IMG/VR virus record: IMGVR_UViG_3300037418_000840 | Strand: one strand, 5' to 3' | DNA length: 64,000 nucleotides | From: a virus | Taxonomy: Duplodnaviria; Caudoviricetes | In this document: in pieces, positions 1 to 64,000 of the stretch | Layout: every line of letters starts with the position of its first letter | Numbering within the stretch: position 1 is the stretch's first letter | Position numbers and translations under genes: made by a program | Notes under the pieces: model-generated | What the model saw: only the letters and a program-made list of their open reading frames with translations | The model's database searches: none | Told to the model about the DNA's origin: nothing

Positions 1-8
1 GCCACACA

Positions 9-389
9 ATGCAGGATAGTCCGCGTTTCATCATTGATTTGGTGGCGGACCTCGAATGGCAAATCTTTGATGTCGAAGCGCAGGGCACTCCGACTGTCTA
101 TTTGATGTATGTGATACCGGTCGCGTGCCCACCTTTCAACTATCAATTGATCTTGACGGTTTTCGATGGTGCGGCCGCCGCGGAAACCACAGTGCCTGAA
201 CTGCACGATGAACTGTGGTCGGTCCATTTTTATTCTGGTTCCGGCCCAGAGCAGTTCATGGACGAAGTATTCGACGTGATGTTCAATTACCTCGAAGACA
301 TCGCTCATCCACTGGAATTTGCGCTCGCATTTGGCGGGCTTGTCAAGAACAAAAGAGTAGTCAGCGCCCGGATGTCTGACACTCATTAG
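9..389 (+). CDS. hypothetical protein
   Basis: 126-aa ORF, co-oriented with downstream genes; no motif recognised; the start lies at the window edge and is uncertain. Confidence 0.55.
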   Translation: MQDSPRFIIDLVADLEWQIFDVEAQGTPTVYLMYVIPVACPPFNYQLILTVFDGAAAAETTVPELHDELWSVHFYSGSGPEQFMDEVFDVMFNYLEDIAHPLEFALAFGGLVKNKRVVSARMSDTH

Positions 390-417
390 CAGTATCCAAA
401 CCCATCGAGGTTCCTAC

Positions 418-1212
418 ATGTCCACCGAAGAGCTCTCACATGTCTATGGGTCGCTCGTAATCTCTGCTCAGAGTTCGGTCGATCCATTACCAGTCTTTAG
501 TCACCCGAAGACTCGAACGGGCGACCACTCCGGGACTACCAATCACAGTCGCTTGTTCAACACTGTGTTCTGGACGCTGGTCATTGGTCCTGATTCTGCT
601 ACCGACGTGGTAGCCCTTCCACAACGTGGTAAGTATTTGACAGTCGACACAGTCAGTGATTCTGGTGATCTGAGCGATTGTGTGAATCAAGAACTCGCTA
701 AGCGGTTGTCTGTTATTGACGTGCAGTTCCGCGGTGGTCGTCAGTTGTACAAGGTCTATCACATGATGAACGATGTGAAACTTGCACTTGACGCTGAATT
801 CGTCACCGTGATCAACAACGAAGCTGAGCACTCGTCGTTCAACATCCTGAGCACTGGCTTTTTGGTCGAGCTCTATGGTATATACGATGTAGTAAATAAC
901 TCAGTTCAGCTTGCGTGGTCGACTGACGAAGACTTTGTGGCGCGCTGCCGTAAGGTCGATCCCACGCGGTATGTCTTCTATCGGTATCCACCCGTGCTTG
1001 ACCGACCGCTGTTCATCTACACCCAGTACCTAGTATCGAAGTGGTGGAAGTGGTCACGAATGTACAATGGACGAGACGGATTACTTCGCGCCTTCAACGC
1101 GCTGGAAGTCTTCCTCTACAAAGATCCAACAATAATGATAGACGCGCGCAACGCCGTAACTGCGAACGTCACCGTAACTGAGCCAACCAATAGTGATTCT
1201 GATGTGAGTTAG
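418..1212 (+). CDS. hypothetical protein
   Basis: 264-aa ORF, GAGG SD upstream, ends 2 nt before the primase start. Confidence 0.7.
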   Translation: MSTEELSHVYGSLVISAQSSVDPLPVFSHPKTRTGDHSGTTNHSRLFNTVFWTLVIGPDSATDVVALPQRGKYLTVDTVSDSGDLSDCVNQELAKRLSVIDVQFRGGRQLYKVYHMMNDVKLALDAEFVTVINNEAEHSSFNILSTGFLVELYGIYDVVNNSVQLAWSTDEDFVARCRKVDPTRYVFYRYPPVLDRPLFIYTQYLVSKWWKWSRMYNGRDGLLRAFNALEVFLYKDPTIMIDARNAVTANVTVTEPTNSDSDVS

Positions 1213-1214
1213 TT

Positions 1215-2237
1215 ATGAACGATCCACTCTTGCGAGCAAATCGATCTGATTTCATTCGGAATCAGTTGGCGATGTTCTCCGGAGTAAAGCGTGAACAAGG
1301 CAATCGTCTGTTCATACTGTGCCCATTCCACTCAGAGAAAACTCCCAGCGGAAAGATTGACCGCAAGACTGGTCACTTCTGGTGCTTCGGATGCGGAGCC
1401 AACGTTAGCTGGGACGATCTCGCGACGAAAATTGGGTTACAGCCGTTCAAACGGGGGAAGCCGAAGGAAGAAGAGTCCATGAATCTCTTCATGGACAAAG
1501 CACTAGGCGCACTAACTGAGGACGCGCGTTACGAGCGGGGACGCTTCAAGTTCTGGCCTATACCGAAGGGTAAGCGCTGGCGTACGATCCCCACCGAAAC
1601 GTTGATCAAGCTCGGTGGTCGTATGTGTTTCAAGTGGAGCGAAGAATATCAGCGATGGGGAAAGACCAAGTTCATCTACTTGCCCGTAAAGATCAACGGT
1701 GAGAAGCACGGGTATTTCCTCGCCCGTCTAAAGAAGCATCCTGATTACCCGTCGTACATGCAGGCCAAGGCTGTTGGCGAAAGTCATTGGGTATTGACTC
1801 ATGGCCTCTGGCCGTTCGACATGGCGATCAAGCTAATGCGTCGCCTTGGATCGGACACCGTTGTATTGGTCGAAGGTCAGCGTGATGCCCTACGTTTGAT
1901 CCTTAGTGGAATTCCTGCCATCTGTATCTTTGGCACGCAATCGTGGTCTGATTCAAAGGCCAAGCTATTGGAAATTGCTGGAGTTCGTCAAGTGATCTTA
2001 CTGATGGACGGCGATTGTGCCGGACGCGAAGCTACGATAAAGATCGCGCCCAAAGCTCGTCGTCTCCTGAAAGTCAAGGTCCTCAAACTATGGAGCATGC
2101 CCGGCAGCCCGTGGCTTGATTTCGCGAAGTATCGCGAGCCGAGTAAGATGGCGAAAAAACGTGGGGTCTCTTTGTGGGACCCTGGGAACATGCCACAAAC
2201 TATCGTGGACAAAATCAAAGCGAAGTACTTTTCTTAG
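1215..2237 (+). CDS. dnaG: DNA primase (CHC2 Zn finger + TOPRIM)
   Basis: CPFHSEKTPS...FWCFGCG zinc finger; TOPRIM motifs LVEGQRDAL and MDGDCAG. Confidence 0.92.
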   Translation: MNDPLLRANRSDFIRNQLAMFSGVKREQGNRLFILCPFHSEKTPSGKIDRKTGHFWCFGCGANVSWDDLATKIGLQPFKRGKPKEEESMNLFMDKALGALTEDARYERGRFKFWPIPKGKRWRTIPTETLIKLGGRMCFKWSEEYQRWGKTKFIYLPVKINGEKHGYFLARLKKHPDYPSYMQAKAVGESHWVLTHGLWPFDMAIKLMRRLGSDTVVLVEGQRDALRLILSGIPAICIFGTQSWSDSKAKLLEIAGVRQVILLMDGDCAGREATIKIAPKARRLLKVKVLKLWSMPGSPWLDFAKYREPSKMAKKRGVSLWDPGNMPQTIVDKIKAKYFS

Positions 2238-2250
2238 TAGGGGTCACATC

Positions 2251-3015
2251 ATGGCAATTCTCCTTCGTCCACTTATCAAGTACGGACTCATCGCTCTTGC
2301 TGTGCTGGCCGTCTTGTTCGGCACCTACATGATGGGCCGGTCCAATGGTCACACGGCTGGTTATCAGGAAGCGTGGGCCAAGCAGCAGACAACCATTCAA
2401 GCGATGGTCGACAAGGAGAACGCACAGACCAGTGCGCAAAACGCCAAGATTTCGAAGCTGGAGCAAACTTCGTCACAGGTTACACAAGCGGCCGAAGTGC
2501 AGACTCAACAGCAGATCGTGACTGTGACGAAGGTGGTCACCAAGTACGTACACGACAATCCGAAAGTAGCCGCTTCATGTGGATGGGATCCGGCAACTGT
2601 TCAGGCTATCAACGGAGTGTTGGATAGTCAGAATCAATCGACAACCATCCAGAGTTCAACCAAACAAACCACACACGGAGTCCAAAATGAAGTCCAGCCT
2701 CGTATCGTCCGTACTCATTTGCTTGTCGCTCCTGCTCTTCGGCTGCGCCACGCCTCCGGCTCCAGCACCGCTGCCCATCGTTCAACCGAAACAACAAGTG
2801 AACATCGATCCCAGAGCGTTGCGCAAGTGTCCGCCGCTGCCTCAACTGGCAGTAGCGTCTTACAGTCAGGCGCAGTCTTTGAATATCATAGCGGTGTACG
2901 CGACCCTGTACGGAGAGTGTCAGCGTCGGATGTCCAACTTGTCGGACCTGACGTCGGACGCCTTCAATCTGACTCATCAAGTGGATCCGGCACCACTACC
3001 TCAACTCACGCCTGA
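2251..3015 (+). CDS. inner-membrane spanin (Rz-like), pair 1
   Basis: ATG 2251 after GGGG SD; N-terminal TM helix YGLIALAVLAVLFGTY, Q/A-rich coiled coil, Cys near the end of the periplasmic region; overlaps a lipoprotein gene in the +1 frame. Confidence 0.75.
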   Translation: MAILLRPLIKYGLIALAVLAVLFGTYMMGRSNGHTAGYQEAWAKQQTTIQAMVDKENAQTSAQNAKISKLEQTSSQVTQAAEVQTQQQIVTVTKVVTKYVHDNPKVAASCGWDPATVQAINGVLDSQNQSTTIQSSTKQTTHGVQNEVQPRIVRTHLLVAPALRLRHASGSSTAAHRSTETTSEHRSQSVAQVSAAASTGSSVLQSGAVFEYHSGVRDPVRRVSASDVQLVGPDVGRLQSDSSSGSGTTTSTHA

Positions 3016-3061
3016 CGTCAAGCCCGACGAATATCTGAACTCCTTGCCACTTAGTAAATAA
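2687..3061 (+). CDS. outer-membrane spanin lipoprotein (Rz1-like), pair 1
   Basis: GGAG SD, ATG 2687; signal peptide with lipobox LLFGC, Pro-rich linker, CPPLP...YGEC. Confidence 0.8.
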   Translation: MKSSLVSSVLICLSLLLFGCATPPAPAPLPIVQPKQQVNIDPRALRKCPPLPQLAVASYSQAQSLNIIAVYATLYGECQRRMSNLSDLTSDAFNLTHQVDPAPLPQLTPDVKPDEYLNSLPLSK

Positions 3062-3119
3062 GTAGGCAACCGCCAAGTCGGTCGGTCGATCTCCCAACCA
3101 ACCTAGGATCCACTTTCAA

Positions 3120-4202
3120 ATGAGCAAGAACGAAGAACTCGATGTAACCGATTTCTTGACCGAAGGCAGCGTTTGGCAGCGTAAGAAAGGCAAGCGCAAG
3201 GGCCAAGAAGTGAAACTGCTTCATCTCACCAACTTGCCGCTGATCGAAACGGCCGCAGCCGAAGAGCATCCGGTGCGCGTCGTCTACGCCAACGAGAAGG
3301 GCGACGTACACGACCGCACGGTCGACGACTTCTGCGAAGTCTACCGTTTCCATCATGTGGACGGTAAGCTCGAGGCGCGTCTCAATGCGTTGTTGGCCTT
3401 TGACGAGCCGGAAGACGACGAGGAAGAGGAAGACGAGGAAGAAGACGACGGCGATTCGGATGGCAGCGACGCGATCGATGCTGCGTTCGGTGGCGCGACC
3501 TTGCCAACCGCATCGGCCCAAGAAGTCACAGCAAAGCGTGGCACGTTCGCGGACACGTTGCTCGACGACCTGAGCCGCAACGAGCCGGCACATTCGAACC
3601 TCGACCTCAAGTTCGTGCTTTCGGATATCGATGGATACGCGAAGCCCGCACTCACGTCGGCTGATCTCGAGCAAGCCCTCGTCAGCTACGTGCAAGAACC
3701 CGCGTGGTCGCATGGACTGTTGGCCCACCGACTGGTCTTCTGTCTCAACGACAAGGTAACGATCGCGTCATTGCGTGAAGTGTTCGAACCTTCGGGCGCA
3801 ATCGATACGGTCGCATCGTTCAGCGGCGTGGTCGCTGGTGAAGAGATCGAAGTTCCGTGGACCACCTGGATCGGCGTCTTCCCGGAAGTGTTCCATGGTG
3901 CGCACTACGCTGCGGTCCACGTCGGAACCGAATACGTGGCGAACATCGCCGGAGCCGAAGATGAAACGCCGGAAGAAGACGACGCGACGGATGCTACGCC
4001 TGCAAGTTCGGCAACGACCGAAGCAAGCCCGACGCCTGCGGAACCGGTCGCTGTTCAGCAGCCGGAGGCGGTCAGCGCAGCGCCGGAACCCGTCGTGGTG
4101 CCTAATGCGCCCGCGCCGACTGTTGCTCAATCGCCGGTCCCGGTCCCGGCTCAGGCTGAAGTTGCACCTGCTGCGCCAGCGGCTCCAAGCGTGACGCAGT
4201 AA
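3120..4202 (+). CDS. acidic hypothetical protein, DUF1653-like N-terminus, Pro/Ala-rich tail
   Basis: 360 aa; VVYANEKGDVHDRTVDDF resembles DUF1653 SH3-like domains (weak); D/E tract; followed by a terminator. Confidence 0.75.
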   Translation: MSKNEELDVTDFLTEGSVWQRKKGKRKGQEVKLLHLTNLPLIETAAAEEHPVRVVYANEKGDVHDRTVDDFCEVYRFHHVDGKLEARLNALLAFDEPEDDEEEEDEEEDDGDSDGSDAIDAAFGGATLPTASAQEVTAKRGTFADTLLDDLSRNEPAHSNLDLKFVLSDIDGYAKPALTSADLEQALVSYVQEPAWSHGLLAHRLVFCLNDKVTIASLREVFEPSGAIDTVASFSGVVAGEEIEVPWTTWIGVFPEVFHGAHYAAVHVGTEYVANIAGAEDETPEEDDATDATPASSATTEASPTPAEPVAVQQPEAVSAAPEPVVVPNAPAPTVAQSPVPVPAQAEVAPAAPAAPSVTQ

Positions 4203-4221
4203 CAAGAAGACGTTCTACGAA

Positions 4222-4258
4222 GACCCGACCTGGAATTCCCTTCTCGGTCGGGTTTTTG
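4222..4258 (+). terminator. intrinsic terminator
   Basis: ACCCGACC / GGTCGGGT stem followed by TTTT. Confidence 0.75.
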
Positions 4259-4297
4259 TGGATTCATACACGAAATTCTACCTTAGACGGAAATAGA

Positions 4298-5332
4298 ATG
4301 AGCCTCAAGATCTCAGCCGGGGACTACGGCATAGCGAAGATGGGTGCCGAAGACGGAAAGGGTAAGACCTTTCTGTTCAAGGCTACTGCGGTTCACAACG
4401 GAATCGTGACTGGTATCCTAACCAAAGACTCGCACATACGGCGGGATCGTGAGCCTATCGAAGTCCGCACCAAAGACCTGTTGGCGGTTCTGGGTGACGA
4501 TCCGTTTCCAGGAAAGAGTTTCGGCTGCGATACGTCCATGATCTATCGTGGCCGCAAGACTCATGACGTCTGGGGTCCAATCTATTGGTTCTACAAGCCC
4601 GAAAAAGAAACGGGGCGTGCTGTAATGGCGGCCTTCGATAAGACGGCTAAGGTCATCACGCGACATGGGTTGGACTTCGCAATCGATCCGTCGACTTGCG
4701 TGTGGGAGATCGTGGTCTTCAACGGCGAGAAGTATGCTGGCATGTACAAACCCTCGCGGAACCCGGACAAGGTTCCACATCGGTTTCATATTCGCCCCGA
4801 GATCATGCAGGCACCAGAATACCCGTATGTGATCTACCATGAATTCGGTCACCATATCCACAATGGGTTTGTCACCAGTCGGAAGCTGAACGCTGCGTGG
4901 GTCAGGCTTTACAATACGAGCATTCGCGTCAAGTCCATACCCAAGGACAAGTCGTTGGAACTGTTGGACGGCCTTCTCTCGTCGCCAGAAAATCGGCCGT
5001 CGGACTATAAGTCCAATTTGAGTGAAGACGACGAATTGGTCTACAAGCTGATTCTCAGGCATATCAGCCGTGACTACAGTTTGTCGCCACGCGAGCTCGA
5101 CTTGCTGTTCGAGGCCGAGTACTATGACGACATCCGCAATGTGTGGCCCACACGCGGTGTCTCGCGCAAGGACTTGGCACCAATCGTCACCGAGTACGCG
5201 ACCAAGAACGTCAAGGAACTGTTCGCCGAAGCCTTCGCCTTCCATATGGTGGGCAAGAAGCTGCCCAAGGACGTGCAGGCCCTGCTCGAGAAATCGTTGT
5301 CATACGCCAAGGCTAATCATGAGAAGAGGTAA
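4298..5332 (+). CDS. putative zinc metallopeptidase (zincin)
   Basis: HEFGH (HEXXH) plus downstream ELFAEAF third-ligand motif; 344 aa from ATG 4298. Confidence 0.75.
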   Translation: MSLKISAGDYGIAKMGAEDGKGKTFLFKATAVHNGIVTGILTKDSHIRRDREPIEVRTKDLLAVLGDDPFPGKSFGCDTSMIYRGRKTHDVWGPIYWFYKPEKETGRAVMAAFDKTAKVITRHGLDFAIDPSTCVWEIVVFNGEKYAGMYKPSRNPDKVPHRFHIRPEIMQAPEYPYVIYHEFGHHIHNGFVTSRKLNAAWVRLYNTSIRVKSIPKDKSLELLDGLLSSPENRPSDYKSNLSEDDELVYKLILRHISRDYSLSPRELDLLFEAEYYDDIRNVWPTRGVSRKDLAPIVTEYATKNVKELFAEAFAFHMVGKKLPKDVQALLEKSLSYAKANHEKR

Positions 5333-5334
5333 TC

Positions 5335-5574
5335 ATGCGCGAAATTGTTCCTGGAGTGTGGTCGACAGTTCCACACGGAGGTACAGTGCTCCTAGAGAAA
5401 GGCGATATTGTACCTCTGAAGAAGTCCACGGCCACCAGCCTGTCTGAGGAAGATATGAAGTATATCTTCTCAGCACCAACAGTGGAAGAGGGCGCGCGAC
5501 GTATGTGTGAGATAGAAGATCGAATTTGGTTGGAATTGGTTTTATCTGCGATAGCACCGGATGAATCCAAATGA
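5335..5574 (+). CDS. hypothetical protein
   Basis: 79 aa, GAGG SD, overlaps the next start (ATGA). Confidence 0.6.
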   Translation: MREIVPGVWSTVPHGGTVLLEKGDIVPLKKSTATSLSEEDMKYIFSAPTVEEGARRMCEIEDRIWLELVLSAIAPDESK

Positions 5575-5756
5575 AGATGCCGCCCCTACGCAAGCCCGGG
5601 ACCCTTAGGGCGATCGACGCGCTCTACATAGAAGCTGCTCCAGATGATGAGCAACGCCAACAGCGAATACGGGACGTCAACGAACGTCTTGCACTTGAAC
5701 TCTACTTCAATACCACGGATCTGCAATGTATAGAATCGATGCTCAGGGACGAGTGA
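5571..5756 (+). CDS. hypothetical protein
   Basis: 61 aa, translationally coupled on both sides. Confidence 0.6.
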   Translation: MKMPPLRKPGTLRAIDALYIEAAPDDEQRQQRIRDVNERLALELYFNTTDLQCIESMLRDE

Positions 5757-6031
5757 TCGTTGACTATTGGCCGCCCTTCCGTCGTGCAGTAGAAGCGGCT
5801 ATGAAAGACCTCAAGATCGAGATGGAGCCCGGAGGCGTTCCACAGAATGTGTGGAACATAGGGGTCGCCACTGCAGTCCAATATCTGGAGCAGCAGCGGC
5901 CTAAGTGTTTCGAGTGTACAGTCCCACTCCACGGCAATGACATTCGATGTCTCGACTGTCGCATGGTCTTTTGTCCCGGATGCGCTGCCCGCCATTTCTG
6001 GCCCAATGGGAGGCCCGAGAATGTTCGTTAG
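5753..6031 (+). CDS. hypothetical protein with Cys-rich Zn-binding motif
   Basis: GTGA overlap start; CFEC...CLDC...CPGC. Confidence 0.6.
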   Translation: MIVDYWPPFRRAVEAAMKDLKIEMEPGGVPQNVWNIGVATAVQYLEQQRPKCFECTVPLHGNDIRCLDCRMVFCPGCAARHFWPNGRPENVR

Positions 6032-6254
6032 CTCGCCTACATACCTGACGTGCCCGCGCTGCTACGTGATAATTCAGGTGTCGGGCTGCTCTCATTCGTG
6101 TACGTCTACCGCTGGATACTTCAATCAGGTGACGACGGCCACTCTATCAATTCCTACGTCGCCGCGTAATAGAGAGGGCACCGGTCGGCCTAAGAACAAG
6201 CCCTACTATCGCGCGTTCGAGAAACAGCGTCCGCCAAAGAGGATCCGAAAGTAA
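6021..6254 (+). CDS. small Cys/basic hypothetical protein
   Basis: ATG 6021 after GGAGG; CPRC...CSHSC and a basic tail. Confidence 0.5.
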   Translation: MFVSSPTYLTCPRCYVIIQVSGCSHSCTSTAGYFNQVTTATLSIPTSPRNREGTGRPKNKPYYRAFEKQRPPKRIRK

Positions 6255-6454
6255 TGCCTACCATTACCCATGAAGATCTTGAGAGTGATGATCCTTTCAC
6301 GATCGACTTTATGGAGCAAATCCTGGTCGAAGAGGATCGCCGTTTCTTTGAATCGTTACCCGATGTCATTGCGGCGGCCGCGCGCCGTCGTCGTCTGAAG
6401 GCCAATCGCCGCAAGAAGCAGGCTCGTGCTCGCACTGGACGGAGAACCAAATGA
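6254..6454 (+). CDS. hypothetical protein (acidic N-terminus, Arg-rich C-terminus)
   Basis: 66 aa, TAATG overlap with the upstream gene. Confidence 0.6.
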   Translation: MPTITHEDLESDDPFTIDFMEQILVEEDRRFFESLPDVIAAAARRRRLKANRRKKQARARTGRRTK

Positions 6455-6831
6455 AGTTACTGACCAAGCCCGGCACTGCGACTGAAACAGTGACCATAGG
6501 TGGGACTACGACTGAAACAGTGACCAGAGTCAATATCCTAGGACTCCTAGGTGGTGGCCCCTTGTTTGTCCGAAAAGAAGTAGTCCGGCACTCACCTTCG
6601 TATAGTTTTGCTGGACGAACGACAGTTTCTCCAGTGGTTATCGATTTTGAGAACAGTGAGATCCCGGTTGTAGAACCACCTTCCTCGTGGTCGTCTGAGT
6701 ATCGGAATACTGTCGACTATGACTTGGACTTCGATGGTGTAGTCTATCGTCTGATCAACGTGATACCAATCGAATCGCTAGATCAGAATATCTGGCGCTG
6801 TTCGATCGACCGTTTCGAGATCAATCCATGA
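6451..6831 (+). CDS. hypothetical protein
   Basis: 126 aa, ATGA overlap, GGAG SD. Confidence 0.65.
   Translation: MKLLTKPGTATETVTIGGTTTETVTRVNILGLLGGGPLFVRKEVVRHSPSYSFAGRTTVSPVVIDFENSEIPVVEPPSSWSSEYRNTVDYDLDFDGVVYRLINVIPIESLDQNIWRCSIDRFEINP
6479..6526 (+). repeat. in-frame 30-bp-period direct repeat
   Basis: CGACTGAAACAGTGACCA at 6479-6496 and 6509-6526 (encodes TETVT twice). Confidence 0.85.
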
Positions 6832-7220
6832 AGCAACACTACAGAGCGAAAGATTTCCCGTTGGATCAGCCGCGATCAAACTTCACCACGATAGCCGACT
6901 TCATGTCGGCTGTTGTTGATGTTCCGCACGTATTGATCGACCGGCTGACCTATGCGTGTCTGGCCAACGAATTCGAGACGGTGCAGGATCATGTACGACT
7001 GGCGTCGTCACGTGCGCGCCAGTGTGGATTCCTGTGCTACTTGGGACCGGCCCTGATCTTCACTGATGCATTCCTAGCGCCAGAGCAGCGTTGGATCAAC
7101 CAAGAACCTTGGGACGATAACGGGCGACCGCAGTACATCAAGGTCGCTGTGCCCAAACCTTTCATCCCATTCACGGAGGTCTGTACCCATGACAACCCTG
7201 GAATCCAAATTCATCGATAA
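6828..7220 (+). CDS. hypothetical protein
   Basis: 130 aa, ATGA overlap. Confidence 0.6.
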   Translation: MKQHYRAKDFPLDQPRSNFTTIADFMSAVVDVPHVLIDRLTYACLANEFETVQDHVRLASSRARQCGFLCYLGPALIFTDAFLAPEQRWINQEPWDDNGRPQYIKVAVPKPFIPFTEVCTHDNPGIQIHR

Positions 7221-7455
7221 GCTGGAACGCTTCGCCAACGACGGGCGCACCGTCTGTGTCAACTCAGAGATCCTCAAGGGGCTCATCAGTTACGTTCGGC
7301 TCCTGGAGAAAGTCTCCTGGCATGCCGATGAAGCAAGTCCGATCGTGGCGCAGACTTGTCCAGGCAAAAGTCAGTCACTCAACGACAAGATTGCACAAGC
7401 CATTGCAGAAGCCAAGCACGTAAATAACCTGTGTACCACTTTCCTTAAGGATTGA
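7189..7455 (+). CDS. hypothetical protein
   Basis: 88 aa, GGAGG SD at about 7175. Confidence 0.6.
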   Translation: MTTLESKFIDKLERFANDGRTVCVNSEILKGLISYVRLLEKVSWHADEASPIVAQTCPGKSQSLNDKIAQAIAEAKHVNNLCTTFLKD

Positions 7456-7458
7456 ACT

Positions 7459-8178
7459 ATGATCGACCATCCGTGCCCCGAAACACGTTCACGCGTGCTC
7501 CTCATCCAAGGTTTGCCCGGTTCCGGGAAGACGACGTTGGCCCGTCACATCAAAGAGCGCCTCAATGCAGTCCACATCAACGCGGACTGGGCACGCACGA
7601 CCATCACGTCACACTTGGGTTTCAAGTTCGAGGACCGCGTGAAACAGGCAACGGCGCTTGGTCAGATGGCACGATTGATCCAGGACAACGGCCAGTGGGT
7701 GATCGTCGACTTCGTATGCCCATTGCCTCAAACGCGTCACGCCTTCATGTATCACTTCCTCAAGCGCAGTGACGTATTCAGCGTATGGATGGACACCATC
7801 AAAGAGGGTCGCTTCGAAGATACGAACAAGATGTACAAGAAGCCGGCCGAGGATGCATATGACTATCGGGTCTTGAACTATCTCGATGATGACATGTTCA
7901 ACCGCGTGGCTGACGAGATCGTGACCCAAGTGACGGCAGGCCACGCCACGTTCTACATCCGCTACAACACGCTGTCCGACGGCAAGTCCAAGCAGTGGCG
8001 TGTGATCCGGGCCTTGACCGGCGAAGAAACGCTGTGTGATTCATTCGATCTTCGCGGCCATATGGTTCCCGCGATGACCATCGAACACGACGTGCGCAAA
8101 TGGAATGTGGGAGTCACTGGCTTCGGCGCCTTCCTTACCAAAGAAGACGGCACAGTCCAATTCGTTCTCAAGTATTGA
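7459..8178 (+). CDS. adenylyl-sulfate (APS) kinase-like P-loop kinase with C-terminal extra domain
   Basis: LLIQGLPGSGKTTLA Walker A, INADWAR, VIVDFVCP, WMDTIKEGRFEDTNKMY, as in phage CysC-like proteins; AAGGA SD. Confidence 0.72.
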   Translation: MIDHPCPETRSRVLLIQGLPGSGKTTLARHIKERLNAVHINADWARTTITSHLGFKFEDRVKQATALGQMARLIQDNGQWVIVDFVCPLPQTRHAFMYHFLKRSDVFSVWMDTIKEGRFEDTNKMYKKPAEDAYDYRVLNYLDDDMFNRVADEIVTQVTAGHATFYIRYNTLSDGKSKQWRVIRALTGEETLCDSFDLRGHMVPAMTIEHDVRKWNVGVTGFGAFLTKEDGTVQFVLKY

Positions 8179-8185
8179 GGCCCTC

Positions 8186-9310
8186 ATGCTAGGTTATGAT
8201 TTGATCGTTGTCGGCGCTGGTATGACGGGTGCTACCTTCGCGCGTGTAAAGGCCGAGCAGTACCATGCGCGGGTGCTGGTCATCGATCAGCGTCGTCATA
8301 TCGGCGGCAACTGTTACGACCGCTATGAGCGTGGCTTTGGTTTGGTCCACATGTATGGTCCTCATCTATTCCATACGAATAGTGAGAAGATTGTGAACTT
8401 CCTTTCGCGATTCACTGACTGGGTGCCGTACGAGCATCGTGTCCAGGTCGAGGTTCATGGCGAACGCCACCCCATGCCGGTCAACATGGAAACCATTGAG
8501 CGCCTGTTCCCTTCTCACATCGCGGACTCGATGCTCGCCACCTTGACTGAAGTCTGTAACGTGGGTGACACCTTGTCGCTCATGGAGCTTAAACAGATGA
8601 CCGAGCAGTTCAGCAATCTGGTGCCGCTGTACCAGATCGTATTCGAGAAGATCTTCCGACCGTATTCAGAGAAGCAGTGGGGGACGTCGATCGACCGCGT
8701 GGACGAAACGGTTTTGAAGCGAGTGCCTTTACGTCTCAGCTACGACAGCCGCTACTTCACTGATCGGTTCCAAGCTCTTCCTGGGGAAGGTTATACTGAG
8801 ATGTTCAGCAACATGCTGGATCATCCGAATATCCATGTAATGACCGGCACTCCTTGGTCAGCTATCGAGCGCTTCTGGTCACCGCAGGATACACAGGTCT
8901 TCTGGACTGGATCAATCGACCAACTGCTGGACTACAAGTTCGGCCCACTGCCCTACAGATCACTGACTTTCAGTCATGTGTCAGGCCCTGCACTCCCCGT
9001 AGGGACTGTCAACATGCCGATGGACGTACACTATACGCGGGTCACTGACCAGTCGTTCATCAATACGCATCCAGTGCGAGACACGCATCTGCTGACCTAC
9101 GAAACGCCGATGGACTACGATCACACGAATCCTGATCACGTGCCGTACTATCCAGTGGCTGCGGGCAAACACCGATACGAACAGTACGTGGCAGAAGCCG
9201 AGGCTGGCGATCTGCCATATATCTTTGGTGGCCGACTTGGGTCCTTCCAGTATTTGAATATGGACCAAGCGTGTGCTCAGGCCCTCAACCTCGCAGGATA
9301 TAAAGAATGA
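8186..9310 (+). CDS. glf: UDP-galactopyranose mutase
   Basis: FAD motif LIVVGAGMTG; RRHIGGNCYD, HMYGPHLFHT, YSEKQWG, YFTDRFQALP, PYYP, GRLGSFQYLNMDQ. Confidence 0.93.
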   Translation: MLGYDLIVVGAGMTGATFARVKAEQYHARVLVIDQRRHIGGNCYDRYERGFGLVHMYGPHLFHTNSEKIVNFLSRFTDWVPYEHRVQVEVHGERHPMPVNMETIERLFPSHIADSMLATLTEVCNVGDTLSLMELKQMTEQFSNLVPLYQIVFEKIFRPYSEKQWGTSIDRVDETVLKRVPLRLSYDSRYFTDRFQALPGEGYTEMFSNMLDHPNIHVMTGTPWSAIERFWSPQDTQVFWTGSIDQLLDYKFGPLPYRSLTFSHVSGPALPVGTVNMPMDVHYTRVTDQSFINTHPVRDTHLLTYETPMDYDHTNPDHVPYYPVAAGKHRYEQYVAEAEAGDLPYIFGGRLGSFQYLNMDQACAQALNLAGYKE

Positions 9311-10086
9311 TCATCAGTCAGCGTTCCAAGTTCGTCTTCATTCATAATCCCAAGGTGGCAGGCACGTCGATCCGCACGGCCATCGGAGACCGTCACGACT
9401 GGTCAACTCATTTCTGGCATCAGGGCTGGTCCGAAGAGGCGCAGCGAGTTGTCGACTTGGCGCACATACCCTATCGTGATCTGCCCGACGATGTTAAGAG
9501 CATTATCAGTCAGTCGTTTACCTTCGGCTTCGTCCGCGATCCGATGTCTCGCTTCTGGGCGTCGCTTGCTGAATTCCGTCGTCAGCATGCAGATTGGGAA
9601 GAACTGGCCAGAATGCCGGCCGAAGGCTTACTGAATCACGTGTTGACCCCGGCTGCCATTCGTCACGACTGGCGATTCACCCACTTCTGTCCACAACACG
9701 CGTTCTTCTACGATGGGCGAAAGTGCGTGGCCGACTTCGTGGGACACCACGAAACATTTGCTCGTGATTGGGCACGCATCCAAGTGATGATCGGCACTGA
9801 TTTCAAACCGTTGGACAATGCCCGCCATCGTGGGACCACTGATGATGAGCCGTTGACCAAGCAGGGGTTCGCTAAGTTCCTCAATCTATACGCGATGGAC
9901 TACGCGCTGTTTGGCTACGATATCCCGGCAGAGCCCAACTTGGATGACGGATATCCTGAGTCAACGCATTGGTCCCGTGTCGAATCCATCCATACGCCAT
10001 ACTTACAGGTCAATGCGGAGCTTGAAGCGCTGATGACCGAAGGGGAGCGTGCGGCCTATAAACAGAAGCTCAAATCCACGCTATGA
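9307..10086 (+). CDS. PAPS-dependent sulfotransferase (Sulfotransfer_2 / CHST-like)
   Basis: 5'-PSB motif FIHNPKVAGTSI, 3'-PB motif FGFVRDPMSRFWAS, HFCPQ; ATGA overlap with glf. Confidence 0.85.
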   Translation: MIISQRSKFVFIHNPKVAGTSIRTAIGDRHDWSTHFWHQGWSEEAQRVVDLAHIPYRDLPDDVKSIISQSFTFGFVRDPMSRFWASLAEFRRQHADWEELARMPAEGLLNHVLTPAAIRHDWRFTHFCPQHAFFYDGRKCVADFVGHHETFARDWARIQVMIGTDFKPLDNARHRGTTDDEPLTKQGFAKFLNLYAMDYALFGYDIPAEPNLDDGYPESTHWSRVESIHTPYLQVNAELEALMTEGERAAYKQKLKSTL

Positions 10087-11399
10087 AGATCCTGTTCACA
10101 CTGTTCGAAATCCAAGACTTCGGTGGCATAGCCGCCGATCTTGTATTCAAGAAGAAAGGTCTCGAGGAAGCAGGGCACGAAGTGGACATCGTGTATCTCC
10201 GCCATTCGGACAAGCCCAACTACGTGCGACGCGTGGTCGGTGCCGGTCGTCAGGGTAATTACGACATCGGCGGCGGGATCACGGTCAATACCCTGTCCGG
10301 CTTCTACGGGGTTCCTGTCATGTCCTATGCGTCCAAGCGACTGATGCGCAAATGGTGGGCCTTCGCCGATCGCTATGACATGGTGATCCACGAAATCCCG
10401 GGACCAAATCCTGCGAAGACTGGGGCTATCGATGTTAAGGGCTACTGGCGACAGGTGTACGATGTCGAGACACCGCAGATTATCTCAGCCCATGACGCGC
10501 ATTTCCGTGACATGTATCCACACCTGATCGAAGTAGCTGACAAGGTACGTGGTATCTCATGCACGAATCCGGCCGGCTATGTGGCCCTCGAATGGTTCCC
10601 GGGTCCACGCGCGTTTATCGGTGCGCCGCATCCAGTCCTCAACTGGAAGAAGCTCCCCGCATGGGAGGACCGTGACCCGAATGCCGTATGTGCCCACGTA
10701 TGGAAAGCGTGGAAGCACATGGATCAGGCAGTACGCAGTGCCCGTTATCTTGAAGACGCGAACCTGATCATGGCCGGTGATGGGATCGAACGTCGCTACA
10801 TGACTTCGGTCGATAAGTGCAAGCCCAAGTACAAGGGTGTATGGGCACGAGCCGAGCGGGCAGGCATGGACTACAAGGGGATGTTGACCCCGAGTCAGCT
10901 GTCGAAGGTGTATCGCAACGCCAGAGTCATGGTCGATTGCAGTTGGAGCGCCAAGTTCGCGAAGCTGAACAATCACTTCAACCGGTCTATCATCGAGGGG
11001 TACAACCATGGATGCGTCCCAATATGTGTCGACATCAACATGGCTGAACCCGGTATGCAGGTCCAGATGTTCCAGAAGGGGAAGACTCACTTCGAGATAG
11101 CGCACGATGCGACACCGCGTCAACTCGCTGAACTGATTGATCATGTGGTGAACCTGCCACCAGAGAAGGCTGCGGCGATGGTCAAGCGTGGCCGTCGCAT
11201 CCTCCTCGACTACTTCGACTATCGCAAGACCAGTCTCGAGTATATCAAGCTTGCGAAGGGAAAGGCAGCCGGCGTCTATCCGAAGCTCGAAGTAGGGAAG
11301 ACCAACAAGACGATCAAGCGTAATGTCGAGCGCTTCATGACCAAGGTCGATCGTCAGATTGCCAAGCGTGATCGCAAAGCCGCTGAGCAGGAGGAATGA
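10083..11399 (+). CDS. GT-B fold glycosyltransferase (GT4-like)
   Basis: MKILF...DFGG...GLEEAGHEVDIV N-terminus; YRNARVMVDCS...IIEGYNHGCVPI C-terminal donor-binding region; ATGA overlap. Confidence 0.8.
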   Translation: MKILFTLFEIQDFGGIAADLVFKKKGLEEAGHEVDIVYLRHSDKPNYVRRVVGAGRQGNYDIGGGITVNTLSGFYGVPVMSYASKRLMRKWWAFADRYDMVIHEIPGPNPAKTGAIDVKGYWRQVYDVETPQIISAHDAHFRDMYPHLIEVADKVRGISCTNPAGYVALEWFPGPRAFIGAPHPVLNWKKLPAWEDRDPNAVCAHVWKAWKHMDQAVRSARYLEDANLIMAGDGIERRYMTSVDKCKPKYKGVWARAERAGMDYKGMLTPSQLSKVYRNARVMVDCSWSAKFAKLNNHFNRSIIEGYNHGCVPICVDINMAEPGMQVQMFQKGKTHFEIAHDATPRQLAELIDHVVNLPPEKAAAMVKRGRRILLDYFDYRKTSLEYIKLAKGKAAGVYPKLEVGKTNKTIKRNVERFMTKVDRQIAKRDRKAAEQEE

Positions 11400-11743
11400 T
11401 GAAGGACTATTTCAGTCCCCTTGGTGTTAAATACGAGGCGTCCAATCATCAAGTGTGGCCCTCGCTTCCTATCTGTCAGTATCTCGTTGGCACTCCCTGG
11501 AATGATACGGCACTGGCTGCCGTTTCATCAACACGCCCGTCGTCGATCCGTGTTGTGCGTCACGACGGGGAGATCAAGGACAATGGCAGCATGTGGCGAG
11601 TTACGGTTTTTCTCGACCACCTAGGCTTAATCTCCAACGTTGAACAGGAAGTAGTGGTCGATGCGCCTGAAGGTGTAGTAAACGGCCATGAGTTCTGTCG
11701 CCGTCTCGAAAAATATCCACACTGGCCCGCTGATTCGTTCTAG
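11396..11743 (+). CDS. peptidase-inhibitor I78/potato-I-like small protein
   Basis: QYLVG...IRVV...RVTVFLDHLGLISNV pattern; family call tentative. Confidence 0.5.
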   Translation: MMKDYFSPLGVKYEASNHQVWPSLPICQYLVGTPWNDTALAAVSSTRPSSIRVVRHDGEIKDNGSMWRVTVFLDHLGLISNVEQEVVVDAPEGVVNGHEFCRRLEKYPHWPADSF

Positions 11744-11752
11744 GAGTTGATC

Positions 11753-12196
11753 ATGGGATTCGAAGTCGTTCATCATGGAAAAGATTCACCAGAAGAAGTG
11801 CGACGCAAGCGTATCGCCAATCACATGTCGTATTGCACGCACTATCGACCGAAGGGGCTGAGCATCGCCACCGCTTGTCAAGTCGGATGCAATGCGCTGA
11901 AGGGTCCCTGTATCGACGGTCATACGCTACCAGACGTGCTGGACCGGTGCCCCAAGTGGGAACGCCGTTCACTGGCCGAAGCCGAAGCACGGGCAGACGA
12001 GCTCGAACGTGCGTTCGATCGCATGGAGAAGGTGGCACCTGTCATCAATGAATGGCGGTCCAAGCCCCCGATCGGAAAGGACGGAACTGTCGATTGCCCG
12101 ATATGTGGTGGCCAACTGTTCCTCAGCCAATCGGCGCGCAACGGTCACGTGAGTGCCAAGTGTACGACCGCAGGCTGTGTGTCGTTCATCGAGTAA
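11753..12196 (+). CDS. Cys-rich hypothetical protein
   Basis: AGGAG SD; multiple Cys/His including CPICG...HVSAKC. Confidence 0.65.
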   Translation: MGFEVVHHGKDSPEEVRRKRIANHMSYCTHYRPKGLSIATACQVGCNALKGPCIDGHTLPDVLDRCPKWERRSLAEAEARADELERAFDRMEKVAPVINEWRSKPPIGKDGTVDCPICGGQLFLSQSARNGHVSAKCTTAGCVSFIE

Positions 12197-12227
12197 CGGC
12201 CGTTACGATTAACATCGGAGACTCTAT

Positions 12228-12530
12228 ATGCTACCCGCATTCTTTACTCGCATCCAGACGCTGTTGACTACGGGCCAACCCAAAAACTATGCTGGCAGCG
12301 ACATGGCGAAAGCTGATTGGGCTGCGCTTGGACGTACGATTGAAATCCTCGACAACGCAAACAGGTTGCCGACAGGTTGGAAACCTGCGCCTCCCCTCAT
12401 GACGCATCAAATGCATCAGGCCATGCAAAATGCGATAGACAGTGGACAACCAGTCTGGCCAGCCATCCTGAACGTGATGCCGAACCCGCCGGCCGATGGA
12501 CGTACGCTGACCGTCAACGACACAGTCTAA
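12228..12530 (+). CDS. hypothetical protein
   Basis: 100 aa, GGAG SD. Confidence 0.6.
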   Translation: MLPAFFTRIQTLLTTGQPKNYAGSDMAKADWAALGRTIEILDNANRLPTGWKPAPPLMTHQMHQAMQNAIDSGQPVWPAILNVMPNPPADGRTLTVNDTV

Positions 12531-12534
12531 CCAA

Positions 12535-12852
12535 GTGTGTGACGGATATCACCCGCTCGTAGTCAACTGCCGGACCGATGATTACGATGAGTACATCGGA
12601 CGTCCTGGTCCGTGGGGCAATCCTTTCATAGTGGGTACGCACGGGACACGCAAGCAAGTGTGCGCCTTCCACCGTAAATGGATTGATGGATTAATACGCG
12701 GTCCTAACGGGGAACGACCTCCATCCAAGAAAGAGATCAGGCGCAAACTCAAAGGCAAGCGTCTAGGATGTTGGTGTAAGCCAAAGGAATGCCACGGTCT
12801 TTACTTGGCTCATATCGCCAATCGAAAGCAAACGAAGGGGCTTTTCAGATGA
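12535..12852 (+). CDS. DUF4326 domain protein
   Basis: YIGRPGPWGNPF ... LKGKRLGCWCKPKECHG signature. Confidence 0.85.
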   Translation: MCDGYHPLVVNCRTDDYDEYIGRPGPWGNPFIVGTHGTRKQVCAFHRKWIDGLIRGPNGERPPSKKEIRRKLKGKRLGCWCKPKECHGLYLAHIANRKQTKGLFR

Positions 12853-13793
12853 GGTACTTCGTCCTCTCATACAATCGGCCCGACCTGCAGATTACTCTGC
12901 AGTCAATGCCACCCGACCTCCTCAGCCAGATCGAGTTGATGGTGGTCCCAAAAGAATACAAGCAGTACAAACGTGGATGGTATGCGTCGAAGGTCAAGGC
13001 CATCCACACGTGGCCTGACTACGTGGACTGTGTACCGAAGAAACGCCACTGGATCGCCCAGAATGCGAAGGACGACTACATCTTGATCGATGACGACGTG
13101 AATCTCTACGTCTGGTCGCGTAAGCGCGACAAGTTCGTTCGTGCACTGGATTTGCCTAAGCGCTTTGCCTACGAATTCATGGAGGGGCTACCTTCACAAT
13201 TCGAGACCTACGCGTCAGTTGCTGCGGCCAACAAGTTCATGGCTGACCCGTTCGTTCGTCAACACGGTCTAGTCAAGGACGACAGTGTGGGCTTCGTCAT
13301 GTCTGGATTCGCGAAGGGCACGACTAAGAAGGTGCAGATGGGTTGTACCTTTGTCTACACAGACATAGACCTGCCTCTCCAAGTGTTCCAGGAACACAAG
13401 ACCTCGTGTATCTACTATGGTCTGTGCTACAACCATTCGGGAGTCAAGGCTCTTCAGAATACGGGAACCTCGACCTACAGATCAGACTTCCTCAAGCTGG
13501 ATTCAGCGATCCGTATGGCTGTCCTCTATCAAGGGATCATCACCGGAGCCAAATGGAATAACAACAAGGGCGGTGGGGTTACGCTCCAGAAGTGGTTCAA
13601 TCGAGTAAAGACCGGGGTCACTGCCGCCCATGTAAATAAGACACAGGAATGGTTACGTACCATCTGTGCTGAGCACGGCCTCCGTTCGTGTCCGGACTTC
13701 TATCGCTACGATATGGAGACACCGAAAGACTACATCTTTCAGAAGTACGAAGAGCTCTGGGAAGAGAAGCTAATCAAAAGGAAACGTCGATGA
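12849..13793 (+). CDS. GT-A fold glycosyltransferase, TAGT / base-J glucosyltransferase-like
   Basis: FVLSYNRP N-terminus, VVPKEYKQY, KKRHWI, YILIDDDV (DxD); ATGA overlap. Confidence 0.7.
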   Translation: MRYFVLSYNRPDLQITLQSMPPDLLSQIELMVVPKEYKQYKRGWYASKVKAIHTWPDYVDCVPKKRHWIAQNAKDDYILIDDDVNLYVWSRKRDKFVRALDLPKRFAYEFMEGLPSQFETYASVAAANKFMADPFVRQHGLVKDDSVGFVMSGFAKGTTKKVQMGCTFVYTDIDLPLQVFQEHKTSCIYYGLCYNHSGVKALQNTGTSTYRSDFLKLDSAIRMAVLYQGIITGAKWNNNKGGGVTLQKWFNRVKTGVTAAHVNKTQEWLRTICAEHGLRSCPDFYRYDMETPKDYIFQKYEELWEEKLIKRKRR

Positions 13794-14278
13794 ATATTCG
13801 ATTGACCACCATGTGTCCCGACCCGTTCAACCGGTATCCACAGTTGTTCGACATCTGGCCGGAACCTTACCTTACGTCAGCGGTCGAGGCTACGAATGAG
13901 GACTGGGGTGATGGCAGCGTCTTCTTCATAGAAGCCGATCATCAAGTGGTCGGCATCACCGGCTTGTTCTTCGAAGAGGAAGACAAGGAGAACGCGTTCC
14001 TTCGTTGGACGGGTGTCATTCCGTGCATGCGTCGTCGTGGGATTACTAGTTACATAGTCGATCTCATGGCGCTGATGGCTGTCAACCTGTGCAAGCGCAC
14101 CGGTTACCTAATCGAACTCGTTCCCTACAACGATTACGGTCACTTCGAGAGCGGTGCCTACCCGTTCTTCACGGACCTTGGATTCAAACAACTATCTGGC
14201 ATCAAGCACGAACAGACCGATTGGCAGGTTCGTGTTATGGGCCTTGCTCTCGAGAAATACAGGACAAAGAATGCCTAA
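13790..14278 (+). CDS. GNAT family acetyltransferase
   Basis: VVGITGL...AFLRWTGVIPCMRRRGITS (motif A R/QxxGxx), FFTDLGF. Confidence 0.75.
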   Translation: MNIRLTTMCPDPFNRYPQLFDIWPEPYLTSAVEATNEDWGDGSVFFIEADHQVVGITGLFFEEEDKENAFLRWTGVIPCMRRRGITSYIVDLMALMAVNLCKRTGYLIELVPYNDYGHFESGAYPFFTDLGFKQLSGIKHEQTDWQVRVMGLALEKYRTKNA

Positions 14279-15260
14279 GCTAAAATCTCAAAAGGGACAG
14301 CAGTCCCTATTCGATGGCGAAGCGCCGTATCTGTTTGCGCCCAACGAACAGAACAGTCCGGAATCGATGGCCAAGTTCTGGATCGAGCGCCACAAGATCT
14401 ATTTGAAGCGCTTTCACCTGAAGGCCAAGGCTCCGTGGACTACCGATCCCGTGCTTTCCAACTACCGATTCTGCAACATCTATCGTGAGCTCGATACGGT
14501 CAGCAAGTGGATCATCGAGAAAGTGATCGAGCCCTATGCCAAGAACGACAATCTGTGGTTCATGCTCGCCATGTCGCGGATCATCAACTGGCCGGACACT
14601 TTGCAGGCTATCATGGACGCTGGCGCATGGCCCGAGCGTCGTTGGGACCCTGATGCGGTCTACGCAGTGATGAACGACATAAGGGCACAGAAACGCAAGG
14701 TCATCACTGGAGCCTACATCATCAACTCGGTGTTCCCCAAGGGGGTGAATCCGCCGGATCGCAGCAAGAATTACTACATCCCGTTCTACGGACTTGACCC
14801 TCTGTGGAAAGACCGCCAGTCCCTTCGCGATGCTTTCCGTGATAATCAAGCCGAGGCTGTCGACACACTGCGCCAGTATCAAGGATGGGGTGCCTTCATG
14901 GCCTATCAAGTGATCGTCGATTTGACCTACAGCAGACGATGGCTTGGCCGGGCATCGGACATCGAGACGTTCACCAGTCCAGGACCGGGGACCACGCGCG
15001 GTATGAACCGCCTTTTGTTCGGTGGCCGTAAGCCCCAACTCAGGGCTGACCAGTTGAATGAGCCGATGATCAAGGCACGAGCCGAGGTCAATGCGGCAGC
15101 GCGCGCCGTTGTGCCCGCTAAGTGGTGGACTGACGATTTCAAGACTGGGTTCACAAATCTGTCGGCAGCCAATTTCAGTAACCTGTGCTGCGAGTACGAC
15201 AAATATTGTCGTGTGATCAGCGGTGAAGGAGAGCCCCGTGCCGGATACAAAGCCCGATGA
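14271..15260 (+). CDS. 5-hydroxymethyl-dU DNA kinase-like (aGPT-Pplase1 family)
   Basis: FWIERHKIY...PWTTDPVLSNYRFCNIYRELD, RIINWPDTL, GWGAFMAYQVIVDL, GPGTTRG helical DNA-glycosylase-like signature. Confidence 0.82.
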   Translation: MPKLKSQKGQQSLFDGEAPYLFAPNEQNSPESMAKFWIERHKIYLKRFHLKAKAPWTTDPVLSNYRFCNIYRELDTVSKWIIEKVIEPYAKNDNLWFMLAMSRIINWPDTLQAIMDAGAWPERRWDPDAVYAVMNDIRAQKRKVITGAYIINSVFPKGVNPPDRSKNYYIPFYGLDPLWKDRQSLRDAFRDNQAEAVDTLRQYQGWGAFMAYQVIVDLTYSRRWLGRASDIETFTSPGPGTTRGMNRLLFGGRKPQLRADQLNEPMIKARAEVNAAARAVVPAKWWTDDFKTGFTNLSAANFSNLCCEYDKYCRVISGEGEPRAGYKAR

Positions 15261-15627
15261 TGGACGACGCAAGTCCAAGATCGGTATCGAGATGAGCCCC
15301 GAACTACGCGACGTAGCCAACCGGTTGATGGTCCGTCTCGATACCGATTCAATCCATGAAGTAGTGCGCCGTGCTCTGTATTACTACGAACGCGCTCTCA
15401 ACAAGAACGCGCCGCCTCCGGTTAAGACAAAGCTCCATGACTTCGTTGTCCACTTGTATGAGAAGGAAGACGGTAGCTATGACATCGTAGGTCACCGCCA
15501 CTGCGGTAATGGCGGCGATGCCCTGTACGGGAACAAGCCCAACGAAGAAGATGCACGGGCTGAGGTTAAGAGTCGTTTCCCTTTTGAACATGAGGTAGTA
15601 GTTCACCCACTAAAGCCTCGTGCGTAA
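15238..15627 (+). CDS. ribbon-helix-helix DNA-binding protein with C-terminal domain
   Basis: GTG 15238 after AAGGAG; KIGIEMSPELRDVANRLMVRLDTDSIHEVVRRAL fits the RHH/CopG pattern. Confidence 0.65.
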   Translation: MPDTKPDDGRRKSKIGIEMSPELRDVANRLMVRLDTDSIHEVVRRALYYYERALNKNAPPPVKTKLHDFVVHLYEKEDGSYDIVGHRHCGNGGDALYGNKPNEEDARAEVKSRFPFEHEVVVHPLKPRA

Positions 15628-15661
15628 ATAGAGGCCGTTGTCAACCATCACGTACCTTACC

Positions 15662-16813
15662 ATGAAAGTCATCTACGCAAACAATCCTGATCACGGACTG
15701 GAGACGGCCCTACGGTCCATCATCCACGAGGGTGCCACGTGCGATAGTCGCAATGGGCCGGTCCTTCGTTTCCGCACGCCAGTCACTTCGGTGTATAACA
15801 CGCCGCGCCATCGTGTGTCGTTCAACAAGGTGCGTGATGCCAATCCGTTCCTTCACTTGATGGAAAGCTTGTGGATGCTAGCCGGTCGCAACGACGTTGA
15901 GTTCGCGGCCTACTATGCCAAGCAGATGCTCCAGTACACCGACGACGGAAAGACCCTCAACGGTGCCTATGGCTATCGCTGGCGCAAGCACTTCGGCTAC
16001 GATCAGCTGGAAGCAGTGATCGAAGAACTCAAGAAGACCAAGGGCAACAGCCGGCGTTGCGTGATCCAAATGTGGGACGCCAGCCGCGATTTCTATCCAG
16101 GCGAAGATTCCTGGGCAGTCAAGCGAGAGTCCGATCTTCTGAACCAAACGTCGAAGGACCTGCCGTGCAACACGGCCCTCATGTTCGATGCCCAACTCGG
16201 CCATCTCGACATGACGGTCGTCAACCGCAGTAACGACACGATCTGGGGCTGCTACGGGGCGAACGCTGTGCACTTCTCGTTCCTCCTGGAATACATGGCG
16301 GATCGGATCGGCATCCCGGTCGGAACCTACTACCAAGTGTCGAACAATCTTCACGCGTATCTGGAGTTCGATATCACGAAGCGGTTCATCGCGTGGGATC
16401 AACAGACGCAGCACGCAACCATCGACGACGATGCGTTTCAGCCGGAGCCGGATTTTGGTATCGCGACTCCCTACACTGCGCATCTGATTCATTCCATGGC
16501 CTTGAACGCCGGGATCACCGGGTGGGACGACGAGCTCCATCATCTGGTCGACAACTACAGGACCACCGAGTATTCACGGTACTCCATTGCCTTCTTCGAT
16601 CTGGTCGCGGCCCCCATGTGTGCGGCCTACAACTGCTACAAGAGCAACGGCCCGGAGGCCGGTCTCGCCGTACTCAGTACGGCAAACGAGAAGTACAAAC
16701 GCACGCTGTCCATCGACGTGGCAAACGATTGGATCCTAGCCGGTGCTCGTTGGCTCCGTCGTCGGCCGTCCATCAATCGCGGCCTGAGCCAGCCCACCGA
16801 CTTTGGTCTGTAA
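15662..16813 (+). CDS. thymidylate synthase-family protein, probable dUMP hydroxymethylase
   Basis: ANPF...ESLWMLAGRND, GAYGYRWR, SRRCVIQMWD, DLPCN (catalytic Cys), RSNDTIWGCYGAN, NNLHAY; Asn at the uracil-specifying site; TTG 15638 is an alternative start. Confidence 0.85.
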   Translation: MKVIYANNPDHGLETALRSIIHEGATCDSRNGPVLRFRTPVTSVYNTPRHRVSFNKVRDANPFLHLMESLWMLAGRNDVEFAAYYAKQMLQYTDDGKTLNGAYGYRWRKHFGYDQLEAVIEELKKTKGNSRRCVIQMWDASRDFYPGEDSWAVKRESDLLNQTSKDLPCNTALMFDAQLGHLDMTVVNRSNDTIWGCYGANAVHFSFLLEYMADRIGIPVGTYYQVSNNLHAYLEFDITKRFIAWDQQTQHATIDDDAFQPEPDFGIATPYTAHLIHSMALNAGITGWDDELHHLVDNYRTTEYSRYSIAFFDLVAAPMCAAYNCYKSNGPEAGLAVLSTANEKYKRTLSIDVANDWILAGARWLRRRPSINRGLSQPTDFGL

Positions 16814-16841
16814 GTCAATCCATCTACAAGCGAGGACCCTC

Positions 16842-17303
16842 ATGAGCAATCCGAATGACCGTCAGGTAGGCGGCACCTACTATCGATCGAAGTACCAACA
16901 CTGGGATATGGCGACCGACACGCTGATGCGCCATCTGGAAGGCGCGGCCTCGAAATACCTGTCGCGCTTCGGCAATAAACCCGGTGAACCGGCATCCAAA
17001 GACCTGGAGAAAGCCGGCCACTACATCGAAAAGCTGATCGATCAGGCGCGACACAACGTCAACTTCGAACCCCTGGCCGTGATCCAGAATCGTATGGGCG
17101 TCGTGCCCGATACCTACGTCAATTGGTTTGTCGAGGGTCTGTCGGGACCTCCGGCTGGTGAAGAGAACGTGTCGGTCTTGCGCATTCTTGCCAGCTGGAA
17201 TTCGTTCAGCGAGCTCGAAGACGCACTGGCCGTAGTCAACAAGCTGAAATCGCACCACGTTGCTATCGAACAAGAGCACGCGGCGTCCAAAGGGATGGAC
17301 TAA
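16842..17303 (+). CDS. DUF3310 (T7 gp1.7-like nucleotide kinase family) protein
   Basis: NDRQVGGTYY...QHWD...KYLSRFGNK...DLEKAGHYIEKL. Confidence 0.8.
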   Translation: MSNPNDRQVGGTYYRSKYQHWDMATDTLMRHLEGAASKYLSRFGNKPGEPASKDLEKAGHYIEKLIDQARHNVNFEPLAVIQNRMGVVPDTYVNWFVEGLSGPPAGEENVSVLRILASWNSFSELEDALAVVNKLKSHHVAIEQEHAASKGMD

Positions 17304-17304
17304 C

Positions 17305-17790
17305 ATGGATTTGGGACCGACTCCTAACCAGAAGATCGTGGTCTGTGACATCGACGGATGCCTCATCGATTCGAGTCATCGCACTGGCCTCTATTTCTCT
17401 GGTGATCATGCAGGTTACTTTGCAGCATCGAAAGACGATAAGGTGATCCCTCAGGGTCAGCACGTGTACCGTGCGTTCTACGACGTGCCGGGTGTACTTC
17501 AACTGTTCGTCACAAGCCGTGGCGACTGGGGAACCTATCGAGAAGTGACCCTTGGTCAACTGCGGGACTTCGTCGGTCCCAAGATCGCTGATCATCAGCT
17601 GTTGATGCGGCCCAAGGGTGTTCAGGGCCTGGACGTGATGTCGGACGAAGTGTACAAGGCGTGGGCTGTGGAGAACGCAGGCTATTCTCTGGCAGATGTC
17701 TGGATGGCTTTCGATGATCGCGAATGCGTTGTCGAAATGTGGCGACGTAGGGGTGTCGTCTGCTACCATACGCAGCCCGGCTTGTACTGA
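17305..17790 (+). CDS. HAD-family phosphatase (PNKP 3'-phosphatase-like)
   Basis: VCDIDGCL (motif I), VTSR (II), LLMRP...K (III), AFDDR...VVEMWRR (IV). Confidence 0.85.
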   Translation: MDLGPTPNQKIVVCDIDGCLIDSSHRTGLYFSGDHAGYFAASKDDKVIPQGQHVYRAFYDVPGVLQLFVTSRGDWGTYREVTLGQLRDFVGPKIADHQLLMRPKGVQGLDVMSDEVYKAWAVENAGYSLADVWMAFDDRECVVEMWRRRGVVCYHTQPGLY

Positions 17791-17800
17791 GGTTACGCTT

Positions 17801-18331
17801 ATGGATAGCAAGCAATTAGTCAAGGACCGTGTGGATCAGGTGATGGCCGCAACGGCTCCGCTCTTCAAGGTGCCCCGTAGTCGCTTACTTGAGTCAGTCG
17901 CTCGTGGATACGGGTTCAACACATTCGCCGCCGCATGTGCAATGACTAGCGGCAATCAGTTTGATACTGACGCGTTCCATCGTCGGTACTCGGAACTCGA
18001 GAACCAGCGTCAAGCGTGCGCCGTTGCTGCCGTTGTTATGGGTTATACGTTGGACCTTCAGTTCACCCCACTGGGACCTGACACTGGAGCGACGGTCATC
18101 TATCAAGTGGAGGCCACTGCCAAGGGTCCTCGTCAGTTGCCTGCTGTCCTTGAATTCTATCTGCCGAAGAAGATACCATCGCGGTTCGTCAGCGATATGG
18201 GCTTCGGTGAAGAGGGTTCCGAGTTCGGGTTCTTACGCCGTGGCTCCTGGCAGGGTCAGTACTACGCGGTCAACAATCTGAAATGGGGTCGTGCTAGTTT
18301 AGCGCGGGCCATTTTCTCAGCACTGTATTGA
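17801..18331 (+). CDS. hypothetical protein
   Basis: 176 aa, GAGG SD. Confidence 0.65.
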   Translation: MDSKQLVKDRVDQVMAATAPLFKVPRSRLLESVARGYGFNTFAAACAMTSGNQFDTDAFHRRYSELENQRQACAVAAVVMGYTLDLQFTPLGPDTGATVIYQVEATAKGPRQLPAVLEFYLPKKIPSRFVSDMGFGEEGSEFGFLRRGSWQGQYYAVNNLKWGRASLARAIFSALY

Positions 18332-18341
18332 GGAGCATCAA

Positions 18342-18710
18342 ATGAATGAAGATCAAGACAAGAGTTTGGGTGCCCGTGTCCAACGCGCTCTGAACCGTGT
18401 CGCCAAATGGCGTACTGTCTATGTATCCTGGCAGTTGGGGACCAGAATCAAGGGCGATCCTGAAGCCGCCGCAGTGCGTGATGCGGCAGAACAACGCATT
18501 ATGCAACGTGTCGAACTATCGGCACTCGCGTCGCTTCTCATTAAGAAGGGCGTGTTCACTATCGACGAGTTCAACGAAGAACTGATTATCGAAGCGGCGG
18601 CTCTTGAGAAGGCGTTGGAGCGCCGGTTCCCCGGCTTTAAAGCCCAGGACAACGGCATGGACGTCAACTTGGCGCTCGCTCGCGATACGATGCATGGATG
18701 GCTGCCCTGA
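18342..18710 (+). CDS. hypothetical protein
   Basis: 122 aa, GAGGAG SD. Confidence 0.7.
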   Translation: MNEDQDKSLGARVQRALNRVAKWRTVYVSWQLGTRIKGDPEAAAVRDAAEQRIMQRVELSALASLLIKKGVFTIDEFNEELIIEAAALEKALERRFPGFKAQDNGMDVNLALARDTMHGWLP

Positions 18711-18744
18711 GCCTCAATAGCGAATTTGATGGCCAAGGAGGTGT

Positions 18745-19173
18745 ATGATGCTCAATATCCATCAAATCGTTAAGAAGGCCAATCGTCTTCGCCAGGAAGG
18801 TGCCCATTACGTACGAATCACCGACTTGAAGAAGGGGTACGACGCGCGCGGTCGCGGCTTTGTCGCCAGCGCCTCGTTCTCTACGCACTTGATTGGGGAA
18901 GACGGTCGCCCTGTTCCAAATCCACACCCTCACAAGTATGTGACGGTCATCACCTTCCTTGACGCGAAGCTCAACGTCAAGGTTAGCTGCTCGTGTGCCG
19001 ACTTCCTTTATCGTTGGGAGGTCGCACTCCATAACAAGGGAGCGGCTGACATCGAATACTCAAATGGCGCATTCCCGACGATGACCAACCCGTCGGGTAA
19101 GCATGCGACGTGTAAGCATCTGATCGCGTTGTACAACCGCATCAAGAACAAGCTGCCTCCACCCAAGTACTGA
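18745..19173 (+). CDS. SWIM zinc-finger protein
   Basis: VSCSCADF ... CKHL (CxC...CxH); AAGGAGG SD. Confidence 0.8.
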   Translation: MMLNIHQIVKKANRLRQEGAHYVRITDLKKGYDARGRGFVASASFSTHLIGEDGRPVPNPHPHKYVTVITFLDAKLNVKVSCSCADFLYRWEVALHNKGAADIEYSNGAFPTMTNPSGKHATCKHLIALYNRIKNKLPPPKY

Positions 19174-19230
19174 TCAGGAGATTTAAATGTTGGAGTCCGT
19201 GAATCGTGTTACCGAGGGAAAGGTCTAGCA

Positions 19231-20205
19231 ATGTCCAAGTCTTATCAGCACAGCAAGACCTTTGATAGCCTGAAGGGCATCAAAGAGCAAGTGGATGGAA
19301 ACTACACGAGTCTCCAGTATTTGCATACGCTGGACATGTTCCTTTGGAACGCATTGACCCCCATCCAGAGCGAATGTCCGTCGTTGTTCAACAACTACAT
19401 GGCGAAGATCACCGCCCATCAGTCGATCAAGTCGAGTACCAAGTTCTCGTCTGACGACCGGTCGATGCTCCCGGTCCATCTGTTTAACATGGTGACCACC
19501 GAGGATCACAAGAAGGCGTATGAGAGTGCGCGTGCCATGTTCATTAATCGTGGCCTGCTCTTTGGCTTTATCGCCATGTTTCTCAAGCGAATGGCTACCT
19601 ACGAGCAACTCCATTCGCCGCTCCTCAAGATGAATCCGGTTAAGCGTGCGACGGCTATCCATCGAATCGAGCGTGATGTCGGTCTTCGCAGTGGGGGCGT
19701 GCTCTACGCTGCGCTTCAGCAGGTGCATCACTGGTATGAGAAAGCTCTGTGGTGGCGCGGGGTCATCCTCGAGAAGTACACGCGACGTGCCTTGGGTGAA
19801 GCTCAACGCACGTACAAGGACTACAACCATTACGTCGAGCTCGATGACGTAGTGCAGATCTTCCTCATGGTGACCGAGCGCGCGATCAACCGTTGTGACG
19901 CCCGCCAAGGTGTGTTGACTACCTTCATCGAGAACTGGTTCAAGTCGGCACGCAGCGCGGTCGCCAATCTGGCTAAGGGCCAGACGGACGCTTCGATCGA
20001 GCAGCTGATCGAAGAGCACGGCGATGCAGCGTCGGACATTGTGGGCTTCACTGTGCCAGACACTAGTGAGGAGACACTCCAGCATATTGCGTTCTTGGCT
20101 AAGAGGTTGGACAAGTTTGGTTACGTTCGGTCCACGCTTGGCATCCCTGAGTTCGTGACTCGTGACCAACGATCCGTACTCGAATCCTTTGTGTTGGAGG
20201 CCTAG
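19231..20205 (+). CDS. sigma70-like phage transcription factor
   Basis: Region-2-like ELDDVVQIFLMVTERAINRCDARQGVLTTFIENWF (cf. DLIQ...AVEKFD..RG.KFSTYA.WW); region-3-like SIEQLIEEHGD. Confidence 0.7.
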   Translation: MSKSYQHSKTFDSLKGIKEQVDGNYTSLQYLHTLDMFLWNALTPIQSECPSLFNNYMAKITAHQSIKSSTKFSSDDRSMLPVHLFNMVTTEDHKKAYESARAMFINRGLLFGFIAMFLKRMATYEQLHSPLLKMNPVKRATAIHRIERDVGLRSGGVLYAALQQVHHWYEKALWWRGVILEKYTRRALGEAQRTYKDYNHYVELDDVVQIFLMVTERAINRCDARQGVLTTFIENWFKSARSAVANLAKGQTDASIEQLIEEHGDAASDIVGFTVPDTSEETLQHIAFLAKRLDKFGYVRSTLGIPEFVTRDQRSVLESFVLEA

Positions 20206-20206
20206 T

Positions 20207-20584
20207 ATGACACGTGAGAGTCGAGCATTCAACAAAGAGGCAAGCCTCGAACTGTCGTTGGCGGCCACCAAGTCATTGATCTCCAATTATGCCATGCGTG
20301 CCCGACACGCTGAAGAGACGGCAAGCCGGTTGATGAGCGAACGCTTGTCTACCGATCAAGTACAACAATTAGGGTCGGTCATCGCGGCTCAAATGGAACA
20401 GCGCGCTAACGAGCGAGCGGTCCAGCAACAGGCGCTTCTACAGTCCACCCTAATTGTATTGAACTCGGCCTTGCAAGGCGACGAGGAAAGTCTGCGCACC
20501 CTAGTAAATACCACAGTGCAGCAGTTGACAATGGCCCTGTCTCACATGAACGGTGGACAGGCAGGCAAACGCAATCAAGGATAG
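20207..20584 (+). CDS. hypothetical coiled-coil protein
   Basis: GGAGG SD, ATG 20207; Q/L-rich helical sequence. Confidence 0.65.
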   Translation: MTRESRAFNKEASLELSLAATKSLISNYAMRARHAEETASRLMSERLSTDQVQQLGSVIAAQMEQRANERAVQQQALLQSTLIVLNSALQGDEESLRTLVNTTVQQLTMALSHMNGGQAGKRNQG

Positions 20585-20587
20585 TCG

Positions 20588-22162
20588 ATGGCCCGACAAC
20601 AAGGTACAGACTTCGATGAAGTCCAGACCGGTGGGGGCGGTGGTCGTAACAAGAAGAAGGTTACGGACATCATCACACCGTTCAAGTTCCCGGAGAAGAA
20701 GTGGGTGGTGCTGCGACCCATTGGCCCGATCCACAGCTACTCAACGTACTGGATCAAGGCCAAGAAGCGGGACGGCAAGCCCACCAAGTTCCCGACCGAC
20801 AGCCCGTCGTTCGACCCGTCAACGCAGAAGTTCGACAGCACGAAGTACGATCCGTGGTACGAGCTCTACGTTGCCGAGAAGGATGTCGACAAGGATGATC
20901 AGCATGTGCAGATCAACCGTCGCTGGTGGTGCAACATGCTGTTCATCAACGCACTGAAGCAGAAGCCTCGGCGTCCTCCGAAGCCTACGGCTGCAGAACG
21001 CAAGTCTGGATTCAAGGACAAGGACAGCGACACGTGGACACCCTGGGTCCCAGTCGGTTTGCCGAAAGGCGCTGTCGAGAAGATCAAGGACCTGACGGGC
21101 CTCAACACCCGCGAGTCCAAGAAAACCGGGGAGACCGTCGCATACCCGGTGTCACACCCGAAGTACGGCCGCACTGTTCGGATCATGTTCGATCCGGATA
21201 AGAGCCCGGCCGAGCAGTACCAAGTTCAGATCGGCGATCCTCGGCCGTTGACAGAGGAAGAGTTGGAGTATCTCCGCTGGGATACTTCCGATTTGGCAGA
21301 TCCGGAAACGGATCCTAAGGTGATTCGTTCCGATTACGAAGGATGGGCAAAACGTATGGGCATCAAGACCGGCAAGAAGCGCAAGCACGACGTCGAAGAC
21401 ATGGACGACGAGGATCTCGACGATGACGAAACCCTCGACGACGAGGACGAAGACGACGAGGACGAAGCGCCCCGTCGTGGCAAGGGCAAGAAGAAGCCCG
21501 CTGCCAAGAAGCCGGTGAAGGGCAAGCGTCGTGCGTCGGATGATGACGAGGACGAAGACGACGAAGACGAGGACGATGAAGACGACGACCTCGACGACGA
21601 AGATGAAGACGAGGACGACGAACCGCCACGTCGCGGCAAGGCCAAAGCCAAGAAGGCTCCTGCCAAGAAGCGCCGCGCATCGGACGACGATGACGACGAA
21701 GATGAAGACGAGGATGATGAAGACGAAGACGACGACCTCGACGAAGACGACGAGGACGAGGATGATGAACCTCCGCGTCGTGGCAAGGGCAAGAAAGCTC
21801 CGGTGAAGGGCAAGGCCAAGGCCAAGGGCAAACGCGTCGAAGAAGACGACGAGGACGATGAAGACGACGACCTCGACGACGAAGATGAAGACGAGGACGA
21901 AGACGACGAGGACGACGAGCCTCCGCGTCGTGGCAAGGCCAAAGCAAAGGCCAAGGCCGCGCCCAAGAAGGGCAAGCGTGCAGTCGACGAAGACGAGGAC
22001 GATGAAGACGACGACCTCGACGACGAAGATGAAGACGAGGACGAAGACGACGAAGACGAGGACGATGAACCGCCCCGTCGTGGTCGTAAGCCGGCTGCCA
22101 AGAAGGCACCTGCGAAGAAAGTCGCGGCCAAGAAGGCTCCTGCCAAGAAGGGTCGTCGCTGA
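20588..22162 (+). CDS. gp32-like single-stranded DNA-binding protein with block-charged repeat tail
   Basis: Aromatic-rich N-terminal core (LRPIGP..., RRWWCNML, HPKYGRTVRIMF...YQVQ), acidic tail, position directly before RecA/UvsX. Confidence 0.7.
   Translation: MARQQGTDFDEVQTGGGGGRNKKKVTDIITPFKFPEKKWVVLRPIGPIHSYSTYWIKAKKRDGKPTKFPTDSPSFDPSTQKFDSTKYDPWYELYVAEKDVDKDDQHVQINRRWWCNMLFINALKQKPRRPPKPTAAERKSGFKDKDSDTWTPWVPVGLPKGAVEKIKDLTGLNTRESKKTGETVAYPVSHPKYGRTVRIMFDPDKSPAEQYQVQIGDPRPLTEEELEYLRWDTSDLADPETDPKVIRSDYEGWAKRMGIKTGKKRKHDVEDMDDEDLDDDETLDDEDEDDEDEAPRRGKGKKKPAAKKPVKGKRRASDDDEDEDDEDEDDEDDDLDDEDEDEDDEPPRRGKAKAKKAPAKKRRASDDDDDEDEDEDDEDEDDDLDEDDEDEDDEPPRRGKGKKAPVKGKAKAKGKRVEEDDEDDEDDDLDDEDEDEDEDDEDDEPPRRGKAKAKAKAAPKKGKRAVDEDEDDEDDDLDDEDEDEDEDDEDEDDEPPRRGRKPAAKKAPAKKVAAKKAPAKKGRR
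21385..22162 (+). repeat. five imperfect coding repeats: D/E block + (A/P)PRRG + K/A-rich block
   Basis: GACGAC/GAAGAC-rich units visible in the DNA; protein has EAPRRG/EPPRRG x5 and terminal PAKK repeats. Confidence 0.9.
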
Positions 22163-22202
22163 TCTGCAGTCGTAGCACCATGTAGTTCATCGTGAGCAGC
22201 AC

Positions 22203-22240
22203 GGGCCAGCCTGGACGCAAGTTCACGCTGGCTCTTTTCA
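22203..22240 (+). terminator. intrinsic terminator
   Basis: GCCAGC-TGGAC[GCAA]GTTCA-GCTGGC stem with GNRA loop followed by TCTTTT. Confidence 0.75.
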
Positions 22241-22263
22241 TTTCTACTTCCTCTAGGAATACG

Positions 22264-23808
22264 ATGGCAACCAAACCCAAGACAGCCGTGCGTAAAGCCG
22301 CTCCCGCGAAAAAGACAGCGGTTGCGAAATCGGCGAAGAAGGGACGTGGCCGATTCGTGGACGAGGCTATAGAGCAGGAGATCGGTAGTGGCGCACCTGC
22401 GAAGTTTGACGTGCGTGCGCTCTATCGGGCTACTGTCGATGAAGTGGCGAAACGCCAAAACTTCGACAGTGACCTCTTGGAGGATATGCCTCCAATGTCG
22501 ACAGGCCTCCTTGCCCTTGACCTGATCCATGGTGGCGGGATCCGTCCCGCATGGTACACGCACTACGGGCCGGAACAAAGCGCGAAGACCACCGGAGCAT
22601 TGACCATCATGGCCGCAGCAATCCGGGCTGCGGTGCCTATCATCGGCTTCAAGGACTACGAAGGTTCGACGAAGAACTCGAAGCCTTACGTGGGCAACAT
22701 CTTACGGACATGCGGTGTCAAGGTATCGATCAAGGACGTGTTCGGTCGTCGTGATCCTACGACAGGCAAGTGGGTTGTTGAACCGACTGTTCGTTATCGC
22801 AGTGAAACCGTTGGGGAGAAATTCTTCGACTATCTGGCGGATCTGCTGCGCAAACTACCCGACAAGAAGAAGGTCAACAATCAATGGTGGCTGGTCTACG
22901 AACGGACCAAGATCAACATGGCGAAGGTCGGTCAGTACGCCGACAAAGCTATGGCTCGCAAGTACGGTGAAGGTTTGTGGCTTCCTGCGCCAGACGGCGG
23001 TCTCCAAGCCTTGATTCTTGTCGATTCGTATCCGGGTATGAACCCGACATCCAACGATGACGACGATTCGGACAACAGTCTCGCACTCCAAGCACGGATG
23101 TTCTCCAAGCACATTCCGCGTGTGAAGGGTCGACTTGCTAGCAAGATGGTGGCCGTCATCGGCATCAATCAGCTACGCAAGATTCCTATGGCGCGCTACG
23201 GCCCAACCGAAGACGAACCGTGCGGTCAAGCACTGAAGTTCAATTCGGACTCTCGTCTACGCTGGTATCCGCGCGTCGTTCCTTCCGCTCCTCTGTGGTG
23301 TAAGGAGAACAAGGAAGATCGTCTGGAACACGAGCTCTCAGTCGAATCCGACGGGACGGACCGCTATCGCTACATCCATGTCAAGGCCACAAAGAACAAG
23401 ATGTGGACGCCGGGCCGCGAGGGCTGGCTTCGTATCTGGGTCGAAGACGCGGCAGGCGAAGCTCGTGGGTTCGACCCGATGTTCGATACCATGTTCTACT
23501 TGCGACAGACTGGTCAGCTCGTGGCCAAGGATCGTAAGAAGATGTTGCTCAAGCTCAAGGGTCTGGGTGAATCGAAGAAACCGTTGTCTTGGATGGACTT
23601 CAAGGCATGGATTCTTGGGGACAAAGCAACCAAGATCGAGATGAGCAAGAAGGCTGGCTTCAAGCCGATGGACCTGCGTGCCTTCTGTTTCCGTCAAATG
23701 GCAAACGGTGTCGGTGAGGAACTCTACGTGGCGAAGCGTAACGCCATGAAGAAGGCCAAGGGCGAAGACGACGATGCTGACGATGGTGACAGCAAAGACG
23801 ACGAGTGA
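22264..23808 (+). CDS. recA: RecA/UvsX-like recombinase
   Basis: MSTGLLALDL...GGGI, Walker A GPEQSAKTT, Walker B ILVDSY, LALQARMFS, VIGINQLR, GQALKF; 514 aa. Confidence 0.9.
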   Translation: MATKPKTAVRKAAPAKKTAVAKSAKKGRGRFVDEAIEQEIGSGAPAKFDVRALYRATVDEVAKRQNFDSDLLEDMPPMSTGLLALDLIHGGGIRPAWYTHYGPEQSAKTTGALTIMAAAIRAAVPIIGFKDYEGSTKNSKPYVGNILRTCGVKVSIKDVFGRRDPTTGKWVVEPTVRYRSETVGEKFFDYLADLLRKLPDKKKVNNQWWLVYERTKINMAKVGQYADKAMARKYGEGLWLPAPDGGLQALILVDSYPGMNPTSNDDDDSDNSLALQARMFSKHIPRVKGRLASKMVAVIGINQLRKIPMARYGPTEDEPCGQALKFNSDSRLRWYPRVVPSAPLWCKENKEDRLEHELSVESDGTDRYRYIHVKATKNKMWTPGREGWLRIWVEDAAGEARGFDPMFDTMFYLRQTGQLVAKDRKKMLLKLKGLGESKKPLSWMDFKAWILGDKATKIEMSKKAGFKPMDLRAFCFRQMANGVGEELYVAKRNAMKKAKGEDDDADDGDSKDDE

Positions 23809-23820
23809 CCAATGATGTAC

Positions 23821-23843
23821 GGGGATCCCAGAGCGGGATCCCC
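23821..23843. terminator. perfect 9-bp hairpin after recA (weak terminator or processing site)
   Basis: GGGGATCCC agagc GGGATCCCC; only a short T tract follows. Confidence 0.5.
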
Positions 23844-23864
23844 ATTTGCGCTTAAGGAGCAGCA

Positions 23865-24320
23865 ATGGATCGATCAGGATACGATAGCGATGTCCGTGAC
23901 TATGGCAATATGTTGCGTGAACGCCTGCTTGCGGTCGATATCGAAGTCGCGTTCGTAGACCGTGGCCTACGCGCTGTGTATCGCAGTCGGAGCCCTTATC
24001 ACCAACGGACTAAGATTCATGCACCACCACTTTCTATCGCCCAGGGAACGACCACCGACGAGCTAGTGAACAATGTATTCGCGCATCTAAACAAGATGTA
24101 CTCCGAGTACAACGGATTGCTCATCAAGGAAGATCTCAAGTCACACGTGGTGATCAACAACCTGACGTTCTTTGGCTATTACGACGATGCACCACTGCAC
24201 TTTGTTCTCACGTATCAGGCGACTGTTATACATGTGAGCGAGCAGGTTGAACTGTCCACCAGGATAAAGAACGATGAATCCAAAGTCCAAGATCAAATCC
24301 CAGCCACGGTCACGGCCTAG
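23865..24320 (+). CDS. hypothetical protein
   Basis: 151 aa, AAGGAG SD. Confidence 0.7.
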   Translation: MDRSGYDSDVRDYGNMLRERLLAVDIEVAFVDRGLRAVYRSRSPYHQRTKIHAPPLSIAQGTTTDELVNNVFAHLNKMYSEYNGLLIKEDLKSHVVINNLTFFGYYDDAPLHFVLTYQATVIHVSEQVELSTRIKNDESKVQDQIPATVTA

Positions 24321-25116
24321 CGCTAAGATCAATCTGTCCACTCGGCAGGAAGAGCAGAACGCCGATGATTTGTTTTCGGCACTGACTGTCATGGGTGCGT
24401 CAATCCCTAAGGATGAAGTACGGACGCCCCTCAATCCAGCTGACAAGGCACGTCTGCGCAAATCAGCAAAGACCAAGCTCACACAGAAACAGAAGTCTGT
24501 AGTTGCCCAGCTGAAGAAGCCTAAGCTACCACAGCTTCCGTCACCCGATCTCGTCCCGAAGAAAAAGATCAAGCGACGGCCAGTAGTGTCGGAACGTAGG
24601 TCAGAACGTAGGTCGGAATTCTTCTTCCGGCTTAGTGAGAGTTTCCAGCAAGAATTAGATCGGCGTCGTAAGGCTCTGGCAAAGAAACGAGTCAACCCGG
24701 CACTTGTGTTACTCGATCAGGAAGTAGAAGAACGCAAGAAGGTATACGAACAAGAGCTTCCTGAGGGTCTTCAGGCCAATATCGAACGTGTCCGCGAATT
24801 CATACTGACCGAAGTGGCTCCCCTTATGATGGCTGTCCAAGCAGGAACCAAGCAGGCTCAGGAAGTGATACAGCGCACACTGAACACCGCGATCGACGAA
24901 CGTCCATTAGTGCAATTTGAACTCATGACGCAATCTGCGGGCCGTATGCGAATGGCTAAGTTCATCACTAAGTATATGGGACTCGATGAGTCCGTTGCTG
25001 AAGAGCTCTTGGCCACGGTCGCTCCTAAGAAAGAGATGATGATCTTCCATCCAGGAATGGTGGACGAAGGTCGTCGTCAGAAAAAGGAGAAGCCCGCACC
25101 CACACCGAAGGAGTAA
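24274..25116 (+). CDS. basic hypothetical protein upstream of TerL (small-terminase candidate by position only)
   Basis: 280 aa, K/R-rich N-terminus, helical C-terminus, ends 3 nt before terL. Confidence 0.65.
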   Translation: MNPKSKIKSQPRSRPSAKINLSTRQEEQNADDLFSALTVMGASIPKDEVRTPLNPADKARLRKSAKTKLTQKQKSVVAQLKKPKLPQLPSPDLVPKKKIKRRPVVSERRSERRSEFFFRLSESFQQELDRRRKALAKKRVNPALVLLDQEVEERKKVYEQELPEGLQANIERVREFILTEVAPLMMAVQAGTKQAQEVIQRTLNTAIDERPLVQFELMTQSAGRMRMAKFITKYMGLDESVAEELLATVAPKKEMMIFHPGMVDEGRRQKKEKPAPTPKE

Positions 25117-25119
25117 CTT

Positions 25120-34166: not shown

Positions 34167-35540
34167 ATGGAAACCAAAGTTCATCACACTGAAACGATGG
34201 CTTGGCCTCAGTCCAAGCTCGATGCTATGGCTGCCGCTTCGGCGGCTAAGGCCCAGGCTCAGGGTACGGATCATTTCCCGATCAAGAGTCGAGATGAAAT
34301 GATTCGTCATGCGCAGAACCGCACGATTCCAGGCGCACCAACGGGTCCATCGGGGGCCATGCCTATGGCGCAGCCTCTGGATAACGATTCAGCTCCAGCA
34401 GGAGTCGCAGTGCCTCCGGTGGCAGTGCCCCAGCCGCAACGGATAATGCCTCAGACGCAGACCCCGTTCGCTTCGAATGGACGTCCAACGGCGGTCCCCC
34501 AGTCGGCTAACGCACCATTGACCGACGCTGATGTTCAACGATTTCAGGATTTCTTGCAGCAGGGTGCGGCACACATGCAACAGCAGCAACAGCCTCCAGT
34601 GGCAGAGACGGCGGTAGCTCAAGCTGTCGCTCAGGTGACGGCCGACCAAGCGCTGTATGTGGAAAACGAGATGCCGGGCTTCACGTCACCAACGGCTGAC
34701 GATGAATACACATCGGTGGCCCTTCCGTCACGTTTTGCCTATTACGGGTTTCAAGACCTGTACGTCAAGCCTTTCATCATCAAACACATTGGCAAACTCC
34801 AGCGGGCGCATAACGAGAAGTCGTTGCTGCCTATCGTCGAGGCTATGTCGACCGTCATCTACACGACAGACGAACGTTACCGTGGAGTGCCCCTGGCCTT
34901 CGAATTGACGCTGCCGGATTTCTTCTTTGTCCTGTACTGGTTGCGTCTCAATTCGTTTACCAAATCGAACTACGTGCATACGACAGTGTGTCAGGACGAG
35001 ATGCACTTGGCTCGTGTAGAACTCGGTAAGCAGTTGCCCCAACTTGCTCAGAAGGTGCTGACTGGTGATCTCAAGCAAGAGGAGTTCGAGAAGCTCAAGG
35101 TTCAGGCTCTCGACGCTGAAACGCTAAAGATCAGTGAAATCATCCGTCGTACCGACATGAAGGTCAACGAATTGGAGGCCGTGCCTGATCCTGCACTGTA
35201 CTGTCTGTCTGACGAACGGCTGTACGTGCGACCGCCTACCATGCGTGATGTGATTGAGGTAGCTGAAGATCCTCGGATGCGCAATCCGGAGACTCGTACC
35301 GAGTTCCAGTTCTATTCGCGTCTGGCTTCGCACTTTCAGCATCGTGACGTGTACTTGCCCATCGGTCAACGAGTGGACATCATCCAATCGGGATCTCTAG
35401 ACGATATGTCGGTCCTCACCCAGTTCGAACGGGCGCTCAAGGACTACGGCGTTGAAGAGAAGATCAACGTTCAGTGCAAGTGTTGCGGGGCCAGCCGTAC
35501 ATCCAAACTGATGATCGCGGCCCACTCTTTTTTCCTCTAA
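34167..35540 (+). CDS. tail/baseplate hub assembly chaperone (T4 gp26 / gpG-like)
   Basis: LYVKPF, LTLPDFFFVLYWLRLNS, C-terminal CKCCG; Q/P/A-rich N-terminal extension; lies before the tape-measure-like gene. Confidence 0.7.
   Translation: METKVHHTETMAWPQSKLDAMAAASAAKAQAQGTDHFPIKSRDEMIRHAQNRTIPGAPTGPSGAMPMAQPLDNDSAPAGVAVPPVAVPQPQRIMPQTQTPFASNGRPTAVPQSANAPLTDADVQRFQDFLQQGAAHMQQQQQPPVAETAVAQAVAQVTADQALYVENEMPGFTSPTADDEYTSVALPSRFAYYGFQDLYVKPFIIKHIGKLQRAHNEKSLLPIVEAMSTVIYTTDERYRGVPLAFELTLPDFFFVLYWLRLNSFTKSNYVHTTVCQDEMHLARVELGKQLPQLAQKVLTGDLKQEEFEKLKVQALDAETLKISEIIRRTDMKVNELEAVPDPALYCLSDERLYVRPPTMRDVIEVAEDPRMRNPETRTEFQFYSRLASHFQHRDVYLPIGQRVDIIQSGSLDDMSVLTQFERALKDYGVEEKINVQCKCCGASRTSKLMIAAHSFFL
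35528..35534 (+). other. putative -1 programmed frameshift slippery site T TTT TTC
   Basis: In-frame X XXY YYZ heptamer one codon before the stop; the -1 frame stays open to 35710. Confidence 0.7.
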
Positions 35541-35557
35541 CGAGTTCGAAGGACGTG

Positions 35558-35710
35558 ATGGACCGTTATATGCTCATCGCGTCGGAGTACGGCCTCTATC
35601 TTCCCGATAGTGCGCCGATCTTCCGTCTCATGCAGTTCTCTGAGTTTGCCCAGGCTCGTAGAGAGGAACGCATTGAGGCTGCTAAGAAAGGACTCGTCTT
35701 CGTTGGGTAA
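35558..35710 (+). CDS. small chaperone ORF (gp51/gpT-like), probably also made as a frameshift fusion
   Basis: MDRYMLIASEYGLYLPD...; in the -1 frame relative to the 34167 gene; weak own SD (4-nt spacing). Confidence 0.65.
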   Translation: MDRYMLIASEYGLYLPDSAPIFRLMQFSEFAQARREERIEAAKKGLVFVG

Positions 35711-35719
35711 GGATGAATC

Positions 35720-37555
35720 ATGGCTGAGTTTCGAAGTGATACTGAGAAAAAGAAGTGGCAGTCCCTGCAGAATCAGGCCGGACACAGTCTGCAACGTATT
35801 GTCCAAGGGACTGCCACTCAGGCCGACTTCCAGCGTGTGTCTAACGCGCTGAACGGCTTGAACACATTGGCAAAGCGGGTATTTGACGAGGCTGTTTCGG
35901 CCGCGGAAGTACAGGCTAAGAAATTCCAGTCTCAACACGAAAAGGCACTGGATGGCTTGGCTCGCGTCGGCGACCTCGATCTATCACCGTTCGAGCAGGC
36001 ACTGAACGCTGCCCTGAAGCAACAGAATCCGGATCTAGTGGACGCAATCCACGATGCCATTACGCTGGAGATCTTCGAGCAAACTGAGGAGCTCAAAAGC
36101 GACATGGCTGAACAGGTTCAGAAGTTGAAGGACCTGTTGCCGCCCAAGGATTTGCCGACGGTCGACGACGTATTGGCAGCCCAAGACCTGCTGACCGAAA
36201 AGATGGCTCAGGTCGATGAGGCACGCTGGGACCATCGTCGAGACGATCTGCTGGATCGTATTGGTAGTCTGTTCCGCAACACGTTGGTCGATCTTGCCGA
36301 AGCTGTTCAACGATCACGGTCCCACAGTAATCCCCGCATCGGCTATCAAGCACCTCGTTTGGAAGCGCCAACGCGCCCCGCGTTTGACATAGAAGACGTG
36401 GTGCCACGATCGCCTTTCGAACAGGCTCACGCACTGTTAGCCGAACCGGTGACAGCCGAAACGGCTACGACTGAGGTAAGCGCTGAACAGACGACGAGTG
36501 GTGGTTCCACATTGTCGACTGGTAGCGAAGGTGTGGTTCAGATGACGGACCGCACTGAAGCGGCAATTACCAAAGCAGCTGAGGATCAGACGAGCCTGTA
36601 TCAACAACTCATGTCGTTCCTCAAGAATCCATCGGCTCCTGGGTCGCCCTTCAATCCATCGGATAGCGGCCACGGTGGAGCCGGCCAGGACGTAGAGCAA
36701 AGCGAACAGGAGAAGGCTGATACGTGGTGGCGTTCATTCCGTAATTGGATGGGCGACAAGTACGATAAAGCCAAAGACTGGAACAAAGAGAACAAGGGAT
36801 GGCTCGGTGGCCTTGGAATGCTTCTCGCGTCGATGCTGCTCGATCCTCAGCTGTATGAAAACATCGGATCGATGATCGGAAAGTATCTGACGTGGGACAA
36901 TGTCAAGAAGGTCGCATCGGCTAGTTGGCACATGATGCTCGACAAAGGAAAGGATCTTGTTGAGTGGGTGCAAGACAAGTTGGGGCTCAACAAGCCGTTG
37001 ACTCAGAAGGAAGTAGACGCGGCCAAGACCGATGGTGGGGTAAAGCTTTCCAAAACAGCAGCCGAACGTCTGAAGGACCCGAAAGTCCAAGCGCAGATTG
37101 CACAGTTCAGTGGTAGCTTCAAGGACCAACATCCTGGGGCTATGGTGCCGAAGGCCACAGGTGACACCCATTCGTCATTCTGGTCTAAGGTGTCCCACTT
37201 GTTCGGAGTCCAGAACGGGCCGACCAACGTGGCAGTTGATCAGAGTGTGATCGACGCTAATACAGCGATCGCCAACGGTGGGAGCCCGACGTTCAATAAT
37301 CGGTCGACCATCGTGCCGAAGTCGGATCTCGGAACACCCGCGTCGGCTGTAGTTCCTGCGGCAAAGCCTACGTCGATCATCCCAGGAGTCACGACACAAG
37401 CACCGGGGACCGCGTCTGGGCCGGAAGCCGGCCCGGCGATGTCTGACCTGCGACCTTCAAAGGGTACAGCCCAAATCGGACTCTCGTCGTTCAAGTTCCA
37501 TTCATCGATCGATGATTCACTGTTGATGATGAACACTCCATACTTCAGTAGTTGA
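35720..37555 (+). CDS. tape-measure-like tail protein
   Basis: Helical A/Q/L-rich 611 aa with W-containing central segment, directly after the chaperone pair; positional call. Confidence 0.55.
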   Translation: MAEFRSDTEKKKWQSLQNQAGHSLQRIVQGTATQADFQRVSNALNGLNTLAKRVFDEAVSAAEVQAKKFQSQHEKALDGLARVGDLDLSPFEQALNAALKQQNPDLVDAIHDAITLEIFEQTEELKSDMAEQVQKLKDLLPPKDLPTVDDVLAAQDLLTEKMAQVDEARWDHRRDDLLDRIGSLFRNTLVDLAEAVQRSRSHSNPRIGYQAPRLEAPTRPAFDIEDVVPRSPFEQAHALLAEPVTAETATTEVSAEQTTSGGSTLSTGSEGVVQMTDRTEAAITKAAEDQTSLYQQLMSFLKNPSAPGSPFNPSDSGHGGAGQDVEQSEQEKADTWWRSFRNWMGDKYDKAKDWNKENKGWLGGLGMLLASMLLDPQLYENIGSMIGKYLTWDNVKKVASASWHMMLDKGKDLVEWVQDKLGLNKPLTQKEVDAAKTDGGVKLSKTAAERLKDPKVQAQIAQFSGSFKDQHPGAMVPKATGDTHSSFWSKVSHLFGVQNGPTNVAVDQSVIDANTAIANGGSPTFNNRSTIVPKSDLGTPASAVVPAAKPTSIIPGVTTQAPGTASGPEAGPAMSDLRPSKGTAQIGLSSFKFHSSIDDSLLMMNTPYFSS

Positions 37556-37562
37556 GGACCCT

Positions 37563-39005
37563 ATGGCCTACTCTCTTATGGACGCGGCTGCCCTCGTGCC
37601 AAGTCCGTACGAGGACAACCTGCAGACCCAGCCCGAAGGTTGGTCGCTGATGGACTTGCCAACCTTCATCTCAAAAGTGATCGTTCCTCCAGAAGACGCT
37701 CAGGAAGGGATGCTCTCTACTTTCAGTGACTTCGTGGCCTTCTACGCTAGTAAGTTCACTGTCGAAGATGACGTACGGTCGGTTACCCGTGGTGCGCTTG
37801 CGTCACTCAAGCAGGTTCAGTTTTTGAAGGACGAAGCCGCTCGTCAGTCTGCAGAAGGTCACAGCCTTATCGGTCATCTGGTGGAGAAAGGCCTCGGGGC
37901 CATAGTTCGTCAAGTATTGAAGACCGTAATCGGTATGGTCGTCGACTTCAGTGTCTATGCGTTCCGAACCATAATCGTTGGCGGCATCGAGGGCCTCTTG
38001 GAATGGATGGTGCGTCCTGTTCTTATGGAGGTCCTCGGCTTCATTGGATTGAACCCTGAACTGTGGCCCGTTGTCGCTCTTCTCGGTGGAGTAGCTTTAG
38101 TCGGCTACGGCGCGTACAAACTGTTGTTCGAAGATAAGGATGATGTGACTGGTGATGTTTCTGATGCTGACCGGGATCGTATTGCGTCCAACAAAGACGC
38201 GGTATCGATCGCCAACAGTTTGGTCAGTGATCAGTCACCGTTCACTGGTGCAGCCTATCCAACTCCAGCTGGCGGCGTCGCCGTAGCCGAGGGTGCTGCC
38301 GCTTCGTCGCTGATGGCCCTCATCGCACGCGGTGAAGGTTCGTACAATAGTGTGAACCTAGGGGCTACGCACGGATATCGCGCGGCAACCGTTGATCTCG
38401 AGCATATGACAGTCAGTCAGGTGATGGCCAATCAGCAGGCGCACAACTTCAACGCAGCCGGTCGTTACCAGATAATCGGTGACACACTGAAGCTGGCGGT
38501 CAAAGCCCTTGGTCTGACAGGTGGTGAACCGTTTGATCAGAAGACTCAGGACTACATCTTCAACAACTACCTGATATCCCAGAAGCGGAAAGCTATTGGT
38601 GACTACATATCAGGTAAGTCAAATGATGTGCGAGCCGCAGTGTTGGCCGCGAGTCAGGAGTGGGCGTCAGTAGCTGCCCCTCCGGGAGCCCACACGAAAT
38701 CAGGTCTAGTCTCTCAAGGCTACACTTCGTACTATGCTGGGACTGCCAACAACAAGGCGTCGATCAACGCGTTCGAGATGGCGGCCACCCTCCAGGCAGA
38801 ACGAGCGCGTCGAACTGGGGACACGACAATTGCAACCCAGTCGGTGACAGTTACTCCAGGGACTGTGGTTCAACCCAAAGCCCCGACGAATGCAGAAAAG
38901 GCTCAACTTGCAGTGCAGACGAATCCAACGGCGATGGCCGTCCCTTCGTCAAGTGAGACGACAGTCATTAAGAAAGGTAAGCAGCTGATCAAGGTTGCTG
39001 CCTAG
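37563..39005 (+). CDS. tail-associated lytic transglycosylase (lambda-R/GH104-like domain)
   Basis: IARGEGSYN (catalytic Glu), AAGRYQII, FDQKTQD, ASQEWASV. Confidence 0.8.
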   Translation: MAYSLMDAAALVPSPYEDNLQTQPEGWSLMDLPTFISKVIVPPEDAQEGMLSTFSDFVAFYASKFTVEDDVRSVTRGALASLKQVQFLKDEAARQSAEGHSLIGHLVEKGLGAIVRQVLKTVIGMVVDFSVYAFRTIIVGGIEGLLEWMVRPVLMEVLGFIGLNPELWPVVALLGGVALVGYGAYKLLFEDKDDVTGDVSDADRDRIASNKDAVSIANSLVSDQSPFTGAAYPTPAGGVAVAEGAAASSLMALIARGEGSYNSVNLGATHGYRAATVDLEHMTVSQVMANQQAHNFNAAGRYQIIGDTLKLAVKALGLTGGEPFDQKTQDYIFNNYLISQKRKAIGDYISGKSNDVRAAVLAASQEWASVAAPPGAHTKSGLVSQGYTSYYAGTANNKASINAFEMAATLQAERARRTGDTTIATQSVTVTPGTVVQPKAPTNAEKAQLAVQTNPTAMAVPSSSETTVIKKGKQLIKVAA

Positions 39006-39015
39006 AGGAATCATC

Positions 39016-39969
39016 ATGGCAAATACGAATTACTTGGTGCTCGTCCAACAGAGTACGACGGGGATTGCTGTTGAGGCCCCCATCCCCGAAACGTTTGCAA
39101 TGGATTTGAGCGCCACTTATGAACAGGCACTGCCTCAAGGATTCGTGGGCAATAAGGCGATTAACCTGACGGCCGCAGCCTTCGGCGCTCGCTTGTCAGT
39201 TCAAGCACTGTCCGCCCAACTCTGGTCGGGCAACAACGAAATGGATCTGTCGATCGACCTCGAGTTCCACACCGAGAACGATCCAGTGAACGACGTACGG
39301 GCACCGATTCTTAACCTGATGAAGTTGACGACGCCGACCATTAGTTCGACAACTGGCATGTTGGCGAGCCCTGGTCCTAGCTTGGACTTCAGCGCGGTCG
39401 CCAATGCGCTGGGAACCGGAGCAGGTCAGCTGGTGAACATCGGTAAATCCGTTCAGGGTGCAGCCGCGAATCCGTCGTCACTTGTCAACGCGATCGGTAA
39501 CGCCGCGTCTTCAGCGTGGTCGTCGATCCGGGCGGGCTATCAATCGGCTACCACTGGACTGATCGACCCGAGTCAGCAAACTGCTGATGGATCCAATAAC
39601 GTTCAGCAGGCATTGCAACAGAATCCCAGCCTAGGGAGCGCTGCCTACTGGAAGACTCAAGTAAAGAACTCGATCTCGATCGCCATCGGTAACTACCTGT
39701 ACTTCGATTCGGTTGTCATAACTCGAGTGTCCAACACCTTCATGTCGAACTTCGACGCGCAAACTGGGTTGCCGCACAACGTTCGCGTTCAGGTCGCGTT
39801 CAAGCCGCTGTTCATGATTGTGGCCTCTGATCTCGATCAGATGTTCCTCAATCCGAAGGGTGGGGCCACTCCTGGAAACAACAGCTTCGGCTTCTCGCTC
39901 CCAGCACCTACGGGTGCCAACTCAGGAAGCTTCGGCATCGGGGCTAACACCTTCGGCTTTCACACCTAA
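39016..39969 (+). CDS. baseplate/tube cap protein (gp48-like)
   Basis: Position in the baseplate operon; IAIGNYLYFDSVVITRVS...GLPHNVRVQVAF. Confidence 0.55.
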   Translation: MANTNYLVLVQQSTTGIAVEAPIPETFAMDLSATYEQALPQGFVGNKAINLTAAAFGARLSVQALSAQLWSGNNEMDLSIDLEFHTENDPVNDVRAPILNLMKLTTPTISSTTGMLASPGPSLDFSAVANALGTGAGQLVNIGKSVQGAAANPSSLVNAIGNAASSAWSSIRAGYQSATTGLIDPSQQTADGSNNVQQALQQNPSLGSAAYWKTQVKNSISIAIGNYLYFDSVVITRVSNTFMSNFDAQTGLPHNVRVQVAFKPLFMIVASDLDQMFLNPKGGATPGNNSFGFSLPAPTGANSGSFGIGANTFGFHT

Positions 39970-39978
39970 GAGGCGATC

Positions 39979-40335
39979 ATGGGCGCACCATTCCCTGGTT
40001 ACAGCGCAGACTATGACTGGTCGAACTATACGCCAGTTGATTCGACTGGCTCGAACTACGATAAGTTCAAGTCTGCGTACAAGAATATCCGGTTCAACGT
40101 TCAGCCTACGACACAGATTCAACTCACCATCCAAGACTTGGCGAATCTCCCAGGTCTGGCCTACAGGTTGTATGGTGACACGAGTTTGTGGCGTGCTCTT
40201 CTGGCCTACAATGGATTGTCCGATCCTCTGTCAGACATTGCGGTCGGGATGACCTTAAAGATCCCAACCAAGGCGGCGATCACTGCCTATGTGTCAAAGC
40301 AGGCTAACAATCAACAGACACCGATCGTAATCTGA
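39979..40335 (+). CDS. LysM-type baseplate wedge protein (T4 gp53 / P2 gpX-like)
   Basis: LAYRLYGDTSLWRALLAYNGLSDPLSDIAVGMTLKIP. Confidence 0.8.
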   Translation: MGAPFPGYSADYDWSNYTPVDSTGSNYDKFKSAYKNIRFNVQPTTQIQLTIQDLANLPGLAYRLYGDTSLWRALLAYNGLSDPLSDIAVGMTLKIPTKAAITAYVSKQANNQQTPIVI

Positions 40336-40342
40336 GGACATC

Positions 40343-41470
40343 ATGGGTGCCTATATCGTTCAGGGGCGCATAGAAGTTTCGCTGTACATCAATAACATCG
40401 AGTTTCCGCTGGACACCATGAACGTGTTGGGCTTTCTTCATGTTGGTTGGTCGTCTAAGCTGCTGCTCCCTACGTTCCATATGTCGTTGTCTGACGTGCA
40501 GCACGTATTGGATCAGGTTGAGCTCCAGGATGGGGTACCGATTCGCATTGTGGTCAAGCCCTACTCGGCACCTACAGTGACCTATAACTTCCGAAAGTTC
40601 CATCATCGGAAGCAGTTCAATGGTAACTGTTTCATCTATGAGATGGATGGCTACCTTGATGTCGTGAAGTACTGGACGGGCACTTCGCTAGCTGGACTGC
40701 GAGGAACCTCGGATGATATCCTGTCCCAAGTGTCTCAGATATGCGGCCTTCAGTACAATGGCAGTGTGTCAACTAACGACAGTCAACTGTGGATGCAACG
40801 CAATCGCACCTATGGGGAATTCGCGGCCGACATTGCATGGCGAGGTTATGTCAGTGATTCGTCGTTCATGCGCATTGGGGTCGATCCACGTGGGATCCTT
40901 ATCTATCGCGATGTGAACAACCTGCCTGATCCGCAGACGACCATTGTCCTAGGTCAGTACATCAATGGATGTTTCACTGCCGTTGATTACGAGCCTCAAG
41001 CAAAGTCGGGGCTCAACAATAAGATGGTGGGCTACAAGAACACCCGGAACGATCAGAGTCTAACCGCTGATGAGATGGCTACGGCCTATAGTCAGCTGTC
41101 GTTCACTCCAGATTCGAAGTCACCGCTGATTAATCTAGCGGTTCGCAACGCGATGGGTAACGGCTATCAGTCGTTCGGTGGGATCGACATGGGGAACACC
41201 CATGACAACTACGAGCGTGCCCTATACCAGAATCTGCGGTTCGCCAATCTGTACAGCCTTGATGTAGAGTTCCTGATCCAGACGCCTACGAACCTAACGC
41301 TGTTCGACACGTTCACCTTCTCTGTCGATCAAGAGTCCAATAAGCAGGACGCGGCCTACGCGGGGACCTACATCGTTGCGGCCAAAGCGTTCCTGGTTCA
41401 GGGTGCGACCTATGCTGAGAAGCTGCTTGGCGTTCGTCAAGGGACAAACTTGAATTACACCTCGGGTTGA
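40343..41470 (+). CDS. baseplate hub protein (gp27/gpD-like)
   Basis: Size and order between the LysM protein and the spike. Confidence 0.65.
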   Translation: MGAYIVQGRIEVSLYINNIEFPLDTMNVLGFLHVGWSSKLLLPTFHMSLSDVQHVLDQVELQDGVPIRIVVKPYSAPTVTYNFRKFHHRKQFNGNCFIYEMDGYLDVVKYWTGTSLAGLRGTSDDILSQVSQICGLQYNGSVSTNDSQLWMQRNRTYGEFAADIAWRGYVSDSSFMRIGVDPRGILIYRDVNNLPDPQTTIVLGQYINGCFTAVDYEPQAKSGLNNKMVGYKNTRNDQSLTADEMATAYSQLSFTPDSKSPLINLAVRNAMGNGYQSFGGIDMGNTHDNYERALYQNLRFANLYSLDVEFLIQTPTNLTLFDTFTFSVDQESNKQDAAYAGTYIVAAKAFLVQGATYAEKLLGVRQGTNLNYTSG

Positions 41471-41476
41471 TCGATC

Positions 41477-42331
41477 ATGCCTTTTCATACCGCAAATGAC
41501 ACCGTCAACTTCGCTGAGGGGTATGACGGATATCTGGTTGGTACGGTGACTGCTAACGTCGATCCTCTGGGATTGGGGCGTGTTCAAGCACAGGTGCCGG
41601 GCCTATACGATCCTCAGCAAGGCGAGATACCGTGGATCGCACCACACGATCGTCAGTCGCCCTTTGGTTATGGCACTTCTGCTGAAGGTCCCTATGGAGT
41701 GTACGGAGTCCCACCAATCGGAGCCAAGATCAAGATCGAGCTTCAAGGTGGGGACGTCCATAAACCGCTGTACTCGCCGCTGCACGCAAAGGCCGACACG
41801 AATTCTCGATTCTCAACACCGAATGTGTGGGGTTATCAGGATCCTGACGGCAACTACATGCTGTACGATATAGTGGCCCATACGTATCTGTTCGTGACAC
41901 GGACGGGGGCGTCGATTGAAATCGATGCGACGGGTAAGCGTATCACAACTGTCAACGGTGATGCTGAAACATCGAATGGTGATTGGACTGTCAACGTGAC
42001 TGGCAATGCTCGCATCACGTCATCGGCAGACACGTCAGTCAATGCGTCGGGCAACGTTCTGGTCAAAGCTACTGGAAGTACCACGGTTCAGGGCGCAACT
42101 GTGAACGTAACTGCGTCAGGCACAGCCACATACACGGCCTTAGCACACGTCTTCAACGGACCGATCACGACTAATTCGACTCTGGCAACTGCCGGGGACA
42201 TCACCGACTCGACCGGGACGGGTAACACGCGGACGATGGCCAACATGCGTCTTGTGTTTGACGAACACCGCCATCACTATGACGACAATGGTAACGACAA
42301 CATTACCGACGTACCGTTCCCGCTCACGTGA
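41477..42331 (+). CDS. baseplate central spike (gp5/gpV-like)
   Basis: OB-fold GTVTANVDPLGLGRVQAQVP, beta-helix repeats, C-terminal HxH apex motif (EHRH). Confidence 0.88.
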   Translation: MPFHTANDTVNFAEGYDGYLVGTVTANVDPLGLGRVQAQVPGLYDPQQGEIPWIAPHDRQSPFGYGTSAEGPYGVYGVPPIGAKIKIELQGGDVHKPLYSPLHAKADTNSRFSTPNVWGYQDPDGNYMLYDIVAHTYLFVTRTGASIEIDATGKRITTVNGDAETSNGDWTVNVTGNARITSSADTSVNASGNVLVKATGSTTVQGATVNVTASGTATYTALAHVFNGPITTNSTLATAGDITDSTGTGNTRTMANMRLVFDEHRHHYDDNGNDNITDVPFPLT

Positions 42332-42354
42332 TTTGATGGATAGGACGAAATTTT

Positions 42355-42768
42355 ATGGCACAGATCACAGATTTCCAAACGAGTCTTGACGGGGCGACGT
42401 GGGTTGATTTGAACTCCTCGTATGGACTTAATACGCTACCTGACCGGCTTCCCGATGGACAGGCGTTGCAGAACGACCTGTTCAACCTACTGAACTGTTG
42501 GATTGGGGGCCGCTCACGAACGTTCCAACCCGAATACGGATCCATGTGGTATCAGTTCGTTCATGAACCAACTGAACAGTCGACGGCCAACAAAATGCGA
42601 GTCGCTATGATCCAGGCTCTAGCTCGTTGGGAACCTCGGATCACAGTGGATTTCAATAACTCGTACATAGTGCCTGATCTGACGCTACCGGGCTACAACG
42701 TGCGAATCGCCTATACGATCAATCTGAATAGCTCGAAACAGCAGCTATCGTTCAATCTGCGGACTTAA
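42355..42768 (+). CDS. baseplate wedge protein gp25-like
   Basis: RTFQPEYGS...EP...IQALARWEPRITV. Confidence 0.88.
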   Translation: MAQITDFQTSLDGATWVDLNSSYGLNTLPDRLPDGQALQNDLFNLLNCWIGGRSRTFQPEYGSMWYQFVHEPTEQSTANKMRVAMIQALARWEPRITVDFNNSYIVPDLTLPGYNVRIAYTINLNSSKQQLSFNLRT

Positions 42769-42769
42769 C

Positions 42770-44560
42770 ATGGCGAATACCACTCTTGTGTTGTCGGACT
42801 TGACTGCCGACGTAGGGGACTTCGTTACCCAATTCCAGCAAGCTCTGTCAAAGAAGCAAACATGGCAAGGCTTTCTAACGACAGCCAGTGCGGAGACGAT
42901 GATCGAACTCGTCTCCTCAGTAGGTGCTTTTGCCCAAGGTCGTATCAGCCGTGAAGCTGAAGACGCGTTCTCGGAGACTGCGCTGGCCGATTCGGCAGTG
43001 TTGTCCATCACTCAGATGCAGGGACTTCGTATCGCACGCTTCCTGCCTGCAGGAGTCACTGGATCACTGACCAGTCCAGTGTCAGTGACGTTGCCACCCT
43101 TGACTCAGTTCTCATGTGCTGGTAACTACTTCTTCAATCGTGACGCGCTTCAACTCCTGGCCAACACGCCACTCAATGTCACTCTGTACGAGGGACAGGT
43201 CTACACATACCAGATGTCGGGCCTCGGCAGTGAGCGGCAAACGTTCGTCAGTCAGCAGGATTCGTTCGCAGTTTCTGACCTAGACACTATTGTCCAGATC
43301 AACGGAACGATTATCCCTAAGGCATATGGGAATCTGTGGAACTTCGACGGGCTTCCTGGCTATGTGGATATGACGCTCAGCGACGGGCGAATGCTCCTTC
43401 AGTTCGGTAACCTCGGCGGTCTCAACGGACAGTTCGGCTCGATCCCCCAAGTGAACGACGTGGTGTCGGTCAACTACGTGATCACAAAGGGACAGACGGG
43501 CAACAACATCGTAACCCAGGGCAAGGCCGTATCGGTCACGGGGTTCCCGCTCATTACGGGATCGTTTAACGCCAATCCAACAGGCGGATCAAACGATAAA
43601 CCCGTTGTCGCCTACAAGAACATCGCAGCCGGTGGCTTCGGTACGTACAGCAGTGCCGTAACCAAGTCGCAATATCAAGCGATCATTGGAACATATCCTG
43701 GGATCCTCGACGCTGTGACTCAGGCTCAGCGTGAGATCAATCCTAGTGATTATCGTTGGATGAACGTGTGTCGAGTGTCGGGTCTCACGTCAAGTCCCTG
43801 GACGCAGGCTCAGAAGAAAGCGTTCACGGACTATTGTCAGACGGTGACGATGTACGCTCACTACTTCCTCTGGCAGGATCCGATTGCTATACCTCGCGAC
43901 GTGGCGCTCGACGTCTACATCTTCAACTCGGCAATCCCAACGCAGGTGGAATCAGCGTGTCAGGATGCTATACAGAAGCTGTTTGCGCCACGTCCTGGCT
44001 TACTGATGACCAATTTCTACATTGACGATTTGGTGCAAGCCTGTCGTGCGGCCAATCCAGGGCTGATCTCGTACATAGTTCCTCAGTCGCCTACGGGATC
44101 GATGATCGTCACTGCGCCAGAGAGTCCACAGATCACGTTCGAGCTAGTACCGGGCGGTGGTTCACTTGGAGAACTGGTCTATGCCTACGCAGTGTCAACC
44201 ACGTTGAACACTGGAGAGGTCGGGGTTCCCACGTCATGGGTCTTCCCGCAGATCATCACGAACACTGCGAACTACGGAATTACTCTGTCGTGGCCTGCGG
44301 TCTATAATGCGCAGACGTATACGATTTGGGGCCGTGCGCCCGGCAGTGGGTTGGGCGTCCTTGCCACCGTTCCTGCGTCGACCCTGACCTGGACTGACAA
44401 CGGATCGATCACTCCGACGGGTGGACAGCCAACGACCATCGCAGACACGCCGATCCGCTACAATTCGTTGAACAGCTTGACCATCAACGTGTATTACGCT
44501 GATCGCCAGCAACAACTGCAGTCAGGGGCCAGCGAGCCTACACGGCTCTCTAATGGGTAA
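42770..44560 (+). CDS. baseplate wedge subunit (gp6 / baseplate J-like)
   Basis: 596 aa after gp25; TALADSAVLSITQMQG, GGSNDKP...AVTKSQY. Confidence 0.8.
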   Translation: MANTTLVLSDLTADVGDFVTQFQQALSKKQTWQGFLTTASAETMIELVSSVGAFAQGRISREAEDAFSETALADSAVLSITQMQGLRIARFLPAGVTGSLTSPVSVTLPPLTQFSCAGNYFFNRDALQLLANTPLNVTLYEGQVYTYQMSGLGSERQTFVSQQDSFAVSDLDTIVQINGTIIPKAYGNLWNFDGLPGYVDMTLSDGRMLLQFGNLGGLNGQFGSIPQVNDVVSVNYVITKGQTGNNIVTQGKAVSVTGFPLITGSFNANPTGGSNDKPVVAYKNIAAGGFGTYSSAVTKSQYQAIIGTYPGILDAVTQAQREINPSDYRWMNVCRVSGLTSSPWTQAQKKAFTDYCQTVTMYAHYFLWQDPIAIPRDVALDVYIFNSAIPTQVESACQDAIQKLFAPRPGLLMTNFYIDDLVQACRAANPGLISYIVPQSPTGSMIVTAPESPQITFELVPGGGSLGELVYAYAVSTTLNTGEVGVPTSWVFPQIITNTANYGITLSWPAVYNAQTYTIWGRAPGSGLGVLATVPASTLTWTDNGSITPTGGQPTTIADTPIRYNSLNSLTINVYYADRQQQLQSGASEPTRLSNG

Positions 44561-44565
44561 CTGAA

Positions 44566-45813
44566 ATGACCTATACTTACACACTCGATCCGCCAAGCTC
44601 AGATCCGGCTGAGAACCGGCGGCTGGGCTACCGGACGCCGCGCTCGATTTTGCTGCCTCCGTACTTCGCAACCAATCCGTTGTTTGTTGATTTCATGGAT
44701 GCGATCGACGAAGTGTTCGAACCGCTAGTTGACCAGAAGACTGAGATCTTGGGTGACCTACGAAATATGTGGGTCACCAATCCAGATATGGAAAACGTTC
44801 AGATAGCGAACGCTGAGCTAATTCCGTTTGAGGCTTGGTCTCAACCCGAACGTGATCTGCTGGTCAAGCAAGTGAATGCCCTGGGCCTCAAGCTCCAGAA
44901 CGCTGGCATCATCAGCAACGATAGCTATCAGGTTATCAGTCGCTGGGCTGGTATGTATTGGTTCGGTAAGGGTACACAGTCGTTCATCAACTTCATCAAC
45001 TACTGTCTGTCGTCAACGCTTACGGTCACCCGTTTGTGGACTGCTGACTATGTGAACTTCGTAGCCGAAGGCGATCCTTCGATTGGGACCCCGATCTGGG
45101 AAGGTGGTACGTGGTATCCAACGACTCACGTGTCTGTCGTGGCTACGGGCGGCCTTCAGCAGCTTGACATCAAGACACTGGTCAGTTTCTTCTACGAAAT
45201 TGCGAACTACAATCTGGTCCTGCAGTCGATCCAGTTGGCGTACAACATGTGGATCACTGACGACGACACGTTTGCACGCACCGACGCAGAAGTGGTGGCC
45301 GTCGGCCTATGGGCTGACTCGGTAATCGTGCTGTCCAATATCTTCCAGTTTGGGGCCGATAGTCCACCAGTGTTTGATACGGAGCCTAACATACCGGTCG
45401 GAGCCTACACAGTGACCCCTACGGCTACTGACCTGAGTGGGGCTTACATATTGAGCCAACCGACTGCTTGGATAATGGACGCGAGTGGTAAGAAGATTCC
45501 GGCCTACACGTCACAGGATCAGCAGCTAACGAACGACACGTCACTGTCAACCACGTTCTGTGGGAATGAGCCGGCCTCGCAGGACCAAGTCATGATGATC
45601 TTTGGTCCAGTTCAGTGGATCCAGGTTCCGGGCAGTTCACGTAGTGACGCGCGCATTCCAGTCTTCTCATCAGTGCCTGTACCTCGTACTGCGGCACTAG
45701 CTAATCTGCCAACGCAAGTCGTGGGCAATCTGCGTGGAAACTTCCTCTGCAATCCTACTGGCTGGACCGAAGTCGTGGCCGGTAGTGGCAAGTACACACC
45801 TTATTGGGCTTAA
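44566..45813 (+). CDS. baseplate wedge subunit (gp7 / P2 gpI-like)
   Basis: LLPPYF...FMDAIDEVF...WFGKGT; canonical order after baseplate J. Confidence 0.65.
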   Translation: MTYTYTLDPPSSDPAENRRLGYRTPRSILLPPYFATNPLFVDFMDAIDEVFEPLVDQKTEILGDLRNMWVTNPDMENVQIANAELIPFEAWSQPERDLLVKQVNALGLKLQNAGIISNDSYQVISRWAGMYWFGKGTQSFINFINYCLSSTLTVTRLWTADYVNFVAEGDPSIGTPIWEGGTWYPTTHVSVVATGGLQQLDIKTLVSFFYEIANYNLVLQSIQLAYNMWITDDDTFARTDAEVVAVGLWADSVIVLSNIFQFGADSPPVFDTEPNIPVGAYTVTPTATDLSGAYILSQPTAWIMDASGKKIPAYTSQDQQLTNDTSLSTTFCGNEPASQDQVMMIFGPVQWIQVPGSSRSDARIPVFSSVPVPRTAALANLPTQVVGNLRGNFLCNPTGWTEVVAGSGKYTPYWA

Positions 45814-45816
45814 GAC

Positions 45817-46944
45817 ATGAACCCGAATCAGAATCCAGTAATCTATGACGCAACGGGCAAGGTTCATCGGCCGATGGTTCCAGGCCAGGAGACCATGACC
45901 CCATCCTTGATTGCTTTGTCGGCAACGCCGGGCAATCGCCTTCAGTCTCTGGGTGATGGCCTATACCTTGGCGCTCAAGGGACTGCCGCGTCTCCGTATC
46001 AAGTGTATGTCAATTCGAGTACAGGCACAGACGCACCCGCAAACGGTGCGAAGACAACTCCGTACCGGACTCTAGACTACGCGCTTCAACAAGTTCAAGC
46101 GCTGTTCCCTAGTTCGCTGTTCTCGGGCTATGTCAACGTGTTGCTCCAGGCGGGACAGTCGTTCAGTGTCAACAACGACGTGACTCTGTATAGTGGTATC
46201 CTGGTCATCGGTTTCTATGGAGATCCTCAATACGGAGACATGAACAGCACGGTTGGTGGAACGACCAATAGCCAGAACATGGCAGATCTGGCGCGGCCAA
46301 TCATCACCTTCGGTACATCGTTGGTCAACGGACTGAACCATTTGGCGGGCTTTAACCGTCATGGTGGCAGTCTGTCCTTCGTGGGAGTACAGCTCAATCT
46401 TCCGGTGGCCCCTGCTGCTCCATCGAATACGCTGTACACGAACTATTCGGATGTCGTGCGTTCGTTGAACAACAGCGATCCAGGAATTGTGACTCTGGTT
46501 GGAACCATCGTCAACATGACTGATGTCACGGCCTATTGGGGTCTGCTCGGTGTTCATGCTCGGTCATCGAATACGACGCTTACACAGTTCACGTCTCAGT
46601 TCTGGGTCGATGGACGCGCGCTGTCGGCTACGGCATCGCCCGCACCAACGACTGCCGAACTGACGCAACGCCAGTTCTTCATCAAGTTCTACGCTGATTA
46701 TGCGGGTAACAATCAGTCGCAGGTCTTCATGGAGGACACGACTGCTAATTCGTCAACTGCGTCGGGCCTCTTGAATTTGACGTGGGCTGATGTGTCCGCG
46801 CTAGTGGTAACTGGAGCCAAGACTAATCTGGCAACGTTCCCAGTGGCTTTCGATCTTACGTATGGCCTGCGGAACTACATCTACAATCTGAATCATGACC
46901 AGCAGCAACGCCCGTTGAACGTGGTGAGCAGCCGTCTGATCTGA
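45817..46944 (+). CDS. tail-fibre-associated protein (DUF1565-like motif)
   Basis: VYVNSSTGTDAPANGAKTTPYRTLDYAL. Confidence 0.6.
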   Translation: MNPNQNPVIYDATGKVHRPMVPGQETMTPSLIALSATPGNRLQSLGDGLYLGAQGTAASPYQVYVNSSTGTDAPANGAKTTPYRTLDYALQQVQALFPSSLFSGYVNVLLQAGQSFSVNNDVTLYSGILVIGFYGDPQYGDMNSTVGGTTNSQNMADLARPIITFGTSLVNGLNHLAGFNRHGGSLSFVGVQLNLPVAPAAPSNTLYTNYSDVVRSLNNSDPGIVTLVGTIVNMTDVTAYWGLLGVHARSSNTTLTQFTSQFWVDGRALSATASPAPTTAELTQRQFFIKFYADYAGNNQSQVFMEDTTANSSTASGLLNLTWADVSALVVTGAKTNLATFPVAFDLTYGLRNYIYNLNHDQQQRPLNVVSSRLI

Positions 46945-46977
46945 TCCCGACCAGAATAAGACACCCAAGAGGTTCCT

Positions 46978-48633
46978 ATGAGCAACGCAACACCACTGTT
47001 TTTGATTACGGACGCGGGGCTGGCCGCTGCTTCGATAGCGACGCCGACCGGTCCGTATATCCATATCACTAGCTTCGAGATCGGCAGCGGGTATGGATAC
47101 AATCCGCAACGATCGGACACGGGCTTGAACGGCAATCTTCTGTACACGGGGACGCCGACGACCTACGAGAACATCGGCAACAATACGCTGGACATCATCT
47201 GCGAGATCCCACCTGACGCGGGTCCTTTTGACTTCGGCGAAGTCGCCCTGTATCTCAGTGGCGGTGTCATGTTTGCGAAGGCTGTGTTCAGCACGCCGCA
47301 GACCAAGTATTCGTCGTTGGGCACCAACGTCGTATCGTCGTATACGTTTCACTGCTTGCTCAAGCTCGAACAGTCGACAGCCGTCTTCCAGATCAGTACG
47401 ACGAACGGGCCGCCGGCTGTGTGGAACGTCTATGCGTGGTCTGACGTATATCCTCCCGGTATCAGTGCCAATCCGGACATCCCACTGTATCTGGTGCGTG
47501 AACTCAGCCCGGCTGGCGACTCGTCGCTGTTGCAGAATACGAACGACACCGAATGGACAGTGGGCACCACGTATCAACCAGTACGAAATAGTGCTACGGT
47601 CGCCAACTCGTCCACAAGCTGGATCGAGTTTGCGTCCAATCTGTTTCACCCCAATGATCTGACGGCCGCCAATCGTCAATGGGTGATTGAGACGCCTGAC
47701 GGCTTCTTCCGTTCAGTATCGTCAATCGTTACCTCAGGGTCCAACTATCGTTGCAATCTCAACGTGACTAACGACGGGACGTACAATAACAGTCCGCTGT
47801 TGACCGCTCCTGCGGTGGGCAGCAAATGTCGTCTCTACAGTTCGACCCAGAACGGCAACATCATCCATTACGATCAGATCGTAGATCCACCGTCAATTCC
47901 GTTGGCGACCGTCGGCAATCCAGGTTTGGCCTACGGAGGGGCTGGGCTGTATATGCCGAGCCCTGGAGTGATCGAAGCTCACGGATTTTTGCATTCACCA
48001 GATACGAATACGGGACGCACCCTAACCTCGTCTGACGATCTGAACAACATCGCACTGCCGTCCGGTCTGTACACGACGTATGTAGGTGTCTATGGATATC
48101 CGGCCAACATGCCCGCTCCTTGGGAAGGTCATATCTGGATTCAATGCTATGCCACTGGATCAGACGTGACTCAGTTGTATTGGCCTCAAGGAAGTGGTGG
48201 TGGTAGTCCGGATGGAACCGGTGGCTATCCTCCGTACTTCCGTTCGTACTCGCCATCCACTGGCTGGTCAGCATGGTCATCGTTGGGAGCCAAGGGTCGT
48301 CAAGGCAGCAGCAGCTACACGACGGCACACGCAGAATGGACTGGTACAAGCACTGTCCTCACATGGAATGGGAGCTCATCTCCTTTTGGATCAGGGCTCC
48401 CTGCGCTGACCAAGGCCGGTGTCCTTCACATGTATGTATGGGATGACGGTTCACGCACTACACAGGTCAATCTCAATGGCTCGCGTGTCTCGTACAATAC
48501 CAAGGGTGGCGGCGCTGGTTATGGTCGTATCCATCATGACACAGTGATGTTCAACGCAGGTGATACGGTCGATTGGATTGTGACCAATAGTGGTCTTTCA
48601 CCAATCGGTGCTGCAATGATTCTGCTCAGCTAA
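46978..48633 (+). CDS. tail fibre protein (P2 gpH-type N-terminus, pyocin-knob-like domain)
   Basis: LITDAGLAAA...ITSFEIGSG attachment domain; DLNNIALPSGLY...WSAW knob. Confidence 0.8.
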   Translation: MSNATPLFLITDAGLAAASIATPTGPYIHITSFEIGSGYGYNPQRSDTGLNGNLLYTGTPTTYENIGNNTLDIICEIPPDAGPFDFGEVALYLSGGVMFAKAVFSTPQTKYSSLGTNVVSSYTFHCLLKLEQSTAVFQISTTNGPPAVWNVYAWSDVYPPGISANPDIPLYLVRELSPAGDSSLLQNTNDTEWTVGTTYQPVRNSATVANSSTSWIEFASNLFHPNDLTAANRQWVIETPDGFFRSVSSIVTSGSNYRCNLNVTNDGTYNNSPLLTAPAVGSKCRLYSSTQNGNIIHYDQIVDPPSIPLATVGNPGLAYGGAGLYMPSPGVIEAHGFLHSPDTNTGRTLTSSDDLNNIALPSGLYTTYVGVYGYPANMPAPWEGHIWIQCYATGSDVTQLYWPQGSGGGSPDGTGGYPPYFRSYSPSTGWSAWSSLGAKGRQGSSSYTTAHAEWTGTSTVLTWNGSSSPFGSGLPALTKAGVLHMYVWDDGSRTTQVNLNGSRVSYNTKGGGAGYGRIHHDTVMFNAGDTVDWIVTNSGLSPIGAAMILLS

Positions 48634-48645
48634 GGAGAATGAGTG

Positions 48646-49347
48646 ATGAGTATTTCTGGAACAATCGCAGTTCCCGCTGAGCAGGCGGCAGTCCTACAGG
48701 CCGCTGCCGAAGCGGCCAAGACAGCTAAAATCATGTCGTCGCCAGATCCGGCTCCTGCCGCACCCGCGCCGTCCAACAAACTGTACGCATATCCGTACAC
48801 AAAGCTGACTGGCGTCGCTTCTATGCTCAGTGTGTACACAGGGACTCCCATCGAGTTGGCGGAGGGACAATCGCCACCAGAGAATTCGAGCCCCTGGCGA
48901 CCACCGACGGCTCCAGACGGACGCGCTGTCTATTTTGATGGCTATGGGTGGTTCGTCGGCCCTGATCTGGCCACTGTGAAGATAGCTGATCTGCAGACTA
49001 TCGTCTTCAAGGATTTGGCCGACACCTTTCAATCTCAAGTCGATGCATTGACCACAGGCTACACGGCAGCCGAACGACAGTCTTGGGGTCAGCAATTGGC
49101 CGACGCTAAGAGTTTGCTCGCTGGCGGTCAATCCTCTGCGTTGCTGACGACCTTGGCGTCTGCACGAGGGGTTGATCCAAAGGTTCTGGCCCAGAAGATC
49201 GTAGACAAAGACGCGGCGTATCAAAATCAGTATGCGGCACTACTCGCTGCGTATCAGAAGCAAAGAGACGCTGTGTCGATAGCTACGTCACCCGATCAGT
49301 TGCCGGCCATATCCATCGCAGCCTTCAGCACTGTTCGTCCTCTGTGA
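48646..49347 (+). CDS. tail fibre assembly chaperone
   Basis: Follows the fibre; PWRPPTAPDGRAVYFDGYGW; YTAAERQSWGQQLADAK. Confidence 0.7.
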   Translation: MSISGTIAVPAEQAAVLQAAAEAAKTAKIMSSPDPAPAAPAPSNKLYAYPYTKLTGVASMLSVYTGTPIELAEGQSPPENSSPWRPPTAPDGRAVYFDGYGWFVGPDLATVKIADLQTIVFKDLADTFQSQVDALTTGYTAAERQSWGQQLADAKSLLAGGQSSALLTTLASARGVDPKVLAQKIVDKDAAYQNQYAALLAAYQKQRDAVSIATSPDQLPAISIAAFSTVRPL

Positions 49348-49364
49348 CCGCAGACTCGCAAAAT

Positions 49365-49400
49365 AAAAGCCCCGTCGCCATAAGGCCACGGGGCTTTTTT
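49365..49400. terminator. bidirectional intrinsic terminator
   Basis: AAAAGCCCCGT / ACGGGGCTTTT stem, A-tract on the left and T-tract on the right, between convergent genes. Confidence 0.9.
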
Positions 49401-49412
49401 CACGCCCTAAAG

Positions 49413-49799
49413 TCAGGGTTTAGTGTAGAACAATGAGACGTTGGCGGTCGCTGTGGCTGCGCTAGGATTTGCTATCGTCACAGAATCATAGTTGCCATCG
49501 AGAACCAAGGTGCTATTGACCGGAATGGTCATCGATACAGCGCCGATGGTCAGCGTAACCTGAAGAGGCGCGTCGGTGCCGATGCAAATGCTGCTAATTC
49601 CCGTGACCGTCACGTTCGCGTTCGGCGCGATGGTTACCGACTCGGCCGCAAGAGTGTTGGCCCCTATGTAGGACGAGACGGTGCCCACGCGACGGATGAC
49701 CGAATTTAGCCCCTCGGAAACCTTGACCTCATACTTCATGGTTGTCGCAGGCTGAACCGGCAAGCTAACTACACCATCCGGAAACTGAATAACTCCCAT
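49413..49799 (-). CDS. hypothetical beta-rich protein (possible virion protein)
   Basis: AGGAG SD, MGVIQFPDG...; V/T/S-rich. Confidence 0.7.
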   Translation of the reverse strand: MGVIQFPDGVVSLPVQPATTMKYEVKVSEGLNSVIRRVGTVSSYIGANTLAAESVTIAPNANVTVTGISSICIGTDAPLQVTLTIGAVSMTIPVNSTLVLDGNYDSVTIANPSAATATANVSLFYTKP

Positions 49800-49827
49800 T
49801 GAGAACTCCTTGATTAGAATGCGATGC

Positions 49828-49860
49828 AAAAAGGGCCGATGACAACCCGATCATCGGCCC
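49828..49860 (-). terminator. intrinsic terminator (- strand)
   Basis: GGGCCGATGA / TCATCGGCCC 10-bp stem followed by TTTTT on the - strand. Confidence 0.85.
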
Positions 49861-49867
49861 CGTGGCA

Positions 49868-50110
49868 CTATCTACGTCCTGCGAGTGCTTTTAGCTTCTG
49901 TTCTCTTTCCCAGTCGTCACGACAGTCCAGGTCACAGAACAGATGCGGTGAGCGAACCTTCTCATCACAGTAGTAGCAGTACCCTGAATGCAAAAGGGTT
50001 CGGCCTACGTTGCTTCGAATGTTCGAGATAGTGAAGCTTGTAAGATCTTCTGTAGCTTGTTGAGCGCGGTCTCCTGCGTCCGACAAGCGAACACGGTCCA
50101 TATGATCCAT
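49868..50110 (-). CDS. TraR/DksA-like C4 zinc-finger protein
   Basis: SDAGDRAQQATEDLTSFTISNIR aligns with the TraR N-terminal DxxDxA helix; CYYC...FCDLDC. Confidence 0.7.
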   Translation of the reverse strand: MDHMDRVRLSDAGDRAQQATEDLTSFTISNIRSNVGRTLLHSGYCYYCDEKVRSPHLFCDLDCRDDWEREQKLKALAGRR

Positions 50111-50112
50111 GT

Positions 50113-50213
50113 GAATCCCCGTTCAGTGTTTCTAAGTTATTGCCAGTGTAGCGCGTCACGTAGCCCTCGTGCTACACCATCAAATTGTCTTAGCAACCTT
50201 GAACGGTGGATCC
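50113..50213 (-). promoter_or_regulatory. 101-nt irregular hairpin occluding the RBS of the TraR-like gene
   Basis: Paired segments 50113-25/50200-13, 50132-36/50189-93, 50146-55/50168-77; spans the whole intergenic gap. Confidence 0.7.
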
Positions 50214-50936
50214 TCATTTCTCGTCGTACAGGCCCTTCAAGATCTTTTCAGCCTCGTCCATCTTCTTTTGGTCAACGTTCTTCCCACCACGATTGCGATA
50301 GAATGACAACCTCGACGATGCTTGCTTGTGACTGTTACTCACTCGTTTGAGCGTCTTAGCTATGTCAGCCGCCGATTTCTCGAACGTGCCTTCGGGCACC
50401 GCATTGTGATCTGGATGTACGTCTTTCACCCACTTTTCAGCCTCGATCAGCCGTTGAGCGGCCCGTAGTTCTGTAGCCATCTGAAGATCCTCCACGTCAA
50501 AACCAGTGTCAAGCACTGCATCATCGAGATTGTGGCCCGGTGGCAGTGCGTACACCGGAGTCTCTGCGCTGGACGTCGTAGACTTTGGACCAGACGTCGG
50601 TTTTGGTTCACCGTAGGCGTTGCGTAGACTTTCTTTTGCGTCGTACAGGCGCTTCTTATCTTCGCCTTGGAGATTACGTCCCTGACGATTGATGTACGAG
50701 TTAAGACGGCGACTGGCTTGCCCGTAGTCTTCCGAATGTTGCTTGATAACGTTCACCATCTCAGCAGGATTCTTATCGAATGTGCCTTCGGGCAAGACTC
50801 GACCTGGAGTCCGCGGCTTGCCCTTGTACTGACGATCCATTCGATCCTGCCAAGTGTAGTCCTTGTCATTGTTGGGTGGGTCAGTTATCTGACGCTCACC
50901 CAATAGACGACGCACGGCCCGTAGTTGTTTTTGCAT
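50214..50936 (-). CDS. tandem DUF3175-like domain protein
   Basis: Two copies of PEGTF(D/E)K...(Q)AS.RL..Y.NR.G(R/K)N. Confidence 0.75.
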   Translation of the reverse strand: MQKQLRAVRRLLGERQITDPPNNDKDYTWQDRMDRQYKGKPRTPGRVLPEGTFDKNPAEMVNVIKQHSEDYGQASRRLNSYINRQGRNLQGEDKKRLYDAKESLRNAYGEPKPTSGPKSTTSSAETPVYALPPGHNLDDAVLDTGFDVEDLQMATELRAAQRLIEAEKWVKDVHPDHNAVPEGTFEKSAADIAKTLKRVSNSHKQASSRLSFYRNRGGKNVDQKKMDEAEKILKGLYDEK

Positions 50937-50943
50937 CTGGCCC

Positions 50944-51105
50944 TCACTTCTCATCGCGACACGCGTTATACATCTGGACTACCTTCAGCGTGTAGTCCTT
51001 CAGTAACTCGTTGTCACCGATGGTCGGTAGCGGAGGGCACTCACGATGATGGACTGTGGCACACCCGCTAACGACTACGGCTACTGCAAGGATAAAGATC
51101 CTCAT
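50944..51105 (-). CDS. outer-membrane spanin lipoprotein, pair 2 (53 aa, absent from the ORF track)
   Basis: MRIFILAVAVVVSGC lipobox, CPPLP...MYNAC; ATGA overlap with the upstream TM gene. Confidence 0.78.
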   Translation of the reverse strand: MRIFILAVAVVVSGCATVHHRECPPLPTIGDNELLKDYTLKVVQMYNACRDEK

Positions 51106-51605
51106 TTCGTAGCTCCTTTGACGGCATTGTTAATGCGCGTCCGTTCTGCCGCAGTTACCCCCTTTTGAGCTGCGGCCGCCGCTTCTGTGGCCGCAGTTTT
51201 TGCCTCCTTTGCTACCTTTACCACGTTGGACAACTGAGCACTACGCGCCTTTGCCGTCTTCGCTATGGTGCCCACGCGGTCACTCATTGTTTGAATGAGT
51301 GTCGTCTGCTCTTGAATGCGTGCCGTCTGGTCCGCAAGCAGTGCGTCACGTTCGGCCAGACGCGAATTAGCAGCATCCGACGCCTGGACCAGTCGTGCAT
51401 TACAGTCAGCGACTAACGACTCCCGCTGCTTTGCCAACTGTTCGACCATCGATCGTTGCGCGCCGCGATCCTCCATGTTCTTTACCACATAACCTAGAGT
51501 GAACGCAGCACCAACGACCATCAAGGCCCCTAGTTGGGTCCTAATACCGCTCATGATCCTCGTATGAGTGCGGCGTACGAATCCTTCTCTACGAGTGTCT
51601 ATCAT
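51102..51605 (-). CDS. inner-membrane spanin, pair 2
   Basis: AAGGAG SD, TM helix LGALMVVGAAFTLGYVV, long A/Q coiled coil with one Cys. Confidence 0.72.
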   Translation of the reverse strand: MIDTRREGFVRRTHTRIMSGIRTQLGALMVVGAAFTLGYVVKNMEDRGAQRSMVEQLAKQRESLVADCNARLVQASDAANSRLAERDALLADQTARIQEQTTLIQTMSDRVGTIAKTAKARSAQLSNVVKVAKEAKTAATEAAAAAQKGVTAAERTRINNAVKGATK

Positions 51606-51615
51606 ATCAAGCTCC

Positions 51616-54600
51616 TTATTGATCAGGGAACGCCGCCGTCGGAGGAGTGAAGTTTGCCGTGTATCGAGCAACGCCGTATGTGATACGGAAGTCGTTCAAG
51701 AATGCGGACAAGACAACGTTCCCTGCAACGTCAAGCGAGGTACTGTTTGCGCCGACAGCCAGTGGTGAAGTAGACGCCATCAACGCAGACGAACCGATAC
51801 TACCTGATCCGATGGATACGCCGTTTAGATAAAGCGTCACTGTACCTCCACTGCGAACCAAAGCAAGATGGAACCAAGTGTTCAATGTTACAGTGGTAGA
51901 GGTGCTTATGGTCACGGCCCACGCACTGCCTGATGAAGAAAGATAGGCTTGAAACACGCCGTTGTTCAGTTCCACCATCATCGGCGTATAGTTGTTGTTG
52001 CTCGTACGTTGCGCCCAAAAGCCATTTGACGCACTTCCAGAGTACGTACGTACGTACCACCAGCCTTCAACGGTCCAGTCAACCGCACTCCAAACGGGTA
52101 GCTGATTGTTAGGCACAGCAATCAACGTGGACTGATTACTTCCATCAAAATCTATGGACGAACCGTTGAACTTCGATTGCGACGTAACAATCGCAGTGTT
52201 GCCCAGAGTTTGTACAGTCTGTTGCAGTGCATTGTCCAAAACCCCCGTCGCAACGTCAGTGGCGTTGTACAGGAATGAAGTGTCCACAACGGCTGTTGAC
52301 AATGGGGCTATCGGTGGAGTGAACGTCGCAGTGTACACCGCACTTCCGTTCACTATACGCAGATCAGAGATAAATCCGTTGAAACCTTGTGTCGTTCCAT
52401 TTATAGCTTGTCCTATAAGAATAGGTTGGCTCGATCCAAGATTATCTGCGGCTGTGACCGTAGCTACTTGCACTCCGTTCTTGAACAAGCGCCAGACACC
52501 GAAGTTGTCACGCGTCAACGCCACGTGATACCACGTATTCAACGCCAACGCTGTGGAATCGGAATAAACAGTGTTGTTAGGTCCATCGTAGAATGCGAGT
52601 TGTCCAGACGCATTGACCTGCAATGCTGTAGCTTGTGCAGCAACAGCTGATCGTAGATCTACCAGATTACACGCATTCGAATTGACAGACTGCATGTACA
52701 TCCAGCACTCAATGGTGAACGCACCTGTGCCAAAACCAAATGATGAAGATGCGGCATACGACAGGTTGGTCCCACCTCCTGCGAAATAGCACGATCCCGC
52801 ATACTTTGACGAGGCATACGGCGTGCCGTTGTCCCCGAAAGGATTGAATCTACGAATCGCTGGCGTACCCCCTACCGAAATCGCCCAAGCATTCGTTGAA
52901 TTGTCGATCCAACGATTTGACTGACAGCTCAGGAAGTTCGTCCCAGTGATAGCCGTCAGCGGCGCTGTCGAGGGTGTAAAGTTTGCTGTGTAGACTCGCG
53001 AACCAAACACGACTCGCACGTTACTGACATGGCCTCCCCACACCGGATTCGTGCCCACATTGTTGTTACCGATGGCTGCCGCACCTATCCCGAGGTACAT
53101 GTTGGTCACACCGTGATTAAAGGTGTTCATCAACTGACCATCGAAGAAGAAGGTACAGGCCCCGGAACCTCCTACCTGAGTAATCGCAAAGTGGTGCCAC
53201 GTTCCGGCAGTCAGACTAATGTTGGACGAATTCGCATTGACGATGGTGACCCCGTCGCCATTCGAAAACTGGACCAACATCTGATAAGCACCACCAGTGA
53301 TGACCTGAACGCCAAGTGCCAGTTCGAAATTGTTCGTACCAGTCCGTCCCTTCTGCCACATGACATATTCACCAGCCGATCCGATGGTCGTGGGCAACGT
53401 CTCGAACATGGCCCACATTTCGATGGTGAACGTCTGATTACCTGGTGCTGCGGACGTGGACGCACCATAGGTCAGATACGATGCGGCCGCACCGTTCAAG
53501 TGTGTTGACCAATTCGATCCATAAGGAGTGAACGTCCCTTCAAACGGGCTGCCCGTCGAAGTCAGTGAGATCTGACTCGAAGGCATAGTCGCAGCGAACA
53601 CGTTATTGGCATACGCGTTCTGACCCGTCCCATGGACCAACAGGGCAACGTTGTTGAAATAGGTATCGCTTGAGATGCTGTTGGGAAATGCTGCTGAAGG
53701 AGCAGTAAATCCTGTCGTAGCGTATCGTGCGACACCCAACGTCACCCGGATGTCTTCCATGTAGCCCGTGAAGGGCATGGACGCCCAAGTGGCGTCAGCT
53801 CCTACCGTGAAGTAGTCACCCGTGCTGGACCCAACCGATCCACTCATGGCCGCACTTCCTACTTGCGTACCATTGATGAACAGATAGAGCGTGTTGCCCG
53901 AACGCATGGCCGCCACGTGTGACCACGCGTTAGCCGCTGGCGAACTGGTTGACGTCAAATCGGTAGAGTTGTTCCAATGGAAAGCCAGTTTGCCCGCGTT
54001 GAGATAGAACAACCAGTCACTGTTGGTGCCGTTTTTGGCACACCCCATGATCTGCGCAGTCTCACTGGCAGACGTAGGGTAGATCCAGGCTTCTGCTGTG
54101 AAGTTTACTGACCCAAGCTGAAGGTAGGTACCTCGTGCGCTCAGTGTTGGATACACACTGTTCGCCAGGGCGCCGCTGAAATACAACGAGGTAGTGCTGA
54201 ATTTGGACTGGGCGCTGCTTATCTGTGCCGTTCCGACCGTGAGCAGTTCGTGCTGCATCGCGTTGTCATAGACACCAGACGTGCCTGCCGTCTGTGCATT
54301 GTACAGTAAGGCCGTGCTCGCCACATTCGCTGGAATGGACGTGCTCGGGGTGAACGAAGCTGTGTACAGGGCAGTACCGTTGACAAGACGGAGACCCGTC
54401 AGATAACCACTGAAGAAATTGTGGGCAGTGAATCCGCTTTGATTGTTGTCGGCCCCCAACAGCACTGGTTGTGTCGCGCTATTCAATGCGCCGCTCACCG
54501 TCCCAGTCGTTGCGTCCAGCACGCCGTTGACGAAGAAGCGAACGGTTGATCCTTGACGGGTGATCGCCACGTGATTCCATGCACCCGGCACGATTTTCGC

Positions 54601-55707
54601 AGACGTGCCTGCAATCGAAGCGTTAGTTGCACCGAGGCCATACGTGAACTGCAAGAAGCCCGTATTCAGCGCTTGAAACATGAAGGCACACGAAGACGCG
54701 GTGCCAAATGTCCACCAGCTGAGCAACGACGTATTGACCAACGCGGGCATGTAGACCCAGGTCTCGAACGTGAAGTCGCCAGACAGCTGGAAATTGGAAC
54801 TCGCTCCAGTCTGCAAAAAGCCAGACGAACCATCGAACCAGCACGAGCCTCCATACGTAGTCGTGCTGTAGGGCGTGCTGTTGTCGCCGAACGGATTGAG
54901 TCGTTGTATCGCTACAGTGCCCGATGCCGTGAACGCATAGGCGTTCGTGCTGTTGTCCAAGAATCGATTGGACTGACAGGTCAACAGTGCCGTATTGGTC
55001 ACTGCCGTCAATGGCGATGTCGATGGAGTAAAGGCTGCCGTGTAGACCGCCGTGCCATTGACAACCCGCAGATTCGACAGATAACCGTTCAATCGCGTGG
55101 CACCCGTGCCCGCACCGAAACCGAGATACAGATTGGTCGCCGCGTAGGTCGACGAATCAGTCACTGTCGTTACCAGTGCTCCGTTGACGAACAATCGACC
55201 TGTGGTCCCTTGTCGTGCATAAGCTACGTGGATCCATGATCCAAGTGGGATGTCCGAAGTCGATGCGTCCTGCGCCGCGACTGTAGTTCCATTAGTGAAG
55301 GTCAGCGAACCGCCGCTCAAGCCCAGCGACCAGCCGCTGAGATTTGATGCATTACGTGTGTCGATGAACAACGCATTGTTTGACTGAGCTATCTCCAGAT
55401 TCACCCAGGTCTCGACTGTGAAGTCTGCGACACCGAATGCGAGGGCACTGGTAGCCGTCGCAGTCAGGTAGCCGGTCACGCCGTCAAACATGGTACTCCA
55501 GTTGGCTCCGTACGGCGTGAACGTACCCTCGGTCGCGTTACCTCCGTGACTAAGGGTCGGCAAGTTTGTTGCCTTGAACGTGTTGTTGGCCGCCCCGCTC
55601 GCCCCGTTACCATGCATTAACATGGCTACGTTCTTGAAGTTTGAATCGGTTGGAGCCACTACTGATCCGCTCTTCAGTGCAGCCAATAGAAGTCGATTTG
55701 AGCCCAT
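51616..55707 (-). CDS. multi-LamG/concanavalin A-like adhesin (six domains)
   Basis: Six copies of FT(V/F/A/I)ExW ... WxH(V/F/L)A ... NG/DG ... R(V/I/L); 1363 aa. Confidence 0.88.
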   Translation of the reverse strand: MGSNRLLLAALKSGSVVAPTDSNFKNVAMLMHGNGASGAANNTFKATNLPTLSHGGNATEGTFTPYGANWSTMFDGVTGYLTATATSALAFGVADFTVETWVNLEIAQSNNALFIDTRNASNLSGWSLGLSGGSLTFTNGTTVAAQDASTSDIPLGSWIHVAYARQGTTGRLFVNGALVTTVTDSSTYAATNLYLGFGAGTGATRLNGYLSNLRVVNGTAVYTAAFTPSTSPLTAVTNTALLTCQSNRFLDNSTNAYAFTASGTVAIQRLNPFGDNSTPYSTTTYGGSCWFDGSSGFLQTGASSNFQLSGDFTFETWVYMPALVNTSLLSWWTFGTASSCAFMFQALNTGFLQFTYGLGATNASIAGTSAKIVPGAWNHVAITRQGSTVRFFVNGVLDATTGTVSGALNSATQPVLLGADNNQSGFTAHNFFSGYLTGLRLVNGTALYTASFTPSTSIPANVASTALLYNAQTAGTSGVYDNAMQHELLTVGTAQISSAQSKFSTTSLYFSGALANSVYPTLSARGTYLQLGSVNFTAEAWIYPTSASETAQIMGCAKNGTNSDWLFYLNAGKLAFHWNNSTDLTSTSSPAANAWSHVAAMRSGNTLYLFINGTQVGSAAMSGSVGSSTGDYFTVGADATWASMPFTGYMEDIRVTLGVARYATTGFTAPSAAFPNSISSDTYFNNVALLVHGTGQNAYANNVFAATMPSSQISLTSTGSPFEGTFTPYGSNWSTHLNGAAASYLTYGASTSAAPGNQTFTIEMWAMFETLPTTIGSAGEYVMWQKGRTGTNNFELALGVQVITGGAYQMLVQFSNGDGVTIVNANSSNISLTAGTWHHFAITQVGGSGACTFFFDGQLMNTFNHGVTNMYLGIGAAAIGNNNVGTNPVWGGHVSNVRVVFGSRVYTANFTPSTAPLTAITGTNFLSCQSNRWIDNSTNAWAISVGGTPAIRRFNPFGDNGTPYASSKYAGSCYFAGGGTNLSYAASSSFGFGTGAFTIECWMYMQSVNSNACNLVDLRSAVAAQATALQVNASGQLAFYDGPNNTVYSDSTALALNTWYHVALTRDNFGVWRLFKNGVQVATVTAADNLGSSQPILIGQAINGTTQGFNGFISDLRIVNGSAVYTATFTPPIAPLSTAVVDTSFLYNATDVATGVLDNALQQTVQTLGNTAIVTSQSKFNGSSIDFDGSNQSTLIAVPNNQLPVWSAVDWTVEGWWYVRTYSGSASNGFWAQRTSNNNYTPMMVELNNGVFQAYLSSSGSAWAVTISTSTTVTLNTWFHLALVRSGGTVTLYLNGVSIGSGSIGSSALMASTSPLAVGANSTSLDVAGNVVLSAFLNDFRITYGVARYTANFTPPTAAFPDQ

Positions 55708-55753
55708 ATAAAATCCTATCTATAGAGAGCGGGCCTAGGCCCGCCCTCATCGA

Positions 55754-56323
55754 CTACCATCCAGTAGTGAAATCGTACGTCCGTACATCCGACACCAAAG
55801 TCAACGCCATGATGGCATCATGATGCTTCCTTTCGTTTGTGAACGCGTTCTGGATTTGCGCCGTCATCGTGTTGAGAATTGCTGACGAGTCCGTCGGAGC
55901 CAACGATATCCAACCGTTCAATCCCTTGAAGTTGATGGTCAGATTATTGGTCACCGATTCACGCAGCACTGTAAATGCCTGCGTGTCAGTTGAGATCTGG
56001 ATCGTGTTATACACGACAGGCGCGTAGCTGATGGTCCATCGGTAGGCCGCCAGTTTGGCCAGCAATATCTGCTGACATTGGTCCAGCGGTAAGTCCGTAG
56101 TGGTCCATGCCTGAGTATAACTACCGTCCGCGTTCTGTGTCGGTGTTCCTGGCTCGTATGATGAATACTCATCATTTGGGCTAGGTGTGTTGACCAAGAC
56201 TGCAACGTTGAAGGCAGCGACATCGGCCTGGGTTAGCACCGCTGGAAACGAGACATTCGGATTCCGTTGTCGAAGCTCAGCCTCCGACAATGGAGTCATC
56301 GTCAAAAGATCGATCAAATTCAT
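55754..56323 (-). CDS. DUF4376-like fibre-associated protein
   Basis: LRQRNPNVSFP N-terminus; LAAYRW...ISTD...INFKGLNGWISL...IQNAFTNE. Confidence 0.72.
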   Translation of the reverse strand: MNLIDLLTMTPLSEAELRQRNPNVSFPAVLTQADVAAFNVAVLVNTPSPNDEYSSYEPGTPTQNADGSYTQAWTTTDLPLDQCQQILLAKLAAYRWTISYAPVVYNTIQISTDTQAFTVLRESVTNNLTINFKGLNGWISLAPTDSSAILNTMTAQIQNAFTNERKHHDAIMALTLVSDVRTYDFTTGW

Positions 56324-56338
56324 TTCATGCCTCATATC

Positions 56339-59300
56339 TTAATGAACGTTAGGTCCGATGACAAACACCATGTAAGTCGATGTCGTCGTGTCATAGACTA
56401 CACCCAAAAGGTCAGTTCCCGATACGGTCAGTGACGGCGCAGTTCCGGACGCAAACTGTGTTCCTGCAGGCCACGTAATCGTCGAGGATCCGCCGTTGGT
56501 AATCCGCAGATAGGCAACCTCACTAATGCCCGCCGCCAACGTGTTCGTGAAGGCGATGGTTGTCGCACCTGCGATGGTCATCGTCCATTCGCTGGCAGTC
56601 CCCAAGTTCAGGGTCTGCGTGCCGGACACCGAACCGAGGGCGGTCACCGTGAAGCTATATGCATCACTCTGCGTACGACCTGTGATAGTCGGACTTGCGT
56701 TCAACAGTCCACCAACACCTGTCACATCAGATGCTTGCAGTGTCACAGCACCCGTACGAGTGTTGAACGAAGTGACTGCGGTGATGCCCGACACAGCAGC
56801 CTGGACAAAGGCTGTGGTTGCGAGTTGAGTCGTATTCGTTCCTGCGGTCGCCGTAGGAGCCGTTGGTGTCCCAGTGAACGCCGGGCTTGCCAACAACGCG
56901 CCTCCAACACCAGTCACGTCTGCAGCCTGGAGCGTTACGTTCCCAGTACGATTGTTGAACGTATAGACCGTGGCCGTGGTTGCGATCAAGATCATTCCTG
57001 CTGATCCTGCGGCCAAGAACGTGTAGACCACGCCATTCGTCAAGGTGAACGTTGTTCCTGCTCCGTTGTTGACCTTAACCTGATAGCCAAGACCACCGTC
57101 GCTCGCTTGGTTGTAGACAGTCCACTTACCTGTCGACGGGAAGGTTACGACGGGATTACCGCCAAGCGTTCCAGTGAACTCGATCGCTGAGTAACTGTAT
57201 TGCTGAGGCGACAGCGAGAACGAGTTGGCCGAAGCAAAACCGTTCAGCGAGATACTGAGCAGACCCTGTGTCGCACCATAGACGTAGTTGGTGGTCGCCA
57301 GCGTTGTCGAGTTGTCACCGACCCCAGCCGTAGGAGCCGTTGGTGTCCCCGTGAACGCCGGGCTTGCCAACAGAGCTCCGCCTACACCTGTAACGTCCGA
57401 CGCCTGAAGCGTGACTGCCCCAGTACGAGTGTTGAACGACGTGACTGACGCACCACCAATCGCTGCCTGAACGAAGGCTGTGGTCGCGAGTTGTGTCGTA
57501 TTCGTACCCGGAGCAGCCGTAGGTGCGGTAGGAACTCCAGTGAATGCAGGACCTGCGAGAGGTGCCGCACCACTGACGTCAGCTACAGCTAGAGTGACCG
57601 CGCCCGTACGTCCTGCTACTGACGTGACATTGGCACTAATCGTACCGTCAGCAGCGATGGTGACGCCGGCTCCCTGCTTGACCCCACCGAGTGATGTTCC
57701 AGTCGCAGCCGCAACCGACAGATTACCCGACGCGTCAACCGACAGACCGCCACTGTTCGGGACAATGACACCACCCAGCGTCGTAGCCGTTGCTGGAGTG
57801 ATGACGTTGACCGCCACGTTGGCATTGATGACCCCAAGCGAGCCGATGGACAACACGTGAGCCGATTCATTTTGAGGCACCACGTAGGTCGATCCAGCAC
57901 CGTTGGCAATCGTTACGTGGAACGATCCTGTCGTGTTGTTGTACATCGTCCACTGTCCGCTCGAAGGGACGGTGAGCGTCACGTCAGCAGTCAGTACACC
58001 GGTGAACTCAAGAACTTGACCACCGTATTGCGCGCTTGTCAACGTCTCGTTCACGTTGCTGAGCGGAATACTCACGGTGTTCAACAGCGTGTTCTGCACG
58101 AAGGCCGTGGTCGACAACGTCGTTGAATTATCGCCGATGGCTGCCGTTGGTGCCGTGGGCAAGCCCGTGAAGGCCGGACTCGCCAACAGAGCTCCACCAA
58201 CGCCGGTAACGTCCGAGGCTTGCAACGTCACGGCTCCAGCCCGTCCGTTGAAGGACGACACGCCAAGCGTGTTGAGTACCGAGTGAACAAATGCCGTTGT
58301 AGCCAGATGTTGCGAATTATCGGACGTTGCTTGAGTGACGGCCACCGTATTAGTCGCCTGCACTCCATTGACACCATCAGCAAACACAGTCCAGATTTCG
58401 CCTGACGGAATCGTTACTGTAGCACCCGATCCGTTGGACATAGTTGCAGCAAATGCCAACGTGTTCCAGAAAGTCCAACGACCAGTGTTTGGCACAGTGA
58501 TCGTCGGTGGAGATGATGGGCTACCACCAAGGACAACCGTCGGATACGTGTATTGCTCGAACGTCAAGGCTTGCGATCCTGAGATCGCTGCGGTAATCAC
58601 TCCTTGGGTCAACAGTGAAACCGAGTTCAGGTTCATCACCTGAGTGCCAGTCACACTTGCCAGATTGATGTCTGGCGTTGTTGGCGCACCAGTGAAGGCG
58701 GGACTCGCAAGAGGAGCTCCGCCTACACCAGTCACATCGCTCAGCTGGAGAGTTACTGCACCCGTCCGTGTGTTGAACGACGTCACACCCTGAGCTTGAA
58801 CTGCGGCCGTAACAAACGCAGTAGTTGCAATCTGCGTGTTGTTTGTGCCCGGAGCCGCTGTCGGAGCCGTCGGTGTCCCAGTAAACGAAGGACTCGCGAG
58901 AAGTGCGCCACCAACTCCACTGACATCTGACGCTTGCAGTGTCACAGCACCTGTCCGCGTGTTGAACGAAGACACGCCTGACGCATTGATAGCCGCCGTA
59001 ACGAAGGCGGTGGTAGCAAGTTGATCAGTGTTCGTACCAGGAGCAGCAGTGGGGGCCGTCGGTGTCCCAGTAAACGAAGGACTAGCCAGCAATGCGCCAC
59101 CGACACCCGTCACGTCTGAGGCTTGCAATGTGACGGCACCGATACGTGTGTTGAATGACGATACGCCGGACGAGTTGATCGCCGCAATGACAAACGCAGT
59201 AGTCGCCAGCTGATCAGTGTTCGTTCCTGGGGCAGCCGTCGGCGCCGTGGGCACACCGGTGAACGCAGGACCAGCGAGGAGCGCGCCCCCAACGGTTGAC

Positions 59301-60586
59301 ACGTCACCGGCGGTCAATGACACTGCTCCAGGCCGACCATTGAACGTAGTGACGCCTGCGTTGGATATATTGCCCGACGCGTCCACGTTCAAGCCTGACC
59401 CCGACGGCACGATCACGCCACCAAGTCCAGTCTGGGTGGCCGGCGCTACTGACAGATCACCCGACGCGTCTACGTTCAAACCTGTCTTGACGATGACCGA
59501 TCCAAGTGTCGTGGTCGTCGCTGGAGGAACCGAAAAGGCGACCAAGGCATTGTGGACAAACGCAGTCGTGGCTAACGTCGTTGAATTGTCTCCAGTGGTC
59601 GCCGTCGGAGCCGTTGGGACACCCGTGAACGCAGGACTAGCGAGAAGTGCACCACCGACGCCCGTTACATCTGCGGCCTGGAGAGATATGGCTCCTGTGC
59701 GACCATTGAACGACTGTACGTCTGCGGACAGCGAACCACCGACAGTCACGGACAGACCGGCACCAACACTTACGCCACCAACGGCCAACGTCGTAGCCAC
59801 TGGAAGGTCAGTCCCTTCAATAGCACGGAAGGCTGGAACGTTGGCCGATCCAGATGCAGGACCCGAGAAGAAGGTCTTTGCGTTCTGACTTGAGAGCGTG
59901 GCCGTCAACGTTCCAGTGGTGGTCACCGGTGAACCTGAAACGTTGAAGATCGACGGCATACCCAAGGCCACCGATTGAACGCTTCCGGATGCTGTGCCTG
60001 ACACCAACAGATCACCGTTAGCATCGACCGAGATCGTAATATTGGCCCCACCTGCTACTTTGCGAAGCTTGATGTTGGCCGTCGTGGCCCCACCATCGAC
60101 GATGATGGACGTGCCAGTACCCGCCGCGTCTGTCGCCTGAACTACTACATTTCCGGCTCCGTCCGGTGCTTGACTGGACACCGAGCGCACGTCACCGGCG
60201 TTCACGTTAGGAACGTAGACTGCTCCCCACAAAGAGGTCACACCTGCCGATACCGTAGTTCCTGCAATCTGGACCGAGTTCTTCCACAGTTGAGCGTTGA
60301 ACGGAAGTCCAGTGTAATCAGCAGTCATCTGATAGAAGACTTCTATCGAGCTACCGCTAATGATCGCATTCGTGATCGCGAGATACGGAATGACCAGTCG
60401 CCATGATGTGCCATTCCAAAGATACATGCCGTTTGCCAGCGAATCCCCCCTGGCGAGAACTACGATTGGGGGATTTGGAGTCATTCCGGGAGCAGTCAGC
60501 GGCAACTCTGATACCCAGGGAGCTACTACTGAACCCGATGCAGCACCCTGATGCAGAGTCACTGGATAATAGAAAACGCTTTCCAT
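56339..60586 (-). CDS. long tail fibre with repeated shaft modules
   Basis: 1415 aa from ATG 60586; about 10 copies of SFNTRTGAVTL...SPAFTGTPTAPT...LATTAFV; three internal globular modules. Confidence 0.9.
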   Translation of the reverse strand: MESVFYYPVTLHQGAASGSVVAPWVSELPLTAPGMTPNPPIVVLARGDSLANGMYLWNGTSWRLVIPYLAITNAIISGSSIEVFYQMTADYTGLPFNAQLWKNSVQIAGTTVSAGVTSLWGAVYVPNVNAGDVRSVSSQAPDGAGNVVVQATDAAGTGTSIIVDGGATTANIKLRKVAGGANITISVDANGDLLVSGTASGSVQSVALGMPSIFNVSGSPVTTTGTLTATLSSQNAKTFFSGPASGSANVPAFRAIEGTDLPVATTLAVGGVSVGAGLSVTVGGSLSADVQSFNGRTGAISLQAADVTGVGGALLASPAFTGVPTAPTATTGDNSTTLATTAFVHNALVAFSVPPATTTTLGSVIVKTGLNVDASGDLSVAPATQTGLGGVIVPSGSGLNVDASGNISNAGVTTFNGRPGAVSLTAGDVSTVGGALLAGPAFTGVPTAPTAAPGTNTDQLATTAFVIAAINSSGVSSFNTRIGAVTLQASDVTGVGGALLASPSFTGTPTAPTAAPGTNTDQLATTAFVTAAINASGVSSFNTRTGAVTLQASDVSGVGGALLASPSFTGTPTAPTAAPGTNNTQIATTAFVTAAVQAQGVTSFNTRTGAVTLQLSDVTGVGGAPLASPAFTGAPTTPDINLASVTGTQVMNLNSVSLLTQGVITAAISGSQALTFEQYTYPTVVLGGSPSSPPTITVPNTGRWTFWNTLAFAATMSNGSGATVTIPSGEIWTVFADGVNGVQATNTVAVTQATSDNSQHLATTAFVHSVLNTLGVSSFNGRAGAVTLQASDVTGVGGALLASPAFTGLPTAPTAAIGDNSTTLSTTAFVQNTLLNTVSIPLSNVNETLTSAQYGGQVLEFTGVLTADVTLTVPSSGQWTMYNNTTGSFHVTIANGAGSTYVVPQNESAHVLSIGSLGVINANVAVNVITPATATTLGGVIVPNSGGLSVDASGNLSVAAATGTSLGGVKQGAGVTIAADGTISANVTSVAGRTGAVTLAVADVSGAAPLAGPAFTGVPTAPTAAPGTNTTQLATTAFVQAAIGGASVTSFNTRTGAVTLQASDVTGVGGALLASPAFTGTPTAPTAGVGDNSTTLATTNYVYGATQGLLSISLNGFASANSFSLSPQQYSYSAIEFTGTLGGNPVVTFPSTGKWTVYNQASDGGLGYQVKVNNGAGTTFTLTNGVVYTFLAAGSAGMILIATTATVYTFNNRTGNVTLQAADVTGVGGALLASPAFTGTPTAPTATAGTNTTQLATTAFVQAAVSGITAVTSFNTRTGAVTLQASDVTGVGGLLNASPTITGRTQSDAYSFTVTALGSVSGTQTLNLGTASEWTMTIAGATTIAFTNTLAAGISEVAYLRITNGGSSTITWPAGTQFASGTAPSLTVSGTDLLGVVYDTTTSTYMVFVIGPNVH
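58650..59345 (-). repeat. 189-bp-period coding tandem repeats in the tail fibre
   Basis: Near-identical units offset by 189 nt (e.g. GTGTTCGT(A/T)CC(A/T)GG at 59028 and 59217). Confidence 0.85.
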
Positions 60587-60610
60587 CACGGTTCCCTTTG
60601 AATGTTCAAA

Positions 60611-60636
60611 GGGCCGGTCCAATTCCGGACCGGCCC
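60611..60636 (-). terminator. perfect 10-bp hairpin after the endolysin gene
   Basis: GGGCCGGTCC aattcc GGACCGGCCC followed by TTTG on the - strand. Confidence 0.6.
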
Positions 60637-60641
60637 TCGCT

Positions 60642-61334
60642 TTACCATACGAAAATTTTGTTGGCTTTATTGAGCACTACGAGACGCTGTTGCACCAAGG
60701 TCGTCAACTGCTGGCCGGTCGCCCCGTTGATCCTATGCGTCGTCTCAGTAAATGCGTCGAGATCTGCCTGTGCGTTCAGCTGATTCTTATTCCAGAACCA
60801 ACCGGCACTAAGCATCGCATCCTTCGGTTGCGCAACCAGATCAGGGGCCGCTACGATGTGACCATCTCCATATACGTCACTGTCGTACGCGGCGTAATTG
60901 CCACGCCCCGTCAAATGGAAACCACCACGACCACGAAAAGCCCAGCCATCGCCCGATGCAAGGTCACCATTGCCATTGCGATTGGCGTACACAAAGTTGG
61001 CGAGCTTCTGTGGATTCTTGACATAGTCTGGAGCATAGCCCTTGACCTGTCCTAGGACACCGCCGAGTACAGCCGGCATGTCCATCGTAAAGTGAGACGG
61101 CCACACTTCACACAAGCGTTCGGCCGTCGTATAATTCAAATTCTCGGACCAGAAGGTAAAACCTTCCGTCTCGTAGAAGGCTTGACTCACGAAGTAACGG
61201 ATTCGCCTCGGAGATTGATCGACTTGAAAACGATTCGCAGTCTCGTTGATTGAATCAGTGAGCTGAATGATGAGTGCTTTGTCGACCGACGTAGCGAACT
61301 GCATCATCTGTTCCAACGTTACTTGATAAGCCAT
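60642..61334 (-). CDS. endolysin, glycoside hydrolase family 19
   Basis: SQAFYETEGF...ENLNY, GDGWAFRGRGGFHLTGRGNY, SAGWFW, THRING. Confidence 0.92.
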   Translation of the reverse strand: MAYQVTLEQMMQFATSVDKALIIQLTDSINETANRFQVDQSPRRIRYFVSQAFYETEGFTFWSENLNYTTAERLCEVWPSHFTMDMPAVLGGVLGQVKGYAPDYVKNPQKLANFVYANRNGNGDLASGDGWAFRGRGGFHLTGRGNYAAYDSDVYGDGHIVAAPDLVAQPKDAMLSAGWFWNKNQLNAQADLDAFTETTHRINGATGQQLTTLVQQRLVVLNKANKIFVW

Positions 61335-61343
61335 AAAGGCCTC

Positions 61344-61820
61344 CTACTTATTAGGTACGACAAGGGTCGCTGCTGTTATGAAGATCGTTCCGTTCTTCAA
61401 TGGATTGAACGGATAGACCGCTTCGACTTGGATCAGGTATGTTCCTGGAACGAGTGCCGTTGGAACTGAGAGATCACCAATGGCAGCCAAGCTAATGTCG
61501 GTCGGATCCTTGACTAGCATGTCCGGGAATACATACCGCGAATCCCCATGCTGATCTTCGATCCATATGTGGTACACAACTCGACTAGCATCGACCTGAG
61601 TGGTGAACGTCGATTGAAGATGGATGGATTCTCCAGCAGAGGCGATCAGCGTTTGATCGGTCTGCACATAGTTGATTGAGGGCGCGCGTTCGAACCCCCA
61701 GACGATGGTGGCGCAGACCAGCCCGGCCAACATCAAAGGAGAGACCACCGTGAACAACCCATCGAAGAAAGCTAGGGCTTGTTTCACGGCAGTCGTCTGT
61801 AGCTTCGTACTGTGAATCAC
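61344..61820 (-). CDS. single-TM protein with periplasmic beta domain in the lysis cassette
   Basis: TM LMLAGLVCATIVWGF; lies between holin and endolysin. Confidence 0.7.
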   Translation of the reverse strand: MIHSTKLQTTAVKQALAFFDGLFTVVSPLMLAGLVCATIVWGFERAPSINYVQTDQTLIASAGESIHLQSTFTTQVDASRVVYHIWIEDQHGDSRYVFPDMLVKDPTDISLAAIGDLSVPTALVPGTYLIQVEAVYPFNPLKNGTIFITAATLVVPNK

Positions 61821-61823
61821 GGT

Positions 61824-62219
61824 TTATTCCCCTTCTTTCGGACCGCCCGTCGGCTGGGGGTTCACCTCGACCTTAACTACGACGCCGTCCTCGCTCTTCT
61901 CTTCGAGCTCGGAGCTTGGGGGCAGCCCAAGACGCAGACGATACAGGTTTTCAATTTCACGGAGAGCCCGTGTGCCCATGAGTCCGGATGTCGAAATCAA
62001 GACTGCCGACAACGGACCACTGATATTCGCCCATTCACATATCCAGAATGTCATCAGGCCAGCAAATCCGGCGGTGACTAAATCCCGAACGAGGATCACC
62101 CAACTGAAGCGTGTGCTCTTCTGGTTGAGATACTTGACTGCACCCCCGATCAGAGCAAGGCCCAAGACCCATAGATACGTGGTCAGCGGATATCCGAACG
62201 GATCTTTGTTGTCAATCAT
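61824..62219 (-). CDS. holin (LydA / Phage_holin_3_3-like)
   Basis: Three TM segments, LALIGGAVKYL...GFAGLMTFWIC...SGLMGTRAL, charged C-terminal tail; GGAG SD. Confidence 0.85.
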   Translation of the reverse strand: MIDNKDPFGYPLTTYLWVLGLALIGGAVKYLNQKSTRFSWVILVRDLVTAGFAGLMTFWICEWANISGPLSAVLISTSGLMGTRALREIENLYRLRLGLPPSSELEEKSEDGVVVKVEVNPQPTGGPKEGE

Positions 62220-62344
62220 AGTTGCTCCAGATTTCTTTAATCTCAACTCCTAGTTGCTGTGCGGTTGCTGCTACCCGTAGCAGACGTAAAATTGCCCGTA
62301 CCGACGAATTTGACTACCAGTAAATAGACACAAAGGAGATGATC

Positions 62345-62635
62345 ATGGCCAAACTATTTCGTGGCTTCAGCATGACGCAGGTGGCTGCGCGTGCGCTCGA
62401 CGATCCTCGAATGATCAAGAGTTTCGTCGAAACGCTCCTCGTGCAAAGCAACAACTTCGTGGACGTGCAGTTCGATACTGCTATGAGTACCATTAACGAC
62501 CGAGTCAAGCAGGAGTTCGGTCACGAGATTTCGATAACGGCAATGGACGTGGAGACAGGCGACACGGCAGACGAGTTCTCCGACGTCCTACTGTTTCAGA
62601 TCGATGTTGACGTACCCTCCAAGAGACTTCACTGA
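62345..62635 (+). CDS. hypothetical acidic protein
   Basis: AAGGAG SD, ATG 62345; TGATG overlap with the exonuclease. Confidence 0.7.
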   Translation: MAKLFRGFSMTQVAARALDDPRMIKSFVETLLVQSNNFVDVQFDTAMSTINDRVKQEFGHEISITAMDVETGDTADEFSDVLLFQIDVDVPSKRLH

Positions 62636-63570
62636 TGAAGCAGAAGCCAATTATTTTTGTTATTGATGGGAACTGGTATCTGCACAGATCGTTCTCGACT
62701 CTGAAGACTAATCGACCAATCGAGGAAGCACTGCCTTACCATTTCGTTTCGATGGTGGTCAAGGACGCACTGTTCGTCAAGGCCCGTCATCTGCTGGTTG
62801 CCTTTGACGGACCGAAGATATTCCGGTACAAGGTGTACCCACTGTACAAGCACAGTCGTAACAACAAGAAGGGGAGAGACCAGAATGATGATGACCAAAA
62901 ATCCAAGGACATCTACGAATTCCTGCCCGCCATCTTCAACCTACTCGACAAGGTGGGGATTGTCTATTATCAGCCCCGTAAGTACGAGGCCGATGACGTG
63001 CTCTGCGCAGTGGCTCGCCAATATGCGTTCGGAGATCGAGCGTCTAGCGATGTACCCGCTTTTCGATTCATTGGTGGGTGCCGCGACAAGGACGCGAACC
63101 AATATGTACAAGGCCCCCATATCCGGTTACTCGACAGTAGCGCGAAGGACAAGGACGGACAGCCCCGGCCCAAGTTTCTGGACGAGGCCGCCATCACAGA
63201 TGCGACAGGTCTGCGCCCTGATCAACATGCTGACTATCAAACATTAATCGGCGACAAGGGTGACGACATTCCGAAGATTCCAGGCTTTACACCAGTTCGC
63301 ACCAAGAAGATCCTCCAGAAGTACGGAACGCTTCGCCGTTGGTACAAGAAGTCACGTGCGGCACGGGCCGAACTAGCTCCGTATCTGGCAGACTTGGTCC
63401 GGAACAGGAAGCTCGTCACTCTAGTCGACGAAGCACTGCCACCCGGCACTCCCGAGGACTGGGTGCTGCCCCGAACCAAGGTCAACGATCCATTCCTGAC
63501 CAAGAACTATCACACGTATCATCTCTTCCTTTGGCCTAAGTCGAAGGGCTTGTTCGCCCGTCGCTCTTAG
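62635..63570 (+). CDS. 5'-3' exonuclease / flap endonuclease (T4 RNase H-like)
   Basis: FVIDGNWYLHRSF, VAFDG...FRYKVYPLYK, YEADDV, RDKD, LIGDKGDDIPKIPG. Confidence 0.92.
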   Translation: MKQKPIIFVIDGNWYLHRSFSTLKTNRPIEEALPYHFVSMVVKDALFVKARHLLVAFDGPKIFRYKVYPLYKHSRNNKKGRDQNDDDQKSKDIYEFLPAIFNLLDKVGIVYYQPRKYEADDVLCAVARQYAFGDRASSDVPAFRFIGGCRDKDANQYVQGPHIRLLDSSAKDKDGQPRPKFLDEAAITDATGLRPDQHADYQTLIGDKGDDIPKIPGFTPVRTKKILQKYGTLRRWYKKSRAARAELAPYLADLVRNRKLVTLVDEALPPGTPEDWVLPRTKVNDPFLTKNYHTYHLFLWPKSKGLFARRS

Positions 63571-63938
63571 TAGGAGTTGGGATTCCCCTGCTCCTTGTCT
63601 GCCTCATCAACCGCCTGCACTTGCGCCGGAGTCAACTGTGATGCGGGAAGGTCCACATTGGAAAGACAGTGGCCCTTCCCGAACAGAAAGTCGATAATCG
63701 GCGCAACGACCTGAGCCCATTTCCGTCCCTGAATAAACGCGTCACCAACATGCGCTGAGATGGTTTCGTTTGCGGGACCACCGAACAGCGCGTTCCCACA
63801 TTCGTCCTGAGCTACGGCCATCGCCTTGGCTCGCACTTCGGACCCCACCAGAGCCTGGACCAGCATGGCCAGAAGCAGGGGCACTGAAAAGACGACACAC
63901 AGCAGCCATAGAAGCAACAGCTTGAATCTCTTTTTCAT
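63567..63938 (-). CDS. hypothetical membrane protein
   Basis: N-terminal TM; QDECGNALFGG..NETISAHVG...HC pattern; convergent 4-nt overlap. Confidence 0.7.
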   Translation of the reverse strand: MKKRFKLLLLWLLCVVFSVPLLLAMLVQALVGSEVRAKAMAVAQDECGNALFGGPANETISAHVGDAFIQGRKWAQVVAPIIDFLFGKGHCLSNVDLPASQLTPAQVQAVDEADKEQGNPNSY

Positions 63939-64000
63939 GATAGTTCCTTGGTCTTAATTACCCTACATAGGGTCCGACACGGATCTGGGACCCCTGCATG

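Follow-up and report, generated by a model that had tools for sequence, protein, structure and literature searches.

Kinetoplastid base J is glucosyl-hmU: a JBP dioxygenase makes the hmU on DNA, and the glucosyltransferase JGT, which is reported to belong to the TAGT family (Iyer et al. 2013 and subsequent studies), adds the sugar. The DNA modification of phage M6 is hmdU-derived, and 5-hmdU DNA kinase activity has been shown experimentally for M6 gp54, a P-loop protein (PMC8989533). The Pootjesviridae, such as Rhizobium phage RL38JI, have glycosyl-5-hydroxycytosine DNA (PMC13326640). Here we describe a cluster in the window (the 64,000-nucleotide stretch of DNA analysed here), on a contig of an uncultured phiRSL1-like jumbo myovirus. 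On balance, and inferring all of the chemistry, we favour the reading that this cluster specifies an hmdU-type DNA hypermodification, a glycosyl-hmdU DNA that would carry a sulfated glycan.

Gene content of the locus

The cluster is one run of 15 plus-strand genes (7459-17790), mostly abutting, whose junctions are mostly overlaps of 4-8 bases or gaps of 3-31 bases (Table 1). A sequence-only reading of this DNA had described such a run of overlapping or abutting genes, and the ten genes that it named are all on the + strand at the coordinates it gave. Its list lacked the DUF4326 gene and the four small ORFs without a family. The genes around the cluster are replication genes (primase, SSB, UvsX) and not structural genes, and none of the cluster proteins has a membrane segment. 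Four of them (TAGT, GT-B, Pplase1 and DUF4326) are strongly basic, consistent with DNA binding. The contig is 172 kb long and about 72% complete, so absences on it are provisional.

Table 1. Genes of the cluster, with their positions in the window and the matches that identify them.
Product	Position	Strand	Matches
APS-kinase-like P-loop kinase	7459..8178	+	Pfam APS_kinase PF01583, 58 bits vs cut-off 21
Glf, UDP-galactopyranose mutase	8189..9310	+	PF03275 E 5e-48; NCBIfam equivalog TIGR00031 312.2 vs cut-off 303.75
PAPS-dependent carbohydrate-type sulfotransferase	9307..10086	+	Sulfotransfer_2 PF03567 E 3e-8; phrog_3347 E 7e-22
GT-B, GT4-like glycosyltransferase	10083..11399	+	weak Pfam Glyco_trans_1_2; AF2 model and Foldseek E 4e-12
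Small ORF, 115 aa, no family	11396..11743	+	Pfam/PHROG: none; weak match to phiRSL1 ORF242 only
Small ORF, 149 aa, no family, window-specific	11747..12196	+	only phrog_31210 (unknown function), last 44 residues; no homologue in related loci
Small ORF, 100 aa, no family, window-specific	12228..12530	+	no match in Pfam, PHROG or related loci
DUF4326 protein	12535..12852	+	PF14216 E 1e-21
TAGT-family GT-A glycosyltransferase	12849..13793	+	PF20691 31.7 vs 27.5 bits; phrog_842 E 6e-14
GNAT acetyltransferase	13790..14278	+	PF00583 24.8 vs cut-off 20.7 bits
aGPT-Pplase1 / HMUDK_hel	14271..15260	+	PF18723 E 2.5e-46
Small ORF, 134 aa, start uncertain, no family, window-specific	15223..15627	+	no match in Pfam, PHROG or related loci
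TS-superfamily dUMP hydroxymethylase-type enzyme	15662..16813	+	PF00303 E 8e-17
DUF3310-like protein	16803..17303	+	PF11753 19 bits (< cut-off); phrog_5839 E 7e-24
HAD phosphatase, PNKP-phosphatase type	17260..17790	+	HAD_PNKP PF25109 38 vs cut-off 27.6 bits

The proposed hmdU arm

The TS homologue, the only one on the contig, falls well short of the NCBIfam TS equivalog cut-offs, and among solved structures the hydroxymethylase MilA is closest to it. Its motifs KDLPCN, NRSND and GAN are the same as those of the M6 enzyme, and 58 of 58 homologues retain C146, D169 and N177 (ThyA numbering). N177 is uracil-specific, and D169N is diagnostic of a 5-hydroxy-dCMP synthase (PMC13326640); the retained D169 rules out that identity by the same criterion, and D169 together with N177 points to hmdU.

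The sequence-only reading took the aGPT-Pplase1 protein for the 5-hmdU DNA kinase. We reject that assignment, since Pplase1 (PF18723) has no P-loop and is a homologue of M6 gp55 (34% identity), not of the demonstrated kinase gp54 (family PF18748), which is absent here. The AF2 model of Pplase1 (pLDDT 89.5) has an HhH DNA-glycosylase-like fold, the fold of the amino-acid:DNA transferase; in VIA-align it reaches Z 10.6 to PaMx11 gp46 (8z2n, a 5-PmdU glycinyltransferase), 7-10 to Ogg, AlkA and EndoIII, and then 3.4. All hmdU hypermodification clusters have Pplase1, which probably engages the flipped-out base.

Two further genes follow. The DUF3310-like protein, which also matches 'nucleotide kinase' PHROGs in their DUF3310 region, possibly acts on the nucleotide pool; its homologues come after the TS gene in M6-like loci, and among the related loci with the sulfate genes there are none, so that it is window-specific there. 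The HAD phosphatase, kept downstream of the TS gene in phiRSL1, L004, L009, L069 and L070, is a candidate nucleotidase.

Conservation and exchange of modules

We compared the cluster with 11 related loci, cultured phiRSL1 included, and with 59 other Pplase1 loci. The APS-kinase-like gene, the sulfotransferase and a TAGT are present in all 11 related loci, and 10 of these also have the TS homologue and Pplase1. This five-gene core occurs in at least three gene orders and on different phage backbones. The remaining locus, L071, has a block of kinase, Glf, sulfotransferase and TAGT with no TS or Pplase1 gene within 10 kb, which counts against the favoured reading.

The profile of M6 gp54 (kinase) matches 48 of the 59 other Pplase1 loci and that of gp51 (amino-acid transferase) 39 of them, and neither matches in any of the 11 related loci. 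Against the 172-kb contig, the two profiles give only a 12.9-bit match (E 0.006) of gp54 to the APS-kinase-like gene. The kinase/amino-acid-transferase pair and the APS-kinase/sulfotransferase pair are mutually exclusive beside the shared Pplase1. The earlier proposal that sugar, sulfate and acetyl chemistry aimed at DNA replaces the amino-acid arm is supported for the sugar and sulfate by the co-occurrence, the missing kinase and transferase, and a GT-A of the TAGT family; the acetyl part is not, as the GNAT is window-specific.

Sugar genes differ more from locus to locus. Glf and the GT-B occur in the window and in six loci (L071: Glf without this GT-B); phiRSL1, L004, L005 and L007 have an APH-like kinase and three TAGTs, with a matched NTP_transferase in three of the four. 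Judged by gene content, the sugar supply appears to vary between loci and sulfation to be constant.

The proposed sulfate arm

The APS-kinase-like protein consists of a kinase domain (residues 8-130) followed by a C-terminal extension of some 100 aa. Its best PDB matches are APS kinases without exception, and it has the DWARTT motif in common with 2yvu. Aligned with E. coli CysC, it retains the P-loop and the APS-contacting residues (Arg of DGDNxR, LGF Phe and DR Arg), with NAD in place of DGD and a diverged lid; NCBIfam APS kinase models match it at E 1e-14, yet far below their equivalog cut-offs. We propose that it supplies PAPS. The NAD substitution and the low scores would also suit a protein that is not an APS kinase but phosphorylates either hmdU in DNA, as a non-homologous 5-HMUDK stand-in acting with Pplase1, or a sugar, with PAPS coming from the host. 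Gene position is in keeping with such a role: a P-loop 5-HMUDK is directly upstream of Pplase1 in 26 of 48 M6-like loci, and the APS-kinase-like gene adjoins Pplase1 in L006 and L007 and, with a GIY-YIG ORF inserted between, in L005. We consider it unlikely, given the sequence matches and retained residues above and the occurrence of kinase and sulfotransferase together in all 12 loci (the window and its 11 relatives). Moreover, the kinase is never found with an amino-acid transferase (AADT), which would use the phosphate ester, the L072 and L073 copies retain the canonical ENxRR motif, and the window kinase has no match to the 5-HMUDK family PF18748.

The sulfotransferase has both PAPS-binding motifs, PKVAGTS (5'-PSB) and RDPMSR (3'-PB). 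Its closest cellular homologues (36-43% identity) are in O-antigen-type clusters that also have Glf, which indicates that the family acts on sugars. Given its lack of basic character and the polysaccharide substrates of its cellular relatives, its target could be a non-DNA glycan or a nucleotide sugar.

Alternatively, sulfate could serve as a leaving group. In place of the P-loop 5-hmdU DNA kinase, the sulfotransferase and APS kinase would then make 5-sulfooxymethyl-dU in DNA, and a transferase, perhaps Pplase1, would displace the sulfate, leaving the mature DNA sulfate-free. The strict exclusion of the two enzyme pairs fits this scheme, as do the glycinyltransferase 8z2n as best structural match of Pplase1 and the leaving-group role of the phosphate ester in the known pathway (PMC8989533). 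We find it quite unlikely, since the nearest cellular sulfotransferases are sugar enzymes, the window enzyme lacks a basic character, and glycosyltransferases require an acceptor hydroxyl that is free rather than activated. In addition, locus L010 has TAGT, Pplase1 and TS with no sulfotransferase, kinase or AADT, so glycosylation requires no activation.

The proposed sugar arm

By its family, Glf is predicted to make UDP-galactofuranose. The GT-B scores below its Pfam cut-off; its AF2 model (pLDDT 73.5) matches the GT4 GT-B enzymes PimA, MshA, TarM and BshA, which suggests a GT4-like enzyme of the retaining type. Its look-alikes in the atlas are clusters of viral GT-B proteins (the T4 AGT family ranks 7th), and it has a pI of 9.45 and a net charge of +18. 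The TAGT GT-A, taken singly, is barely over its Pfam cut-off; against strong TAGT members it reaches an hhalign probability of 99.6% (E 2e-24), its DDD motif is invariant in 13 homologues, and it has a basic C-terminal extension (pI 9.3). We propose that it glycosylates hmdU in DNA. The DUF4326 protein (pI 9.9) is a recurrent neighbour of Pplase1, in L004, L069 and L070 and in the M6-like loci L032, L050, L056 and L058. The GNAT, whose likely start is the ATG at 13790, has no homologue in the related loci and is an optional, window-specific accessory outside the conserved module.

The target of Glf, GT-B, sulfotransferase and kinase might also not be DNA but virion proteins or the LPS or capsule of the host, in which case these genes would merely neighbour an hmdU pathway, glycosylated or not. 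This would agree with the O-antigen loci that hold the closest cellular relatives of the sulfotransferase and Glf, with the L071 block that has no adjacent TS or Pplase1, and with the generic GT4 enzymes matched by the GT-B. Even in L071, however, the block retains a TAGT, a DNA-type glycosyltransferase, and the linkage to TS and Pplase1 in the other ten loci holds across gene orders and backbones. The cluster also has no membrane protein, flippase or polymerase, its GT-B is strongly basic, and its neighbours are replication genes, all of which make this reading very unlikely in our view.

Proposed pathway

In the hypermodification reading that we favour, the TS homologue would convert dUMP to 5-hmdUMP, fed by a dCMP deaminase encoded elsewhere on the contig, and the HAD phosphatase and DUF3310 protein may reshape the nucleotide pool. 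The phage polymerase would insert hmdU instead of T, and the TAGT GT-A would transfer a sugar to the hydroxymethyl oxygen of hmdU in DNA, much as the base J glucosyltransferase does. Glf would convert host UDP-galactopyranose to UDP-galactofuranose, which the basic GT-B would add to the chain; the two transferases may act in either order. The APS-kinase-like enzyme would turn host APS into PAPS, with which the sulfotransferase would sulfate a sugar hydroxyl. Pplase1 would probably engage the flipped-out base, and any GNAT step would be an extra of the window phage.

Such a product would protect the DNA against nucleases of the host and make it bulkier and more negatively charged. We found no description of sulfated sugar-DNA chemistry in the literature searched, and in the searchable literature no evidence on the chemistry of the DNA of the window phage or phiRSL1. 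Judged by sequence relationships, the sugar and sulfate arm probably derives from bacterial O-antigen-type clusters.

Comparison with known systems

The O-antigen-type clusters of Burkholderia cenocepacia and Pantoea ananatis resemble the window in combining Glf, a family-2 sulfotransferase and GT4 or GT2 transferases; unlike it, they include membrane steps (a Wzx-type transporter, a WecA-type initiating transferase) and lack TS, Pplase1 and TAGT genes.

Ralstonia phage phiRSL1 (NC_010811; Mieseafarmvirus), whose TerL is 57% identical to that of the window phage, has a syntenic cluster, ORF228-238. Identities to the window are 59% for the APS-kinase-like protein, 36% for the sulfotransferase, 49% for Pplase1, 61% for the TS homologue and 49% for the HAD phosphatase, and both clusters include TAGT glycosyltransferases and are followed by sigma factor, SSB and UvsX. 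phiRSL1 differs in that three TAGT paralogues, an APH-like kinase and an NTP_transferase take the place of the Glf and GT-B of the window, and it lacks GNAT and DUF3310.

Base J shares with the window a TAGT-family GT-A and a source of hmU, and the predicted first product of the window is likewise an O-glycosyl-hmU in DNA. The window hmU is predicted to come from the TS homologue before replication rather than from a JBP dioxygenase acting on DNA, and the first product is predicted to undergo additional steps with sugar, sulfate and possibly acetyl groups.

In the Pootjesviridae, one syntenic region encodes a TS-superfamily enzyme, DNA glycosyltransferases and a phage UDP-galactose mutase, a combination that the window appears to share; the involvement of Glf in DNA glycosylation has thus been proposed before (PMC13326640). 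The sequence-only reading was right to identify Glf; the furanose that it presented as new has this precedent and is less new than the sulfate. PMC13326640 reports no sulfotransferase or APS kinase in the Pootjesviridae system. Their base is 5-hydroxycytosine and their enzyme has D169N, whereas the window TS homologue has D169 and N177.

The thymidine hypermodification systems of M6, PaMx11, ViI and PhiW-14 (Lee et al., PMC5889632, PMC8989533) also combine a TS homologue with aGPT-Pplase1, and the M6 TS homologue is 42% identical to that of the window, with the same active-site motifs. They modify hmdU in DNA after replication, as we predict for the window. Where they have a P-loop 5-hmdU DNA kinase (PF18748), an amino-acid:DNA transferase (Pplase2) and PLP, radical SAM and FAD tailoring enzymes, the window has glycosyltransferases, a sulfotransferase and an APS-kinase-like gene.

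Gene run and genome

The gene run consists of 15 + strand ORFs, with junctions that are mostly overlaps of 4-8 bases or gaps of 3-31 bases. All the gene families that a sequence-only reading had named are found there (APS-kinase-like, Glf, sulfotransferase, GT-B, GT-A, GNAT, PF18723, TS homologue, DUF3310-like and HAD_PNKP), together with a DUF4326 gene and four small ORFs of no assigned family that it had not listed. A scan for promoters and terminators gives counts no higher than the shuffled expectation. The contig carrying the window has 171,762 bases and is about 72% complete. It has no tRNA genes, and among its genes are those for myovirus structure and for replication (terminase, portal, tail tube, baseplate, primase, SSB and UvsX). 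Of the phages in culture, the jumbo Ralstonia phage phiRSL1 (NC_010811) is nearest to it, with a TerL identity of 57%; at the nucleotide level, a Megablast search with the cluster finds no match in any cultured phage. The table below collects the coordinates, including those of two very large ORFs on the - strand of the window.

Coordinates of the features discussed, in window positions unless another contig or locus is named
Feature	Position	Strand	Remark
Gene run	7459-17790	+	
APS-kinase-like gene	7459-8178	+	
C-terminal domain of the APS-kinase-like protein	7870-8178	+	residues ~138-239
Glf	8189-9310	+	
Sulfotransferase	9307-10086	+	
GT-B	10083-11399	+	
DUF4326	12535-12852	+	pI 9.9
TAGT (GT-A)	12849-13793	+	
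DUF3310-like	16803-17303	+	
Large ORF	51616-55707	-	1363 aa
Large ORF	56339-60622	-	1427 aa
dCMP deaminase gene	G000:C1:11818-12177		contig of the window, outside the window
GIY-YIG ORF	L005:10875-11813		related locus
TS homologue with insertion	L006:~10961-12900		related locus

The Pplase1/TS core

Residues are numbered here as in E. coli ThyA, against which we made an alignment of 58 TS homologues. The catalytic C146, N177 and D169 are each kept in 58/58. At position 177 Asn selects uracil and Asp selects cytosine, and the Asn found here rules out a dCMP hydroxymethylase. A 5-hydroxy-dCMP synthase, of which D169N is the mark (PMC13326640), is ruled out by a residue 169 that is D and not N. 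The TS homologue of the window scores far under the NCBIfam TS equivalog cut-offs, and its nearest solved structure is the hydroxymethylase MilA, not a thymidylate synthase. Its KDLPCN, NRSND and GAN motifs recur unchanged in the enzyme of phage M6, whose DNA modification derives from hmdU (PMC8989533). There is no second TS homologue on the contig, which does have a dCMP deaminase gene that would feed dUMP to the hydroxymethylase; a profile search of the contig finds no dUTPase at the sensitivity of that search. The three kept residues, the M6-type motifs, the closeness to MilA, the sole TS homologue and the deaminase together make 5-hmdU, made before replication, the most likely base.

The gene that neighbours the TS homologue is Pplase1 (aGPT-Pplase1), which matches PF18723, a family now called HMUDK_hel, with an E-value of 2.5e-46. 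It had been read as the 5-hmdU DNA kinase, an identification that we correct. Pplase1 has no P-loop, and it aligns with M6 gp55, not with gp54; the 5-hmdU DNA kinase shown by experiment is gp54, the adjacent P-loop protein (PMC8989533, Table 1), which falls in a separate Pfam family, PF18748. A PDB sequence search with the Pplase1 profile gives nothing useful, and Foldseek with the AF2 model (pLDDT 89.5) gives nothing in the PDB at E <= 0.001. With the same model, the top VIA-align match is the 5-PmdU glycinyltransferase PaMx11 gp46 (8z2n; Z 10.6, 221 residues, rmsd 4.2), followed by about 40 HhH DNA glycosylases and queuine-salvage enzymes at Z 7-10, and then by a gap to Z 3.4. The absence of a P-loop, the alignment with gp55 and these matches of the model indicate that Pplase1 is a DNA-base-handling HhH fold, not a kinase, and it probably engages a flipped base. 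The 2021 reconstitution needed gp54 and gp51 only (PMC8989533).

Sugar and sulfate genes travel with the core

A search with the Pplase1 alignment identifies 65 IMG/VR loci, whose gene content we arranged in a matrix from tblastn and phmmer. The alignment was required, as a single sulfotransferase sequence used as query retrieves no related loci. In each of the six closest of the 65 (Pplase1 47-65% identical, phiRSL1 among them), the APS-kinase-like gene and the sulfotransferase are present together with TAGT genes, and tblastn and phmmer find kinase or sulfotransferase homologues in 0/59 of the others. An independent start from the sulfotransferase gives five further metagenomic loci, four of them with the full set. 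Two of these four, L072 and L073, have a different phage backbone, a different gene order and a topoisomerase IB. The fifth, L071, has the kinase, Glf, the sulfotransferase, a gene of no assigned family and TAGT, and on its 214-kb contig TS and Pplase1 are not found within 10 kb of the block. In total, kinase, sulfotransferase and TAGT occur in 11/11 of these relatives, which we name sulfo-type loci, and Pplase1 and TS accompany them in 10/11, in at least three arrangements. The sequence-only reading had chosen as its own test whether the genes for sugar and sulfate chemistry stay linked to the TS homologue and Pplase1, and the linkage in 10 of the 11 loci favours that reading.

The sugar-supply genes vary among the sulfo-type loci. 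Type B (the window, L006, L009, L069, L070, L072 and L073) has Glf, GT-B and one TAGT, and L071 has Glf and TAGT without a homologue of the window GT-B. In type A (phiRSL1, L004, L005 and L007), three TAGT paralogues accompany an APH-like kinase; an NTP_transferase is also matched, in L007 more weakly than in phiRSL1, L004 and L005. GenBank already gives the phiRSL1 genes the names APS kinase, sulfotransferase and glucosyltransferases. The position that follows the TS gene is occupied by a DUF3310-like protein in M6-like loci as in the window, and by an unrelated conserved protein similar to phiRSL1 ORF229 in seven sulfo-type loci. Two insertions are found in these relatives. In L006, the TS homologue is interrupted directly before its catalytic Cys by some 330 aa that resemble an intein (KDLP/C...THN/CNLQ), and in L005 a GIY-YIG ORF of the homing-endonuclease type lies between Pplase1 and the APS-kinase-like gene.

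Two alternative arms on one core

We built profiles from 52 homologues of gp54 and 39 homologues of gp51, the amino-acid:DNA transferase of M6. In the 59 other Pplase1 loci, the gp54 profile finds a P-loop kinase in 48, directly upstream of Pplase1 in 26/48 of these M6-like loci, and the gp51 profile finds an amino-acid transferase in 39; in the sulfo-type loci both find 0/11. No cluster protein matches PF18748. On the 172-kb contig of the window (about 72% complete), the gp54 profile has a single P-loop match of 12.9 bits, which is the APS-kinase-like gene, and the gp51 profile has none. An initial contig search with M6 gp54 and gp51 was also empty, which is weak evidence of absence since the same search missed the TAGT (PF20691) found by hmmscan. 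Judged by gene content, the Pplase1/TS core thus takes either of two mutually exclusive arms, given that the kinase and transferase profiles are absent from the 11 sulfo-type loci and frequent elsewhere. The earlier proposal that sugar, sulfate and acetyl chemistry replaces the amino-acid arm is supported by the absence of kinase and transferase from all 11 loci; it does not extend to the acetyl part, as the window has a GNAT and the sulfo-type loci have none. They likewise lack the window's DUF3310-like protein and its small ORFs.

A third state is seen in L010, with Pplase1, the TS homologue, DUF3310 and TAGT, and without sulfotransferase, P-loop kinase or amino-acid transferase. Its gene content suggests a simple variant that glycosylates without a kinase. 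DUF4326 recurs beside Pplase1 in sulfo-type loci (L004, L069, L070) and in M6-like loci of the kinase type (L032, L050, L056, L058), and it may belong to a core shared by both.

Sugar genes

The window GT-A is in the Pfam TAGT family (PF20691, above the gathering cut-off), which we take to be the TET/JBP-associated, base-J-type DNA glycosyltransferases. Its hhalign match to TAGT members that themselves score 73-187 bits is at 99.6% (E 2e-24), and its DDD motif (the GT-A DxD) is invariant in 13 homologues. It sits four genes upstream of the TS homologue. Glf passes the NCBIfam equivalog TIGR00031 (312.2 against a cut-off of 303.75) and has the FAD-binding Rossmann motif GAGMTG at its N-terminus; a Glf as part of a DNA glycosylation region has also been proposed for Pootjesviridae (PMC13326640). 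GT-B is weak by Pfam, and its AF2 model matches GT4 enzymes, PimA, MshA and TarM among them (Foldseek E 4e-12). With respect to T4-type AGT, GT-B has no Pfam AGT match and its Foldseek top 50 are generic GT4 enzymes; an Atlas feature search ranks an AGT cluster seventh (score 0.98), a lead only. PDB sequence searches with TAGT and with GT-B give nothing useful.

Sulfate genes

The APS-kinase-like protein scores 58 bits against a cut-off of 21 for Pfam APS_kinase, and 52 against 138.7, far below, for the NCBIfam equivalog; its PDB matches are all APS kinases. Conserved in it are the P-loop and three residues that contact APS: the Arg of DGDNxR, the LGF Phe and the DR Arg. DGD is changed to NAD in every one of the 12 phage copies; ISP is changed to VCP, and the lid is diverged. 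The L072 and L073 copies retain ENxRR. Such a mixture of kept and altered residues could also belong to an enzyme that acts on DNA or on a sugar, which we find unlikely. The gene is paired with the sulfotransferase in 12/12 loci (the window included), and this strict pairing is most simply explained if the two proteins supply and use PAPS. In the phiRSL1-like lineage the protein ends in an additional conserved domain, about 100 aa long (YIRYNT...WRVI...EH...K.NV), which is missing from the copies of L005, L006, L007, L072 and L073. An Atlas search with the C-terminal 105 residues (scores 0.76, TM <= 0.51) gives no assignable fold.

The sulfotransferase (family 2; PF03567, 34.6 bits against a cut-off of 22) has the PAPS-binding motifs PKVAGTS (5'-PSB) and RDPMSR (3'-PB). 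Its nearest cellular relatives, in Burkholderia cenocepacia and Pantoea ananatis (36-43% identity), lie within O-antigen-type clusters that also hold Glf and GT4 or GT2 transferases. This setting points to a sugar as the putative acceptor, and to an arm captured from surface-polysaccharide genes. Beside such a sugar acceptor, and next to the exchange of arms, one has to weigh the idea that sulfate is a leaving group, which we hold to be quite unlikely. In its specific form, to which we give very little credence, the sulfotransferase and a PAPS-making kinase would esterify the hydroxymethyl of hmdU in DNA, and Pplase1 would displace the sulfate and install the final group. If true, this sulfate-activation route would be the counterpart of the phosphate-based kinase/amino-acid-transferase route and would give a first function for Pplase1.

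DNA as the predicted target

Our best reading, held with slightly more confidence than doubt, is that hmdU is glycosylated in DNA and then sulfated on the sugar. The TS homologue would convert dUMP to hmdUMP, and hmdU would be incorporated into DNA. TAGT would glycosylate the hydroxymethyl group of hmdU, as in base J, and GT-B would add galactofuranose to the chain from UDP-Galf made by Glf. A sugar hydroxyl would then be sulfated with PAPS made by the phage, and an optional acetylation, in this phage only, may follow.

For a DNA target we count the TAGT membership, the invariant DDD, the strongly basic TAGT, GT-B, Pplase1 and DUF4326 (pI 9.3-9.9; Glf, the sulfotransferase and TS are not basic), the lack of membrane segments in any cluster protein and the setting of the cluster among replication genes. 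Against it we count the acidic sulfotransferase, the generic relatives of GT-B and L071, which has no adjacent TS. Weighing both lists, we regard it as very unlikely that the sugar and sulfate genes have a target other than DNA.

Comparison with known systems

In a full-text literature search, of partial coverage, neither a sulfated glycan on DNA nor the DNA chemistry of phiRSL1 is described. If the product of glycosylation and sulfation is as predicted, no earlier sulfated nucleic-acid base is on record as far as found, and phage DNA would carry a base-J-like glycan that contains a furanose. The predicted modification would add negative charge, as opposed to neutral bulk or positive charge, which is relevant to how DNA is packed into very large capsids and to how restriction, CRISPR and glycosylase defences are evaded. 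DNA glycosyltransferases and a sulfotransferase for glycans on DNA would serve for tagging hmU in DNA. Direct tests of the chemistry are possible, since phiRSL1 is in culture and has a sister version of the module.

The window has in common with the M6/ViI/PaMx11 type a TS-superfamily enzyme of the dUMP hydroxymethylase kind and a Pplase1 gene adjoining the TS homologue. The window and the sulfo-type loci differ from that type in having neither the P-loop 5-hmdU DNA kinase nor the amino-acid:DNA transferase, and two exclusive decorating arms on one Pplase1/TS core narrow the possible roles of Pplase1. The new part is predicted to be an arm of glycan and sulfate, which the window has in the Glf/GT-B form, on the known hmdU hypermodification.

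Follow-up and report, generated by a model that had tools for sequence, protein, structure and literature searches.

Introduction

Sugar-modified thymine is known from base J of kinetoplastids. Phage SP-15 carries a glucosylated derivative of its thymine-replacing base, and recent work on phage DNA glycosylation has dealt with 5hmC and TET-like oxygenases. The kinetoplastid glucosyltransferase JGT, a GT-A enzyme whose acceptor is hmU in DNA, is a formal member of the Pfam family TAGT; Iyer et al. in 2013 reportedly defined both TAGT and aGPT-Pplase. An R...DDD...EDY/F motif has been described for JGT and the phage GT-A DNA glycosyltransferases alike (Pyle et al., bioRxiv 10.1101/2023.12.21.572611).

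In phages T2 and T6, the beta-glucosyl-HMC-alpha-glucosyltransferase is a TAGT-family (PF20691) enzyme of GT-A fold that acts on glycosylated hydroxymethyl-pyrimidine DNA. Its partner is a GT-B enzyme, the T-even AGT, after which it adds the second glucose (PMC13216743). The base in these phages is hmC. The hypermodification systems of phages M6, ViI and PaMx11 make their modification on hmU after replication, with a dUMP hydroxymethylase, an HMUDK_hel protein (M6 gp55 type) and kinase, ADDT, PLP and radical-SAM enzymes. More compact cassettes occur in PhiJL001 and in HTVC023P-type pelagiphages, where HMUDK_hel, TAGT and a thymidylate synthase (TS) homologue are linked with a 5'-deoxynucleotidase nearby, and the co-location of the first three has been noted before (PMC9599517). 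Each such cassette has one short TAGT (257-272 aa) and lacks Glf, GT-B and sulfotransferase.

Here we describe a TAGT gene in a window of 64,000 nucleotides, the whole stretch of DNA analysed, from a soil jumbo phage related to Ralstonia phage phiRSL1. Phage DNA, at least partial, was present in 20 of 24 listed soil or rhizosphere metagenome runs from 13 studies, stored as contigs. Two root RNA libraries held short contigs on parts of the module, not on the TAGT body, possibly through DNA carry-over.

Results

The gene under study, P0002, occupies 12849-13793 on the plus strand, as do all features given below, and encodes a protein of 314 aa. The same frame is used by public gene calls on independent contigs. 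At both ends the gene shares an ATGA with its neighbour: at 12849-12852 its ATG runs into the stop codon of DUF4326 upstream, and at 13790-13793 its own stop codon runs into the ATG of GNAT downstream. The protein carries S7-Y8-N9-R10, D81-D82-D83 and a tail reading KLIKRKRR, with a net charge of +8 over residues 201-314 and +5 over residues 1-200 (pI 9.29). R10 (codon 12876-12878) is the R of the published R...DDD...EDY/F motif, and D81-D82-D83 (13089-13097) forms a predicted DXD-type metal and nucleotide-sugar motif. The third motif is T-D-I, in which the Asp of the family EDY/F position is retained and the Glu is not; this residue, D172 (13362-13364), is the candidate catalytic base. Across 44 diverse TAGT-like relatives of P0002, 40 of which match Pfam TAGT, D82 is invariant and R10, D81, D83 and D172 are at least 90% conserved, D172 also being invariant in 18 close relatives.

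P0002 scores 31.9 bits against Pfam PF20691 (cut-off 27.5), with residues 4-194 aligned to profile positions 4-195 of 205. Its AlphaFold2 (AF2) model (pLDDT 91) has a GT-A fold, for which the best matches are TAGT proteins of phiRSL1, at TM 0.77 (ORF233) and 0.70; the T6-type beta-glucosyl-HMC-alpha-glucosyltransferase is also among them. TAGT clusters of the atlas match the model at TM 0.73, and one such cluster is 78% TAGT. A search of the PDB returned generic GT-A folds only, led by the nucleoside glycosyltransferase AvpGT (TM 0.40), with no TAGT or JGT structure among the matches listed. For that reason, asking whether the best structural match is a protein or LPS glycosyltransferase, as the earlier note suggested, is uninformative. 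NCBIfam gave nothing for P0002 but a chance match to L31e. Neither megablast with positions 10000-18000 nor tblastn with P0002 returned a hit among 50,697 phage records (E 1e-3); the relatives in phiRSL1 have diverged too far for tblastn to find and surfaced only by fold and via neighbouring genes. By profile, motifs and model, P0002 is a TAGT-family GT-A glycosyltransferase, predicted to be catalytically intact. The earlier description of a GT-A protein with SYNR, DDD and a basic C-terminal half was thus borne out, as was its placement near the TAGT family.

With the T2/T6 enzyme P0002 shares the family and the GT-A fold, at about 15% identity, and it carries some 60 additional residues at the C-terminus. 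On the TAGT tree the T2 protein sits on a long, separate branch. T-even phages also lack Glf, sulfotransferase and HMUDK_hel, all of which are linked to the window TAGT.

Upstream of P0002 and translationally coupled to it is the DUF4326 gene (12535-12852; PF14216, 77.8 bits), which is missing from most relatives' loci. Downstream is the GNAT acetyltransferase gene (13790-14278; Acetyltransf_1, 24.8 bits), likewise coupled to the TAGT gene; it is absent from relative loci L004-L006 and from phiRSL1, and is therefore regarded as accessory. It overlaps by 8 nt the gene of an HMUDK_hel protein (14271-15260; PF18723, 158.7 bits), a family formerly called aGPT-Pplase1, the name under which its homologues are annotated. 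The earlier note placed the TAGT two genes upstream of an hmdU-kinase-like gene. The position stands and the kinase does not: no Walker A motif or P-loop was found in the 14271-15260 product, which is the helical HMUDK_hel, homologous to M6 gp55, and not the P-loop 5-hmdU DNA kinase PF18748. Across 81 loci, C307-E308 and eight other HMUDK_hel residues are invariant. A predicted complex of TAGT and HMUDK_hel scored 0.00, which is uninformative in either direction.

The TS homologue (15662-16813; PF00303), a predicted dUMP hydroxymethylase, lies 1.9 kb from the TAGT gene and is 61% identical to phiRSL1 ORF230, annotated 'deoxyuridylate hydroxymethyltransferase'. Its best matches are hydroxymethylases, and the best solved one is the CMP hydroxymethylase MilA, which has Asp where the window protein has Asn. 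The Asn at this pyrimidine-discriminating position, together with the retained catalytic Cys, suggests a dUMP-type enzyme. A glucosyl-hmC acceptor for P0002 is accordingly not indicated by the locus: the TS homologue has Asn, not Asp, and HMUDK_hel is a marker of the hmU pathway. Next comes a HAD_PNKP-type phosphatase (17260-17790; PF25109), a candidate dTMP or dNMP nucleotidase that is 51% identical to phiRSL1 ORF228; NT5C or YfbR-like nucleotidases take its place in relatives.

The dUMP hydroxymethylase and HMUDK_hel together make up the core of a 5-HMUDK/ADDT-type system. Tet_JBP was not found among the Pfam-scanned neighbours, nor by a profile search of this record, phiRSL1 and a 99%-complete relative. 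The same search found neither ADDT (PF18724) nor the HMUD1 kinase (PF18748) in these three genomes. It did recover HMUDK_hel as a positive control, and it missed the weak PF20691 match in its own record, so that all three negatives are soft. PLP and radical-SAM enzymes are absent from the module. The source of hmU is probably the dUMP-specific TS homologue, judging from its sequence. The earlier proposal of a nucleotide-level hydroxymethylase in place of TET/JBP is thus supported in part, its first half by the predicted dUMP-type enzyme and its second by the soft Tet_JBP negative. In kinetoplastids, by contrast, JBP dioxygenases produce hmU within DNA; the acceptor of JGT is nevertheless the base predicted for the window phage.

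A second block of genes holds an APS-kinase-like protein, Glf, a sulfotransferase and a GT-B, and is separate from the coupled DUF4326-TAGT-GNAT-HMUDK_hel block. The APS-kinase-like P-loop kinase (7459-8178; APS_kinase, 58 bits) reaches only 52 bits against TIGR00455 (cut-off 138.7). It aligns to solved APS kinases, retains LGF..DR and F-x-x-P, has NAD for DGD, and is 59% identical to phiRSL1 ORF238. The mutase noted earlier as Glf-like (8186-9310) is a bona fide UDP-galactopyranose mutase, at 312.2 for the TIGR00031 equivalog (cut-off 303.75) and 164 bits for Pfam GLF. The carbohydrate-type sulfotransferase of the Sulfotransfer_2 family (9307-10086; PF03567, 34.6 bits) is 36% identical to phiRSL1 ORF232. 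The module's second transferase is a GT4-like GT-B (10083-11399; weak Pfam GT4 and Glyco_trans_1_2; model pLDDT 77). Its top VIA match is T4 alpha-glucosyltransferase with HMU-containing DNA (1y8z_B; Z 24.5, rmsd 3.7, 335 aligned), tied with the ordinary GT4 enzymes HepE (Z 24.0) and PimA (Z 23.9), so that it does not demonstrate DNA activity of the GT-B. TAGT, GT-B and HMUDK_hel are basic (pI 9.3-9.5), and the metabolite enzymes, including the sulfotransferase and Glf, are acidic. The module is set among genes for primase, a RecA-like protein, ligase and topoisomerase. Scans for promoters and terminators gave results at or below chance.

In phiRSL1 a syntenic module, the ORF230-238 cluster, likewise lies behind the primase. 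Its HMUDK_hel is 49% identical to that of the window, and ORF233, the best fold match of P0002, stands upstream of HMUDK_hel in the position of P0002. The phiRSL1 TAGTs are only 23-29% identical to P0002; there are three such genes, with a sugar-kinase-like protein and a nucleotidyltransferase, and no Glf or GT-B.

In a library of 1.84 billion proteins, all 51 of the 51 nearest relatives of P0002 have kin inside HMUDK_hel loci. Relatives with 32-51% identity retain TS, HMUDK_hel, Glf, sulfotransferase and GT-B despite shuffled order. The GT-B gene lies directly upstream of TAGT in L004-L006; in L010 and L016 the stop of the sulfotransferase gene runs into the TAGT start, as does the stop of Glf in L011 and L012. 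On the TAGT tree, which comes from a quick search rooted on the long T2 branch, P0002 belongs to a clade with SH-aLRT 98. At a support of 99 this clade joins the TAGTs of the phiRSL1 ORF233 and ORF234 types; every one of these enzymes comes from a multi-transferase module, and the three-way split among the types is unsettled. Members of the P0002 clade occur only in such modules, always with Glf, sulfotransferase and GT-B. TAGTs of single-TAGT cassettes, including those of PhiJL001 and the HTVC023P type, fall outside this group. TAGTs of the phiRSL1 ORF237 type cluster with those of L025 and L033, loci whose only recognised transferase is of this type.

Among 80 viral contigs with HMUDK_hel, 48 have TAGT, 21 have the P-loop kinase and/or ADDT, and none has both. 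After clustering of HMUDK_hel at 70% identity the counts are 14, 16 and 0 (p = 3e-5). The junction of TAGT and HMUDK_hel measures -3 to +10 nt in many unrelated contigs, and about 35 loci are compact HMUDK_hel-TAGT-TS cassettes, a type also present in the cultured phage PhiJL001. From the 48/21/0 split and these cassettes we conclude that TAGT enzymes recur as an alternative arm in hmU pathways, a finding that is new here. In the window, glycosyltransferases replace the kinase, ADDT, PLP and radical-SAM enzymes of the M6, ViI and PaMx11 systems, and across the 80 loci the arms exclude each other.

Discussion

For P0002, the family and fold, the motifs, the coupling of the genes and the conserved surroundings are results of the analysis; that DNA is its target, in what order the steps occur, which sugar is donated and that sulfation follows are inferences. 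P0002 very likely works in an hmU-DNA glycosylation pathway, because it is coupled to GNAT and HMUDK_hel, lies near a dUMP-type TS and has relatives that keep this context. Within such a pathway, the chances are roughly even that it adds a second or distal sugar, and addition of the first sugar directly on hmU, as by JGT, is possible but doubtful. Taken whole, our best explanation is a TAGT in sugar decoration of hmU-DNA that adds a second sugar in the manner of T2 and T6, a reading we hold tentatively, at a little under even confidence.

In this scheme, the TS homologue would supply hmdUMP, the phosphatase would help to exclude dTMP, and replication would incorporate hmU into DNA. The two basic transferases would then build a glycan on the 5-CH2OH group in the replicated DNA. 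The T4-AGT-like GT-B would place the first sugar onto hmU and the TAGT the next, plausibly galactofuranose from UDP-Galf made by the phage Glf. The product of the TAGT would then be the acceptor for the co-inherited sulfotransferase, and the glycan would probably be sulfated. We read P0002 as the second-sugar enzyme because its clade groups with TAGTs of multi-transferase modules, because the top (tied) match of the GT-B is T4 AGT and this GT-B adjoins TAGT in L004-L006, and because TAGT overlaps the sulfotransferase (L010, L016) and Glf (L011, L012). The tree, the T4-AGT-like GT-B and the sulfotransferase coupling, as far as sequence and models go, appear to fit such a T2/T6-like role at least as well as a first-sugar role. 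P0002 may have a sugar, not hmU, as its acceptor, unlike JGT. Two observations count against sugar decoration of hmU-DNA: PhiJL001, the only phage in culture that carries the minimal cassette, is described as having DNA that digests normally (PMC4276943), and the TAGT relative GREB1 can act on protein.

A base-J analogue would result if P0002 instead put the first sugar on the 5-hydroxymethyl of hmU in duplex DNA and the GT-B extended it. In the compact HMUDK_hel-TAGT-TS cassettes TAGT is the sole recognised transferase, which indicates that enzymes of this family do take the first step in hmU systems, and the mutual exclusion of TAGT and kinase/ADDT would be expected if both use the hmU hydroxyl. 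JGT, which takes hmU to base J, is itself a structural homologue of phage GT-A DNA glycosyltransferases (Pyle et al.). The layout could be read in the same way, as TAGT belongs to the block coupled to HMUDK_hel and GT-B to the block with APSK, Glf and sulfotransferase. Modules of the phiRSL1 type have only TAGT-family transferases, and ORF233 shares with P0002 both its position and its C-terminal extension (TM 0.77); the conserved first step would be expected of a transferase that persists in different types of module. However, the P0002 clade is not nested in the single-cassette TAGTs and groups with multi-transferase modules, a T4-AGT-like GT-B always accompanies it, and in relatives TAGT is coupled to sulfotransferase and Glf. 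We regard the first-sugar assignment as a real but rather unlikely alternative to the second-sugar reading.

It is less probable still that DNA is not the target, and that the module builds or modifies a sulfated glycan on a virion protein or a host envelope polymer, its adjacency to hmU genes reflecting the clustering of early and middle genes. Sulfotransfer_2, Glf and GT4 proteins commonly serve in making polysaccharides and glycoconjugates, both the sulfotransferase and Glf are acidic, and the literature searched contained no report of a sulfated nucleic-acid base. GREB1, a TAGT relative, glycosylates protein, which shows that an enzyme of this family is able to act outside DNA (PMC7968844). 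Yet the gene set has remained with TS and HMUDK_hel despite several independent rearrangements and at 30-50% identity, TAGT abuts HMUDK_hel in many unrelated contigs, genes for membrane anchors or export were not seen in the module, and the module sits amid replication-type genes such as primase and topoisomerase. We therefore consider a target other than DNA improbable.

Activation of hmU by a kinase (possibly the APS-kinase-like protein with HMUDK_hel), replacement by a hydroxyl or amine group and glycosylation there is very improbable: it would accord with the invariant Cys-Glu pair of HMUDK_hel, whose sister family ADDT has an essential conserved Cys and neighbouring Glu (PMC8989533), with the P-loop gene that adjoins HMUDK_hel in L004 and L005 as the kinase does in M6-type phages, and with a GNAT as in PaMx11, but ADDT and the HMUD1 kinase were not found in the three genomes searched, kinase/ADDT occurs in 0 of 48 TAGT-type loci, the P-loop protein matches APS kinases and not 5-HMUDK, and the pair is equally invariant in cassettes of HMUDK_hel, TAGT and TS alone.

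The window gene belongs to a large and mostly unstudied set of cassettes in which TAGT stands in place of the kinase/amino-acid-transferase arm. For phiRSL1-like soil jumbo phages as a group, it is possible, though less likely than not, that hmU made at the nucleotide level replaces thymine and then receives a short, sulfated, galactofuranose-containing glycan to which the TAGT contributes one sugar. The literature searched contained no nucleoside analysis of phiRSL1 DNA and no link of phiRSL1 to hmU glycosylation or sulfation; as cultured phages, phiRSL1 and PhiJL001 make the question of hmU glycosylation directly testable. A base modified in this way, if it exists, would be the first sulfated nucleic-acid base and a base-J-type O-glycosyl-hmU made without any TET/JBP oxygenase, and TAGT and kinase/ADDT would be interchangeable chemistries on a TS and HMUDK_hel core. 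If the products are glycosyl-hmU, these cassettes would represent a second, pre-replicative phage route to base-J-like DNA, and their enzymes would be ready tools for hmU labelling. The variety of transferases and sugar donors in the phiRSL1 group would then be a record of an arms race with host nucleases and with glycosylases that read DNA sugars.

Results

P0002, the 314-residue product of the plus-strand ORF at 12849-13793, matches Pfam TAGT (PF20691) at 31.9 bits (gathering score 27.5), the alignment spanning 192 of the 205 profile positions. Modelled with AlphaFold2 from 18 relatives, it shows a predicted GT-A topology (mean pLDDT 91). The top two matches among predicted viral structures are phiRSL1 TAGT proteins (TM 0.77 and 0.70), followed by proteins annotated as TET-associated glycosyltransferase domain proteins and as T6-type beta-glucosyl-HMC-alpha-glucosyltransferase. 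Together, profile score, model and viral matches bear out the GT-A assignment of the earlier note and place P0002 in the TAGT family. Fold matches in the ESM atlas are TAGT clusters, TAGT-Tet_JBP fusions among them, and a PDB search returned generic GT-A enzymes only (TM ~0.4), with no structure of TAGT or of JGT, the kinetoplastid base J glucosyltransferase, among the matches.

Across 44 diverse aligned relatives, 40 of which match Pfam TAGT, conservation is at least 90% at R10, D81-D83 and D172, which are the positions of the R...DDD...EDY/F motif described for phage GT-A DNA glycosyltransferases and JGT (Pyle et al., bioRxiv 10.1101/2023.12.21.572611). The SYNR, DDD and basic C-terminal part that had been noticed previously are all present, at residues 7-10, at 81-83 and as a net charge of +8 over 201-314; the pI is 9.29 and the tail reads KLIKRKRR. 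To judge from its sequence, the enzyme looks intact.

The window belongs to a 171,762-bp IMG/VR record (completeness ~72%), whose segment G000:C1:68584-132583, compared as reverse complement, mismatches it at 2 of 64,000 positions (zero-based offsets 22095 and 46793). An identical P0002 is encoded by a 231.6-kb contig, and the 314-codon frame is matched by public gene calls from independent contigs. The TAGT start overlaps the DUF4326 stop as ATGA, the GNAT start overlaps the TAGT stop likewise, and GNAT and the following gene, HMUDK_hel, overlap by 8 nt; from these junctions we infer that the four genes are translationally coupled. The DUF4326 gene (12535-12852; pI 9.9), coupled to TAGT here, occurs in only 2 of 81 typed HMUDK_hel loci. 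A promoter and terminator scan of the long same-strand gene run around TAGT gave no signal exceeding chance.

Upstream lie four consecutive genes, encoding an APS-kinase-like P-loop protein (7459-8178), a UDP-galactopyranose mutase (8186-9310), a Sulfotransfer_2 enzyme (9307-10086) and a GT4-like GT-B (10083-11399). The mutase, earlier called Glf-like, proved a bona fide Glf, passing the TIGR00031 equivalog cut-off (312 vs 304 bits). Downstream are GNAT, HMUDK_hel (14271-15260; Pfam match), a thymidylate synthase (TS) homologue (15662-16813), a DUF3310 protein and a HAD_PNKP phosphatase. TAGT, GT-B and HMUDK_hel are basic (pI 9.3-9.5), and Glf, sulfotransferase, GNAT and TS are acidic. The APS-kinase-like protein can be aligned with APS kinases of known structure and retains their LGF..DR and F-x-x-P segments, with NAD in place of the DGD motif and a ~100-residue extra tail; it scores far under the equivalog cut-off (52 vs 139 bits). 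Its gene adjoins HMUDK_hel in two loci of P0002 relatives (L004 and L005), as the kinase does in M6-type phages.

Two root metatranscriptome libraries contain short contigs that match stretches of the module (window 7351-18500; e.g. 10284-10541, 12306-12572 and 16191-17224), which hints at expression in roots, with DNA carry-over possible and the TAGT body uncovered. A single RNA-library contig shows an insertion of 9 nt after 15396, and two DNA runs carry 10 inserted nt (TCTGTAAGTT) compared with the window at 16806, the TS homologue/DUF3310 junction.

The TS homologue retains the catalytic Cys and has Asn at the uracil-reading Asn position of thymidylate synthases; in MilA, a CMP hydroxymethylase, Asp occupies this position. 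The best relatives of the TS homologue among solved structures are hydroxymethylases, and it shares 61% identity with phiRSL1 ORF230, a protein annotated as deoxyuridylate hydroxymethyltransferase. The catalytic Cys, dUMP-type Asn and hydroxymethylase relatives support the proposal that 5-hydroxymethyluracil (hmU) arises at the nucleotide level, without TET/JBP. In L004, the similarity of the TS homologue to the window protein falls into two segments (12727-13185 and 14158-14778, ~970 nt between), as if the gene were split by an intron, intein or homing-endonuclease insertion; in L011, another relative's locus, a GIY-YIG gene adjoins HMUDK_hel.

The gene formerly described as hmdU-kinase-like is indeed two genes downstream of TAGT, with GNAT between, but a kinase identity is ruled out: no Walker A motif was found in HMUDK_hel, which is homologous to M6 gp55 (aGPT-Pplase1). 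The P-loop 5-hmdU DNA kinase belongs to a different family, PF18748, and ADDT, the amino-acid:DNA transferase, is PF18724. Genome profile scans that recovered HMUDK_hel as positive control found neither in our record, complete phiRSL1 or a 99%-complete relative, soft negatives since the same scan missed the weak TAGT match. Ten HMUDK_hel residues (R40, R72, D75, N106, Y149, D217, G240, C307, E308 and K311) are invariant in 81/81 loci, whether TAGT-type or kinase-type (window, L014, L017-L096). In the sister family ADDT, a conserved Cys and a neighbouring Glu are both essential (PMC8989533). With its invariant residues, including this ADDT-like Cys-Glu, HMUDK_hel looks like an enzyme rather than a passive "helical domain", one whose role would be common to TAGT and kinase pathways.

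Eighty IMG/VR viral contigs were retrieved via HMUDK_hel and then profile-typed; in 74 a TS homologue lies within 10 kb. TAGT is present in 48 and the P-loop kinase and/or ADDT in 21, never together (0/80; Fisher p = 1e-11 on loci). At the level of HMUDK_hel clusters (70% identity), 14 have TAGT, 16 kinase/ADDT and none both (p = 3e-5). In about 35 contigs the genes are packed as a compact HMUDK_hel-TAGT-TS cassette, its junctions measuring -3 to +10 nt. The cultured phage PhiJL001 (L097, 13637-14455) encodes gp19 HMUDK_hel, gp22 TAGT, gp23 Nmad5, gp24 TS and gp25 deoxynucleotidase, syntenic with the M6-type cluster, TAGT replacing the kinase, ADDT, PLP and radical-SAM genes. PhiJL001 DNA is said second-hand to be normally digestible (PMC4276943). 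A library of 1.84 billion representatives yielded 51 nearest relatives of P0002, every one of which has kin within HMUDK_hel loci. Locus typing, cassettes, PhiJL001 and these kin therefore identify TAGT as an alternative arm that recurs among hmU pathways; a literature search gave no experimental work on it.

Relatives of P0002 (32-51% identity) retain TS, HMUDK_hel, Glf, sulfotransferase and GT-B despite shuffled gene order, and usually the APS-kinase-like gene; GNAT and DUF4326 are not retained. The cultured Ralstonia phage phiRSL1 likewise has a syntenic module behind the primase. Unlike the window, it encodes three TAGT-family transferases (ORF237, ORF234 and ORF233), and a sugar-kinase-like protein and a nucleotidyltransferase replace Glf and GT-B.

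Discussion

T2 and T6 use a GT-B for the first glucose and a TAGT for the second (PMC13216743), and in the window module, too, a GT-B accompanies the TAGT. We give roughly even chances to a comparable second-sugar role for P0002. In a quick maximum-likelihood tree with a long-branch root, the P0002 clade (SH-aLRT 98) joins ORF233- and ORF234-type enzymes (99), all of them encoded in multi-transferase modules, and the enzymes of single-TAGT cassettes fall outside. The ORF237 type groups instead with L025 and L033, HMUDK_hel loci where it is the sole recognised transferase and adjoins a nucleotidyltransferase. The GT-B that always accompanies P0002, as modelled (pLDDT 77), has as its top VIA match T4 alpha-glucosyltransferase on HMU-containing DNA (Z 24.5, 335 residues aligned), although ordinary GT4 enzymes tie with it (Z 23.9-24.0). 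TAGT adjoins GT-B in three relatives; in others its start overlaps with the stop codon of the sulfotransferase or of Glf. It may be the neighbouring GT-B that performs the base-J-like first step.

More tentatively, P0002 could itself transfer the first sugar, directly and as JGT does: the TAGT family provides the sole transferase of many cassettes and the only transferases of phiRSL1 modules, and P0002 sits within the HMUDK_hel-coupled block, sharing position and C-terminal extension with phiRSL1 ORF233. A target other than DNA is unlikely, and a linker-first route preceding glycosylation is quite improbable.

To our knowledge, known galactofuranosyltransferases are GT-A enzymes. Given this, and since the P0002 clade strictly co-occurs with Glf, UDP-Galf is a reasonable guess for the donor.

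Read from its sequence and context, P0002 is a genuine and intact transferase of the TAGT family, placed in an hmU pathway that does without TET/JBP, and it very probably serves as a DNA-glycan enzyme. What makes P0002 valuable is chiefly the system around it and the TAGT-versus-kinase alternation shown here, most simply explained if one and the same hmU hydroxyl either receives a sugar or is phosphorylated.
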